In this document: one piece after another, positions 1-32,000 of the stretch | Layout: every line of letters starts with the position of its first letter | How positions within the stretch are numbered: the stretch's first letter is position 1 | DNA from: an uncultured Bacilli bacterium | GTDB lineage: Bacteria > Bacillota_I > Bacilli_A > RF39 > UBA660 | Assembly (NCBI GenBank): GCA_947632355.1 | Contig: CANROY010000003.1 | Span: forward strand, 5,646 to 37,645 | Reading direction: 5' to 3' | Length of the DNA: 32,000 nucleotides | Translations under genes and position numbers: made by a program | Notes under the pieces: generated by a model | Seen by the model: only the letters and a program-made list of their open reading frames with translations | Told to the model about the DNA's origin: nothing | Database searches by the model: none

Positions 1-125
1 AAGCAAACGATAAAATGAAAAAAATGTAAGAATACCTAAAATAGGTATTTTTATTTGAAAAAATAAAAGAAATTTACGTTGTAAATAATTAGTAGAGGGG
101 TTATTTTTATTTCCTATTTCACGTA

Positions 126-154
126 TTGCTATTTACTAAACAATGTACTACAAT
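126..154 (+). promoter_or_regulatory. Sigma-A-like promoter for the RelB/DinJ-like gene, with a possible operator repeat
   Basis: TTGCTA (126-131), a 17-nt spacer, then TACAAT (149-154). The direct repeat CAATGTA (141-147) and CAATGTA (151-157) straddles the -10 box. Confidence 0.45.
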
Positions 155-170
155 GTATTTAGAAAGGGTG

Positions 171-452
171 ATGAACATAGCTATTATAAGTGTTCGGGTT
201 GATAAAGAAGATAAGAAAGGTTTTGAAAACTTCTGTAATAAGATTGGTGTTGATGTTTCAACAGCCATTAATCTATTCATAAAAAATGTTTTAAAAGAAC
301 AAAAATTACCTTTTGAAATTAAAGTACAAAGTTTTGAAGATTATGTTTATGAAAAATTAAAAGAAGTAGAAGATCGTATGGAAAGAGGAGAAGAAAAATT
401 CTATATGATAGAAGAAGTTTTTGAAGAATTAAAAAATCAATTTGATAAATAA
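171..452 (+). CDS. RelB/DinJ-family (ribbon-helix-helix) antitoxin-like protein
   Basis: The N-terminus IISVRVDKEDKKGFENFCNKIGVDVSTAINLFIKNVLKEQKLPFEI matches the DinJ/RelB pattern. ATG 171 follows the SD AAAGGGTG, whereas the track start at 126 lies inside the promoter. The C-terminal tail is acidic. Confidence 0.7.
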   Translation: MNIAIISVRVDKEDKKGFENFCNKIGVDVSTAINLFIKNVLKEQKLPFEIKVQSFEDYVYEKLKEVEDRMERGEEKFYMIEEVFEELKNQFDK

Positions 453-465
453 TTAATACCAAAAT

Positions 466-494
466 AAAAGTGCTTAATTAGCATTTTTTATTTG
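466..494 (+). terminator. Rho-independent terminator after the antitoxin-like gene
   Basis: Stem AAAAGTGCT (466-474) pairs with AGCATTTTT (480-488), including one G-U pair. The loop is TAATT and the stem runs into a T tract. Confidence 0.5.
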
Positions 495-619
495 CTATAT
501 AAGATAATATATTTTATAATTTTATTTAAGGAAACTATTTAGGGAATATTTTTTAATACTATAAAAGAAAGGTTTATAAAATTGCTTATTGGTTGGCAAT
601 AGTATAAAAAATAGAGAAT

Positions 620-1153
620 ATGTTTAGGTTCAATTATAAAATAAAAAATAATAACTTTTTAAATAAGAAAAAAGAATGGCTAAAAAATGCTACTCCTGGT
701 AAAGGCAAAGTAATAAAAAGAAAATTTTATGTAGATAAAAACGGAAATAAATATGTTATTGATGGTAAAAAGGTTATATTTGACCCTAGTCAAGATGAAA
801 TGAATACAGCAAATTTTATTCTTCAAACATTTGGTGGCACTATTTATATAAATCCTAGAATAAATATTCCTGAAAATATTGAAAGTAGTGATTATTTATG
901 GAAAAATCAATATTGGGATAAAAAATGTATAAATGAAAACGCTAGTAGTAAAATTAGAGCAGTGGATAATGCATTAAAAAAGCACAAAAATCAAACTGAT
1001 TATATTATATTAGATATTACAAATAGTAAAATTAAAAAAAGGATATTGCTGTATCAAACAAAAAAAATATTTTCTACAAAAGGTAGAGAATGGGTTAAGG
1101 GTATTATGTTAATTAAAAATAATCGTGTTATTGCTATTTATCTTAGAAAATAA
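620..1153 (+). CDS. Stand-alone toxin-like protein, possibly related to the CdiA C-terminal tRNase-like domain family
   Basis: The 177-aa basic protein contains IDGKKVIFDPSQDEMNTANFILQTFGGTIYINPRINIPENIESSDYLW..WDKK...NQTDYIILDI. From memory this resembles C-terminal nuclease modules of polymorphic toxins and phage minor capsid proteins. The SD is weak (AGAGAAT), the ORF lies very close to a TATAAA box, and no homology search was possible. Confidence 0.35.
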   Translation: MFRFNYKIKNNNFLNKKKEWLKNATPGKGKVIKRKFYVDKNGNKYVIDGKKVIFDPSQDEMNTANFILQTFGGTIYINPRINIPENIESSDYLWKNQYWDKKCINENASSKIRAVDNALKKHKNQTDYIILDITNSKIKKRILLYQTKKIFSTKGREWVKGIMLIKNNRVIAIYLRK

Positions 1154-1349
1154 AAAGAGGCTAACCCTCGCCCCAGCGGGCAAGGACTAACCTCAAATGT
1201 AATTACAATTACATTATAGTATATTTTATGCATAAAGTCAAATATTTATGCATTTAAATTTTTTGAAACTATTTTAAATCTATTTTAAAAATGGTAAAAA
1301 TAGTAATACTAGGAATTAGTTTGTAAAGCGCCTTTTAAGGTGTTTTTAT

Positions 1350-1378
1350 TTGCATAATTTTTTTGAATAATTTATAAT
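1350..1378 (+). promoter_or_regulatory. Sigma-A-like promoter for ORF 1399-2160
   Basis: TTGCAT (1350-1355), a 17-nt spacer, then TATAAT (1373-1378). It is followed by the SD AAGAGGTG and ATG 1399. Confidence 0.5.
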
Positions 1379-1398
1379 CGATATAAGAGGTGTAAAGT

Positions 1399-2160
1399 AT
1401 GGAAGAAATATTTACTATCAATAGTAAAGCAAGTTTTGTTTTTAATGAAAGAAATAAACATTGGACAATTACTTGTTATGATGCTAAAGGAAAAATTCTT
1501 TGGGGTAAGAATGTAGGACGCGAAGAAGGGAATAAACTTTTATTAGATTTTTGTTGTAAAAGTGTTGGATATATAAGTTGTAAAAGTCTTGTGGATACGG
1601 TTGCTATTTGTGATAGTGATGGTTGTGAATGTGGTTATGTACGTTGCCATAAAAATAATAAAAATAGAATTGATAAAAAGGAAAATCTAGACGAATGGTT
1701 TTATACTCTTTTAATCGATACTCTTATTAAAATGGAAAAACGTATTACAATAAGAAAATATGTTATCGTAAGTAGTGATTTTTTGAACTTTTGTATTTAT
1801 AATAATGAAGAAAATAGGATGGACGATTACTTAAATATGGAAGATGCTAGTGGTCATGTACAAAATATTCTTGTTGGTTATCTTTTAGATTATATGAAAA
1901 AAGAAAAAATTACTTATGCAAGAGATTTAGGTAGAGAAATTGTTTTGAATCACATACATATGGACACTTTTAATATAATGTTTGCTAGTCAATTAATAAA
2001 TGAAATTCATAAATTAATCAAAGCAACAGAAGAAAACTTGGTTAAGGAAAAGACTGAAAGTCATCGAAAATTTTTAAAATCGTCTTTAGGTCAAGAGTTA
2101 TTAGGGACTCTAGAAGAAGATTCTATGAAATTAGCAAGAATAAAAAAAGAGGATGAATAA
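1399..2160 (+). CDS. Hypothetical protein, paralogue A of a tandem pair
   Basis: The 253-aa ORF has a strong SD. Its N-terminal ~45 aa resemble those of the next ORF. No family was recognised. Confidence 0.6.
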   Translation: MEEIFTINSKASFVFNERNKHWTITCYDAKGKILWGKNVGREEGNKLLLDFCCKSVGYISCKSLVDTVAICDSDGCECGYVRCHKNNKNRIDKKENLDEWFYTLLIDTLIKMEKRITIRKYVIVSSDFLNFCIYNNEENRMDDYLNMEDASGHVQNILVGYLLDYMKKEKITYARDLGREIVLNHIHMDTFNIMFASQLINEIHKLIKATEENLVKEKTESHRKFLKSSLGQELLGTLEEDSMKLARIKKEDE

Positions 2161-2178
2161 AAAAAGAGTATATATATA

Positions 2179-2207
2179 TTTGACTTTACGAATGTGTAAT
2201 GTATAAT
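2179..2207 (+). promoter_or_regulatory. Near-consensus sigma-A promoter for ORF 2226-2756
   Basis: TTGACT (2179-2184), a 17-nt spacer, then TATAAT (2202-2207). The track start ATG 2199 lies inside this promoter and is therefore unlikely to be used. Confidence 0.55.
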
Positions 2208-2225
2208 AGTGTTTCAAGAGGTGTT

Positions 2226-2756
2226 TTGGAATTGGATAATAGTGCAAGAAAAAAAATGGATTTGTGTTATAGAAAAGAACAAAAGGATTGGTTTTTAACG
2301 TTATATAAAAACAGAAAAATAATTGATCGACAAGTATTAACGAATGAAGAAGCTTTACATTATTTATTTGCTTTTTGTTATAAACTAAAGAATTTCCATA
2401 TTAAAAATCTAAATGATACTATAGAATTACTTAAATCTAATTCAATTTTAGGTACTTTTACTTATGAAGGAGAAAAAAATTTAATGCTTCGCTTTTTGCT
2501 TTGTTTATTAAATGGAGCTAAAAATAATACGTTTACACATATTCTTCCCGGTTTTTGTGAATCTGAAACAGGCATTCATTTGACTTTTTTAGAAAATACC
2601 ATTCGTCTTGATAACTTATTTGGAAGAAAGAATGGTTTAAATTTACAAGAACAAGAATTCTTTAATCATTTTTTTAAAGAGGAGCAAATGCAACCCATTT
2701 TTGCACAGGCAATAGAAGAGCAAAAAACAATTAGAAAAACTTTAAATAGGATGTAA
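2226..2756 (+). CDS. Hypothetical protein, paralogue B of a tandem pair
   Basis: This is the same frame as track ORF 2199-2756. The likely start is TTG 2226 after the SD AGAGGTG (2215-2221), with ATG 2256 as an alternative. DLCYRKEQKDWFLTLYKNRKII...NEEALHYLFAFCYK parallels FVFNERNKHWTITCYDAKGKIL...REEGNKLLLDFCCK in ORF 1399. Confidence 0.55.
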   Translation: MELDNSARKKMDLCYRKEQKDWFLTLYKNRKIIDRQVLTNEEALHYLFAFCYKLKNFHIKNLNDTIELLKSNSILGTFTYEGEKNLMLRFLLCLLNGAKNNTFTHILPGFCESETGIHLTFLENTIRLDNLFGRKNGLNLQEQEFFNHFFKEEQMQPIFAQAIEEQKTIRKTLNRM

Positions 2757-2810
2757 TTTAGGTTACTCCTTTTTTAATTTTATGTTATAATAGTTTTTAA
2801 GGTGGGTAGT

Positions 2811-5363
2811 ATGAAACGTAGTGAAGTAGACAAAGAAAAATTAAGCCCTGGTATGCGTCAATATTATGATATAAAAGAAGAGTATAAAGAAGAATTATTG
2901 TTTTATCGTTTAGGGGATTTTTATGAGTTGTTTTTTGAAGATGGAGAAATCGCCTCTCGTGAACTTGAACTTACATTAACAAGTAAAAATGCTGGATTAG
3001 AAGAAAGAGTACCAATGTGTGGTGTTCCTTTTCATTCTGTAAAACCCTATATTGAGAAATTAGTAAATAAAGGCTATAAAGTGGCGATTTGTGAACAGCT
3101 AGAAGACCCCAAAAATGCTAAAGGAATGGTAAAACGTGGAGTTGTCGAGGTCATCAGTAAAGGTTCTATTGTGGATTCTGACCTTTTAAATGAACACGAC
3201 CACAACTATATTGCGAGTGTTCTAGATTTTTCATTCACCTATGTTTTATGTTACGCTGATATCTCAACTGGTACTCTAAACGTTATGAACGTACAACACA
3301 ACAAAGAAAAATTATTAAATGAGATTCTAAATTTAAAAATCAAAGAAGTGTTATTAAAAGACAATACGGACGTGGAACTCATTAGTACATTAAAAGGCAA
3401 TTATGGAATTGAAGTCTCTATTTCAGATGGATTTTTAGAAGAAGGAATTGAAAAATTACTAAACACAGTAGAAGATATTCGTTTTAAAGAAGGAATTAAA
3501 CATATTCTTTACTATTTAATTGTTCGAGAACTAAAAAGTATCGACCACATTAAGAGTGTGAATGTCATTAATAGCGATGATTATTTAGAGATGGATGTTC
3601 ATACCATTCGTAATTTAGAGTTAGTAGAAACCTTACGTTTAAAAGAAAGAATGTATTCTTTACTATGGCTTTTAGATAAAACAAAAACCTCTATGGGAAG
3701 TCGTAAGTTAAAAGAGTATTTAATTCATCCTTTAAAAGATAAAAAACGTATTGAAGAACGTTTCGATAAAATAACGGTTTTAAATAATGAATTTATTTTA
3801 AAAGACCGCCTAAGAGATGCACTGTACGAAGTCTATGACATAGAACGACTTTGTGGAAAAGTAGCGTGTGGTTCTTTAAACGCTAGAGATTTATTACAAC
3901 TAAAAAATAGTTTAAAAGTCTTACCAACAATAAAAGAAATTGTTTCAGAATTAAAGTTTGATTATGAAATCAATACCCATAACGAACTTTATGAGTTACT
4001 GGAAAGAGGAATTTATGAAGAACCTCCTGTTACCTTAAAAGAAGGTTATTTAATTAAAGAAGGGTATAACGAAGAATTAGATGAACTAAAAAGTATTCGT
4101 AGTGGTGGTAAAAACTTTATTGCAGAGTTTGAAAATAAATTAAAAGAAAGTACCGGAATTAAAAATTTGAAAGTAGGATACACAAGAGTATTTGGTTATT
4201 TCATTGAAGTGAGTAAAGGACAAGTAAAAGAAATTAGTCCGGATTTAAATTGGGAAAGAAGACAAACTCTTGCTAATGCCGAGCGATTTATTTCTCCAGA
4301 ACTAAAAGAAAAAGAAGCCCTTATCTTAAACGCCGAAGAAAAAATCATTGAACTTGAATACAATTTATTTAATGAGATAAAAGAGCAAGTAAAACAAGTT
4401 TTAATTTCTTTAAAAGATACAGCAGAAATCTTAAGCGAACTAGATGCTTTAGCAAGTTTAGCGGTTTGTGCAGAAGAATATGGTTTTGTAAGACCTACGT
4501 TAAATGAAAATCATACGATTGATATCAAAGATGGTTTTCATCCGGTTATTATGAAAGTCAGTAGTGAAGCATTTGTTCCCAATGATTGTTGCATGAATGA
4601 ACAAATTAGTACTCTTTTAATAACAGGACCAAATATGAGTGGTAAATCAACCTATATGAGACAACTCGCCATTATTGTGATTATGGCCCAAATGGGTTCT
4701 TTTGTTCCAGCAAAAAGTGCAAATTTACCGATTATTGATAAAATATTTACACGAATCGGAGCAAGTGATGACTTAGTAAGTGGAGAATCGACGTTTATGG
4801 TGGAAATGAATGAAGCCAAGAATGCTTTAGTAAATGCAACTGAAAATAGTCTAGTCTTATTTGATGAACTCGGTCGTGGTACAGCAACATATGATGGTAT
4901 GAGTCTTGCCTATGCTATACTTGAATATGTCAATGAACATATAAAATGTAAGACGCTTTTTTCAACCCATTATCACGAACTAACAGCTTTAGAAAGAGAA
5001 ATACCAAGTATTAAAAATATTCACGTATCAGCATATGAAGAAGATGGTAAAATTACGTTCTTACATAAAATTAAAAATGGTGCCGTTGATAAAAGTTATG
5101 GAATTCACGTAGCCAAACTTGCTGGAATGCCAAAAGAAGTAACAGATAGAGCAACAACTATTCTAGCATCTTACGAGCAAAAAAAGGAAAAAAATAGTAG
5201 CAATGATAAAGTGCAACTCTCTATGCAATTTGAAGAACCAAAACAAGAAGATCCGATTCAAAAATTCTTAAATGGTGTAGACCCTGTTTATATGACCCCT
5301 ATTGAAGCCATCAATACTTTATACGAATTAAAGAAATTAATGAGTGATAGTAAAAAAATGTAA
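2811..5363 (+). CDS. mutS: DNA mismatch repair protein MutS
   Basis: Domain I carries GDFYELFFEDG. The Walker A motif is TGPNMSGKST, and DELGRGT and STHYHEL are present. ATG 2811 follows the SD AAGGTGG (2799-2805). A TGtTATAAT extended -10 lies at 2783-2791. Confidence 0.97.
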   Translation: MKRSEVDKEKLSPGMRQYYDIKEEYKEELLFYRLGDFYELFFEDGEIASRELELTLTSKNAGLEERVPMCGVPFHSVKPYIEKLVNKGYKVAICEQLEDPKNAKGMVKRGVVEVISKGSIVDSDLLNEHDHNYIASVLDFSFTYVLCYADISTGTLNVMNVQHNKEKLLNEILNLKIKEVLLKDNTDVELISTLKGNYGIEVSISDGFLEEGIEKLLNTVEDIRFKEGIKHILYYLIVRELKSIDHIKSVNVINSDDYLEMDVHTIRNLELVETLRLKERMYSLLWLLDKTKTSMGSRKLKEYLIHPLKDKKRIEERFDKITVLNNEFILKDRLRDALYEVYDIERLCGKVACGSLNARDLLQLKNSLKVLPTIKEIVSELKFDYEINTHNELYELLERGIYEEPPVTLKEGYLIKEGYNEELDELKSIRSGGKNFIAEFENKLKESTGIKNLKVGYTRVFGYFIEVSKGQVKEISPDLNWERRQTLANAERFISPELKEKEALILNAEEKIIELEYNLFNEIKEQVKQVLISLKDTAEILSELDALASLAVCAEEYGFVRPTLNENHTIDIKDGFHPVIMKVSSEAFVPNDCCMNEQISTLLITGPNMSGKSTYMRQLAIIVIMAQMGSFVPAKSANLPIIDKIFTRIGASDDLVSGESTFMVEMNEAKNALVNATENSLVLFDELGRGTATYDGMSLAYAILEYVNEHIKCKTLFSTHYHELTALEREIPSIKNIHVSAYEEDGKITFLHKIKNGAVDKSYGIHVAKLAGMPKEVTDRATTILASYEQKKEKNSSNDKVQLSMQFEEPKQEDPIQKFLNGVDPVYMTPIEAINTLYELKKLMSDSKKM

Positions 5364-5429
5364 ATTTACAGTTAAAATTTTTAAAAATAAATAGGATACG
5401 TTATAATATAATTAAATTAGGAGGGCTTT

Positions 5430-6194
5430 ATGGAAACTATAGTTTTAACAAATGAAATTCAAAAATATTTAGAAAAGGGAAATGTGGAGTGTAATGATGT
5501 CTTACGTTATTACTTAAATAAAAATATCAAAACTATTTTTGGAAAAGATGACTTTACTTCTCAAGATGTGGAAATCAATTATATCGTTTCTAAAGAAATG
5601 AATTATCAAAAATTACCTCACATAGAAGAGAAAAAGGTTGTATTATTTTTAAATGTGTTAGGTTCTATTTATAGAGTTTATTTGAATGAAGCAGAAAAAA
5701 CACTCGAAATGAAAAAGCAAGGTTTAGAAGTAGGTTTTAAAATTTTTAAAACGAGAAATGGTTTAGCCAATACTTTAACCAATATTCAAAATGCAGAAAC
5801 AATTGTGGAATATCAAAATGTTTCTTTAGAAAAACAAATTTTTGACTATCAAAAAGTAGTGTATACAGTAGATGGCGAAGAAAAAGTTTTTGATGCCTAT
5901 CGTATGAGTCCTATGGGAACAAAAATAAAAGAAAAGGAAGTTTTTTGTCTAGAACCTTTGTTAACCTCTAGGATTGGAACAAAACACGGCGAATTTAATA
6001 ATGGTCCATTATTAAAAAGATTTCTTTCGAATTGCAAAGAAATCTTAGAAAACTTAAAAGTAAAAAGTGAAATCGTAAGTGTTTCTACATCTTATCAATT
6101 AAACGATCCCAAATACTATTTAGAAGAAATATTTCAAATCTTAGAAGAGAAAAGCAAAGAAGATGTTCTTTCTAAAGATAGAAAAATTAGTTAA
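5430..6194 (+). CDS. Hypothetical protein
   Basis: The 254-aa ORF follows the SD AGGAGGG. No motif was recognised. It occupies the slot where mutL often follows mutS in Firmicutes. Confidence 0.55.
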   Translation: METIVLTNEIQKYLEKGNVECNDVLRYYLNKNIKTIFGKDDFTSQDVEINYIVSKEMNYQKLPHIEEKKVVLFLNVLGSIYRVYLNEAEKTLEMKKQGLEVGFKIFKTRNGLANTLTNIQNAETIVEYQNVSLEKQIFDYQKVVYTVDGEEKVFDAYRMSPMGTKIKEKEVFCLEPLLTSRIGTKHGEFNNGPLLKRFLSNCKEILENLKVKSEIVSVSTSYQLNDPKYYLEEIFQILEEKSKEDVLSKDRKIS

Positions 6195-6228
6195 AATTAC
6201 ATTTAGAGAATGTAGTTTTTTCTTTTTT
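6193..6228 (+). terminator. Rho-independent terminator
   Basis: The core stem TACATT (6198-6203) pairs with AATGTA (6209-6214) and is extended by A-T pairs. The loop is TAGAG, followed by a T-rich run. Confidence 0.5.
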
Positions 6229-6288
6229 GAGAGCATATAAATGTTTACTAATTTGGTGTTTTTTTGTATAATTTAATTGGTGGTTTTT

Positions 6289-6684
6289 ATGGCTTACAAG
6301 AGAAGTGAATTAAGAGAAAAATGTATGGTAATTTTATACCAATACGATTTAATGAAAAAGAATAAAGTAGAAGTGAGTCTTGATGATTTAATCAAAGACA
6401 ATATTGATATTGAAAATGAGTTTGTGAAAGATATTGTGTATGGAGTCGTTACACACCAAACCGAATTAGATGAATTAGCCAACAAATATATGAAAGATTG
6501 GACCATCGACCGTTTGGATAAAACCGGTGCTTCTATTTTACGTATGGCGATCTTTGAACTAAAATATACTGATACACCGGAAGTTGTTGTGATTAATGAA
6601 GCCATTGAATTATCCAAAAAATATAGTGATGATGCCGTACGAAAAATGATTAATGCTGTTTTAGATAAAATAATACGTGAATAG
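6289..6684 (+). CDS. nusB: Transcription antitermination factor NusB
   Basis: RSELREKCMVILYQYDL, WTIDRLDKTGASILRMAIFELKY and VVINEAIELSKKY are typical NusB sequences. The nusB-xseA-xseB synteny supports the call. ATG 6289 is preferred over TTG 6277. Confidence 0.9.
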   Translation: MAYKRSELREKCMVILYQYDLMKKNKVEVSLDDLIKDNIDIENEFVKDIVYGVVTHQTELDELANKYMKDWTIDRLDKTGASILRMAIFELKYTDTPEVVVINEAIELSKKYSDDAVRKMINAVLDKIIRE

Positions 6685-6695
6685 GAGAATGCCTT

Positions 6696-8042
6696 ATGAT
6701 AGGAACCGAAGAAAAGTATATAAAAATAAGTGATTTGAATGAATATATTAAAGTGATGTTTGATGAAAATAGTTTTCTTCGTAAAATCTATTTAAAAGGC
6801 GAAATATCCAACTTTAAAAATCATTCTCGAGGACATTTATATTTTACACTAAAAGATGAAACATCTAGAATTAGTGCTGTTATGTTTTACAATAATGCTC
6901 TTTCTTTACAATTCAAACCGGAAGATGGAATGAATGTGTTAGTAGAGGGGCGTATTTCTTGCTATCCTGCTCAAGGAACGTATCAAATTTACGTTGAGAA
7001 AATGGAAATGGATGGCTTAGGAAATCTTTATATTGAATATGAAAAATTAAAAAAGAAACTTGCAAGTGAAGGATTATTCGATGCCAAATACAAAAAGCCA
7101 ATCCCGAAATATCCAAAGAAAATTGGTATTATTACGGCCCCTACAGGAGCAGCCATTCGTGATATTTTAAGTACCATAAAAAGAAGGTATCCGATTTGTG
7201 AAACCATTCTATTTCCTTCCTTAGTCCAAGGTTCTTCTGCGGCCCCAGAAATTGTAAGACAACTAAAAAAAGCCAATGAATTTGATTTAGATGTCATTAT
7301 TTGTGGTCGTGGTGGAGGTTCCATTGAAGACTTGTGGGCATTTAATGAAGAGAGTGTTGCTCGTGCTATTTTTGAATCCAAAATTCCTGTCATTAGTGCT
7401 GTTGGCCACGAAGTTGATTTTACGATTGCCGATTTTGTAGCAGATTTACGTGCTCCAACACCAACAGGTGCTGCTGAAATGGCTGTTCCAACTAAGTATG
7501 ATACTCTATGTTTACTAGAAGAAAAAAGGCGTCAAGCAAATACCTTAATCAAAAATCATTTAAAAAGAAAAGCGGAAAAGATAGAAAGTCTAAAATCAAG
7601 TTTTATTTTAAAAAATCCCATGACGTTATACGAAGTAAAAGAGCAAAAACTCGATTTATTAATGGATAACTTGTATAAAACGATGATGGCAAAGATAAAG
7701 GATAGTGAGAATCGTTTCTTGCATATCAAACAAAGTACGATATTAAAACGACCGCTTGATTCTTTTCAACTATCAAAAACAAAAATAAAAACGATGGAAG
7801 AAAAGTTAAAAGCTGAAGTTCAAACGATTTTAAAGCAAAAAAATCACGAACATCAATTACTCTTAAATACTTTAAAACTAGTAAATCCCCTAAATATACT
7901 AGATAAAGGGTATAGTTTGGTACTAAAAGATGGAAAAGTCGTAAAAGAAAAAGAAATCAATATCAATGATGAAATAGAAATTAAATTAACGAATGCTGAA
8001 ATTAAGGCGATTGTAAAGGAGAAGAAAGAATGGAAAATTTAA
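6696..8042 (+). CDS. xseA: Exodeoxyribonuclease VII large subunit
   Basis: The OB-fold N-terminus reads KGEISNFKNHSRGHLYFTLKD. IGIITAPTGAAIRDIL, GRGGGSIEDLWAFNEE and ISAVGHEVDFTIADFVAD are conserved XseA motifs. Confidence 0.95.
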   Translation: MIGTEEKYIKISDLNEYIKVMFDENSFLRKIYLKGEISNFKNHSRGHLYFTLKDETSRISAVMFYNNALSLQFKPEDGMNVLVEGRISCYPAQGTYQIYVEKMEMDGLGNLYIEYEKLKKKLASEGLFDAKYKKPIPKYPKKIGIITAPTGAAIRDILSTIKRRYPICETILFPSLVQGSSAAPEIVRQLKKANEFDLDVIICGRGGGSIEDLWAFNEESVARAIFESKIPVISAVGHEVDFTIADFVADLRAPTPTGAAEMAVPTKYDTLCLLEEKRRQANTLIKNHLKRKAEKIESLKSSFILKNPMTLYEVKEQKLDLLMDNLYKTMMAKIKDSENRFLHIKQSTILKRPLDSFQLSKTKIKTMEEKLKAEVQTILKQKNHEHQLLLNTLKLVNPLNILDKGYSLVLKDGKVVKEKEININDEIEIKLTNAEIKAIVKEKKEWKI

Positions 8043-8257
8043 GTTTTGAACAATCATTAGAAAAATTAGAAACAATTGTACACGAATTAGAAAATGGGTC
8101 TATTGAATTAGATAAAGCCATTGAAAAGTACACAGAAGCAATGAAATTAGTAAAATCTTGTAGTGAAAAGTTAAATGAAGCCACGGATAAAGTCAATAAA
8201 ATCTTAAAAGAAAATGGAGAATTAGTTGATTTTGCCATTGAAAATAATGAAGAATAG
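8030..8257 (+). CDS. xseB: Exodeoxyribonuclease VII small subunit
   Basis: The 75-aa protein starts LSFEQSLEKLETIVHELENGSIELDKAIEKYTEAMKL. It overlaps the xseA 3' end. Confidence 0.9.
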   Translation: MENLSFEQSLEKLETIVHELENGSIELDKAIEKYTEAMKLVKSCSEKLNEATDKVNKILKENGELVDFAIENNEE

Positions 8258-8265
8258 GTGATTCG

Positions 8266-9690
8266 ATGAAAGAATTAGTACGTGATATTACGAGCCGTGA
8301 TGTAGATTTTGCTAAGTGGTACACTGATGTTGTAAGAGTTGCTGATTTAGTAGATTATTCTTCGGTAAAGGGAAGTATGATTATTCGTCCTTATGGCTAT
8401 GCAATTTGGGAAAATATGATGAACATTCTTGACCAAGAATTTAAAAAACGTGGAACACTCAATGTGCAAATGCCTATGTTTATTCCAGAAAGCTTATTAA
8501 ATGTCGAAAAAGAACACGTAGAAGGATTTGCTCCTGAAGTGGCTTGGGTAACCCACGGAGGAAATGAAAAGTTAGAAGAAAGAATGTGTGTAAGACCTAC
8601 AAGTGAAGTCTTATTCTGCGACCATTTTAAAAAAATAATTAAATCCTATCGTGATTTACCCCTTATTTATAACCAATGGTGTACGATTGTAAGATGGGAA
8701 AAGACAACAAGACCTTTCTTACGTAGTCGTGAAATTTTATGGCAAGAAGGACATACGATGCATGCAAACCGTGAAGAAGCCATAGCTAAAACCAAAGAAA
8801 TGCTAAAAGTCTATGAAGATTTTCAAAGAAATTATCTTGCTTTACCCGTAATTGTTGGTAAAAAGAGCGATAAAGAAAAATTTGCGGGGGCAGAAGAAAC
8901 CTATACCATCGAAGCCATGATGTATGATGGTGTTGCTTTACAAAACGGAACAAGTCATTATTTTGGTCAAGGTTTTAGTAAAGCCTTTGGAATTGAGTTT
9001 TTAAATAAAGAAAATAAGTTAGAAAATCCTTATCAAACCAGTTGGGGTTGTACAACTCGTATGATTGGGGCTATTATTATGACCCATAGTGATGATTATG
9101 GACTTGTACTTCCACCAAAAATTGCTCCTATTAAAGTCAATTTAATTCCAATTGGAAAAAATGAAGAAGTTCTAAAAACAATGGAAGAAATTAAAGCATC
9201 TTTAGATAAGGAAAATATTACCAATACTATAGATACAAGTGATAAAACACCAGGATTTAAATTTGCAGAATCTGAAGTAAAGGGATATCCTATTCGTATG
9301 GAACTAGGCCCTAGAGACTTAGAACAAGGCGTTATTACGTTAGTTCGAAGAGATACATTAGAAAAGAAGACTGTTTCTATAAGTGATGTTGTTCGTGAAG
9401 TAGAAACTTTATTAGATGATATTCAAACCAATCTTTATAATCGTGCTTTAGAAAGACGTAATTCTATGTTGTATGATGCCCAAACTTGGGAAGAATTTTT
9501 ATCACTTGCCAATGTAAAACCAGGATTTATCAAAGTCAATTGGTGTGGGGATGTTTCGTGTGAAGATAAAATCAAAAATGAAACCGGTTATAAATCTCGT
9601 TGTATTATAGAAGAAGAAAAAGCGGATGGAAAATGCGTTTGCTGTGGAAAAGAAGCCAAATGCAAAATCTACTTTGGTAAACAATACTAA
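8266..9690 (+). CDS. proS: Prolyl-tRNA synthetase, short archaeal/eukaryote-like type without an editing insertion
   Basis: The class II aaRS motifs include RPTSE and FLRSREILWQEGHT. The 474-aa length and the Cys-rich C-terminal domain (WCGDVSCEDK...CVCCGKEAKC) fit this type. Confidence 0.9.
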   Translation: MKELVRDITSRDVDFAKWYTDVVRVADLVDYSSVKGSMIIRPYGYAIWENMMNILDQEFKKRGTLNVQMPMFIPESLLNVEKEHVEGFAPEVAWVTHGGNEKLEERMCVRPTSEVLFCDHFKKIIKSYRDLPLIYNQWCTIVRWEKTTRPFLRSREILWQEGHTMHANREEAIAKTKEMLKVYEDFQRNYLALPVIVGKKSDKEKFAGAEETYTIEAMMYDGVALQNGTSHYFGQGFSKAFGIEFLNKENKLENPYQTSWGCTTRMIGAIIMTHSDDYGLVLPPKIAPIKVNLIPIGKNEEVLKTMEEIKASLDKENITNTIDTSDKTPGFKFAESEVKGYPIRMELGPRDLEQGVITLVRRDTLEKKTVSISDVVREVETLLDDIQTNLYNRALERRNSMLYDAQTWEEFLSLANVKPGFIKVNWCGDVSCEDKIKNETGYKSRCIIEEEKADGKCVCCGKEAKCKIYFGKQY

Positions 9691-9770
9691 CAATATTTGG
9701 TAAAAACCAATTATTGTTTTTATTTTTCTTTTTTTCTTGTTAAAACTACTACTAGTGAGGTAGTGATAGT

Positions 9771-10745
9771 ATGGAAAGATTAAAAATCATTTTAAGTTTT
9801 TTATTGCTTTTTTATCCAAGTATTGTTCTTGCCTATTCGAGTAGAATCATTGTAGGTGGAGAAAATATTGGAATCAATATTCATAGTAAAGGCGTATTAG
9901 TTGTCGGTTTTTACAAAGTAAATGGTAAGGACGTAGCAACAGAGCCTGCTATTCAAATAGGAGATTACATTACAAAAGTCGGTAATGTTGAAATCAATTC
10001 GATTAATGAACTAACCAATGAGATAGAACGACAAATAAAGGATTCCAAAATCGAATTAACCTTTACGCGTGATGGAAAAGAATATCAAAGCAATATGTCT
10101 TTAATTGAACAAGACCATATTTTTAAAACAGGTTTATATGTAAAAGATAGTATTACAGGAATTGGGACTCTTACCTATATTGACCCAGAAAGTAAAATAT
10201 TTGGGGCTTTAGGGCACGAAATTATTGAAGCGAATTCCAATAAACGAATTGAAGTTAAAACCGGGACGATTTTTAATAGTACCATTACCGGTATTCATAA
10301 AAGTAGTGATGGAACACCAGGAGAGAAAAAAGCCAATTTTAAACCAAATGTTGTGTATGGAACGATTAACAAAAATACTGAATATGGACTTTTTGGAACT
10401 TATAACGCTACTTTAGATGCTTCAAGTACTTATGAAGTAGCAACAAAAGAAGAAGTGAAAGTTGGAGATGCAACCATTCGTACCGTTTTAAATGGCGAGG
10501 AAGTAAAAGAATATTCTATTTATATTAATAAAATCAATGAATATAACAAGATTAAAAACTTATCATTTGAAATTACGGATTCTGAACTTTTAGACAAAGC
10601 CGGAGGGATTGTGCAAGGAATGAGTGGAAGTCCTATTATTCAAAATGGTAAAATAATTGGTGCCGTTACCCATGTTATAGTCGATAACGTAAAAACAGGC
10701 TATGGTATCTTTATTACTACAATGTTAGAAGAAGGCGAACAATAA
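9771..10745 (+). CDS. spoIVB: SpoIVB-like serine peptidase (S55) with signal peptide and PDZ domain
   Basis: The N-terminal signal/anchor is followed by the PDZ-like segment IQIGDYITKVGNVEINS. The catalytic region GMSGSPIIQNGKIIGAVTHV is typical of SpoIVB. Confidence 0.85.
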   Translation: MERLKIILSFLLLFYPSIVLAYSSRIIVGGENIGINIHSKGVLVVGFYKVNGKDVATEPAIQIGDYITKVGNVEINSINELTNEIERQIKDSKIELTFTRDGKEYQSNMSLIEQDHIFKTGLYVKDSITGIGTLTYIDPESKIFGALGHEIIEANSNKRIEVKTGTIFNSTITGIHKSSDGTPGEKKANFKPNVVYGTINKNTEYGLFGTYNATLDASSTYEVATKEEVKVGDATIRTVLNGEEVKEYSIYINKINEYNKIKNLSFEITDSELLDKAGGIVQGMSGSPIIQNGKIIGAVTHVIVDNVKTGYGIFITTMLEEGEQ

Positions 10746-10805
10746 GCCTTTTTTTGACATTTTTTTTAAGTCTTTTTTGCTATAACACTCTTAGGTGATG
10801 GAATT

Positions 10806-11237
10806 TTGAAAACAACTTTAAAAGTAATTCTTTTTTCTTCCTTTGTAGGAATCGTTCTAGCATGCCTATTTTTCTTTAATGTGAAGGAAAAAGCTGAAGC
10901 GAAAAACAAACCGATTTTATACGCTTTTCAAGTCGGTGTCTTTAAAAATAGAGATAATGCAACACTATTTAAGGAAAAGTATAAAACCAGTGCTCTTATC
11001 TATGATGGGGAATACTATCGCGTTTATATTGGGGTCACAACAAACAATAAAGAGGAATTAGAAAGTCTATTTAATCAAGAGGGTTATCATTATTATATAA
11101 AAGAACTAGAAGTTACGAGTGGTTTATATGCAGAAATGGAAAAATACGATTATTTACTCAAGAATAGTAGTGAAGAAAGTAAGTTTTCTATCATTCAAAA
11201 GATGCTAGAAAGTGTAAGCAATGAATTACAAAATTAA
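10806..11237 (+). CDS. Membrane-anchored SPOR-domain protein
   Basis: An N-terminal TM helix is followed by YAFQVGVFKNRDNATLFKEKY...YYRVYIGV, a SPOR-like peptidoglycan-binding pattern. The start is TTG after the SD AGGTGATGG. Confidence 0.55.
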   Translation: MKTTLKVILFSSFVGIVLACLFFFNVKEKAEAKNKPILYAFQVGVFKNRDNATLFKEKYKTSALIYDGEYYRVYIGVTTNNKEELESLFNQEGYHYYIKELEVTSGLYAEMEKYDYLLKNSSEESKFSIIQKMLESVSNELQN

Positions 11238-11901
11238 AGATTTACCTTTTGATGAAAGACCTCGTGAAAAGTTAAAGAATAGGGGAGCAGAAAGTTTATC
11301 CAATGAAGAATTAATTGCGATTATACTAAGGTGCGGAAATAAAAATGAAAGCGTAAAAGATTTAGCCATTCGTCTAGTAAAACACTTTAAAAACTTTGCT
11401 AATTTAAATAGTATCAGTTACCAAGATTTAATTCAAATAAAAGGAATTAAGGAAGCAAAAGCCATTACGTTACTTGCTGCTATTGAACTTGGAAAAAGGC
11501 TTGCCAACCCCATAAAAGAAGAGAAAATAAAGATTGTGAATGCAGAAGTGTTATATGAATTCTTTCGTTTAAAAATTTTAAATGTTAAGCAAGAAAAACT
11601 ATTTGCAGTCTTCTTAAATACCAAAAACGAAATGATTTCCTATGAAACTATTTTTGTTGGAACGCAAAATAAAAGTATTACGCATCCTAGAGAAATATTT
11701 CACGAAGCCATTAAAAATAGTGCCGTAAAACTCATTTTACTTCATAACCATCCAACGGGAGATACAACCCCAAGTAAAGAAGATATCGAATTTACCAAAA
11801 TGATTAAAGAAACAGGAGAACTTTTGCAAATTCCTTTAATTGACCATTTGATTATTAGTGAACACAACTATTTTAGTTTTTTTGACCATCAAATGCTTTA
11901 A
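11221..11901 (+). CDS. radC: RadC-family JAB-domain protein
   Basis: PREKLKNRGAESLSNEELIAIILRCG is followed by a helix-hairpin-helix (LIQIKGIKEAKA). The JAMM motif is LLHNHPTGDTTPSKEDIEFT. Confidence 0.9.
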   Translation: MNYKIKDLPFDERPREKLKNRGAESLSNEELIAIILRCGNKNESVKDLAIRLVKHFKNFANLNSISYQDLIQIKGIKEAKAITLLAAIELGKRLANPIKEEKIKIVNAEVLYEFFRLKILNVKQEKLFAVFLNTKNEMISYETIFVGTQNKSITHPREIFHEAIKNSAVKLILLHNHPTGDTTPSKEDIEFTKMIKETGELLQIPLIDHLIISEHNYFSFFDHQML

Positions 11902-11940
11902 AATAAAAAAAGTTTTCCATACTATAATTAGGTGATAAGT

Positions 11941-12603
11941 ATGACACGTAAAGGAAGAAATTTACTTATTATTCTTTTTATCTTTTGTATGCTTTTAAGA
12001 GAAGAAGTCATTTCTTTTTTCTTTCGTGCAACAAGCATTCGAGAAACCGAAAATCAAATTTGTGAAATTAAAAATAAAGAATTAGAAACAAAGTACCAAG
12101 AATTAGTTGCAAGTTACGGTTATGAAGAAAATATAGAATACACAACAGAAAAATCAAAAGTTTTGTTTAACAATATTTATGATTTAGAAAAGAGTTTAAT
12201 GATCTATAAGGGAAGTAAAGAAGGTATAAAGCCTAACTTTTTAGTTGTCAATGAAAATGGTTTAGTTGGTATCATAAAAGAAGTCTATAAACATAGTAGT
12301 AAAGTTTTATTACTTACTAATAAAGAGACCAATTTATCTGTAAAAGTAGGAAATTCCTATGGTATTTTAACAAGTAAAGATGGTAAATTACAAATTAGTG
12401 GTATTGACAATAAACAAGAGATATCCAAAAATATGGAAGTAAGAACAAGTGATTTATCTTTGTATCCCGAAAATATATTAATTGGCTATGTAGAAAATGT
12501 AGAAATGGACACTTATGAAATTGAACAAAAAATTTCCGTAACACCTGCTGTGTCTTCTATAAAATACGTAAGCATTATTACGGAATTAAGAGGTGTAGAA
12601 TGA
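11941..12603 (+). CDS. mreC: Rod shape-determining protein MreC
   Basis: The protein has a TM segment, a coiled coil and a beta-rich C-terminus (VVNENGLVGIIKEV...SKVLLL). It sits upstream of mreD. ATG 11941 follows the SD AGGTGA. Confidence 0.8.
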   Translation: MTRKGRNLLIILFIFCMLLREEVISFFFRATSIRETENQICEIKNKELETKYQELVASYGYEENIEYTTEKSKVLFNNIYDLEKSLMIYKGSKEGIKPNFLVVNENGLVGIIKEVYKHSSKVLLLTNKETNLSVKVGNSYGILTSKDGKLQISGIDNKQEISKNMEVRTSDLSLYPENILIGYVENVEMDTYEIEQKISVTPAVSSIKYVSIITELRGVE

Positions 12604-12962
12604 TTTTCCTTCTTTTTTTATTAGATGTATGTTTTTATAACTATACTTCCATTTCCTCTTTCTTTATTTTAAATAGTTTTCTAGAACCAAAAGAAAAGAA
12701 GTCCTATTTTTTTCTCTTCTTACTCTTAATTGAACTTCTATTACACACCCATTTTCGATTTTTTCTTCTTTTAAGTCTCTTGTTTTTCTTTAATTCTTTA
12801 TGTAAGCTTCCAAAAAACAAAACCTACTTTCAACTTATACGTTTCCTATTAAACTATCTCCTTTTACAAGTTGGATTTCTTCTTCTATTCCATCGATTTG
12901 TTTTTGATGCTTTAGGACTTTTCTTATCATTCCTTTTCTCATACATTTGTCATAAAAAGTAA
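12600..12962 (+). CDS. mreD: Rod shape-determining protein MreD (call based on position and hydrophobicity)
   Basis: The 120-aa polytopic hydrophobic protein has a start that overlaps the mreC stop. Confidence 0.6.
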   Translation: MIFLLFLLDVCFYNYTSISSFFILNSFLEPKEKKSYFFLFLLLIELLLHTHFRFFLLLSLLFFFNSLCKLPKNKTYFQLIRFLLNYLLLQVGFLLLFHRFVFDALGLFLSFLFSYICHKK

Positions 12963-12993
12963 ATTTTTTCATATAGTGTAGTGGTGAAGAAAG

Positions 12994-13614
12994 ATGAATC
13001 CAACTGTACTAGATATCAAAAGAAATATTCGTAGTAAACGTAGTGTATTTTTAGAGCAAAAAAATCAAAAAAGTCCTTCTAAAAACACCTATATTTCAGG
13101 ACTTTTTACAAGAACTCTCCTTAGTGTCATTTTTGTTTTAGTTTGTGCCATCTTCGTTAAATCAAGCGATAAAAATCTTTTACTTTTTAAAGATTACTTA
13201 TTTAACGATACCCTTGCTTTTTCAAAAATCAATGAACTTTACACCACCTATTTTGGTAAAATCGTACCAGAACCGATTGCAACTTCTATACCCGTTTCGA
13301 ATACGGAGAGTGATTATGTAAATATCGAAGAAATGGATAATAGTTACAAACTTACATTAACGGGAAATACTATGCGTTTCTTACAAAGTGGCATTATTGT
13401 CTTTATTGGAGAAAAAGAAAACCTAGGAACAACTGTAATTGTCCAAGGTATTGATGGCGTCGATATTTGGTATTCAAATTTAAGTAATATCAATTTAAGT
13501 ATGTATGATTATGTGGAAAAAGACAGTTTAGTAGGAGAGTTTAAGGATGCAACGAGTATTCTAACTTTTATGGAGAATGGTGCTTATAAGAGTTATGATG
13601 GCTATCTTTCATAA
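12994..13614 (+). CDS. SpoIVFA-like protein with a degenerate M23/LytM domain
   Basis: A TM segment is followed by the C-terminal GIIVFIGEKENLGTTVIVQGIDGVDIWYSNLSNINLSMYDYVEKDSLVG, a LytM fold pattern lacking the His metal ligands. It lies immediately upstream of the M50 protease, as in the spoIVFA-spoIVFB arrangement. Confidence 0.55.
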   Translation: MNPTVLDIKRNIRSKRSVFLEQKNQKSPSKNTYISGLFTRTLLSVIFVLVCAIFVKSSDKNLLLFKDYLFNDTLAFSKINELYTTYFGKIVPEPIATSIPVSNTESDYVNIEEMDNSYKLTLTGNTMRFLQSGIIVFIGEKENLGTTVIVQGIDGVDIWYSNLSNINLSMYDYVEKDSLVGEFKDATSILTFMENGAYKSYDGYLS

Positions 13615-14374
13615 ATGGAAAATAAATCCCTTTACGTATTTTATTTTTCTTAGTTTTTTACTGACTGGCTATATTAAAAATATTCTTCTTATCTTTCTAA
13701 TTCTTTGTATTCACGAACTAGGACATATTTTTTTCTTAAAACGTTTTTCCTATCCCATTGTCCGTGTTGAGATATTTCCTTTCGGAGGCATTACAACGAC
13801 TGAAAAACCAATCAATACTCCCATTAATCAAGATATTTGCATTTATTTGGGAGGGGTTCTTTTTCAAGGTATTCTATTTTTTCTTTTTTCTTTTTTGTAT
13901 CAAAATGGTTTTCTATACGAAAATACATACCATTTATTTTTAAAATACAATAGGAGTATTCTATGTTTTAATTTACTTCCTATAAAACCTTTAGATGGGG
14001 GAGAAATTATGGAACTCCTATTTGAAAAATTTTTTCCCTATACCAAGTCTTTTTCTTTAAGTATTACTGTATCGTTTTTCTTTTTACTTATATTCCTTCT
14101 TTATAATATAAAATGTAATTTAAATGGCTATATCGTGATTAGTTTTTTACTCTATAAAATACTAGATTTTACCAAAAAGAAAGAGCATTATAAAAATAAG
14201 TTTTATTTAGAACGGTATTTGTATACATTTCCTTATAAAAAAATTGAGCATCATGAAGTACAAGATATCACGCTTTTAAAGAAAGAAACCTTACATTTTT
14301 TTAAAGAAAACCAAAAATATCGTCATGAAAAAGAAATTTTGCAGGAAAAATTTGACATTCATACCTATTTTTGA
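13577..14374 (+). CDS. spoIVFB: Site-2 metalloprotease (M50), SpoIVFB-like
   Basis: The HELGH motif (CIHELGHIFF) and NLLPIKPLDGG motif lie in a polytopic membrane protein. The start is uncertain among 13577, 13595 and 13598. Confidence 0.8.
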   Translation: MVLIRVMMAIFHKWKINPFTYFIFLSFLLTGYIKNILLIFLILCIHELGHIFFLKRFSYPIVRVEIFPFGGITTTEKPINTPINQDICIYLGGVLFQGILFFLFSFLYQNGFLYENTYHLFLKYNRSILCFNLLPIKPLDGGEIMELLFEKFFPYTKSFSLSITVSFFFLLIFLLYNIKCNLNGYIVISFLLYKILDFTKKKEHYKNKFYLERYLYTFPYKKIEHHEVQDITLLKKETLHFFKENQKYRHEKEILQEKFDIHTYF

Positions 14375-14380
14375 TAAAAT
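14352..14380 (+). promoter_or_regulatory. Sigma-A promoter of the rplU-prp-rpmA operon
   Basis: TTGACA (14352-14357), a 17-nt spacer, then TGaTAAAAT (extended -10, 14372-14380). Confidence 0.55.
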
Positions 14381-14470
14381 TTAATACGTTTGAAAGGGCT
14401 TTCCTTTCTAAACCACATGGAAGAGGTTTTAAAAACTAAGTTTGCCTTTACAGTGAGTCTTAAATATAAA
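14381..14470 (+). promoter_or_regulatory. Possible ribosomal protein L21 leader RNA
   Basis: This is a structured ~90-nt 5' UTR upstream of rplU. One hairpin pairs GAAAGG (14392-14397) with CCTTTC (14403-14408), and a second pairs AAACC with GGTTT. L21 leaders are known at this position in Firmicutes, but no covariance search could be run. Confidence 0.3.
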
Positions 14471-14481
14471 GGAGGTAAGAA

Positions 14482-14784
14482 ATGAAAGCAATATTTGTTA
14501 CAGGTGGAAAACAATATTATGTAGCAGAAGGTGACGTTCTTTACGTTGAAAAATTACCAAACGAAGTTGGTAGTGAAGTAACTTTTACAGATGTTTTATT
14601 TGCCAATGGTGTTGCAGGTGATCCTTATGTAAAAGGTGCTAAAGTGGTTTGTACAGTAGAAAAACACGGAAAACAAAAGAAAATTATTATTTTCAAGTAT
14701 AGACCAAAAAAGAAATCTCGTAAAAAACAAGGTCATAGACAACCTTATACAAAACTTGTCGTTAAAAAAATAGAAGTTAAATAA
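14482..14784 (+). CDS. rplU: 50S ribosomal protein L21
   Basis: [25 protein letters not shown] and the basic C-terminus fit L21. The SD is AAGGAGG. Confidence 0.97.
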
Positions 14785-14786
14785 GT

Positions 14787-15098
14787 ATGATAAAAGTATG
14801 TATAGTAAAAAGAAATAGTAGCATCGAAAAAATTCAAATAAAAGGTCATGCCGGTTATGCAGAATATGGATACGATATTGTTTGTAGTGCCGTATCAAGT
14901 GTTGTTACAACAACGATTAATGCTCTATATGCATTTGAAGAATCCATTGAAGTTTTTGATAAAGAAACTTTAGAAATAGTAGTAAAAAAACACGATAACA
15001 TAACGGATACTTTACTTGAAAATATGATTGCTATGTTAAAAGGAATTGAAAATCAATATAAAGAAAATATAAGAATGGAGGAGAAAAACGAATGTTAA
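14787..15098 (+). CDS. prp: Ribosomal-processing cysteine protease Prp (YsxB)
   Basis: [18 protein letters not shown] is the catalytic His/Cys region. The gene lies between rplU and rpmA. Confidence 0.9.
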
Positions 15099-15376
15099 GA
15101 TTTGCGTTTAATTTACAACGTTTTGCTCACATTAAAGCTCAAGGTTCTACTAAAAACGGCCGTGATAGTGCTGGTAGAAGACTAGGTGCTAAAGCAAGTG
15201 ATGGAGAATTTGTTAGTGCTGGTTCTATTCTATATCGTCAAAGAGGTACAAAAATTTATCCAGGAACAAACGTTGGAATGGGAAAAGATCACACTTTATT
15301 TGCAAAAATAGATGGTCTTGTTAAATTCGAAAGATTAGGAAGAGATAAAAAGAAAGTAAGCGTTTACGAAAAGTAA
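15092..15376 (+). CDS. rpmA: 50S ribosomal protein L27 with a Prp-cleaved N-terminal extension
   Basis: [12 protein letters not shown] is followed by [20 protein letters not shown]. This is the Firmicutes-type propeptide plus the conserved L27 core. Confidence 0.97.
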
Positions 15377-15386
15377 GCGTTTTTTT
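15361..15386 (+). terminator. Rho-independent terminator of the rplU operon
   Basis: Stem CGTTTAC (15361-15367) pairs with GTAAGCG (15373-15379), including one G-U pair. The loop is GAAAA and a T7 run follows. The hairpin overlaps the rpmA stop codon. Confidence 0.6.
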
Positions 15387-15409
15387 ATCTTTTTTTTCTA
15401 AAAACTTTG

Positions 15410-15418
15410 TGGTAAAAT
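15410..15418 (+). promoter_or_regulatory. Extended -10 promoter element upstream of the DGR target gene
   Basis: The element is TGgTAAAAT, with no clear -35. It lies 27 nt upstream of ATG 15445. Confidence 0.35.
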
Positions 15419-15475
15419 GAATTTAAGATAAGGAGAGATAAAAAATGAAGAATTTAAGAAATACTCTCCCAACCA

Positions 15476-17473
15476 TTGAAAATCGTCCAATGGGGGGGGG
15501 GTATATTAGAAAGTAATAAAAAAAAGAACCCCAAAAGACGACTCGAAATAATGATTAGTTTGTTAAGTATTGCAGTACTTATTACAGTAGTGTCTTTTAG
15601 TTATGCTTACATAAAAACAAATAAAGAAGAAAAGGATGTCAATGTACTAGGAACTGAGTGTATCAATCTTGAAATGGAAGACTTAAGTAAAGGAATAACT
15701 TTACAACATACATTTCCAGTAAGTGATGCAACAGGAAAATCATCAACACCTTATACATTTAAATTAACCAATGAATGCGGAGTAGGAGTGGATTATGAAA
15801 TTCACTTAAGAGTAGAGGATGTTGAGGAAGGGCAAAAGAAAATAGCTGCAAAGAACATTGCAACTATGATTGATAGTAATGAAAAAGTAGTATTAACGAG
15901 TGAAAAAAAAGTAATCAATGAAGAAGAATCAGATAAAGAAGAATATAAGATTAGTAGTGAAAAATTAACATTAGAGGCTTATCAAGAAATAGAACATGAA
16001 GTAAGAATATGGTTAGATGAGAGTGCAGGAAATGATAGTCAAAATGGTATATTCAAAAGTAAAATCGTGATAGAAGCAATTCAAAATCAAACCGCTTCTA
16101 TTTATAAAGAAACAATTCTACACGGTGCAGATCCGGTGTTGAATAATGAAGAAGAACCAATTGCGATGTTAACAGCAAATGAAGTAGCTGAAGCTCCAAC
16201 AACAACAGATCAATTAATACCTGTCACAATAGATGAAACAACAGGAGAAGTAAAAAGAGCTGATTTATATACGGAATGGTATGATTATGAGACCAAGAAA
16301 TGGGCGAATGCAGTTATCTTAGTCGATAATAATAAAGCAAATGAAATACAACCAGGACAAACGATACAAGAAAATGATATTGAAAGTTATTTTGTATGGA
16401 TACCAAAATATAGTTATAAGTTATTTGATATGGGAAATACGGAAACAACAGTTACAAATGTTGCTAAAAAAGAAAAGCCAATCGAAATTCGTTTTGGAAC
16501 AACAAATACAAGTGATAGTGTAAGTGATGAATGTAAAACACCAACAACATCAGGAGAGATTGGAACTTGTCAAGTGGGTGATTGGATGACGCATCCAGCA
16601 TTCTTAGCATTTGATGCAGATGGGTTATGGGTTGGTAAGTTTGAAACGGGTTACGAAGGTGCTGATAGTACAGCAAATGCAAATAAAAATGAAGTATCTC
16701 CTAACAAAGTAATCATAAAACCAAATGTTTATAGTTGGAGAAATATAACCGTAGGAAACGCATTTAAAACAGCAAAAAACTATGAACCAACTTTACAAAG
16801 TCATATGATGAAGAACACCGAATGGGGAGCTGTTGCCTATTTATCTCATAGTATTTATGGAACATGTGATGGTAGTTCTTGTACTGAAATAAGGATAAAT
16901 AACAGTAGTAGTTATTTAACAGGGGTAAGTGCAAAAACTGTACCTGATTCTGGTTGGAATCAATATAATGGATATGCAGTAACAACTCCAAACACGGAAA
17001 ATGACAAATCTTATGTTTATCCAAAGAGTCAAAAATCGAGTACAACTTTTAATAACACCGGAATCTTTGATATGAGTGGAGGTTCTTGGGAGTATGTTAT
17101 GGGTTATATGAGTGGTAATGTTGGAAGTAGTGGATTAACAGAAGAAACTGATTTAACAGAAGCAAATTCTAAATATTTTGATAAATATGAAAATAAAACT
17201 GATACGGAATGGAGTAAAAGAATCTTAGGCGATGCAACAGGAGAATTAGAGCCATTTGGAATGAAGCAATACAATACAAGTAATAATAGAATTAATTCAT
17301 GGTACGAGGATTGGGCGTGGTTTCCTAACTCTAGTTTACCGTGGTTCAAACGTGGTGGCGCTCGCTATGACGGTGTTACGGCTGGTGTGTTCGCGTTCAG
17401 TCGTCACACGGGTGCTGTCGATGGCAGCGACAGTTTTCGCCTCGTTTGTGCTCCAACGCACGCGAGTGCGTAA
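15476..17473 (+). CDS. DGR target (variable) protein: N-terminal signal-anchor and C-terminal C-type-lectin/FGE-like fold carrying the VR
   Basis: This is the long ORF in the track, but TTG 15476 has no SD. The only good SD/ATG (AAGGAGAG, then ATG 15445) is one frame off and joins this frame only if the G10 tract (15492-15501) has 9 or 12 G. A basic stretch plus TM helix (KKKNPKRRLEIMISLLSIAVLITVVSF) is present. The FGE-like segment reads HMMKNTEWGAVAYL. The C-terminus WFKRGGARYDGVTAGVFAFSRHTGAVDGSDSFRLVCAP is the VR. Confidence 0.85.
   Translation: MKIVQWGGGILESNKKKNPKRRLEIMISLLSIAVLITVVSFSYAYIKTNKEEKDVNVLGTECINLEMEDLSKGITLQHTFPVSDATGKSSTPYTFKLTNECGVGVDYEIHLRVEDVEEGQKKIAAKNIATMIDSNEKVVLTSEKKVINEEESDKEEYKISSEKLTLEAYQEIEHEVRIWLDESAGNDSQNGIFKSKIVIEAIQNQTASIYKETILHGADPVLNNEEEPIAMLTANEVAEAPTTTDQLIPVTIDETTGEVKRADLYTEWYDYETKKWANAVILVDNNKANEIQPGQTIQENDIESYFVWIPKYSYKLFDMGNTETTVTNVAKKEKPIEIRFGTTNTSDSVSDECKTPTTSGEIGTCQVGDWMTHPAFLAFDADGLWVGKFETGYEGADSTANANKNEVSPNKVIIKPNVYSWRNITVGNAFKTAKNYEPTLQSHMMKNTEWGAVAYLSHSIYGTCDGSSCTEIRINNSSSYLTGVSAKTVPDSGWNQYNGYAVTTPNTENDKSYVYPKSQKSSTTFNNTGIFDMSGGSWEYVMGYMSGNVGSSGLTEETDLTEANSKYFDKYENKTDTEWSKRILGDATGELEPFGMKQYNTSNNRINSWYEDWAWFPNSSLPWFKRGGARYDGVTAGVFAFSRHTGAVDGSDSFRLVCAPTHASA
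15492..15501 (+). repeat. G10 homopolymer at the 5' end of the DGR target gene; candidate slipped-strand phase-variation tract
   Basis: Ten consecutive G occur in a strongly AT-rich genome. The tract sits exactly between the SD-preceded ATG 15445 and the main ORF frame. Confidence 0.6.
17321..17455 (+). repeat. DGR variable repeat (VR)
   Basis: The VR aligns over 135 bp with 17649-17783 at an offset of 328. The 11 mismatches are at 17336, 17337, 17360, 17361, 17364, 17366, 17400, 17405, 17420, 17427 and 17429. All correspond to A in the TR. Confidence 0.95.
17456..17471 (+). promoter_or_regulatory. GC-rich hairpin directly abutting the VR 3' end; candidate DGR target-recognition element
   Basis: ACGCAC (17456-17461), loop GCGA, then GTGCGT (17466-17471). 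The hairpin overlaps the stop codon (17471-17473) and is absent downstream of the TR. Confidence 0.6.
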
Positions 17474-17540
17474 CTGTGTACTTTCGTATGATAATTGGAA
17501 CAGTTAATTTGTATAATTTTCGTAATACAAATTGTTATTG

Positions 17541-17578
17541 TTCGCCCAATTCCTATCTTGTTTAAGGAATTGGGCGAA
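17541..17578 (+). other. Perfect 13-bp stem-loop between VR and TR
   Basis: TTCGCCCAATTCC (17541-17553), a 12-nt loop, then GGAATTGGGCGAA (17566-17578). No U tract follows immediately. Confidence 0.6.
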
Positions 17579-17648
17579 TAGAAAAATTTTTGGTCTTAAT
17601 AGTTTATATAGATTAAGACAGGGATTAGATTGTAATAGAACGTTTGAG

Positions 17649-17783
17649 TTTCCTAACTCTAGTAAACCGTGGTTCAAACGTGGTGGCAATCACAATGACG
17701 GTGTTACGGCTGGTGTGTTCGCGTTCAATCGTAACACGGGTGCTGTCAATGGCAACAACAGTTTTCGCCTCGTTTGTGCTCCA
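17649..17783 (+). repeat. DGR template repeat (TR)
   Basis: The TR is noncoding. In the VR frame it reads FPNSSKPWFKRGGNHNDGVTAGVFAFNRNTGAVNGNNSFRLVCAP and contains 8 AAY codons. By my count it has 29 adenines, 11 of which are substituted in the VR. The last 22 nt before the terminal CCA contain no A. Confidence 0.95.
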
Positions 17784-17960
17784 GACTATGGTATAAAAAA
17801 GAAAATCCACGCAAACATTTCTTTTCATTTCAAAATAAAGTTCATGGACTTTATGAATATGTTTGCCATAGAAATCTAATTCCTTTTTGGCTAAAACCAA
17901 ATAAACACATGAACAGTATGGTTATGGCAAGTAGTAAAATGGCGAAAGTCATTCCATACG

Positions 17961-17989
17961 AAAACTACCATTTATTGTTGGTAGTTTTT
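17961..17989 (+). terminator. Terminator-like hairpin closing the TR-spacer module
   Basis: AAAACTACCA (17961-17970), an 8-nt loop, then TGGTAGTTTT (17979-17988), followed by a T. Confidence 0.45.
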
Positions 17990-18005
17990 GGAAGGAAAGG
18001 TATTT

Positions 18006-18194
18006 ATGGAAATAAATTTAAAAGAAATAAGAAAATCTTGTGGATTTACGCAAGAAGAACTGGCAAAAAAACTAGGGGTAACCCAACAACAATATTCAAG
18101 GTATGAAACCAAAACAAATAAAATAACATTAGAAATGTTTTTAAAAATAATAAAAGTATGTAAATTAGAGATAAAAATAGAAAAAAATAAGTAA
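18006..18194 (+). CDS. XRE-family helix-turn-helix protein inside the DGR cassette
   Basis: MEINLKEIRKSCGFTQEELAKKLGVTQQQYSRYE is the classic HTH_3 pattern. The SD is GGAAGGAAAGG (17991-18000). ATG 18006 is preferred over the TTG 17988 start in the track. Confidence 0.8.
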   Translation: MEINLKEIRKSCGFTQEELAKKLGVTQQQYSRYETKTNKITLEMFLKIIKVCKLEIKIEKNK

Positions 18195-18209
18195 TAGAAG
18201 TATTCAAAG

Positions 18210-18236
18210 AAGTTTTGTTAGTAGCAAAACTTTTTT
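18210..18236 (+). terminator. Rho-independent terminator after the HTH gene
   Basis: AAGTTTTG (18210-18217), loop TTAGTAG, then CAAAACTT (18225-18232), followed by TTTT. Confidence 0.55.
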
Positions 18237-18399
18237 CGTGCACGTAATTATGCACAATTTGTCTAAAAATGCTTTTAATTTGTTTTTTTGCCTTAAAAAT
18301 GTATTTTAGTTCTAAATAATAAACTTTTAAACGAAAAATAACCTATTTTAAGTAAAAAATAGATATAATTTCTATAGAATAAAAAGGAAGTATTGTAGT

Positions 18400-18759
18400 A
18401 TGAGTGAAATTTATAATCAATATAAAAAATTAAAAGAAGAGAATAAGAAAAAAATGTATTTATTTAAAGTTGGTAATTTTTATATTTTTTTAGATGAGGA
18501 TGCAGAAAAAATAAATGATTATGTTGTATTAAAGAAAACACCATTTTGTAAAGAAGTAATGAAATGCGGTTTTCCTGTAAATAGATTAGAAGATTATATG
18601 AAAGTTTTTCATAATCATAAGTTACCAATTTCGATAATAGAAAATGAAAAAAAGTGTGATTTGGAACAAGTTATACAACATCTTAGAAAAATAGATTTGA
18701 ATAAATTAACTCCTATAAAAGCACTAAACCTTCTATATGAAATAAAAGAGATGCTATGA
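18400..18759 (+). CDS. MutS-like (MSL) DGR accessory protein: MutS domain I-like N-terminus plus MutS C-terminal tail motif
   Basis: YLFKVGNFYIFLDEDAEKIN...MKCGFPVNRLEDYMKVF aligns with [20 protein letters not shown]...[17 protein letters not shown] of the bona fide MutS in this window. The C-terminus IDLNKLTPIKALNLLYEIKEML aligns with the MutS C-terminus VDPVYMTPIEAINTLYELKKLM. The stop overlaps the avd start (ATGA). Confidence 0.75.
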   Translation: MSEIYNQYKKLKEENKKKMYLFKVGNFYIFLDEDAEKINDYVVLKKTPFCKEVMKCGFPVNRLEDYMKVFHNHKLPISIIENEKKCDLEQVIQHLRKIDLNKLTPIKALNLLYEIKEML

Positions 18760-19115
18760 TGAAAAATGTAGAAGATTTACTTATTTATAAGCAATATATT
18801 GAACTTATTTATTATACAGAAATGATTTTGGATAAATATCCAAAAAGTGAGCGTTTTGCTATTGTTACGGCGATTAAAAATAATACTTATGATGGGATGA
18901 GAAGTTTACTAAGTGCGTATAAAGAATATCAAAAAGAAAAAAAATATCATTATTTAAATCAATTAGATACAACACTTAAAATGTTAAAAGTCATGATTCG
19001 AGTATCCTATAAACGAAAGTATATAAATGTTAAAAATTATACGGCTTGGAGCAAAAAAATAACCAATATTGGAAATTTACTTGGAGGATGGATGAAGTCG
19101 TGTCAAAGACAATAA
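18756..19115 (+). CDS. avd: DGR accessory variability determinant (Avd), four-helix-bundle family
   Basis: The 119-aa basic protein contains LIYKQYIELIYYTEMILDKYPKSERFAIVTAIKNN...GGWMK, which is typical of the Avd / 23S-IVS four-helix-bundle family. It lies immediately upstream of the RT and overlaps it. Confidence 0.85.
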   Translation: MMKNVEDLLIYKQYIELIYYTEMILDKYPKSERFAIVTAIKNNTYDGMRSLLSAYKEYQKEKKYHYLNQLDTTLKMLKVMIRVSYKRKYINVKNYTAWSKKITNIGNLLGGWMKSCQRQ

Positions 19116-20152
19116 AAAATATATTTTATAAAAAATTAACCTTTATTAAACTCATTGAAGCCCATGATAGGGCAAGAGAAGGAAAAAATACACGACCTGA
19201 AATTATTCGATTTGAAATGAATTTAGAAAGTAATATTATCAATTTACTTTATAAAATAAAAAGTAAGCAGTATAAAATTGGTAAATATCGAGAATTTTAT
19301 GTATATGAGCCGAAAGAAAGACTTATAAAATCTTTACCTTATATAGATAGAATTGTACATCAATGGTATGTAGAAGAATTTATTAAACCATTTTTTATTC
19401 CTCGCTTTATTAAAGATTCTTATGCTTGTTTAAAAGATAAAGGAGGACATAAAGCTGTTTTAAGAATGCAAGATTTTATGCGTCGTATGAAAAGAAAATA
19501 TAAAAATTATTATGTTTTAAAATGTGATATAAAAAAATATTTTTATAATATTGATAAAAACATTTTATATTCGATACTAGAAAAATCAATAACGGATAAA
19601 GAATTATTAAATTTTTCCAAAGTAATTATATTTGATAATGATGAAAAGAAAGGGATTCCTATTGGCAATTATACAAGTCAATTTTTTGCTAATATTTATT
19701 TAAATGAATTAGACCATTATGTTAAAGAAGATTTAGGACTACCTTATTACATAAGATATATGGATGATTTTATACTTCTTTTACCTACAAAAGATGATGC
19801 AAAGCAAATAAAAGAAAAAATAAAAAATTTTTTAGAACAAAATTTAAAATTAGAATTAAATGCTAAAAGTAAATATTATCCTAGTAAAATGGGTATTGAT
19901 TTTTGCGGGTATCGTATTTTTGAAACGCATTTATTAATTCGTAAAAGAAGTAAAGCAAAAATAAAAAAATTAATTAAATCGTGGAATTGTTTTTATAAAG
20001 AAGGAAATTTAAATTTAGAAAATGTGATTCAAAGATGGAATGCGTGGAGAGGACATATTTCCCACGCTAATACTTATCATTTAGAGAATAAATATTTGGA
20101 TAAAATACTTTTTAAAGAATCCTTAAAAACGAAAAAAGAAACTTCAATTTAA
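19088..20152 (+). CDS. DGR-type reverse transcriptase
   Basis: RT motifs are present: PKERLIKSLPYIDRIVHQW, LKCDIKKYFYNID, the DGR-signature IGNYTSQFFANIYLNELD, and YIRYMDDFILL (YMDD). The start is ambiguous: ATG 19088, or GTG 19100 after GGAGG at 19083-19087. The start of track ORF 19046 is unlikely. The gene overlaps the avd 3' end. Confidence 0.93.
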   Translation: MDEVVSKTIKNIFYKKLTFIKLIEAHDRAREGKNTRPEIIRFEMNLESNIINLLYKIKSKQYKIGKYREFYVYEPKERLIKSLPYIDRIVHQWYVEEFIKPFFIPRFIKDSYACLKDKGGHKAVLRMQDFMRRMKRKYKNYYVLKCDIKKYFYNIDKNILYSILEKSITDKELLNFSKVIIFDNDEKKGIPIGNYTSQFFANIYLNELDHYVKEDLGLPYYIRYMDDFILLLPTKDDAKQIKEKIKNFLEQNLKLELNAKSKYYPSKMGIDFCGYRIFETHLLIRKRSKAKIKKLIKSWNCFYKEGNLNLENVIQRWNAWRGHISHANTYHLENKYLDKILFKESLKTKKETSI

Positions 20153-21087
20153 GCAGTTTCTTTTATTTTCTCTGTATTTTTAAAATTTAATTTAGCGATT
20201 TCTTTTAGTTTTTCAATTCCGTATTTAGAAACAATTTCTTTTCCTACCGTATCAACAACAGTATTAGCCCCTTTAGGAATCTCCATATTCAATTCTTTTG
20301 ATAATTCTTCCATTCTTTTTAAAAAGAAATAACGACTGATGACACTTGCAGCAGCAACACTTGCACATTTACTTTCAGCTTTGGTCGTAAAGGTAATGTT
20401 TTCTACTTTTTCGGTTGCTTCTAAAATATGTTCAAAGTATTTTCTTGGATACACAAATTGATCCACAACAATTTTTTGATAAGGGTATTGTTCTTCTTTA
20501 TGAGTAATCGCATATAAAACTTTGTTGTGTAAAATGGCTTTTATTTTATTCATATTATAACCCATGCTTTGATATTTATTATATTCTTCATTATTTAAAG
20601 TGAGTGTAACATAAGGAATTTCTTTTAATAGAGTAGGAGCAATTTTAAGTATTTTTTCATCCGTTAATTTCTTAGAATCTTTAACACCTAGTTCGTTAAT
20701 TAAATCTATTTTTTCTTTTGCAACATAAGTTGCCGTTACAATAATAGGCCCAAAATAATCTCCTGTACCCACTTCATCCGAACCAATAGTAGACATACTA
20801 TAATAGTAGTTTAATTCTTCCTTATATTTTTCTTTTTCCTTTTTATCTTCATTAATATCAATGGTACGATTGTTTAACTTCTTTTCTAAATCTGCCCAAA
20901 TATTCGCATCAACATCTGCACTTATGCCTTGAAACATAACTTTACCACTTTCATATAAAGTGATTATGGTATCCGCTTCATCGGCTTGAAAAATAGCATA
21001 AGGAGGCGTTTTTTCTCTTTTTACATCTTTATAGTATTCAATCATTTTGGCTTTAACATTATCACTTACTTTAAATACGATTGTCAT
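20149..21087 (-). CDS. rnhC: Ribonuclease HIII
   Basis: The 312-aa protein has an N-terminal TBP-like domain and the catalytic GSDEVGTGDYFGPIIV motif. Its stop codon shares the palindrome TTAA (20149-20152) with the RT stop. Confidence 0.9.
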   Translation of the reverse strand: MTIVFKVSDNVKAKMIEYYKDVKREKTPPYAIFQADEADTIITLYESGKVMFQGISADVDANIWADLEKKLNNRTIDINEDKKEKEKYKEELNYYYSMSTIGSDEVGTGDYFGPIIVTATYVAKEKIDLINELGVKDSKKLTDEKILKIAPTLLKEIPYVTLTLNNEEYNKYQSMGYNMNKIKAILHNKVLYAITHKEEQYPYQKIVVDQFVYPRKYFEHILEATEKVENITFTTKAESKCASVAAASVISRYFFLKRMEELSKELNMEIPKGANTVVDTVGKEIVSKYGIEKLKEIAKLNFKNTEKIKETA

Positions 21088-21199
21088 TTTTTCACCTTCA
21101 AACCTATTTTACCACTAAGAATAGTAAATAAAAAGAATTTTTTAATAGATTTTTTAACTCCTATATACTATAATGATAAGTAGAAAAGGATATGATAAT

Positions 21200-21910
21200 A
21201 TGTTAAGTGTGATTGATGCAGTCATCATTTTATTTTTACTATTAGGTGCCGTACTTGGATTTAAGAAAGGAATTATAAAAAGTGTTGTTTCACTAGTTGG
21301 AACCATTTTAGTCTTTGTACTTTCCTTTACGTTAAAAAATCCATTATCCGTATTTTTGTATACCCATTTTCCATTTTTTACTATTGGAATCAGTGTTTTA
21401 AATGTTTTAATTTATGAAGCGATTGCTTTTTTGATACTTTTCTCTCTATTTTCTATACTATTAAAAATTGTGATTAAAGTATCAGGACTTATCGAAACGA
21501 TTTTAAAGTTTACGATCGTTTTAGGCATTCCTTCTAAAATTTTAGGGGCTATTTTTGGATTTATTGAAATGTATTTGTTTATCTTTGTTGTTTTATTTTT
21601 ACTTGTACAATTTAATGTAAAAAGTACTTTAATTAGTGAAAGTAAACTAGCTGACTTTATCATAGGAAGAACTCCATTTGTTAGTAATGTGGTAGAAGAT
21701 TCTTATCAAGCCGTAAAAGAAGTCGTAGAATTAAATAAGAATTATGCAACAACCCAAGATAAAGAAAAGTTAAACCAAGAAGGATTAGATACTTTACTTA
21801 AATATAAAGTCTTAAGTGTTGAAAATGCACATTTATTACAAGAAAAGAATAAACTAAATATAAAAGATGCAAATGAGATTATTAAAAAATACGAGGAGGA
21901 ACAAAAATGA
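21200..21910 (+). CDS. cvpA: CvpA-family membrane protein
   Basis: MLSVIDAVIILFLLLGAVLGFKKGIIKS is a typical CvpA N-terminus, followed by multiple TM helices. It is divergent from rnhC, as in Bacillus. ATG 21200 follows the SD AAAGGA. Confidence 0.75.
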   Translation: MLSVIDAVIILFLLLGAVLGFKKGIIKSVVSLVGTILVFVLSFTLKNPLSVFLYTHFPFFTIGISVLNVLIYEAIAFLILFSLFSILLKIVIKVSGLIETILKFTIVLGIPSKILGAIFGFIEMYLFIFVVLFLLVQFNVKSTLISESKLADFIIGRTPFVSNVVEDSYQAVKEVVELNKNYATTQDKEKLNQEGLDTLLKYKVLSVENAHLLQEKNKLNIKDANEIIKKYEEEQK

Positions 21911-22200
21911 TTAAGTATTTAGAAAAGGAAAATTTAAGTGATTGTTTGGAAAACGGAATTACCATTGTTGATTTTTATGCCGATTGGTGTGGCCCTTGTA
22001 AAATGATGGGTACTGTTTTAGAGAGTATGGAAGGTATTTCAATTATTAAAGTCAATACCGATACTCACGAAGAATTAGCAAGAGAATATGGGGTAATGAG
22101 TATTCCAACTCTTGTATTTTTCAAAGACAAACAAGAAGTAAAAAAGGAGATTGGCTTTAAAACGAAGGAAGAATTAGAAAGAATTTTAAAGGAATTATAA
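21907..22200 (+). CDS. trxA: Thioredoxin
   Basis: The WCGPCK active site and the SIPTLVFFKD motif are both present in this 97-aa protein. Confidence 0.92.
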   Translation: MIKYLEKENLSDCLENGITIVDFYADWCGPCKMMGTVLESMEGISIIKVNTDTHEELAREYGVMSIPTLVFFKDKQEVKKEIGFKTKEELERILKEL

Positions 22201-22229
22201 AAAGATGACTACAATTCGTCATCTTTTTT
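22199..22229. terminator. Bidirectional terminator between trxA and the yigZ-like gene
   Basis: AAAAAGATGAC (22199-22209), an 8-nt loop, then GTCATCTTTTT (22218-22228). A and T runs flank both sides. Confidence 0.6.
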
Positions 22230-22583
22230 AGTTATTACTTCTTTTGCAGCATTCAAATAAGCACGAGTTAATCCACCAGTTCCTAACTTAATACCACCAA
22301 AATAACGTACAACGGCAATGAAAACGTGGTTTAAATCGAGTTGTTCTATTAATTTATAAATAGGAGTTCCTGCTGTATTAGAAGGTTCCTTATCATCACT
22401 TTTACGAATAAGATTGTCTATTTTATATGCATAAGGAATATGTCTTGCTTTTTTATGTTCCTTTTTTAAAGAAATTAAAAGTTCATCGACTTCTTCTTTG
22501 GTTTGGACTTCATAATAGTAAGCAATAAACTTTGATTTTTTGATTTCATAGTTAAATGTATTTAATAATTTCATATCCAACAC
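22209..22583 (-). CDS. YigZ/IMPACT-family (UPF0029) N-terminal-domain protein
   Basis: IKKSKFIAYYYEV, KARHIPYAYKI, DDKEPSNTAGTPI and VVRYFGGIKLGTGGLTRAY are conserved IMPACT-family motifs. Confidence 0.8.
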   Translation of the reverse strand: MLDMKLLNTFNYEIKKSKFIAYYYEVQTKEEVDELLISLKKEHKKARHIPYAYKIDNLIRKSDDKEPSNTAGTPIYKLIEQLDLNHVFIAVVRYFGGIKLGTGGLTRAYLNAAKEVITKKDDEL

Positions 22584-22593
22584 CTTTCTTTTG

Positions 22594-23541
22594 TTATTTT
22601 CTCATTTTTAGTTTTTTTACTACATCTACAATTGGAGCAGGCGTTAAAAGTTTTGCATATAAATATGCTTTTACGAGTAAAAATTTTTCTTTATCCAATC
22701 CTATATTTATATTCTGATTGTATATTTTTTGATAATAATAAGTATAAAGAGAATAGAGTGGATGAAAGGTATCGATTGTTTGATACTGAAATACCGGTGT
22801 TGTATGGATAATTATAGGATGTTTTTTTGCTACTTTTACTTCAGGTGTTGTAAAACGTTTGATATGATTTTGTTCATAATACATTTGTAAAAAATAAGGA
22901 TTTAGAAGATAATCAAGTGAAAATAAATTAAATTCTAATGGTAAAGGGGATATCTTATTTTGTAAAGCGATATTGATGGCATCTTGATCAGGAAACGTTA
23001 ATGGAACTTCCTTTAGAAATAGCTCTTGTAATAAGGCATCATATTTTTCTTCTTTCCACTTTTCTATATCGATCCAAATCACACCACTATTATAGTAGTT
23101 TTTTAAATTTCCAGTTAAATTTTTCCAATGTTTTTTTGGCATAGAGTCTTTTACCATGTGAATAGGCATTTGGTAATTTTTTAGAGTATTTAAAGAGTTA
23201 ACGATAATTGTATCACTATCTAAATACAATATTTTTTCTACGTTTGTTATATATTCGGTAAAAAATAATCGAGCGTTTGCTATTTCTGTATTTTTCCATT
23301 TCGGAATTTTATATTCTTCTATTTTGGGTTTTATTTTTTTAAAATCATAATAAAATACATCAGCATGAAAATGTTTGACTATGGTTTCGATTCTTTTAAA
23401 ATCTTTTTTTAAAAATTCATCATAAATAATATGAATTCTAATAAAAATATTTGGATTATTCTCTAGTAAGGAATAGATAGATACGAGTAAATAATTGATA
23501 TAAGCATGATTTGTTGCATAAAGAACATTTAATTCTGTCAT
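22594..23541 (-). CDS. Family 8 glycosyltransferase
   Basis: The N-terminus is LNVLYATNHAYINYLLVSIYSLLENN. The DxD motif lies in ILYLDSDTIIVNSL, and YNSGVIWIDIEKW and FPDQDAINIAL also match the GT8 pattern. Confidence 0.8.
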   Translation of the reverse strand: MTELNVLYATNHAYINYLLVSIYSLLENNPNIFIRIHIIYDEFLKKDFKRIETIVKHFHADVFYYDFKKIKPKIEEYKIPKWKNTEIANARLFFTEYITNVEKILYLDSDTIIVNSLNTLKNYQMPIHMVKDSMPKKHWKNLTGNLKNYYNSGVIWIDIEKWKEEKYDALLQELFLKEVPLTFPDQDAINIALQNKISPLPLEFNLFSLDYLLNPYFLQMYYEQNHIKRFTTPEVKVAKKHPIIIHTTPVFQYQTIDTFHPLYSLYTYYYQKIYNQNINIGLDKEKFLLVKAYLYAKLLTPAPIVDVVKKLKMRK

Positions 23542-23612
23542 TTCTTTCCTCTTTTCTTAGAAGTTTCTATTTACTATTATAATGTCTTTTCATGGATTTA
23601 GAAAGAAAAAAA

Positions 23613-23621
23613 TGGTATAAT
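23613..23621 (+). promoter_or_regulatory. Extended -10 promoter (TGgTATAAT) for ORF 23654
   Basis: This is a perfect TGnTATAAT, 32 nt upstream of the ATG. The SD is AGAGGGAAG. Confidence 0.45.
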
Positions 23622-23653
23622 ACACTTATCTTATTTAGAAAGAGGGAAGTTTT

Positions 23654-24568
23654 ATGAAAGAAAAAGTAAAAAAAGTAGGAAAAATTTTATTAAAAATATT
23701 CATTATTCTTACATCTCCAGTATGGTTTGTTTGGAAAGTTTTATTTGTTCGAAAACCGGAAAAGAAGTTTAAAAATATGCCAACTGGTATTAAAGTTTGG
23801 AGAGTGATTCGTTCTTTTGTGACCAAACCTTTAAAATTTGCTGTTTTTATTTTCATTATCGGTTTAGAAGTTGTTGCACTTTATAAAGTTCGTTATTCTC
23901 CTGTTACGTATACGATTACAAGAAGTAGTGTACAAAACTATTATTTAAAAGAAGAAAGTGTAACGGAGCAATTACTTGGAATTCATAGTGTACTAGCAGC
24001 CCCTTTACAAAACCATCGTGATGAATTTAAGGAAGCTTTTTCGTACATTGATACTTGGGATTTAGGTGCCAAAAATAAAGCTTATGTTCTATTAGATGCT
24101 ACGCTTACAAAACGTATGGTTGAGTATATAGATGATGAAACGTTAACGTATTTATTAAACAAATTTAACACGAATGAAACCTTCCGTGAAGATGTACGTT
24201 ATGCGGTAGACAATATCAATAAAATACTTGCTCGTGGTTTAAGAGAAATACCAACTGATTTGGATTTTGGAGATGCGACTCTAAATTCTTTAGTAAGTCC
24301 TATAACTTCTGTTTCAAGTGTTGCAGTTGATTATAGAACAATTTTAGATGCTGCCTTACCTCTATTTGATTATGCTTTAAAAGAAAGTCCTGTTAAAAAA
24401 CATAGTATTCATATAAAAAAAGATGATCTTGATTTTGCAATAGACGTTCTAATTTATTATAGTAAGGGAGCAACTTTAGAAGAACTTGCAAATAAATTAG
24501 GAGTCACTTATGTTGAAGAAAAAACAATTACAACAACAAATGTATCCACCATTACAATAGAATCTTAA
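23654..24568 (+). CDS. Hypothetical membrane protein
   Basis: The 304-aa ORF has two N-terminal TM segments and a good SD. No family was recognised. Confidence 0.6.
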   Translation: MKEKVKKVGKILLKIFIILTSPVWFVWKVLFVRKPEKKFKNMPTGIKVWRVIRSFVTKPLKFAVFIFIIGLEVVALYKVRYSPVTYTITRSSVQNYYLKEESVTEQLLGIHSVLAAPLQNHRDEFKEAFSYIDTWDLGAKNKAYVLLDATLTKRMVEYIDDETLTYLLNKFNTNETFREDVRYAVDNINKILARGLREIPTDLDFGDATLNSLVSPITSVSSVAVDYRTILDAALPLFDYALKESPVKKHSIHIKKDDLDFAIDVLIYYSKGATLEELANKLGVTYVEEKTITTTNVSTITIES

Positions 24569-24602
24569 AAAATAGATAAACTAAGAAAAGGAGGGAAGTT
24601 CT

Positions 24603-26366
24603 ATGTTTAAAGAAAAATTATCTTTAGTACCTCATTTACCTGGAAGTTATCAAATGCGTAATAGCGATAACGTGATTATATATGTAGGGAAAGCCAAAGA
24701 TTTACATAGAAGACTTTCCTCTTATTTTAATCGTACCCAAACAGGAAAAACAAAGAAAATGGTTTCTGAAATTGCTGATTTTACCTATATAGTTGCGGGA
24801 AGTGAGTTAGAAGCCTTCGTTTTAGAATTAAATTTAATTAAAGAATACAATCCAAAATACAATATTTTACTAAAAGATGATAAAAGCTATCCATACATTG
24901 AGTATATTGCGAAACCTTATCCAAGAGTCAAAGTCTCTCGATATTTAAGTGTACGTAAAAAAGACAATAAGAAGTTGTTTGGACCTTATCCAAATGCCTA
25001 TGCTGCTCGAAGAATTGTCAATCTTTTAAATCGTGTTTACCCTTTAAAAAAGTGTGATGGAATCAAAAAAGAATTATGTTTGTATTACCATATCCATGAA
25101 TGTTTAGGATATTGCAGTAAAGAATTGGACCATGAAAAAGTTTCAGAAATGGAAAAAGAAATCTTAAGTTTTTTAAATGGGAATGATAAAGTGCTCGTGA
25201 ATCGTTTAGAAACCAAAATGCAAGAATATAGTGAATCCTTAAATTTTGAAATGGCTTTAGAAATGAAAAAAGAGTTAGAATACATTAAAATTATTATGGC
25301 CAAACAAAAAGTAGAACTACACGATTTAATAAATCGCGATATTATCGGATTTTACTTTGATAAAGGCTATATTAGTGTGCAAATATTTTTCTTACGTAAT
25401 GGAAAAATGGTGGGTGGAAAAACCGATATTTTCCCAGTTGTGAGTGATGTCCATGATGACTTAGATGAATACATTTTAAGATTTTACAGTCGCCATGAAT
25501 TACCAAAAGAAATTCTAGTAGAAGAAAGTATGCATATTTCTCTTTTAGAAACAATGTTACAAACCAAAGTCTTAGTACCAACCCGTGGACCTAAGAAAAA
25601 GTTAGTGGAAATGGCGATTACAAATTCGAAAATCAATTTGGAAAACGAAATGGAACTTATCAAGAAGGATGAATACAAAACAGAAACTGCCAACAAAGAA
25701 TTACAAGACTTACTTGGTCTAGAAACTCTAAATCGTATTGATTTATTTGATAACTCTAATCTTTTTGGTAATTTTTCTGTAAGCGGGATGGTTGTATTTA
25801 AAAATGGAAGACCTGCAAAACAGGAATATCGCAAATTTAAAGTCCAAGTTGATAAAAACGATGATTATCATACCATGAAAGAAGTAATATATAGAAGATA
25901 TTATCGTATGCTCCTAGAAAAAAAAGAAAGACCTGATTTAATTATTGTGGATGGAGGATTAAGTCAAATACACGCTTGTCAAGAAGTATTAGAAGATTTA
26001 CACTTGCCGATATTCGTTTGTGGTCTTAAGAAAAACGAACACCATAGAACGAATGATTTAGTACGAGGAGATACGTATGAAGTCGTAGAAATCGACCGAA
26101 CGAGTAACTTATTTCATTATTTAACCCGTATGCAAGATGAAGTACACAGATATACAATTAATTATCATAGAACGATAAGAAGTAAAGGAAGTATTTCTAG
26201 TGTTTTAGATAACATTGAAGGAATAGGGGAGAAACGTAAAAAAGCTCTCATCAAAAAATATGGCAGTGTTGCAAAAATGAAAGAAGCAACACTAGAAGAA
26301 TTACAAGAAATATTACCCGAAGAAGTTTCTAAAAATTTGTACTTATTTTTAAAAGACTTTCATTAA
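24603..26366 (+). CDS. uvrC: Excinuclease ABC subunit C
   Basis: The GIY-YIG N-terminus reads PGSYQMRNSDNVIIYVGKAKDLHRRLSSYF. A UVR domain, an endonuclease V-like domain and a C-terminal HhH (IEGIGEKRKKALIKKYGS) are present. Confidence 0.96.
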   Translation: MFKEKLSLVPHLPGSYQMRNSDNVIIYVGKAKDLHRRLSSYFNRTQTGKTKKMVSEIADFTYIVAGSELEAFVLELNLIKEYNPKYNILLKDDKSYPYIEYIAKPYPRVKVSRYLSVRKKDNKKLFGPYPNAYAARRIVNLLNRVYPLKKCDGIKKELCLYYHIHECLGYCSKELDHEKVSEMEKEILSFLNGNDKVLVNRLETKMQEYSESLNFEMALEMKKELEYIKIIMAKQKVELHDLINRDIIGFYFDKGYISVQIFFLRNGKMVGGKTDIFPVVSDVHDDLDEYILRFYSRHELPKEILVEESMHISLLETMLQTKVLVPTRGPKKKLVEMAITNSKINLENEMELIKKDEYKTETANKELQDLLGLETLNRIDLFDNSNLFGNFSVSGMVVFKNGRPAKQEYRKFKVQVDKNDDYHTMKEVIYRRYYRMLLEKKERPDLIIVDGGLSQIHACQEVLEDLHLPIFVCGLKKNEHHRTNDLVRGDTYEVVEIDRTSNLFHYLTRMQDEVHRYTINYHRTIRSKGSISSVLDNIEGIGEKRKKALIKKYGSVAKMKEATLEELQEILPEEVSKNLYLFLKDFH

Positions 26367-26399
26367 AAAATAGTGTATAATAAAAAAGTGGTGGAAGTT

Positions 26400-27533
26400 A
26401 TGACAAAACTAGTAAAATTAGATATCGATAGCACATTAACCAAAGAATTAGAACTAAAGGAGTTTAATACACCTGATTTTATTTATGTGCCTTTTCCACC
26501 AAAAAAAGAAGATTTAAAAAAAGAAGTACATATTAAAAAGGAAAGTGCTTTTTATCAAAATGTCTATTCTCCGGTATCAGGGAAATTAACGGGTGTGGAT
26601 TCGTGTCTACTCGCAAATGGTAAAAAAGTGAATTGTATGGTCATTCAAAATGATTTTCAAGAAAAAAGTGAACAAACGAAACCCATTCGTAAAAAACTAA
26701 ATCATCTTACGAAGAATGAATTTCTAGAGAGTATTTATGATAGTCGTTTGAAAAAGCGTTTAAATGTGGATACCGTTTCTACCTTTTTAATCTCCGGTAT
26801 CGATGATGAACCTTATATTGAAAATGAATCTTTTCTACAACAAGAAAATACCAAATGTATTGTAGATACTTTAGATGCTTTACTCACTCTTTATCCTGAA
26901 TCGAAAGCTTATATTGCTCTTAAAAATACGGATAGTAAAACGATTCTTGCTTATCAAAATATACTTGGTATGTATAAAAATATGGAAATTAAGTTAGTCG
27001 ATGATTTGTATTTAATTGGAAAAGAACCATTTTTAAAACGTACGTTAAAAGTGCAAGATGCTTTATTTTTAAAAGCAAGTGAAGTATATGAACTATATAT
27101 TAATTTAAAGAAAAATCGTCCTGTAGTGGAAAAATATATTACGATTAATGGTAGTGGTGTTTCAAAACCTTATATTATCAAAACCAAATTTGGTGTAAAT
27201 GTAGCATCTATTTTTAATAAATACTATATTGAAGATTTAAGTAATTGTTCCTTTTATGTAAACGGAATGATGGGCGGTATACAACTTGATTTAAATCATT
27301 TAATCGTAACCAAAGAATTAGATGGTATTCTTGTTATGAAAAAAGAAAATAGAGTACCAAAAAGTTGTATTAAATGTGGAAAATGCATTAGTATTTGTCC
27401 TATCCATTCCAATCCAATGCTTGCGTATAAATTAGGACGAAAAGTCCCTTGCATTCATTGTGGACTTTGTACGTATATTTGTCCTTCCTATATTCCGTTA
27501 GAAAAATATTTAAGTGGTGAAGAAAATGAATAG
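26400..27533 (+). CDS. RnfC-like protein with two 4Fe-4S motifs and a degenerate nucleotide-binding region
   Basis: The barrel-sandwich N-terminus contains YSPVSGKLTGVD, followed by ISGIDDEPYIENE (compare RnfC INGAECEPY). CIKCGKCISICP and CIHCGLCTYICP are the two cluster motifs. No GGAGFP-type glycine motif was seen. ATG 26400 follows the SD GGTGGAAG. Confidence 0.55.
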   Translation: MTKLVKLDIDSTLTKELELKEFNTPDFIYVPFPPKKEDLKKEVHIKKESAFYQNVYSPVSGKLTGVDSCLLANGKKVNCMVIQNDFQEKSEQTKPIRKKLNHLTKNEFLESIYDSRLKKRLNVDTVSTFLISGIDDEPYIENESFLQQENTKCIVDTLDALLTLYPESKAYIALKNTDSKTILAYQNILGMYKNMEIKLVDDLYLIGKEPFLKRTLKVQDALFLKASEVYELYINLKKNRPVVEKYITINGSGVSKPYIIKTKFGVNVASIFNKYYIEDLSNCSFYVNGMMGGIQLDLNHLIVTKELDGILVMKKENRVPKSCIKCGKCISICPIHSNPMLAYKLGRKVPCIHCGLCTYICPSYIPLEKYLSGEENE

Positions 27534-28428
27534 AATTCATAAAAAAATCCGTTTTCCTTTTGTACATAAGTTGTATTTATGTTTAGGAATTTTAATACTT
27601 TTTGGTTGGTATAAGAATGCGTTTGTACCCTTTCAAAACCATTACTATGATTTTTCGCATTTAATTTTAGTGTTCCTATATCCTTTAAGTGCTTTTTTGG
27701 TAGGTGCCTTGTTTGACTATTTATTCAAAAATAAAATGCCCTTTAATAACAAGCTGTATGGTTTACTTTTTAGTATGATTATACCGATTTCCACAAATAT
27801 TTTCTTATTTTTACTTGTTTTAACATTTCTATTTTTTTTAAATACCTTATGGATTAGTAGAAAAGATTTAGATTTGCATTTGATTGTCATTGGAAAAATT
27901 TTGTTAGTAGGGCTTTTACTTTATTTTAAAAATTACCACTATACAAATTTGTTAGAGGAAAGTCATTTATTTGTTTATTCCTATTTAGATGGACTCTTTG
28001 GTCATATAGAAGGAGGATTATTTACTTCTAGTGCTTTTCTTATAATACTATCTTTTGTCTTCTTTACTTTTGATTACTACTACAAAAAAGAAATTCCTTT
28101 CTATAGTTACGGAATGTATCTTCTTACATTAGTTGTGTTTTCCATCTATAAAAGCGATATGAATTTTTTACTGACCCATTTATTTTCAAGTGATATCTTA
28201 TTTTTACTTGTTTTCTTGGCACCCTTATCCTCTTTTTCTCCTTATTCAAGAAAAAGAACGACGATGTATAGTTTACTATTAGGTCTTTTAATACTTCCTT
28301 TTAGTCTTCTTAGCAATTTCTATGAAGGGGCTTATTTTGCTTTAATTGTCGTGAATTTCCTACTGATTGCTTTAAATACAGTTCAATTGTATAGAATGCG
28401 TCATAAAAAACTAAATTTGGACTTGTAA
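27526..28428 (+). CDS. Polytopic membrane protein, possibly RnfD/NqrB-like
   Basis: The protein has about 8 hydrophobic segments. GHIEGGLFTSSAFLIIL loosely resembles the RnfD G.iGEtS motif. Its start overlaps the RnfC-like gene. Confidence 0.35.
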   Translation: MNRIHKKIRFPFVHKLYLCLGILILFGWYKNAFVPFQNHYYDFSHLILVFLYPLSAFLVGALFDYLFKNKMPFNNKLYGLLFSMIIPISTNIFLFLLVLTFLFFLNTLWISRKDLDLHLIVIGKILLVGLLLYFKNYHYTNLLEESHLFVYSYLDGLFGHIEGGLFTSSAFLIILSFVFFTFDYYYKKEIPFYSYGMYLLTLVVFSIYKSDMNFLLTHLFSSDILFLLVFLAPLSSFSPYSRKRTTMYSLLLGLLILPFSLLSNFYEGAYFALIVVNFLLIALNTVQLYRMRHKKLNLDL

Positions 28429-28481
28429 AAGTCTTTTTTTTATGTTAATGTAATAATTGCTCACTTCCTAAAAGGAGAAAC

Positions 28482-29549
28482 ATGAAAAAAATAATTATAA
28501 GTTTAGTAATAGGAAGTTTTTTACTAAGTATCCATCCTGTTCAAGCAAAAAAATTTATAGAAAATGGTCTTTTTACCGAATATCAATATTATATGTATGA
28601 AAAAACCAATCCATCTAATTTTGCTAGCATGCGAGTTATAAAGATTTTTGATTCTGAAAATAAAGTTTATTATAATATTTCCCCAAAAACAAGTTTTTAT
28701 TTTAGTAGGGATTATGAAGAAGAAGATTTAAATATAACGGAACAGCAATTAAAAAATATATCCAAAATTCTATATTATGGATATGGATACAACAAGCAAA
28801 ATACAGATGAATTCTATGCTGCAACCCAATATTTGGTTTTTAAGACTTTTGAAATGTATACTGTTTATATTAAAAAAGGTATCAATGAACCAATTTTAAT
28901 GTTTGAAGAAGAAATCAAGCAAATTGAAGCAAATATGGAAAATAAAGAATTTACCTTTGAAAATCAAACTACGCACGAAAAAACGTTAGAAATAGAAGAT
29001 GATTACATTCAAAATCATTTTACCGTCCAAGGTGAACATATCAAAGTAGAAGAGTTAGAAAGTAAACTAAAACTTACTTTGGATGGCAAAGTAGAGGATT
29101 ATCAAGTAGAGTTTATACCAAAAAAAACTTGCTCCAACTTAAAAATGTGGGTAAATGATAAAACACATTTGTTCCATTTAGATGAAGTTTGTGAAACAAC
29201 TTACAGTAGAACGATTCACTATGAAGAACCAATTGTTGAAAAAGAACCTACTATAGAATCAAAAGATCCGGAAAAAACGGAAGAAGAAAACAAGAACCCT
29301 AATCAAGAAGAAGAAAAGAAAGAACCTACAACAGAACCAAAAGAGCCGGAAAAAGTAGAAGAGGAAAACAAGACACCTGATAAAGAAGAGGAAAATACTT
29401 CTAAAAAAGAGAATGTTAAAGAAAACCAACCAGTCGAAAAGCAACAAGAAGAAGTTTTCGTCGAAGTACCGAGTACAGGAAAGCAAAGTATGATGTTTTT
29501 CCTTGTATTTGGCTTATTAGGAAATTGTTATTATGTTTTTAAGAAATAG
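28482..29549 (+). CDS. Sortase-anchored surface protein (LPXTG-type sorting signal VPSTG)
   Basis: The signal peptide is MKKIIISLVIGSFLLSIHPVQA. The C-terminus has VPSTG, a hydrophobic stretch and a KK tail. An acidic Pro/Glu/Lys-rich stalk precedes the anchor. Confidence 0.75.
   Translation: MKKIIISLVIGSFLLSIHPVQAKKFIENGLFTEYQYYMYEKTNPSNFASMRVIKIFDSENKVYYNISPKTSFYFSRDYEEEDLNITEQQLKNISKILYYGYGYNKQNTDEFYAATQYLVFKTFEMYTVYIKKGINEPILMFEEEIKQIEANMENKEFTFENQTTHEKTLEIEDDYIQNHFTVQGEHIKVEELESKLKLTLDGKVEDYQVEFIPKKTCSNLKMWVNDKTHLFHLDEVCETTYSRTIHYEEPIVEKEPTIESKDPEKTEEENKNPNQEEEKKEPTTEPKEPEKVEEENKTPDKEEENTSKKENVKENQPVEKQQEEVFVEVPSTGKQSMMFFLVFGLLGNCYYVFKK
29261..29416 (+). repeat. Imperfect 78-bp tandem duplication encoding the E/K/P-rich stalk
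   Basis: AAAAGATCCGGAAAAAACGGAAGAAGAAAACAAGAACCCT (from 29261) resembles AAAAGAGCCGGAAAAAGTAGAAGAGGAAAACAAGACACCT (from 29339). These encode KDPEKTEEENKNP and KEPEKVEEENKTP. Confidence 0.6.
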
Positions 29550-29865
29550 TTTCTATCTCTTTTTGATTCCCTTATGGATTTTTCTTTATCAAAGTCATTC
29601 CTATAAAGCACAGGATACACCAAAAATAGAAATAAAGGAACAAAGTATACATCCTTTGCAATTACAAACATTAAAACGGTTTGATACCTTTTCGATTCAA
29701 AAAGAAGATGGGAAATATTTTTATAAAGTACTAGAAAAGTATTATGTGCACTCTACATCTGATATAAAAGTAGAAGAACCAAAAGTTTATTTTACAACGA
29801 CAATTTCTTCCAATTTACAATTGGTAGTCATTGCTATAAATACAGGAAAATTAGTAAAAAATTAG
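29533..29865 (+). CDS. Small hypothetical protein with an N-terminal hydrophobic segment
   Basis: The 110-aa ORF overlaps the preceding gene by 17 nt. Its function is unknown and there is no clear SD. Confidence 0.4.
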   Translation: MFLRNSFYLFLIPLWIFLYQSHSYKAQDTPKIEIKEQSIHPLQLQTLKRFDTFSIQKEDGKYFYKVLEKYYVHSTSDIKVEEPKVYFTTTISSNLQLVVIAINTGKLVKN

Positions 29866-29872
29866 TAAAAAA

Positions 29873-29903
29873 TGCAATTTTTTTAAAAAAATTGCATTTT
29901 TTT
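29873..29903 (+). terminator. Rho-independent terminator
   Basis: The palindrome TGCAATTTTTTT / AAAAAAATTGCA (29873-29896) is followed by T7. Confidence 0.6.
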
Positions 29904-29964
29904 GCAAGAAAAAAAAGGAAATGAGGGGGTAAGGGGTAATATATATAAATAGGAGGTTCTTTTT

Positions 29965-31704
29965 ATGGCCTTTATTGAACAAGAGGAAATTAATCGAATA
30001 AGAAACAGTGCAAATATCGTTGATATTATCTCATCTTATGTTCCTTTAACGCAAAGAGGAAAGAATTATTTTGGTGTTTGTCCTTTTCATGAAGACCATT
30101 CACCAAGTATGAGTGTTTCTGAAGAAAAACAAATTTATAAATGTTTTTCTTGTGGAGCAACCGGAAATGTCTTTACATTTGTCGAGAACTTCTTAAATCT
30201 TACCTTTGCAGAAGCTGTTTCCTTAATTGCAAGTAAAGTGGGAATTTCCTTATCTATGGAAATCAAAAGCAAGAAGGAAACAAAATTTAAAGAGGAATAT
30301 GAAGTCATGGATTTTGCTTTAAAGTTCTATCAAAATAATTTAAATACGGAAAATGGAACAAAAGCCATCGACTATTTAAAGAAACGGGGATTATTAGAAG
30401 AAACGATAAAAGATTTTTCTATTGGTTTAGCCTTTGACCAAAATATGCTCTCGAATGTTCTTTTAAAAAAAGGGTATTCAGAAAAATTACTTGAAAGTGT
30501 GGGCTTAGTCAGTAGAAAAGATGACCAAGTCTATGACTTATTTCAAAATCGTATTCTATTTCCTATTCATAATTTAGATGGACAAGTTGTTGGTTTTACG
30601 GCTAGGTGCTATTTAACAGAGGTAACACCAAAGTATATCAATACGAAAGAAACCGTTATCTTTAAAAAAGGAAACATTTTGTTTAATTATCATCGAGCAA
30701 AAGATGCGATTCGCCTTTTTAAAGAAGTCATTGTCGTAGAAGGAAATATGGATGCCATTCGTCTTTATTCCATTGGAATTAAAAATGTCGTTGCTTTGAT
30801 GGGAACCTCTTTAACAAAAGAGCAAATCGAGATTTTTAAAAAATTAAGATGTAAAGTCATTTTAATGCTTGATAATGATGATGCGGGAGAAACAGCAACA
30901 TTAAGTGTAGGAAATAGTTTTGAAGAAAACCATATTCCATTTGAAGTTGTTCGTTTAAGTGGAGAAAAGGATCCTGATTCCTATGTAGTCAAAAACGGAA
31001 AAGAGAAGATGGAAAGTGCGATTCAAAATCCTTTATCCTTTGTTGATTTTAAATTAAACTATTTTAAAAAGAATAAAAATTTGAATGATGCAGCGGATTT
31101 AGCAGAGTATATAAAAGCCGTTTTAGATGGCTTGAAAAACACCAATGATGCGATTTTAAAAGAAGTGACTTTACAAAAATTAAGTAAGGACTATAATATA
31201 AGTTATGCCGTTTTAAAAGAACAACTAGGAATTACAGAAAATGAGGAAAAAAAGAAGGAAGTACCTATAAAACAAAAGGTAGTAAAACAAAGTAGTTATG
31301 ATAAAATCTGTTCTAAAATTTTGTACTATATGATGAATGATGCAAAATATATTCGTCTTTATAAAGCAAAATTAGGGATGTTTCCAACGAAAGAACATCG
31401 CCAAATAGCAAATGAGATTGTCTACTACTTAGAAAAGAATAAATCGATTACTCTACCAGATTTTATTAGTTATGCCGAAAATAGTAATTTAAAAGAGAAA
31501 ATAATGGCTATAATAGAAAATGAGAAAGAATTGGATTTAGAAGAAGAAGGAATGCTTGAGTTACTAGATATTATGAAAAAAAGAATTAAAAAGGAAGAAA
31601 TTAATAAACTAAAAGCCGAAATTAAAGAAGAATATGATATCAATAAAAAAATGGCTTTAGTCGAAAAAATGACAGAACTCAAAAAAGAAAATGAAATGGA
31701 ATAA
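29965..31704 (+). CDS. dnaG: DNA primase
   Basis: The CHC2 zinc finger reads CPFHEDHSPSMSVSEEKQIYKCFSCGATGNVFTF. The TOPRIM region contains VVEGNMDAIRL and MLDNDDAGETA. The gene lies upstream of sigA. Confidence 0.96.
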   Translation: MAFIEQEEINRIRNSANIVDIISSYVPLTQRGKNYFGVCPFHEDHSPSMSVSEEKQIYKCFSCGATGNVFTFVENFLNLTFAEAVSLIASKVGISLSMEIKSKKETKFKEEYEVMDFALKFYQNNLNTENGTKAIDYLKKRGLLEETIKDFSIGLAFDQNMLSNVLLKKGYSEKLLESVGLVSRKDDQVYDLFQNRILFPIHNLDGQVVGFTARCYLTEVTPKYINTKETVIFKKGNILFNYHRAKDAIRLFKEVIVVEGNMDAIRLYSIGIKNVVALMGTSLTKEQIEIFKKLRCKVILMLDNDDAGETATLSVGNSFEENHIPFEVVRLSGEKDPDSYVVKNGKEKMESAIQNPLSFVDFKLNYFKKNKNLNDAADLAEYIKAVLDGLKNTNDAILKEVTLQKLSKDYNISYAVLKEQLGITENEEKKKEVPIKQKVVKQSSYDKICSKILYYMMNDAKYIRLYKAKLGMFPTKEHRQIANEIVYYLEKNKSITLPDFISYAENSNLKEKIMAIIENEKELDLEEEGMLELLDIMKKRIKKEEINKLKAEIKEEYDINKKMALVEKMTELKKENEME

Positions 31705-31723
31705 ATAAAAGGATGTGGAAAAA

Positions 31724-32000
31724 ATGAAAGAAATTAAAACGTTTGAAGAAAGAAAAGAAGAACTAATTAAATTAGGAAAAGAAAAAGGGGTTATTACGTA
31801 TGAGCAACTTGCGGAAAGCCTAAAAGGGTTAGAAGTCGATAATGATTCTTTAGATGAGTTATACAGTGTACTTGTCGAAAACAATATTGAAGTCGTTGGA
31901 GAAGATGATGAAGCAGGTGAGGGTGGAAAATCATTAGAAAAAGATGAACCCATTATTTTAGATGATGCCGAAATTACCAAGGACGTTAATATTAACGACC
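31724..32000 (+). CDS. sigA: RNA polymerase sigma factor SigA/RpoD, 5' partial (runs off the window)
   Basis: ATG 31724 follows the SD AAGGATGTGGA. MKEIKTFEERKEELIKLGKEKGVITYEQLAESL...LDELYSVLVENNIEVVGE is a typical region 1.1 sequence. The dnaG-sigA synteny supports the call. The ORF is absent from the track because no stop lies in the window. Confidence 0.85.
   Translation, partial: MKEIKTFEERKEELIKLGKEKGVITYEQLAESLKGLEVDNDSLDELYSVLVENNIEVVGEDDEAGEGGKSLEKDEPIILDDAEITKDVNIND

Follow-up and report, generated by a model that had tools for sequence, protein, structure and literature searches.

Results

A G tract between the start codon and the body of a DGR target gene

Can a G homopolymer that separates a strong translation start from the body of a DGR target gene act as a switch for that gene? 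The question is raised by a locus in the 32,000-nt stretch of DNA analysed here (the window), which comes from an uncultured Bacilli bacterium (RF39; UBA660) and corresponds to the forward strand of GCA_947632355.1, CANROY010000003.1:5,646-37,645. Coordinates of the features are collected in Table 1.

Table 1. Features of the target locus and the adjacent DGR, in window coordinates.
Feature	Position	Strand	Basis
Intrinsic terminator of rpmA (L27), then T-run	15358..15382	+	Terminator scan
Putative extended -10 promoter element TGgTAAAAT	15410..15418	+	Read from sequence; function inferred
Shine-Dalgarno (SD) AAGGAGAG	15430..15437	+	7 nt upstream of ATG 15445
Leader ORF at G10, MKNLRNTLPTIENRPMGGGYIRK then stop	15445..15516	+	Translation
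Predicted 16-bp hairpin	15461..15504	+	MFE -22.6 kcal/mol, z -2.85
CTCTCCCAAC motif (family form CCTCCCAAC, Leu-Pro-Thr codons)	15464..15473	+	Sequence, family loci
G10 homopolymer, proposed slipped-strand switch	15492..15501	+	Sequence, frame translation
DGR target protein body	15502..17473	+	ORF, AF2 model, PDB fold match
DGR variable region (VR), 3' end of target ORF	17320..17455	+	Repeat comparison
13-bp inverted repeat TTCGCCCAATTCC...GGAATTGGGCGAA	17543..17580	+	Read from sequence, 3' of VR
DGR template repeat (TR)	17648..17783	+	Repeat comparison
Small Xre-type HTH protein	18006..18194	+	Pfam HTH_3, E 9e-17
Small MutS domain I-only protein	18400..18759	+	Pfam MutS_I, E 1e-11; NCBIfam mutS N-terminus
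DGR accessory protein Avd	18756..19115	+	Pfam bAvd, E 8e-21
DGR reverse transcriptase (RT)	19046..20152	+	Pfam RVT_1, E 1.5e-16

The target gene lies downstream of the rplU-ysxB-rpmA ORFs in the ORF list, and the terminator of rpmA makes it a separate transcription unit. The putative extended -10 element was missed by a consensus promoter scan because it has no -35; a TGTGnTAnAnT motif is also found 5' of the SD in paralogous loci, e.g., L093, L004, and L005. From the ATG at 15445-15447 the leader frame crosses the G tract (15492-15501) and ends at the TAA at 15514-15516. The body, 656 open codons, is read in the +1 frame with respect to the leader. It encodes a basic n-region followed by a TM/signal helix (nt ~15530-15601), then a beta domain on the N-terminal side and a variable-protein domain at the C-terminus. 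This long frame is closed on its 5' side by the TAA at 15455-15457, and its first possible starts, TTG 15476 and ATG 15551, have no SD. When the tract length was varied in the translation, leader and body were fused at G9 (675 aa) and G12 (676 aa), with the first 19-20 codons of the leader forming the N-terminus of the target protein, while G7, G8, G10, G11, and G13 each led to termination after 20-24 codons. In the window the ON states are thus G9 and G12, and the OFF states G8, G11, and the G10 that is present.

The first-pass annotation had described this arrangement of the frames, the lack of an SD at both long-frame starts, the improbability of the G10 run, and a basic n-region plus TM anchor produced by fusion. 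All of these points held, the last being borne out by two in-frame G9 homologues, P0002 and P0013; the SD spacing, given as 8 nt, is 7 nt, a trivial difference.

Chance does not account for the G10 run. No other G or C run in the 32 kb reaches six; the next longest are three runs of G5, and there are no C runs of five or more. The i.i.d. expectation for a G10 or C10 run is ~6e-4, and none of 100 dinucleotide-preserving shuffles reached four G7 matches. Only four G/C runs of seven or more occur outside leaders in 649 kb of the family loci described below. Two criteria for a contingency locus are met: a homopolymer of at least 8 in a coding region, well beyond what composition predicts, and, by translation, the toggling between full-length and truncated product on a change of one G.

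The tract could be irrelevant if translation began at ATG 15551 or TTG 15476 and the upstream ATG merely opened a short upstream ORF. The NCBI model of the same protein, P0001, does begin at ATG 15551, and the resulting N-terminus, MISLLSIAVLITVV..., could still enter the membrane. On the other hand, the other genes of this Firmicute-type organism have strong SDs, which neither internal start has, and initiation at ATG 15551 would cost the protein its basic n-region. What is more, leader, tract, and n-region are kept as one reading unit in the in-frame homologues, and the internal starts picked by gene callers in OFF paralogues are inconsistent. We therefore regard internal initiation as very unlikely.

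The DGR is intact

The DGR is real and intact, as judged from adenine-only TR/VR mismatches, the presence of Avd and RT, and a TaqVP-like C-terminal fold that carries the VR. TR and VR form a pair of 136 nt that is 92% identical, and all 11 of the 11 mismatches fall at TR adenines. The AF2 model of the target (pLDDT 82.6) has a helix at residues 19-42, and its top PDB fold match was TaqVP (5vf4; E 3.5e-7, probability 1.00). The TM-scores, 0.27 and 0.45, are modest because the query is multi-domain. The resemblance rests on fold comparison alone: a PDB sequence search with the C-terminal domain gave no meaningful match, and no Pfam or NCBIfam family was found for the target protein. Avd scored 83.3 bits with the NCBIfam model DivGenRetAVD, against a cut-off of 80. 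The NCBIfam RT families matched the RT below their cut-offs, through generic models only, and these matches do not show its clade; the RT coordinates in Table 1 mark the limits of the ORF, and translation probably begins slightly downstream.

Between TR and Avd lies the Xre HTH gene, which is listed as an ORF from TTG 17988, yet it is ATG 18006 that has an SD. Homologues of this gene abut or overlap the stop codon of the leader-bearing gene in other family loci (tblastn, gene calls). The MutS domain I-only protein may be a DGR accessory protein. The 8-kb family loci that were searched contained no homologues of RT or Avd and a single MutS_I homologue; HTH genes were numerous. L014 (G9, ON) is a second leader-bearing target and is accompanied by its own TR, whose mismatches are mostly A-specific; a TR-like repeat at L009 was too diverged to be called a TR. 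The 13-bp inverted repeat may be a terminator, a DGR target-recognition hairpin, or both, an assignment inferred from sequence alone. Coupling of target translation to TR/RT expression through polarity was also considered and is unlikely, since this hairpin and a T-rich tail lie 3' of the target gene.

Could the gene be a decaying pseudogene, the frameshifted relic of a DGR target? Its sole available sequence is indeed out of frame. However, the +1 frame is open throughout its 656 codons, VR and TR are intact and differ only at A sites, Avd and RT are intact, and the bodies of 75 of the 77 G10 paralogues described below are likewise intact. Decay is a very unlikely explanation.

A leader cassette shared by a family of secreted proteins

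The first-pass annotation had tied the G tract to the DGR target of the window, and in this it needed correction. The tract is not peculiar to that gene; it belongs to a cassette common to a large mosaic family of secreted proteins, only some of which are DGR targets. The elements follow the order extended -10, SD (GGAGGAG being the family counterpart of the window SD), ATG, ~7 codons, CTCCCAAC, Gn, and TATATTAG, and the leader peptide consensus M-K-rich-(N/I/D)LPT-x5-6-L-GGG is kept among homologues. By pattern scan (97 unique loci), the cassette heads at least 97 long ORFs in AT-rich gut MAGs, with at least 37 in a single genome (Lapin-021_bin68) and at least 20 in another (Lapin-026_bin87). 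A scan of JGI metagenomes with a similar leader pattern returned only 6 matches, all GC-rich and attributable to chance, so the family is missing from that collection; the flank specific to the window locus was not found in JGI metagenome contigs either.

Tract lengths in the 97 loci were G8 (7 loci), G9 (11), G10 (77), and G11 (2). The register is ON at 6/9/12 in 93 of the 95 informative loci, but only 10 of the 95 are currently in frame, where one third would be expected (p = 3e-7). In all family loci both OFF frames terminate within 1-4 codons. The OFF copies are not decaying: 75 of the 77 G10 loci retain a +1-frame ORF that is either long or cut off by the end of the contig. Together with the 656 open codons of the window gene, this satisfies a further criterion for a contingency locus, the survival of the downstream ORF in OFF alleles, which is read as a sign of selection for reversibility. 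In-frame alleles with exactly the fused N-terminus that had been predicted are P0002, P0013, P0124, P0127, P0156, and P0244; that of P0002 (G9) reads MNNFKKNLPTSENRRLGGGILDNNKKKEPRR....

As a point against a switch, exactly G10 is found in 79% of the loci, and a strict requirement for G10, as in programmed recoding, would give the same pattern.

Tract length differs between near-identical strains

The first-pass annotation had suggested a comparison of tract lengths across homologous loci, and the outcome is the one that a phase switch predicts. At an orthologous locus downstream of a PFOR gene, seven assemblies share 99.5-100% identity across ~1.8 kb, show no further indel, and carry G8 (L111, L130), G9 (L129), or G10 (L124, L126, L127, L128). 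Here G10 is the ON length and gives a 517-aa product, whereas the G8 and G9 assemblies yield gene calls of 416-418 aa. Since this locus is ON at G10 and G10 is still its commonest allele, the G10 mode reflects mutation rather than any particular frame. At a second locus, L123 and L092 share 190 nt of identical flanks and differ by one base at the tract boundary, which places one ON and the other OFF. In addition, one 90% protein cluster holds gene calls in all three frames.

This evidence comes from family orthologues at two loci and not from the tract of the window itself. An exact-protein look-up of P0001 found no second sample of the window locus (one member on one contig in the databases), so variation at its own tract is inferred from relatives. 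The proposal of an ON/OFF switch stacked on DGR hypervariation is supported to that extent, via homologous loci. All sequences are MAG or metagenome consensus, and low coverage (only 2-4x) in several of the informative ENA contigs leaves room for homopolymer errors.

Could the G10 itself be an assembly or sequencing artefact, the true tract being G9 and the gene in frame? In favour of this, there is only one assembly of the window locus, and homopolymers of 10 are error-prone. However, G10 is the commonest length across independent MAG projects (rabbit, mouse, Hadza, and several SRA-derived sets), and the same assemblies call G8, G9, and G11 at other loci, which makes a systematic +1 error across pipelines improbable. 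A miscall is thus very unlikely to account for the observed frame.

A predicted hairpin and the possibility of recoding

The CTCTCCCAAC motif shows complementarity to the G tract as well as to the SD, and it is present in all 6 leader tracts of the loci found by protein homology alone. In the predicted hairpin CUCUCCC pairs with the G tract, together with an inner stem CCAUUG/CAAUGG. We considered a hairpin that would sequester the SD (GGAGG:CCUCC), but in folding predictions CUCCC mostly paired with the G tract instead (78 of 90 family loci) and with the SD in only 12 of 90. In the window, GGAGAG:CUCUCC looks like a compensatory replacement for GGAGG:CCUCC; the search pattern fixed both motifs, so that covariation read from these loci is not unbiased.

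The hairpin bears on the most serious alternative to a DNA-level switch, programmed recoding. Full-length protein would then be made from G10 either by a +1 (or -2) ribosomal frameshift on GGG_GGG_GGG_G or from G9 transcripts generated when RNA polymerase slips; expression would be low and constitutive from all copies, without switching of the DNA. Several observations favour it: 77 of the 97 loci have exactly G10 and 75 of those need the same +1 shift, any shift re-pairs perfectly inside the G run, and the stable predicted hairpin involves the tract. GGG codons and an SD-like G run could also pause ribosomes.

On the other hand, ten loci are in frame at G9, and nine loci with G8 or G11 would need a different shift. 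The PFOR-linked orthologue has G8, G9, and G10 alleles and is in frame at G10, so the frame is not fixed relative to tract length, and the fixed out-of-frame arrangement across orthologues that recoding calls for is not met. Nor did we find a dedicated stimulator: the shift site holds neither a stop nor a rare codon, the nearest stop being 3-4 codons off, no stimulator lies downstream, and the sole strong structure uses the tract as its 3' arm. Transcriptional slippage, moreover, is documented mainly for A/T runs. Recoding as the sole explanation is unlikely, although the two are not mutually exclusive and it may add leakiness on top of DNA-level switching.

Discussion

A model of two stacked layers of variation

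The reading we prefer is slipped-strand phase variation, with the window copy currently OFF. That the cassette heads dozens of genes per genome and that its length differs between near-identical strains make a reversible on/off switch the most likely explanation; the conclusion is drawn without reads, with the locus itself sampled once, and reversibility is inferred. In this model transcription would start at the gene's own extended -10 promoter, just past the rpmA terminator (inferred). Ribosomes would be recruited by the strong SD, initiate at ATG 15445, and reach the G tract after 15 codons (also inferred). According to translation and modelling, a tract of 9 or 12 G would lead to a pre-protein of 675-676 aa comprising leader, basic n-region, signal/TM helix, and the DGR-diversified TaqVP-like C-terminal domain. 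With 10 G, as at present, or with 8 or 11 G, translation would terminate within 1-4 codons and no full-length protein would be made. Slipped-strand mispairing at DNA replication would change the tract length reversibly (inferred), and each lineage would toggle the window gene and, independently, each of its dozens of cassette-bearing paralogues. Since the mode is G10 whatever the register, and 93 of 95 loci are ON at G9, the default would be OFF, with a minority of copies ON. The window also encodes a full-length MutS (2802-5363); the organism is thus probably not MMR-deficient in the manner of Campylobacter, and switching rates may be modest.

The DGR (TR, Avd, and RT) would rewrite the VR at the DNA level, independent of translation, so that two layers of variation would be stacked on one gene.

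A bolder reading, which we lean slightly against when all its parts are taken jointly, is a two-layer surface-variation system in uncultured AT-rich gut Bacilli, as represented by rabbit, mouse, and human MAGs. Dozens of secreted proteins per genome would be governed by one promoter-SD-leader-poly-G cassette. The mutationally favoured G10 would be OFF, and each cell would display a small random subset. Some copies would be rewritten by the DGR even while silent, and stochastic switching would sample variants diversified beforehand. Two further elements could add feedback or length-sensing control: the Xre HTH gene, which meets or overlaps the stop codon of these genes, and CCUCCC, through its pairing with either the SD or the G tract.

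Comparison with known systems

One close parallel is with the opa genes of Neisseria (CTCTT repeats in the signal-peptide coding region, ~11 paralogues). Both are multigene families of surface proteins in which the repeat falls within the sequence that codes for the leader or signal peptide and its number sets the translational frame, and in which copies switch independently (by inference in the present family) with most OFF at a time. The repeat is a G homopolymer in the present family and a pentamer in opa; the present family occurs in an AT-rich, uncultured gut bacterium of Gram-positive type, with at least 37 copies per genome; and the cassette is joined to unrelated protein bodies, some of which are also DGR targets.

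The poly-G loci of Campylobacter jejuni and Helicobacter pylori likewise have G8-G11 tracts in AT-rich genomes, act as frame-shifting ON/OFF switches, and vary in length between close strains, with a mode of ~G9-G10. Their tracts, however, occur at varied positions in unrelated genes, without a shared leader cassette or register, and C. jejuni is without MutS/MutL, whereas the window encodes a full-length MutS.

The DGR resembles those of the variable proteins TaqVP, TvpA, and Mtd in its adenine-only TR/VR differences, its adjacent Avd and RT, and its VR at the C-terminal end of a TaqVP-like fold. It differs in the addition of the MutS domain I-only protein and in the Xre HTH gene between TR and Avd.

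Frameshifting or slippage in prfB, dnaX, and IS elements also involves a short leader ORF and an out-of-frame body behind a slippery homopolymer, but in the present family the frame varies between orthologues, a canonical stimulator is missing, and tract length is polymorphic.

The first-pass annotation knew of no description of slipped-strand switching combined with hypervariation as a feature of DGRs. In the literature searched, whose coverage is incomplete, we found no description of a DGR target gated by a simple-sequence repeat, and absence is not proven.

Significance

Among bacterial mechanisms of targeted variation, DGRs and simple-repeat phase variation are the two best known, and they have so far been treated separately; here the same gene carries DGR hypervariation and the layout of a poly-G switch. 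The switch is a portable cassette that heads at least 37 genes in one genome of these poorly known gut commensals. If it is confirmed, automated annotation would systematically mis-start or truncate such genes, as in P0001 and the many calls that begin MKIVVWGGG... or at an internal Met. Gram-positive-type gut commensals would be shown to have contingency-locus families comparable in scale to those of Neisseria, Campylobacter, or Mycoplasma, and DGR diversification could run in silent copies that are then unmasked stochastically.

Results

The G Tract Separates the Leader from the Protein Body

The first-pass annotation had described, at 15445-15516 of the window, a start codon with a strong Shine-Dalgarno (SD) sequence whose frame runs through a 10-G tract (G10) into an early stop, and this description held exactly. 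The frame from ATG 15445 reads MKNLRNTLPTIENRPMGGG across G10 (15492-15501), then YIRK and TAA at 15514-15516, while TAA 15455-15457 closes upstream the 665-codon frame of the long downstream ORF (the body; TTG 15476 to 17473 by the ORF finder). When the tract was rebuilt in silico, G9 gave a 675-aa protein and G12 a 676-aa protein (ON), and G7, G8, G10, G11, and G13 each stopped after 20-24 codons (OFF). G10 is the sole run of G or C longer than 5 in the window (29% GC); about 6e-4 are expected under an i.i.d. model, and no shuffle of the window sequence reproduced it.

A protein search with the G9-fused sequence recovered the same protein at NCBI (P0001, 640 aa), annotated from ATG 15551 and thus without the leader. 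Initiation at ATG 15551, as annotated, is very unlikely; this codon and TTG 15476 both lack an SD. The homologues fell into three groups: in-frame proteins with the predicted N-terminus (P0002, MNNFKKNLPTSENRRLGGGILDNNKKKEPRR..., and P0013), off-frame TTG calls as in the window (MKIVVWGGG...; P0007, P0009, P0043), and internal-start truncations. In the wider family of thousands of proteins, the majority lack a G tract and begin with a conventional signal peptide (MSKKKVIIVG...SYAMF type). DNA of four homologue loci contained five leader tracts (two in L004), all with an SD, ATG, ~7 codons, aaCCTCCCAAC, 15-18 nt, Gn, and TATATTAGA; those of P0002 and P0013 are G9 and the other three G10. In public gene models of OFF-state members, the chosen start is an arbitrary internal codon (Met, Val, or TTG; calls of 400-640 aa), so pipelines systematically truncate the family and hide the leader.

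The conserved CCUCCC of the leader (Leu-Pro codons CTC CCA; window and family loci L001-L116) is complementary to both the G tract and the SD GGAGG. Its predicted minimum free energy partner is the G tract at 78 of 90 loci and the SD at 12; the window hairpin is predicted at -22.6 kcal/mol (z -2.85). Such a hairpin might hide the G run, which resembles an SD, influence initiation, or promote slippage, possibilities that rest on the model alone. Conservation of the two motifs is a biased test, as both were fixed in the search pattern.

Coordinates of features (window positions unless a locus or protein is named)
Feature	Position	Context	Basis
Full-length MutS, all five domains	2802-5363
ORF of 254 aa	5430-6194	after MutS
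Intrinsic terminator of rpmA	15358-15382	at rpmA gene end	terminator scan
Extended -10 element TGgTAAAAT	15410-15418	3' of rpmA terminator	read by eye
SD AAGGAGAG	15430-15437	then ATG 15445
CCUCCC hairpin	15461-15504		predicted
Mis-started models	window 15551; P0001, P0005, P0008, P0010, P0014, P0022, P0245-P0247
VR	17320-17455
Perfect inverted repeat, 13 bp, TTCGCCCAATTCC / GGAATTGGGCGAA	17543-17580	between target stop codon and TR
TR	17648-17783
Xre-type HTH gene	window 18006-18194; L001 7974-8156; L002 7902-8084; L124 1602-1793; L129 2758-2943; L130 2076-2267
MutS-domain-I-only protein, 119 aa (mismatch-recognition domain)	18400-18759	inside DGR cassette, between HTH gene and Avd

The Leader Cassette Is Conserved and Mostly Out of Frame

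One genome per GTDB species was scanned with the pattern CTCCCAAC-N12-20-TG8+. At least 112 loci were returned, and at least 97 unique cassettes remained after removal of GC-rich chance hits and duplicates. The host MAGs are all AT-rich and from the gut, and their labels are uncultured Bacilli or Tenericutes, except for two Muribaculaceae-labelled assemblies whose labels look wrong; sources are rabbit ("Lapin" MAGs), wild and laboratory mouse, Hadza humans, and several SRA-derived sets. Lapin-021_bin68 alone accounts for 37 or more of the cassettes, and Lapin-026_bin87 for 20 or more. The cassette is specific: outside leaders, 649 kb of family loci contain only 4 other G/C runs of at least 7, and when JGI metagenome contigs were scanned with a comparable pattern, the only matches were six unrelated GC-rich ones.

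Tract lengths were G8 (7 loci), G9 (11), G10 (77), and G11 (2). Of 95 informative loci, 93 have the body in frame when the tract is 6, 9, or 12 G long, and the other 2 when it is 7, 10, or 13 G long. Only 10 loci, all G9, are currently in frame, against a random-frame expectation of one third (p = 3e-7). Both OFF frames meet a stop within 1-4 codons at every family locus. The G10 loci are not decaying, since 75/77 keep a long open +1-frame body, and the explanation that the window gene is a pseudogene is very unlikely.

The bodies are mosaic: 45 of the 97 have the C-terminal variable-protein domain of the window protein, its N-terminal domain, or both, and the rest are unrelated bodies of 240-500 aa.

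Two other poly-G elements were seen. At L072 (~5929-5950, minus strand), TTGACA-acgatc-G9-t-TATAAT is a second type of site in the same lineage, in which G9 is the spacer of a consensus promoter, by analogy resembling promoter-spacer phase variation. The sequence ...TCTCTCTCCCAACCCCAAAATTCGTT-G11-TATAAAGAGATATAATTTTTT... matched the search pattern and was rejected as an unrelated repeated element; it has three copies with flanking inverted repeats (L015 ~47-83, L085, and L089; Hadza MAG CAKOOU).

Tract Length Varies between Orthologous Loci

Because the window locus occurs once in the databases, relatives were tested for length change. Querying with a mouse-MAG family member retrieved a 90%-identity cluster that holds products of 517 aa (P0156, P0244) and 416-418 aa (P0245-P0247). 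Seven independent assemblies place this cluster at one locus 3' of a pyruvate:ferredoxin oxidoreductase gene. From 300 nt before the tract to 1500 nt after it, the contigs are 99.5-100% identical where they overlap, with no indel besides the tract; one contig, L130, diverges farther upstream than this. L111 and L130 have G8, L129 has G9, and L124, L126, L127, and L128 have G10. Here the in-frame length is G10, as the spacer is one base shorter, and the commonest allele is still G10. Several ENA contigs among the orthologues have only 2-4x coverage; three NCBI MAGs, however, all carry G10, and G8 is found in the representative MAG. An assembly error at the window tract is very unlikely.

L123 and L092 are identical over 190 nt of flanking sequence and are distinguished by one base, where the tract ends on its 3' side, one being ON and the other OFF; L125 and L131 show the same pattern. 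A T-to-G change at this boundary, which is synonymous (GGT to GGG), adds one G to the tract, so that G10 rather than G9 becomes the in-frame length. Some alleles have G10 or G11 plus ATATT in place of Gn plus TATATT (L123 versus L092, minus strand, near the locus start; L125 versus L131; L007, G11). In the cluster of P0127 one N-terminus is called in all three frames (MKKEEKKSLPTRGVNLGGGILESNPG..., MVSTWGGGILESNPG..., MEEKRRKENPPNPWCQPGRGGILESNPG...), and the closest paralogue pair (flanks 96.5% identical) has G8 versus G10. Tract indels are far commoner than indels elsewhere in these sequences, the signature of a hypermutable simple-sequence repeat.

Alternatively, programmed +1 frameshifting or transcriptional slippage on G10 could join leader to body. 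Such recoding accords with the G10 majority; it is at odds with the in-frame G9 loci, with the G8 and G11 loci, and with the orthologue that varies in tract length and is ON at G10, and a canonical stimulator is lacking. It is thus unlikely, although it might still contribute leakiness.

The Window Target Belongs to a Diversity-Generating Retroelement

The variable region (VR) and template repeat (TR) differ at 11 positions, at all of which the TR base is adenine. Downstream lie genes for an Xre-type HTH protein, a MutS-domain-I-only protein, Avd (83.3 bits; NCBIfam DivGenRetAVD cut-off 80), and reverse transcriptase. The target was not recognised by sequence profiles; its AlphaFold model (38 homologues; pLDDT 82.6), with an N-terminal helix at residues 19-42, best matches in the PDB TaqVP, a Thermus aquaticus DGR variable protein (5vf4, E 3.5e-7). 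The DGR context is therefore real. L014 (G9, ON) carries a VR/TR pair of its own, in which the TR base is adenine at 11 of the first 13 mismatches.

The inverted repeat 3' of the target could be a terminator, or the hairpin/cruciform required 3' of the VR in some DGRs. The Xre-type HTH gene abuts the stop codon of leader-bearing genes or overlaps it by 4 nt; in the window the TR is placed between the two. This arrangement may reflect translational coupling to the ON state, and feedback regulation is conceivable. L065 encodes a homologue (60% identity) of the MutS-domain-I-only protein.

Discussion

The likely explanation is a length switch, in which slipped-strand mispairing would alter the tract, tract length would decide whether ribosomes from the sole SD-driven ATG get to the body, and the window copy would at present be OFF. 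The first-pass proposal of a phase switch is supported at the family level by orthologue length polymorphism, cassette conservation, and intact OFF bodies, which, like the frame arithmetic, are observed directly; it is unproven for the window locus. Replication slippage as the source, reversibility, occurrence within populations, and operation at the window locus are all inferred, and probable. The window encodes a full-length MutS, and since the following ORF is so short, MutL is absent from its usual adjacent position; mismatch-repair status bears on tract mutability.

The switch is like that of the Neisseria opa genes, a set of many paralogues with repeats in the part that encodes the signal peptide, and works like the Campylobacter and Helicobacter poly-G contingency loci; the DGR that serves for diversification is canonical. 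The present case departs from known systems in that one gene combines a repeat switch with a DGR and that unrelated bodies share a single portable cassette in a common register, as well as in the number of copies per genome and in the hosts, which are AT-rich uncultured gut Bacilli that form spores and encode MutS. The full-text literature searched, whose coverage is incomplete, yielded no account of a DGR target gated by a simple repeat, which is absence of evidence only.

Since G10 is the mode in both registers, the modal length looks mutational rather than frame-driven. As the bodies are mosaic, the cassette is a portable expression module for secreted proteins, with DGR targets a subset. 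The data also point to a design principle: with nearly all cassettes in frame at G9, OFF would be the default, and only a minority are ON (4/37 and 5/20 in the two rabbit MAGs).

Follow-up and report, generated by a model that had tools for sequence, protein, structure and literature searches.

The question raised by this locus is whether two nearly identical segments, one at the end of a protein gene (VR) and the other downstream of it (TR), are parts of a DGR, and whether that element is still at work. An independent repeat search in the window (the whole stretch of 32,000 nucleotides analyzed here) returned one direct repeat of 136 nt, with an offset of 328 and 92% identity between the copies. 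The VR/TR pair reported in an earlier note on this DNA is therefore real, and it extends 1 base further 5' than the starts given there (17321 and 17649). Base-by-base comparison reproduced the 11 differences that had been claimed: all 11 mismatches correspond to an A in the TR (six A to G, three A to T, and two A to C, reading from TR to VR), and none of the non-A positions of the TR differs in the VR within the 136 nt. With 29 adenines in the 136 nt of the TR, the probability of an all-A pattern by chance is 7.1e-9 (hypergeometric). The features discussed below are listed in Table 1.

Table 1. Features of the DGR locus, in positions of the window
Feature	Position	Strand	Remarks
DGR target gene	15445-17473	+	RBS AAGGAG and ATG at 15445; +1 frameshift at G10 as assembled
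Poly-G tract (G10)	15492-15501	+	5' coding region of target; puts gene out of frame
VR	17320-17455	+	Independent repeat search; base-by-base comparison with TR
IMH-like 3' end of VR	17433-17455	+	A-free at 17433-17454, 55% G+C, same as TR
GC-rich hairpin ACGCAC-GCGA-GTGCGT	17456-17471	+	Directly 3' of VR, overlaps stop codon
14-bp stem-loop between VR and TR	17541-17578	+	Terminator-like; z -6.5
8-bp hairpin GTCTTAAT/ATTAAGAC	17593-17619	+	Immediately 5' of long-range strand
5' strand AGGGATTAGATT of 12-bp long-range duplex	17620-17631	+	Closes TR into loop
TR	17648-17783	+	Independent repeat search; base-by-base comparison with VR
Structured RNA domain 3' of TR ('Sp'-like)	17784-17959	+	Covariation; sub-threshold relative of Rfam RT-14
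P1	17786-17793 : 17864-17871	+	Template:primer analog
Hairpin in 3' RNA domain	17835-41 / 17848-54	+	
3' strand of long-range duplex	17873-17884	+	Partner of 17620-17631
P2	17886-90 / 17897-901	+	A-rich stretch after it
P3	17916-17959	+	Candidate Avd-binding stem-loop
Intrinsic-terminator-like hairpin ending TR RNA	17959-17995	+	-15.9 kcal/mol, z -5.2
XRE-type HTH protein, 62 aa	18006-18194	+	Pfam HTH_3, E 9e-17
MSL, 119 aa, MutS domain I only	18400-18759	+	Pfam MutS_I, E 1e-11
Avd	18756-19115	+	NCBIfam DivGenRetAVD; Pfam bAvd
DGR RT, 354 aa	19088-20152	+	Start overlaps avd by 28 nt

The VR covers the last 45 codons of the target gene except for a five-codon tail, and contains neither a stop nor an indel. 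All 11 changes are non-synonymous and lie at codon position 1 or 2. Our codon table was identical to the earlier one, with seven of the eight AAY codons of the TR altered in the VR and the residue changes K>L, N>A, H>R, N>Y, N>S, N>H, N>D, N>S, and N>D. The mutated span (17336-17429) holds 23 TR adenines, of which 11 were changed. The repeats had also been described as about half G+C in AT-rich DNA, which agrees with the values found (55% for the VR, 49% for the TR, and 29% for the whole window). No second VR was found in the window, as self-BLAST gave a single A-biased pair; a 22-nt third copy at 20253, which lies inside rnhC and has 82% identity, was taken as chance.

The 3' end of the VR was said to carry 22 A-free nucleotides, identical in both copies, before the terminal CCA. 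The identity and the lack of adenine were confirmed, but the A-free stretch includes the CC of that CCA. This IMH-like end is 3' of the last A-to-N change (17429). An IMH equal to its IMH* had been noted by Wu et al. (2018), and because the two are equal here, we assume that discrimination between donor and recipient must rest on downstream sequence. The hairpin that directly follows the VR (DNA fold of -6.9 kcal/mol) has no counterpart 3' of the TR. Within the window's clade, 16 of 23 loci had a perfect hairpin of at least 5 bp after the VR, with differing sequences, and in the other clade none had one (16 of 42 loci overall, where shuffles expect 4.2). By analogy, this element is probably the inverted repeat by which the recipient is told apart. 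Further downstream, the 14-bp stem-loop between VR and TR, which has structural equivalents in L002, L003, L024, and L044, may be either the terminator of the target gene or a 5' part of the DGR RNA.

The genes found beside the repeats are those of a DGR. On one strand, the target gene with its C-terminal VR is followed by the TR RNA gene, a small HTH gene, and an operon of MSL, avd, and RT. The best PDB match of the RT was the Bordetella phage bRT (PDB 8ub7; E 2.4e-48, residues 8-332), and group II and retron RTs matched far more weakly (about 1e-15). The motifs IPIGnyTSQffANiY (IGxxxSQ-type) and YMDD are present, and the same RT gene call was found in the same-species contigs L001 and L082. 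Avd scored above both models used, with 83.3 bits against the equivalog cut-off of 80 in NCBIfam, and 74.9 bits against 40 in Pfam (E 8e-21). An RT scan of one-genome-per-species data gave 162 relatives, of which 80 loci were kept and examined. In about 77 of the 80, mostly from uncultured gut Bacilli and Clostridia, MSL lies upstream of avd and the MSL-avd-RT trio is complete. In 75 MSL sequences, G-x-F-Y is kept and Ile replaces the Glu of the F-x-E motif of MutS; our guess is that the protein binds the mismatched cDNA:VR heteroduplex. The HTH gene has its own terminator-like hairpin (about 18206-18237), and a homologous gene is directly 3' of target paralogs in L085, L089, and L090, which makes its product a candidate regulator.

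A phage origin was considered and rejected, as the scan of RTs from viral contigs gave no relative and the flanking genes are housekeeping genes: rplU-ysxB-rpmA upstream, and those for RNase HIII, CvpA, and thioredoxin downstream. The DGR is chromosomal. DGRs containing an MSL gene, including that of Legionella, are known as Architecture D (Wu, Zimmerly et al., NAR 2018). The window locus has the small MutS-like gene together with avd, and HRDC gave no match among the scanned ORFs; it thus belongs to this class, which is already published and to which it adds one more example. As in Architecture D, a small MutS-domain-I-like gene accompanies avd and a DGR RT, the VR is at the C terminus of a CLec-type target, and an A-free, GC-rich IMH-like end is followed by an inverted repeat. 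Only 16 MSL DGRs were described in that survey, versus 162 RT relatives here, with the trio in nearly all of the 80 loci examined. In the window, moreover, a separate, terminated RNA carries the TR 5' of MSL-avd-RT, with the HTH gene in between.

Compared with the BPP-1 DGR (mtd-avd-TR-brt), the RT shows homology from end to end, Avd is homologous, and a similar share of adenines, about half, is changed; roughly 50% was measured for bRT-Avd (PMC6182149). The differences are that BPP-1 is phage-borne, whereas the window DGR is chromosomal with no close relative in viral contigs, and that the window has another gene order, an additional MSL gene, and an IMH equal to IMH*.

The TR was previously taken to be in noncoding DNA. 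Indeed, no protein is encoded there, but the region is a conserved gene for a structured RNA. This terminated non-coding RNA of about 375 nt contains the TR, and its helices are backed by covariation among about 19 relatives. The 3' domain (34 pairs, 20 sequences) was 90% paired, against 73% in shuffled alignments (0/500) and 39-48% in slid controls, with compensatory changes in 26 pairs, and the single-sequence MFE fold gave the same helices as covariation. The model R1 matched the motif beside the TR in most relatives. RNAalifold returned no structure for the region 5' of the TR because of misalignment, and the long-range duplex was found by duplex prediction instead. Using 90 nt of upstream sequence, this method detected it in 17 of 19 loci (z from -2.9 to -5.1), and a complementarity search in 200 nt upstream found the partner at 12/12 or 11/12 positions in 19 of 19. 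In the duplex, 99.5% of cells were paired versus 28-58% in slid controls, and 7 of the 12 pairs showed compensatory changes. The hairpin immediately 5' of it is kept in relatives with covarying sequence (read by eye, unscored). Equivalents of the terminator hairpin and its T-run are also present in relatives, and the TR RNA is predicted to end at about 17990. No promoter was assigned to the TR RNA, since a consensus scan gave no more sites than in shuffled sequence. Some relatives, L013 and L010 among them, carry tandem arrays, in which a single RT goes with as many as about 13 distinct TR-plus-RNA units.

These helices can be compared with the Bordetella RNP, in which a template:primer duplex, an upstream:downstream duplex of about 12 bp, a short stem-loop with adenosines, and an Avd-binding stem-loop have been described (bioRxiv 10.1101/2023.10.23.563531). 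The TR RNA has the same order of elements, likewise ending in a longer stem-loop, and its covariation-backed helices match the Bordetella type in order and spacing. The long-range duplex is the counterpart of the avd:Sp duplex ('cPRT Stop') in the Bordetella RNA, with the difference that its upstream strand is inside avd in BPP-1 and non-coding in the window. For the Bordetella duplex, activity did not return when compensatory changes were made.

Scanned at the Rfam gathering thresholds, the window gave no match, and neither did the RNA of 17 relatives. In permissive mode, RT-14 (RF02921) aligned over its full length with 46.1 bits (gathering score 48.1; E 2.4e-5), the equivalent element of L017 reached 45.3 bits, and that of L044 matched RT-9 (RF03080). 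The RNA 3' of the TR is thus a relative of RT-14, and not a member by Rfam's rule. Both motifs were described as candidate RNAs near RT genes by Weinberg et al. (2017), who assigned RT-10 alone to a DGR and offered speculation on the rest; RT-10 is the motif of BPP-1, whereas RT-14 and RT-9 are the nearest to the window. The full RT-14 model aligns to the 3' domain with the same hairpins. Unlike the window RNA, the RT-14 and RT-9 models contain neither the 5' strand of P1 nor the strand 5' of the TR that completes the long-range duplex.

The target gene had been read as an ORF of 665 aa from a TTG at 15476. This start is an artefact of the frameshift at the G10 tract, and the true start is the ATG at 15445. 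Besides the earlier ORF (15476-17473), the NCBI call from the ATG at 15551 is also in the downstream frame. With G9, the reading frame (MKNLRNTLPTIENRPMGGGILESNKKK...) aligns with the homolog P0002. The protein, which has more than 5000 homologs, is a membrane-anchored surface protein. It begins with a cytoplasmic tail, continues with a TM helix and a beta-sandwich domain, and ends in a domain of the CLec/FGE fold. No Pfam, NCBIfam, or PDB sequence match reached threshold, FGE-sulfatase was sub-threshold in 11 of 43 members, and no exact record of the window's target was found in the protein look-up. In a fold search with the whole target, the N-terminal beta-sandwich dominated, and CLec/FGE matches were obtained only with a separate C-terminal model. 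The AF2 model of residues 222-640 had a pLDDT of 93.9, and Foldseek placed TaqVP (5vf4, E 8.8e-9) first, followed by FGE, Mtd (1yu0), and TvpA (2y3c), with TM-scores of only about 0.4. The domain is therefore modeled as a C-type-lectin/FGE fold, predicted to be nearest to TaqVP, a Thermus DGR variable protein. TaqVP, Mtd, and TvpA are, together with FGE enzymes, its best structural matches, and it differs from them in being larger (about 420 aa) and in being preceded by the TM anchor and the beta-sandwich domain. The last strands of the domain come from the VR, for which the protein consensus reads ...PWFxRGGxxxxGxxAGxFAFxxxxGxxxxxxSFR. The idea that paralogs serve as trans targets of a single TR was rejected, as the C-terminal regions in L085, L087, and L090 differ at all base types.

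The tract that shifts the frame is the sole G or C run of at least 6 in the 32 kb. Tract lengths were compared between loci and between genomes, and length sets the reading frame: the homologous tract is G9 in L085, L089, and L086, where the gene is in frame, and G10 in the window, L087, L088, and L090, where it is not. Both states occur among three paralogs of one genome assembly. G9/G10 tracts are also found in promoter spacers of target operons (L040, L018/L021, L079). Judged from these sequences, the G10 tract has two readings, as a candidate switch for slipped-strand phase variation and as an error in homopolymer length. The second reading, in which sequencing or assembly miscounted the run and the target is intact without phase variation, gains from the fact that homopolymer lengths are error-prone and that removal of one base restores the frame. 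It is nevertheless rather unlikely, since G10 was seen in four independent assemblies and G9 in three, both states coexist among paralogs of one assembly, and the promoter-spacer tracts show the same lengths. Moreover, the G runs are conserved in genomes of 29% GC at protein identities of about 45-55%, and 732 kb contain seven tracts of at least 9, against an estimated expectation of roughly 0.2.

Phase variation of surface proteins by homopolymeric tracts is known from the contingency loci of Campylobacter, Neisseria, and Haemophilus. As in these, a G9/G10 tract in the 5' coding region sets the frame, related operons have promoter-spacer tracts, and several paralogs of one genome are in different states; in contrast to them, the tract states here were seen between loci and genomes, and not as switching within one strain. 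We tentatively suggest, as a possibility somewhat short of an even chance, that the target family consists of multi-copy lectin-fold surface proteins of uncultured gut Bacilli, in which a conserved poly-G would control each copy (on at G9, off at G10, or through a promoter-spacer tract), so that stochastic on/off switching of paralogs would be combined with retroelement hypervariation of the ligand-binding tip. A full-text literature search gave no paper tying poly-G switching to DGR targets, with one incidental match to all terms. Since the assembled target is out of frame at its G10 tract, this cell line may not produce the diversified protein.

That this is a real DGR, now inactive, with the 11 differences old and fixed and the frameshifted target the sign of a decaying locus, is the next alternative. 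Same-species contigs were sought by exact look-ups of Avd, MSL, and the L27 protein, and the four obtained (L001, L082, L083, and L084) do not span the VR; two exact-pattern scans of the JGI metagenomes gave no match, and the species is rare in collections. No population data were thus obtained, which leaves room for an inactive element, as do the frame of the target at G10 and the contig L084, which is 98.8% identical and lacks the whole cassette after rpmA. Inactivity is nonetheless improbable. The RT aligns over its full length with its catalytic motifs kept, Avd exceeds the equivalog cut-off, and the RNA helices of the window have almost no mispairs. The VR, free of stops and indels, has no non-A difference in 136 nt, where a relic would have gathered ordinary mutations. 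The tract that causes the frameshift is itself conserved, with G9 in some intact paralogs and G10 in others, a pattern typical of reversible switching rather than of decay. Among relatives, diversification can be seen: over 11.6 kb, L076 and L077 have 98.9% identity and the same 161-nt TR, and all 21 differences between their VRs are at TR adenines, as are 22 of the 23 between L076 and L081. In L003 and L009, the non-A positions of each VR match its own TR. From the intact parts and the diversifying pair L076/L077, we infer that the copy in the window is probably active.

An ordinary segmental duplication or gene-conversion tract, with differences due to chance or mutation bias and no reverse transcription, is effectively refuted, since the existence of the repeat and nothing else favors it, whereas the all-A pattern is so improbable by chance (7e-9), every change alters a residue and AAY codons take most of them, the pair is adjoined by an RT of the DGR type, by Avd, and by a conserved RNA that flanks the TR, and the A-biased pattern recurs in 43 of the 80 related loci.

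The interpretation as a DGR thus stands, with RT, Avd, MSL, a CLec/FGE target, the VR hairpin, and the TR RNA all intact beside the repeats. We consider it very probable that the locus is a complete chromosomal DGR of the MSL+Avd type, acting as follows. By analogy with the Bordetella phage DGR, RT and Avd would bind the TR RNA, and P1 would position G17871, the 3' nucleotide of its downstream strand, as the cis-primer and RNA-cDNA branch point (purely by analogy), so that cDNA synthesis would begin about 2 nt beyond the 3' end of the TR/VR homology and proceed in the 5' direction across the TR. The long-range duplex, the adjacent short stem-loop, and the A-rich stretch would, again by analogy, form the stop element. 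About half of the template adenines would be miscopied in the cDNA, which would then replace the VR, homing via the A-free, GC-rich 3' end and the VR-specific hairpin. The outcome would be random variation of at least nine residues, mostly in AAY codons, on the ligand-binding face of the membrane-anchored surface protein.

As one more well-formed DGR in a catalogued class, the locus is confirmatory, and it offers a clean reference for a very large and poorly studied family of DGRs from gut Bacilli and Clostridia. The covariation shows that RNA elements known from the cryo-EM particle of Bordetella persist in a Gram-positive DGR of the MSL type, and an orphan type of Rfam motif (RT-14/RT-9-like) is tied to the 3' flank of a TR. 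With its RNA, MSL, Avd, and RT, the compact system lends itself to testing what the MutS-like protein does. A genuine poly-G switch would mean that a single gene combines two classical mechanisms of surface-protein variation.

A repeat search over positions 14000-21000 returned a single long direct repeat of 136 nt, 17320-17455 and 17648-17783 (spacing 328, 92% identity), whose homology ends abruptly at both sides. The first copy is the variable repeat (VR) of the target gene, and the second the non-coding template repeat (TR) downstream. The earlier note had claimed that all differences fall on template adenines, and a base-by-base comparison reproduced this exactly: the TR has A at 11 of the 11 mismatches (6 A>G, 3 A>T, 2 A>C). 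With 29 A in the 136 bases of the TR, the probability of this by chance is 7.1e-9. The description in that note was right in the numbers that matter, the true repeat start lying one base earlier. In the VR frame, all 11 changes are non-synonymous and lie in codon positions 1 or 2. They alter seven of the eight AAY codons (the DGR-type variable codon), the count previously claimed, and 11 of the 23 adenines within the mutated span 17336-17429. Also found was the A-free, IMH-like end (IMH and IMH* being the 3' ends of VR and TR), 22 nt that are the same in both copies (17433-17454) and reach up to the final A. The G+C content of the repeats is 55% and 49%, versus 29% for the window.

The reading of this region as a diversity-generating retroelement (DGR) was supported: genes for a reverse transcriptase (RT), the accessory variability determinant (Avd) and a small MutS-domain-I-like accessory protein (MSL), together with a structured TR RNA, adjoin the all-adenine repeat pair. 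We regard it as practically certain that the element is a DGR. RT residues 8-332 align with the Bordetella phage DGR RT (bRT; PDB 8ub7, E 2.4e-48), as against only about 1e-15 for group II intron and retron RTs, and the motifs IPIGnyTSQffANiY and YMDD are kept. The MSL, avd and RT genes overlap by 4 and 28 nt and therefore form one operon. Wu et al. (NAR 2018) list small MutS-like genes as a fourth class of DGR accessory gene, and in their data these always occur together with avd; their "Architecture D", so defined, comprises 16 of 372 DGRs, among them the Legionella element. In the window MSL and its 75 homologs (L002-L081, fetched related loci), the G-x-F-Y core of the MutS mismatch-binding domain is kept, and the Glu of F-x-E is replaced by Ile throughout (FYI); a genuine full-length mutS with GDFYE is present in the same window (2802-5363).

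The cassette is flanked by ordinary chromosomal genes. Upstream of it are rplU, ysxB and rpmA; on the downstream side a convergent RNase HIII gene comes first, followed by CvpA and thioredoxin. An RT scan turned up no relative among viral contigs. The RNase HIII gene (20149-21087, minus strand) overlaps the RT stop by 4 nt. A neighbour encoding an 89% identical protein (L002 2854-3783) also follows the closest related DGR and does not follow those of the other relatives, an adjacency that is probably just conserved chromosomal context. The same-species contig L084 is 98.8% identical to the window across rplU-rpmA and departs from it 10 nt past the rpmA stop (L084 840-2951 compared with the window from 15387 onward). 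In place of the DGR target it has unrelated genes, encoding a coiled-coil membrane protein and a signal peptidase; the cassette is thus strain-variable, or the region was rearranged. The XRE-type HTH gene that separates MSL from the RNA terminator is no foreign insertion; a homologous HTH gene (60 aa) directly follows target paralogs in L085 (6974-7156), L089 (5402-5584) and L090 (5282-5464). Members of the target-protein family have this gene as a conserved partner on their downstream side, even without a nearby RT, and the window's TR RNA gene is placed between the two. The small HTH protein may be a regulator.

Features of the window and of related loci (L-numbers are fetched related contigs or loci; positions without a locus are those of the window)
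Feature	Position	Strand	Remarks
Long-range duplex, upstream strand	17620-17631
TR	17648-17783
Helix P1	17786-93 with 17864-71		begins 2 nt past end of TR/VR homology
Single unpaired base	between P1 and downstream long-range strand
Long-range duplex, downstream strand	17873-17884
P2	17886-17901		short stem-loop
A-rich stretch	between P2 and P3		invariant adenines
P3	17916-17959		long stem-loop, then terminator
Intrinsic-terminator-like hairpin	17959-17995		-15.9 kcal/mol, z -5.2
XRE-type HTH gene	18006-18194	as TR, downstream	62 aa
MSL	18400-18759	as TR	119 aa, MutS domain I only, E 1e-11
avd	18756-19115	as TR	Pfam bAvd E 8e-21; NCBIfam "diversity-generating retroelement protein Avd" 83.3 bits, cut-off 80
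RT	19088-20152	as TR	full alignment with Bordetella phage DGR RT
Strain-level VR comparison	L076 7110-7617 vs L077 7157-7664		same RT family as window
Target tract G9	L085 5048-5056; L086 3690-3698; L089 3545-3553		in frame
Target tract G10	15492-15501; L087 3517-3526; L088 3517-3526; L090 3409-3418		out of frame
G9/G10 near target operons	L040 116-124; L018 856-864; L021 287-296; L079 2909-2918; L057 2620-2629; L004 10707-10715		promoter spacer or short leader ORF
TR arrays	L013 3047-8461; L010 2590-5743; L019 3329-5158; L029 3464-5147		~13, 9, 5 and 4 units
Two unit copies each	L006, L007, L008, L012, L014

In an alignment of 20 related loci, non-coding sequence is conserved for about 180 nt 3' of the TR and closes in an intrinsic-terminator-like hairpin, directly after which MSL begins in most relatives. 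A structure of 34 pairs was 90% paired over the 20 sequences, compared with 73% in shuffled controls (none of 500 reached the observed value) and 39-48% with partners slid; compensatory changes were seen in 26 of its pairs, and the window's own minimum-energy fold gave the same helices. In addition, AGGGATTAGATT, 16 nt 5' of the TR, forms a 12-bp long-range duplex with AATCTAATTCCT. Duplex prediction on 90 nt of upstream sequence recovered it in 17 of 19 loci; when 200 nt were searched for complementarity, every one of the 19 had a partner pairing at 12/12 or 11/12 positions. Compensatory changes affect 7 of the 12 pairs and 99.5% of cells are paired (slid controls, 28-58%), the 5' strand having been picked out by complementarity; its conserved sequence and position speak for a homologous site. 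Searching with a covariance model of the RNA domain gave one copy in the window and, in most of 80 related loci, a copy adjoining the TR; this includes the clade that has TR and target behind the RT on the opposite strand. The stretch from the VR to the long-range strand holds two more stem-loops (17541-17578 and 17593-17619), candidates for the target's terminator or for 5' portions of the DGR RNA. Their counterparts in six relatives (L002, L003, L009, L015, L024 and L044), read by eye, are alike in structure and divergent in sequence.

The order of these elements, for the window read from sequence only, is that of the Bordetella bRT-Avd-RNA particle, in which a TR:Sp template:primer duplex is followed 2 nt away by an avd:Sp duplex of 11-12 bp ("cPRT Stop"), then by a short stem-loop, unpaired adenosines in A-minor contacts and an Avd-binding stem-loop (bioRxiv 10.1101/2023.10.23.563531). 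Such elements were predicted in 207 of 278 Avd-containing DGRs in the same work, and base-pair genetics of the Bordetella DGR RNA are available (PMC6182149). By analogy with this particle, G17871 would be the primer and A17785 the first templated base. The window RNA domain is a sub-threshold relative of the Rfam families RT-14 (46.1 bits vs 48.1, E 2.4e-5) and RT-9. These motifs are found near RT genes; only RT-10 was tied to a DGR, a DGR role of the others being speculated (Weinberg et al.).

Directly 3' of the VR and overlapping the stop codon is the hairpin ACGCAC-GCGA-GTGCGT (17456-17471; -6.9 kcal/mol as DNA), in place of which the TR is followed by GACTATGGTATAAAA. A perfect hairpin of at least 5 bp occupies this position in 16 of the 23 loci of the window's clade, and the count over all 42 loci is also 16, versus 4.2 expected from shuffles. 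The sequences of these hairpins are unrelated, with loops of 3-4 nt in 15 of the 16 and of 6 nt in L056. When IMH and IMH* are identical, discrimination between donor and recipient must lie further downstream (Wu et al., NAR 2018), and the hairpin fits this remark.

Searches bearing directly on VR variation within the species were negative, as the four fetched same-species contigs (99.2-100% identical; L084 98.8%) end before the VR, no other record of the target protein was found, and exact-pattern scans of metagenome contigs were empty. The indirect evidence for activity of the window's copy is good. All protein and RNA parts are intact, and the VR has no non-A difference in 136 nt, no stop and no indel; about half of the template adenines are changed, similar to the ~50% measured for bRT-Avd (PMC6182149). 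Two related loci, L076 and L077, share 98.9% identity across 11.6 kb as well as the same 161-nt TR, and their VRs differ at 21 positions, all 21 of them TR adenines. In the comparison of L076 with L081 (94% identical), 22 of 23 VR differences were at TR adenines, and in L003 and L009 each VR tracks its own TR at non-A positions where the TRs differ. We consider it likely that the DGR is functional and works as described.

The target protein has more than 5000 homologs and no sequence match in Pfam, NCBIfam or PDB. An AlphaFold model of the whole target, built from 43 homologs, begins with an N-terminal helix (membrane anchor), which is followed by a beta-sandwich domain and then by a C-terminal domain that is large and well predicted; modelled alone (residues 222-640), the latter gave a pLDDT of 93.9 and a pTM of 0.94. 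Its structural matches were, best first, Thermus aquaticus TaqVP (5vf4, E 8.8e-9), formylglycine-generating enzymes (FGE), Mtd of the Bordetella phage and TvpA of Treponema, with modest TM-scores of about 0.4. The VR thus encodes the last part of a C-type-lectin/FGE-type fold, which is the most frequent DGR scaffold. On these models, the fold assignment is well supported, and the protein is a distant member. One related assembly, GCA_947631035.1, has several dispersed target paralogs in housekeeping contexts (L085, CANRJW010000007; L087, CANRJW010000004; L090, CANRJW010000024), only some with a GC-rich VR-like C-terminal coding region. That these three are copies of one TR was ruled out, as their C-termini differ at all base types.

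The true target start is the ATG at 15445, preceded by a strong RBS, and this frame stops at 15514; the earlier note had missed that the target is out of frame. Removing one G from the G10 run at 15492-15501, the sole G or C run of at least 6 in the window, lets the frame run on as MKNLRNTLPTIENRPMGGGILESNKKKNPKRR..., and this G9 version aligns with the closest homolog, MNNFKKNLPTSENRRLGGGILDNNKKKEPRR... The same-site tract was read in the DNA of six homologous genes and is either G9 or G10, with both states among the three paralogs of GCA_947631035.1. In four relatives (L040, L018, L021 and L079), a G9/G10 tract separates the -35 and -10 boxes (TTGACA ... TATACT/TAGAAT/TATAAT) of a promoter immediately ahead of the target operon, and L018 and L021 have a common promoter with G9 and G10, respectively. 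Seven tracts of at least 9 occur in 732 kb of roughly 30%-GC DNA, far in excess of the estimated ~0.2 and characteristic of slipped-strand phase variation. In individual assemblies, G10 may be a homopolymer length error; the conserved G9/G10 tract is a candidate slipped-strand phase-variation switch of the target. A full-text literature search returned no paper linking DGR targets with homopolymeric phase variation, apart from one incidental hit.

Several relatives also carry tandem arrays beside one RT, each unit being a distinct non-coding TR-like segment (consensus ...PWFxRGGxxxxGTGxGVFxFNNxNGxANGNxSFRV...) and, 3' of it, its own copy of the structured RNA domain. Units differ from each other at AAY-type and other positions. 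Multi-TR arrays were mentioned neither in the survey of Wu et al. nor in our literature search. The window element itself belongs to an already described DGR class, and its own mechanism can be laid out in unusual detail from the nucleotide sequence alone, and the putative poly-G switch and the TR arrays add somewhat to the value of the finding.

What the first reader, a model, noticed from the sequence alone, without database searches (positions are those of the whole stretch)
18400..18759. Mini-MutS encoded in the RT operon: MutS domain I fused directly to the MutS C-terminal tail, with the mismatch-sensing Glu lost
The 119-aa ORF is translationally coupled to avd, with the stop and start overlapping in ATGA. 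It aligns with both ends of the genuine MutS present in this same window. The N-terminal alignment is KMYLFKVGNFYIFLDEDAEKIN..KCGFPVNRLEDYMKVF against [38 protein letters not shown]. The C-terminal alignment is IDLNKLTPIKALNLLYEIKEML against VDPVYMTPIEAINTLYELKKLM. Everything in between is missing, including the connector, core, clamp and ATPase domains. In the Phe-X-Glu mismatch motif the Phe is kept (GNFYI) but the Glu is replaced by Ile. MutS-like accessory genes have been noted in DGR surveys, but their role is unknown. A domain-I-only protein could bind or mask the A-mismatched cDNA/VR heteroduplex. It could also compete with the host MutS.
Basis: partly seen in the sequence, partly recalled or inferred. 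Interest (0 to 1): 0.8.

Follow-up and report, generated by a model that had tools for sequence, protein, structure and literature searches.

The report
Mini-MutS (Msl) accessory gene of a DGR

Summary
ORF 18400-18759 (+) encodes 119 aa and overlaps avd by ATGA. It lies in a bona fide DGR: target gene with VR, TR, HTH, this ORF, avd and RT. All 11 TR/VR differences fall on TR adenines.

Residues 1-82 form the MutS domain I core. Support: Pfam MutS_I E 1e-11; AlphaFold pLDDT 91; the 50 listed Foldseek PDB hits are all MutS/MSH, with the best-aligned about 80 residues at rmsd roughly 1.3-2.5 Å.

Residues 85-119 match the MutS C-terminal helix-loop-helix oligomerisation tail. Support: hhalign E 1.8e-6 against the host MutS tail; a weak precomputed Pfam MutS_C hit.

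In about 250 relatives the wedge Phe is invariant and the Glu is never present. It is Ile, Leu or Val in nearly all relatives, and Asn in nearly all of a phage clade.

The gene is under purifying selection (median dN/dS 0.13). It lies next to a DGR RT in 72 of 80 genomes, in three different architectures.

It is not new in kind. It is the MSL/Msl accessory family of Wu et al. 2018, also noted in Bacteroides and Legionella DGRs. I did not find the tail and the Glu loss described in the papers searched.

The function is untested. My best guess (about 0.45) is an oligomeric, ATPase-less mismatch binder that shields the cDNA/VR heteroduplex from host mismatch repair.

The parts
18400..18759 (+). 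msl: 119-aa mini-MutS. Residues 1-82 are the MutS domain I core, 83-87 a linker, and about 88-118 a MutS C-terminal-type helix-loop-helix.
   Evidence: Family conservation.
18756..19115 (+). avd (accessory variability determinant); its start overlaps the msl stop.
   Evidence: Pfam bAvd 8.3e-21. NCBIfam DivGenRetAVD 83.3 bits against a cut-off of 80. phrog_3206 3.8e-25.
19046..20152 (+). DGR reverse transcriptase. This is the longest ORF; the gene call on the identical contig corresponds to a start at about 19088. It contains the IGNYTSQ motif.
   Evidence: RVT_1 1.5e-16; phrog_1423 2.3e-113; translation.
17648..17783 (+). Template repeat (TR), 136 nt with 29 adenines.
17320..17455 (+). Variable repeat (VR) at the 3' end of the target gene. 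It has 11 differences from TR, all at TR adenines.
   Evidence: chance of all 11 falling on A is about 4e-8.
15476..17473 (+). DGR target gene, 665 aa, with an N-terminal hydrophobic anchor and the VR in its C-terminal domain.
   Evidence: Homologous targets lie upstream of msl in many related loci.
17988..18194 (+). Small HTH_3 (Xre-type) gene between TR and msl. It is specific to this element among the loci examined.
   Evidence: Pfam HTH_3 9.3e-17. No homologue between TR and msl in any of the other loci examined. An HTH_26-Msl fusion exists elsewhere (P0150).
2802..5363 (+). Host mutS (853 aa). It has all five MutS domains, an intact GDFYE motif, and a C-terminal QLSMQF motif followed by the helix-loop-helix tail. 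It is the comparison partner and presumed antagonist or ancestor type.

Best explanation
Identity (confidence about 0.95). The ORF is an Msl (MutS-like) accessory protein of a diversity-generating retroelement. It consists of the five-strand, three-helix core of the MutS mismatch-binding domain I, joined by a few residues to the helix-loop-helix that in MutS forms the C-terminal dimerisation/tetramerisation domain. It has no connector, core, clamp or ATPase domain. It is made from the same transcript as Avd and the RT, and is translationally coupled to Avd.

Mechanism (inferred, confidence about 0.45). Msl oligomerises through its MutS-type tail and uses the invariant wedge phenylalanine to sit on the mismatches formed when adenine-mutagenised cDNA pairs with the parental VR strand. 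It lacks the Glu that lets MutS discriminate mismatches and license repair, and it lacks the ATPase and MutL-recruiting parts. It can therefore bind but cannot start repair. Its occupancy would keep host MutS from restoring the parental sequence and so raise the yield of mutagenic retrohoming.
For: Shown here:
- MutS_I fold: Pfam E 1e-11; PDB profile hits are all MutS; AlphaFold2 pLDDT 91.2 with secondary structure H-E-E-H-E-E-H-E then H-loop-H; all 50 listed Foldseek PDB hits are MutS/MSH, the best-aligned covering about 80 residues at rmsd roughly 1.3-2.5 Å.
- Tail homology to MutS: BLASTP E 3e-4; hhalign 89.7% probability, E 1.8e-6; a second HMM stretch on full-length E. coli MutS 827-858; Pfam MutS_C weak hit.
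- Family conservation over about 250 sequences: Phe27 100%; position 29 is Ile 83%, Leu 10%, Val 5% and never Glu. The hydrophobic positions of the tail and the acidic loop residues (D99; D/N/E101, equivalent to E. coli D833 and D835) are conserved. A phage clade keeps Phe and has Asn at the Glu position in 38 of 42 sequences (the others Ile or Tyr), never Glu.
- Purifying selection: median dN/dS 0.13 over 27 pairs.
- Tight DGR linkage in three architectures: msl-avd-RT in 65 of 80 species genomes and RT-msl in 7 of 80; convergent with the DGR in phage contigs. Most msl/avd junctions overlap.
- The host genome encodes an intact MutS.

From the literature:
- Host MutS lowers VR mutagenesis 5-10-fold in a Bacteroides DGR that has no Msl, in an all-or-nothing manner (10.1101/2024.11.15.621889).
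- Glu38 substitutions abolish mismatch discrimination and DNA-to-ATPase signalling, while Phe36 is needed for specific binding (PMC3848065).
- The isolated E. coli MutS C-terminal domain 801-853 forms tetramers by itself. Its conserved part is the helix-loop-helix 823-853, and D835 in the acidic loop is needed for tetramers (PMC1636413).
Against: - No Msl has been tested for DNA binding or for an effect on retrohoming (searches found none).
- In MutS much of the DNA affinity comes from the clamp domains, which are absent here. Two regions that the cited review reports as unresolved in DNA-free Taq MutS but resolved in mismatch-DNA complexes (residues 57-66 and 95-107 as numbered there) are shortened or missing in Msl.
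- The family is near neutral (median pI 6.55), unlike typical avid DNA binders.
- A close sister DGR (RT 56% and Avd 65% identical) has no msl (L089), so Msl is not essential.
- Intact orphan msl genes persist where avd-RT is gone (L066, L008).
- MutS was reported not to be required for the Bordetella phage DGR (PMC5758913).
Confidence: 0.45

Rival explanations
1. MutS poisoning by tail mimicry. The MutS-type helix-loop-helix lets Msl co-assemble with the C-terminal domains of host MutS. This caps or breaks up MutS tetramers, or tethers Msl to MutS. Host mismatch repair is weakened through protein-protein interaction rather than by Msl occupying mismatches.
For: - The tail is the best-conserved match to the host protein: 44% identity over 25 residues against 26% for domain I; hhalign E 1.8e-6.
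- It keeps the acidic loop and hydrophobic face that mediate CTD oligomerisation in E. coli MutS (PMC1636413).
- Loss of MutS tetramerisation alone raises mutation frequency 5-10-fold in E. coli.
- Over the 19-residue core the tail is more like the host-lineage tail (10/19 identities) than the E. coli tail (8/19) (sequences).
Against: - It does not explain the invariant wedge Phe or the strict conservation of domain I.
- Global poisoning of MutS would make the host a mutator, which is costly for a chromosomal element in a small genome.
- MutS tails are conserved in general, so similarity to the host tail is not specific evidence.
- No co-variation test was possible.
Confidence: 0.2
2. Positive integration factor. 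Msl acts in cDNA homing itself, independent of mismatch repair. For example, it could stabilise or recognise the imperfect cDNA/VR duplex, or bridge the Avd-RT-cDNA complex to the target.
For: - Translational coupling to avd, suggesting matched production.
- msl always co-occurs with avd (PMC5758913).
- Three RTs are reported with a weak MutS_I-like C-terminal extension, which suggests physical association with the RT (PMC5758913).
Against: - A sister DGR and most DGRs work without Msl.
- There is no evidence of an Avd- or RT-binding surface.
- Msl appears with unrelated RT lineages (24-35% identity) and in an opposite-strand arrangement. This fits a generic DNA- or MMR-directed role better than a specific protein partner.
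Confidence: 0.15
3. MMR recruitment. Msl marks the heteroduplex so that host repair copies the cDNA strand into the genome, using MMR rather than evading it.
For: The all-or-nothing outcome of heteroduplex processing reported in Bacteroides shows that repair direction matters.
Against: - Msl lacks the connector and ATPase regions through which MutS loads MutL, and it lacks the beta-clamp-like motif.
- mutS deletion raises, not lowers, DGR output.
Confidence: 0.05
4. Non-functional remnant of a mutS fragment, or a chance ORF carried along with the DGR.
For: The gene is small, AT-rich (22% GC) and not essential in a sister element.
Against: - dN/dS of 0.13.
- 333 clusters at 50% identity with E<=1e-10, nearly all of the 150 best listed being full length.
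- Invariant residues.
- A confident fold.
- Conserved position in three DGR architectures.
Confidence: 0.02

Closest known systems
MSL / Msl (MutS-like) accessory proteins of DGRs (Wu et al. 2018, NAR 46:11, Architecture D; Legionella and Bacteroides DGRs)
   Same: A small MutS-homologous protein (112-283 aa in the survey; 119 aa here) encoded inside a DGR cassette that also has avd and no HRDC gene. The family pI is near neutral (7.2 +/- 1.7 reported; median 6.55 here). Function is untested.
   Different: Nothing that excludes membership. Features added here, and not found in the papers searched: the C-terminal 35 residues are the MutS C-terminal helix-loop-helix; the wedge Phe is invariant while the Glu is never present; this clade is abundant in uncultured gut Bacilli and in gut phage contigs.
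Bacterial MutS (MutS1), including the host MutS at 2802-5363
   Same: Domain I fold and motifs (QY..LK helix, G-x-F-Y, DA, CG-x-P) and the terminal L-D-x-x-x-(L/M)-T-P-x-x-A-(L/I)-x-x-L-Y-x-(L/I)-K helix-loop-helix.
   Different: Lacks domains II-V (about 730 residues), including the clamp, the ATPase and the MutL-loading surfaces, and lacks the beta-clamp-like motif. Glu of Phe-X-Glu is replaced by Ile. NCBIfam mutS1 score is 37 bits against a cut-off of 642.
E. coli MutS Glu38 mutants (E38A/Q/T; PDB 1WBB, 1WBD, 1WB9)
   Same: Phe wedge retained and carboxylate lost. These mutants lose mismatch discrimination and DNA-to-ATPase signalling (PMC3848065). They appear among the structural matches.
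   Different: They are laboratory point mutants of a full-length ATPase, not a natural two-module mini-protein.
Engineered MMR suppression in recombineering and reconstituted DGRs (mutS deletion, dominant-negative MutL E32K)
   Same: The proposed purpose is the same: to protect a mismatched ssDNA/cDNA-derived heteroduplex from repair (10.64898/2026.07.21.739853; PMC12875486).
   Different: Those are artificial and act globally. Msl would be a natural, element-encoded and possibly local solution. This is a functional analogy only and was not tested.
Stand-alone MutS domain I proteins of phages and giant viruses (e.g. BFVD A0A8S5PPT8, A0A8S5PL02)
   Same: A small protein with the MutS domain I fold (Foldseek E 7e-7 to 1e-4).
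   Different: Their genomic context and the presence of a tail were not examined for these UniProt entries. The IMG/VR phage clade found here does have the tail and lies next to DGR RTs.

Membership tests
DGR MSL/Msl accessory family (Wu et al. 2018) | Small protein (reported range 112-283 aa) with detectable homology to MutS | tested here: met
   119 aa. Pfam MutS_I E 1e-11, above the gathering score. All 50 listed Foldseek PDB hits are MutS/MSH.
DGR MSL/Msl accessory family (Wu et al. 2018) | Encoded within a DGR cassette (RT plus a TR/VR pair with adenine-specific differences) | tested here: met
   RT with IGNYTSQ at 19046-20152. TR 17648-17783 and VR 17320-17455 differ at 11 positions, all TR adenines.
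DGR MSL/Msl accessory family (Wu et al. 2018) | Co-occurs with avd and not with HRDC | tested here: met
   avd lies immediately downstream. No HRDC domain was found among the cassette proteins scanned. The RT-msl variant also has an Avd-like gene.
DGR MSL/Msl accessory family (Wu et al. 2018) | Direct sequence relationship to the 16 MSL proteins of the survey or to Bacteroides/Legionella Msl | not testable with these tools
   The paper's supplementary sequences are not held. Membership therefore rests on the family's descriptive criteria.
Pfam MutS_I (PF01624) | Score above the curated gathering threshold | tested here: met
   45.5 bits against 20.6, residues 5-90, profile positions 4-93 of 113.
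Pfam MutS_C (PF27441) | Significant match to the MutS C-terminal domain model | tested here: inconclusive
   The model is not in the local Pfam copy. The precomputed annotation lists it as weak for this product and for about a third of homologues. Independent support: hhalign against the host MutS tail gives 89.7% probability and E 1.8e-6; BLASTP gives E 3e-4.
Canonical mismatch-repair MutS (NCBIfam TIGR01070 mutS1) | Full five-domain architecture with ABC ATPase; score above the equivalog cut-off | tested here: not met
   37.4 bits against a cut-off of 641.7. Only 119 aa. No MutS_II to MutS_V hits.
Canonical mismatch-repair MutS (NCBIfam TIGR01070 mutS1) | Phe-X-Glu mismatch-recognition motif | tested here: not met
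   Phe is present but Glu is replaced by Ile. Glu is never present in about 250 relatives or in the phage clade.
Diversity-generating retroelement | Avd matching the DGR-specific model | tested here: met
   NCBIfam DivGenRetAVD 83.3 bits against a cut-off of 80.

The most novel reading that the evidence does not exclude
Msl is a natural, element-encoded anti-mismatch-repair factor that works through molecular mimicry of both ends of MutS. The tail would plug it into (or compete with) the host MutS C-terminal oligomerisation domain. The Glu-less domain I would occupy the mismatch site. Together these would blind repair locally at the retrohoming intermediate without making the whole cell a mutator. 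In effect it would be a natural counterpart of the dominant-negative MMR alleles used in recombineering.
Probability: 0.2. Interest if true: 0.8.

Novelty: new member of a known kind. Interest (0 to 1): 0.45.

Why it matters
How DGR cDNA information survives in the genome is still unresolved. Recent work shows that host MutS cuts DGR output several-fold. Msl is the one DGR accessory family that points directly at mismatch repair, yet it has never been tested.

This analysis makes the question concrete in four ways:
- It defines Msl as a two-module protein: the domain I core plus the MutS oligomerisation tail.
- It names residues whose mutation should separate the competing models: F27, I29, D99/N101 and P105.
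- It shows that the family is abundant, with 174 species genomes plus gut phage contigs.
- It identifies natural sister elements with and without msl.

If Msl proves to be a compact MMR blocker of about 120 aa, it could also be useful in DGR- or retron-based genome-diversification tools.

Tried and rejected
- Host MutS look-up by exact product, to read its precomputed Pfam hits: not on record, probably because of a different start call. PF27441 was identified as MutS_C from the Msl look-up instead.
- tblastn of Msl against the annotated phage and plasmid collections: no match at E 0.01. The IMG/VR scan did find a diverged phage clade.
- Promoter/terminator consensus scan of 17400-20400: 19 promoter-like sites against 18.4 expected, so it is uninformative in this 29% GC DNA.
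- Rfam scan of the whole window: nothing at gathering threshold.
- Supplementary MSL sequences of Wu et al.: not held, so no direct alignment with the published MSL set was possible.
- Hairpin after the VR (17456-17471): it folds, but z = -1.5 and 21 of 200 shuffles fold as well, so it is not significant alone.
- Beta-clamp motif in Msl: considered and rejected. The QLSMQF-like stretch of the host MutS lies upstream of the region retained in Msl.
- Stop-codon reassignment as the reason for the split RT in phage locus L093: rejected. The halves are in different frames, so it is a frameshift or an assembly error.
- Homo- or hetero-oligomer structure prediction: not possible, because the tool takes single natural chains only.

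Full report
What is at the coordinates

A purine-rich Shine-Dalgarno-like stretch (AAAGGAAG) precedes it. Its stop overlaps the start of the next gene (ATGA, or TGATG if the second ATG is used, as in the gene call on an identical metagenome contig).

The next gene is avd: Pfam bAvd 8.3e-21, and NCBIfam DivGenRetAVD 83.3 bits against a cut-off of 80. It is followed by an overlapping reverse transcriptase (RVT_1 1.5e-16; phrog_1423 2.3e-113) that carries the DGR-type IGNYTSQ motif.

Upstream lies a 665-aa target gene. Its last 136 nt (17320-17455) are repeated at 17648-17783. The two copies differ at 11 positions, and every difference falls on an adenine of the downstream copy. That copy has 29 A in 136 nt, so the chance of this pattern is about 4e-8. 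This is therefore a bona fide diversity-generating retroelement. The gene order is target(VR)-TR-HTH-msl-avd-RT. It is embedded among housekeeping genes (three small ORFs, which I take to be rplU, ysxB and rpmA, upstream; RNase HIII downstream) of a 29% GC genome.

Is it a mini-MutS?

Yes.
- Pfam MutS_I matches residues 5-90 at E 1e-11, 45.5 bits against a gathering score of 20.6.
- A profile of 31 family members hits only MutS proteins in the PDB at E<=1e-2, the next hits being eukaryotic Msh3 at E about 0.25.
- An AlphaFold2 model built on that alignment is confident (mean pLDDT 91.2). It shows helix-strand-strand-helix-strand-strand-helix-strand, which matches the five-strand, three-helix description of MutS domain I (PMC3848065). 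A helix-loop-helix follows (H88-96, H105-118).
- In Foldseek against the PDB, all 50 listed matches are MutS, MSH2, MSH3 or MSH6. The best-aligned cover about 80 residues at rmsd roughly 1.3-2.5 Å, all with probability 1.00.

The window's own MutS (2802-5363) has all five MutS domains.
- Residues 1-81 against MutS 14-98 (E 5e-7).
- Residues 95-119 against MutS 823-847 (E 3e-4).
With the family profile these become E 1.3e-7 and E 1.8e-6.

The same profile finds a second stretch at the extreme C-terminus of full-length E. coli MutS ([24 protein letters not shown]). Consistent with this, full-length entries outscore the 800-residue truncations (32.4 against 27-29 bits). The precomputed Pfam annotation lists PF27441, named MutS_C, as a weak hit on this product and on about a third of its homologues.

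In E. coli this region (823-853) is the conserved helix-loop-helix of the C-terminal domain. That domain dimerises and tetramerises on its own, and D835 in its acidic loop is required for tetramers (PMC1636413).

The host MutS stretch just before the matched region (QLSMQF) resembles a beta-clamp-binding motif. It is not retained in Msl. In E. coli numbering, Msl therefore corresponds to roughly MutS 13-97 plus 823-853.

The Phe-X-Glu motif

MutS GDFYE aligns with GNFYI. I aligned about 250 relatives from two searches. Phe27 is present in 100% of them. Position 29 is Ile in 83%, Leu in 10% and Val in 5%, and is never Glu. In a diverged clade on phage contigs the motif is GIFYN: Phe is kept, and the Glu position is Asn in 38 of 42 sequences (the others Ile or Tyr).

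Other near-invariant positions are Y8, K12, G25, D34, K45, K55-C-G-F-P59 and Y66. In the tail these are the hydrophobic positions (95, 98, 100, 103, 108, 109, 112, 115), T/S104, P105 and the loop residues D99 and D/N/E101. The last two align with E. coli D833 and D835.

How widespread and how tightly linked to DGRs

The representative library has 333 clusters (50% identity) at E<=1e-10. Most of the 150 best are 110-145 aa and match the profile end to end.

In one-genome-per-species GTDB, 174 genomes encode a relative. The best 80 are almost all uncultured gut Bacilli, "Tenericutes" or Erysipelotrichaceae MAGs. Their arrangements are as follows:
- 64 loci have msl-avd-RT in that order. L075 has the same order with a gap and a divergent RT, giving 65.
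- 7 loci have an RT only 24-27% identical to the window's, or avd-RT, immediately upstream of msl.
- 1 locus has msl-avd with no RT seen.
- 2 loci are cut by a contig end.
- 5 loci lack an adjacent same-strand RT.

I examined L009 as an example of the RT-msl type. It reads target(VR)-Avd-like-three TR-like copies-RT-msl, again with adenine-specific TR/VR differences.

An IMG/VR scan found 42 phage-like contigs with a 28-42% identical Msl that is full length and includes the tail. In 37 of them a DGR RT lies 2-3 kb away on the opposite strand.

Starting instead from the RT, three of four sampled relatives (56-63% identity) have msl-avd-RT. The fourth (L089; RT 56% and Avd 65% identical) has no msl by tblastn or by an unfiltered HMM search.

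Most msl/avd junctions overlap (49 of 56 by my start assignment). The median dN/dS over 27 moderately diverged pairs is 0.13.

Orphan but intact msl genes occur where a syntenic relative still has the RT (L008 against L009; L066 against L075). They look like products of DGR decay.

What is already known

Wu et al. (2018, PMC5758913) defined MSL (MutS-like) as one of four classes of DGR accessory genes. It occurred in 16 of 372 DGRs, as proteins of 112-283 aa with pI 7.2 +/- 1.7. It was always found with avd and never with HRDC, and it defines their Architecture D. One example is in the Legionella DGR.

Macadangdang et al. [quoted passage not shown] They also show that deleting host mutS raises VR mutagenesis 5-10-fold in an Msl-less DGR, in an all-or-nothing pattern.

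Reviews and later preprints mention MSL only as a hint that mismatch repair matters. I found no functional test of any Msl. The papers I could search do not state that the protein also carries the MutS C-terminal tail, or that the Glu is systematically lost. Public Pfam annotation does already show MutS_I plus MutS_C.

The window protein meets every descriptive criterion of the MSL family, with family median pI 6.55. It fails the criteria for a canonical MutS: 37 bits against the 642-bit mutS1 cut-off, with domains II-V and the Glu absent.

How it most likely works

Shown:
- The protein has a domain I fold with the stacking Phe kept and the Glu lost.
- It has a MutS-type oligomerisation tail and no ATPase, clamp or MutL-loading parts.
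- It is co-expressed with Avd and RT, is under purifying selection, and is linked to DGRs across unrelated RT lineages.
- The host has an intact mutS.

Established elsewhere:
- Phe36 is needed for specific mismatch binding.
- Glu38 is needed to tell mismatch from homoduplex and to signal to the ATPase (PMC3848065).
- The isolated C-terminal domain oligomerises (PMC1636413).
- MutS suppresses DGR output.

Inference. Msl forms dimers or tetramers through its tail and binds the mismatch-dense cDNA/VR heteroduplex, but it cannot license repair. This protects the mutagenised strand from MutS. I put this at about 0.45.

The main rival (0.2) is that the tail lets Msl co-assemble with host MutS and weaken it directly. 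The two are not exclusive.

A repair-independent role in cDNA integration (0.15) is favoured by the coupling to avd. It is disfavoured by Msl's promiscuity across RT lineages and gene orientations.

Evidence against DNA masking includes the near-neutral pI, the missing clamp domain, and the shortened or absent regions that the cited review reports as unresolved in DNA-free Taq MutS but resolved in mismatch-DNA complexes. The msl-less sister element shows that the gene is helpful at most, not essential.

Verdict

The anatomical interpretation is right. The functional interpretation is reasonable but untested. The thing itself is a new member of a known accessory family rather than a new kind.

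Its value lies in three things: a sharper definition of the family, residues that discriminate between models, and natural pairs with and without msl. Together these make a standing question about DGRs and mismatch repair directly testable.

Interest is 0.45. If the two-ended MutS mimicry model were shown to be true, the finding would deserve about 0.8.

Noticed in passing
L090-L131 (IMG/VR contigs); example L093: msl 5001-5384(+), RT 6706-7837(-), avd-like 7929-8492(-), TR 8635-8747, VR 8920-9032, target 8905-9840(-): A diverged phage-borne Msl clade (28-42% identity, with the tail retained) has Asn instead of Glu or Ile after the wedge Phe in nearly all members. It lies convergent to a DGR operon 2-3 kb away in 37 of 42 contigs. 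In L093 the RT is split by a frameshift.
   Followed up: partly
L009 3896-4687; L087 about 100-1110; L089 about 60-1913: Several related DGRs carry three to six tandem TR-like copies upstream of the RT or avd rather than a single TR. In L009 the third copy matches the VR best (87%). In the stretch I compared by eye, its differences fall on adenines of that copy.
   Followed up: partly
L066 1255-3294 against L075 3156-6984; L008 5968-6360 against L009 4830-6360: At two chromosomal sites (upstream of rnc-smc and upstream of rpsB-tsf), one genome has a complete DGR with msl. A relative keeps an intact msl (plus the target gene in L066) but has lost avd-RT. L075 also has a transposase-like ORF next to msl.
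   Followed up: partly
window 17988-18194; protein P0150: A small Xre-type HTH gene sits between TR and msl only in this element. Elsewhere an HTH_26-MutS_I fusion protein of 202 aa exists. Both hint at a recurrent link between an HTH regulator and msl.
   Followed up: no
protein P0183 (2323 aa): A giant predicted product has three DUF285 stretches, four MutS_I domains and an ArdC N-terminal domain. It scores as strongly as true Msl proteins. It may be a merged or read-through gene call across several cassettes, but this was not checked.
   Followed up: no
window 14482-15376 (three small ORFs I take to be rplU, ysxB, rpmA) just upstream of the target gene; L003/L004 8002-8855 (rplM, rpsI); L009 6535-8360 (rpsB, tsf); L086 1-759 and 5325-9041 (rpsF-ssb-rpsR and the S10 operon): In four independent insertion sites, these chromosomal DGRs sit directly beside ribosomal-protein operons. 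This could reflect gene-dense small genomes, or a preference for highly expressed or origin-proximal positions.
   Followed up: no
window 17456-17471: Immediately after the VR, and overlapping the target gene's stop, there is a 6-bp stem with a GCGA loop (ACGCAC-GCGA-GTGCGT, -6.9 kcal/mol). It is absent after the TR and resembles the hairpin described downstream of the Bordetella phage VR (recalled from memory, not checked here). It is not significant on its own (z = -1.5).
   Followed up: partly
window 5430-6194 and 6277-6684: mutS is not followed by mutL. The next ORFs (254 aa with no Pfam hit, then 135 aa not scanned) precede xseA. No mutL was seen among the window ORFs I scanned against Pfam, but only about a third of the larger ORFs were scanned. 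Whether this genome has a complete mismatch-repair system could not be checked.
   Followed up: no
window 18208-18236: An AT-rich stem (AAGTTTTG ... CAAAACTT) followed by a T-run lies right after the HTH gene. It looks like an intrinsic terminator that the GC-based scan missed. If so, msl-avd-RT would have its own promoter in 18240-18390.
   Followed up: no
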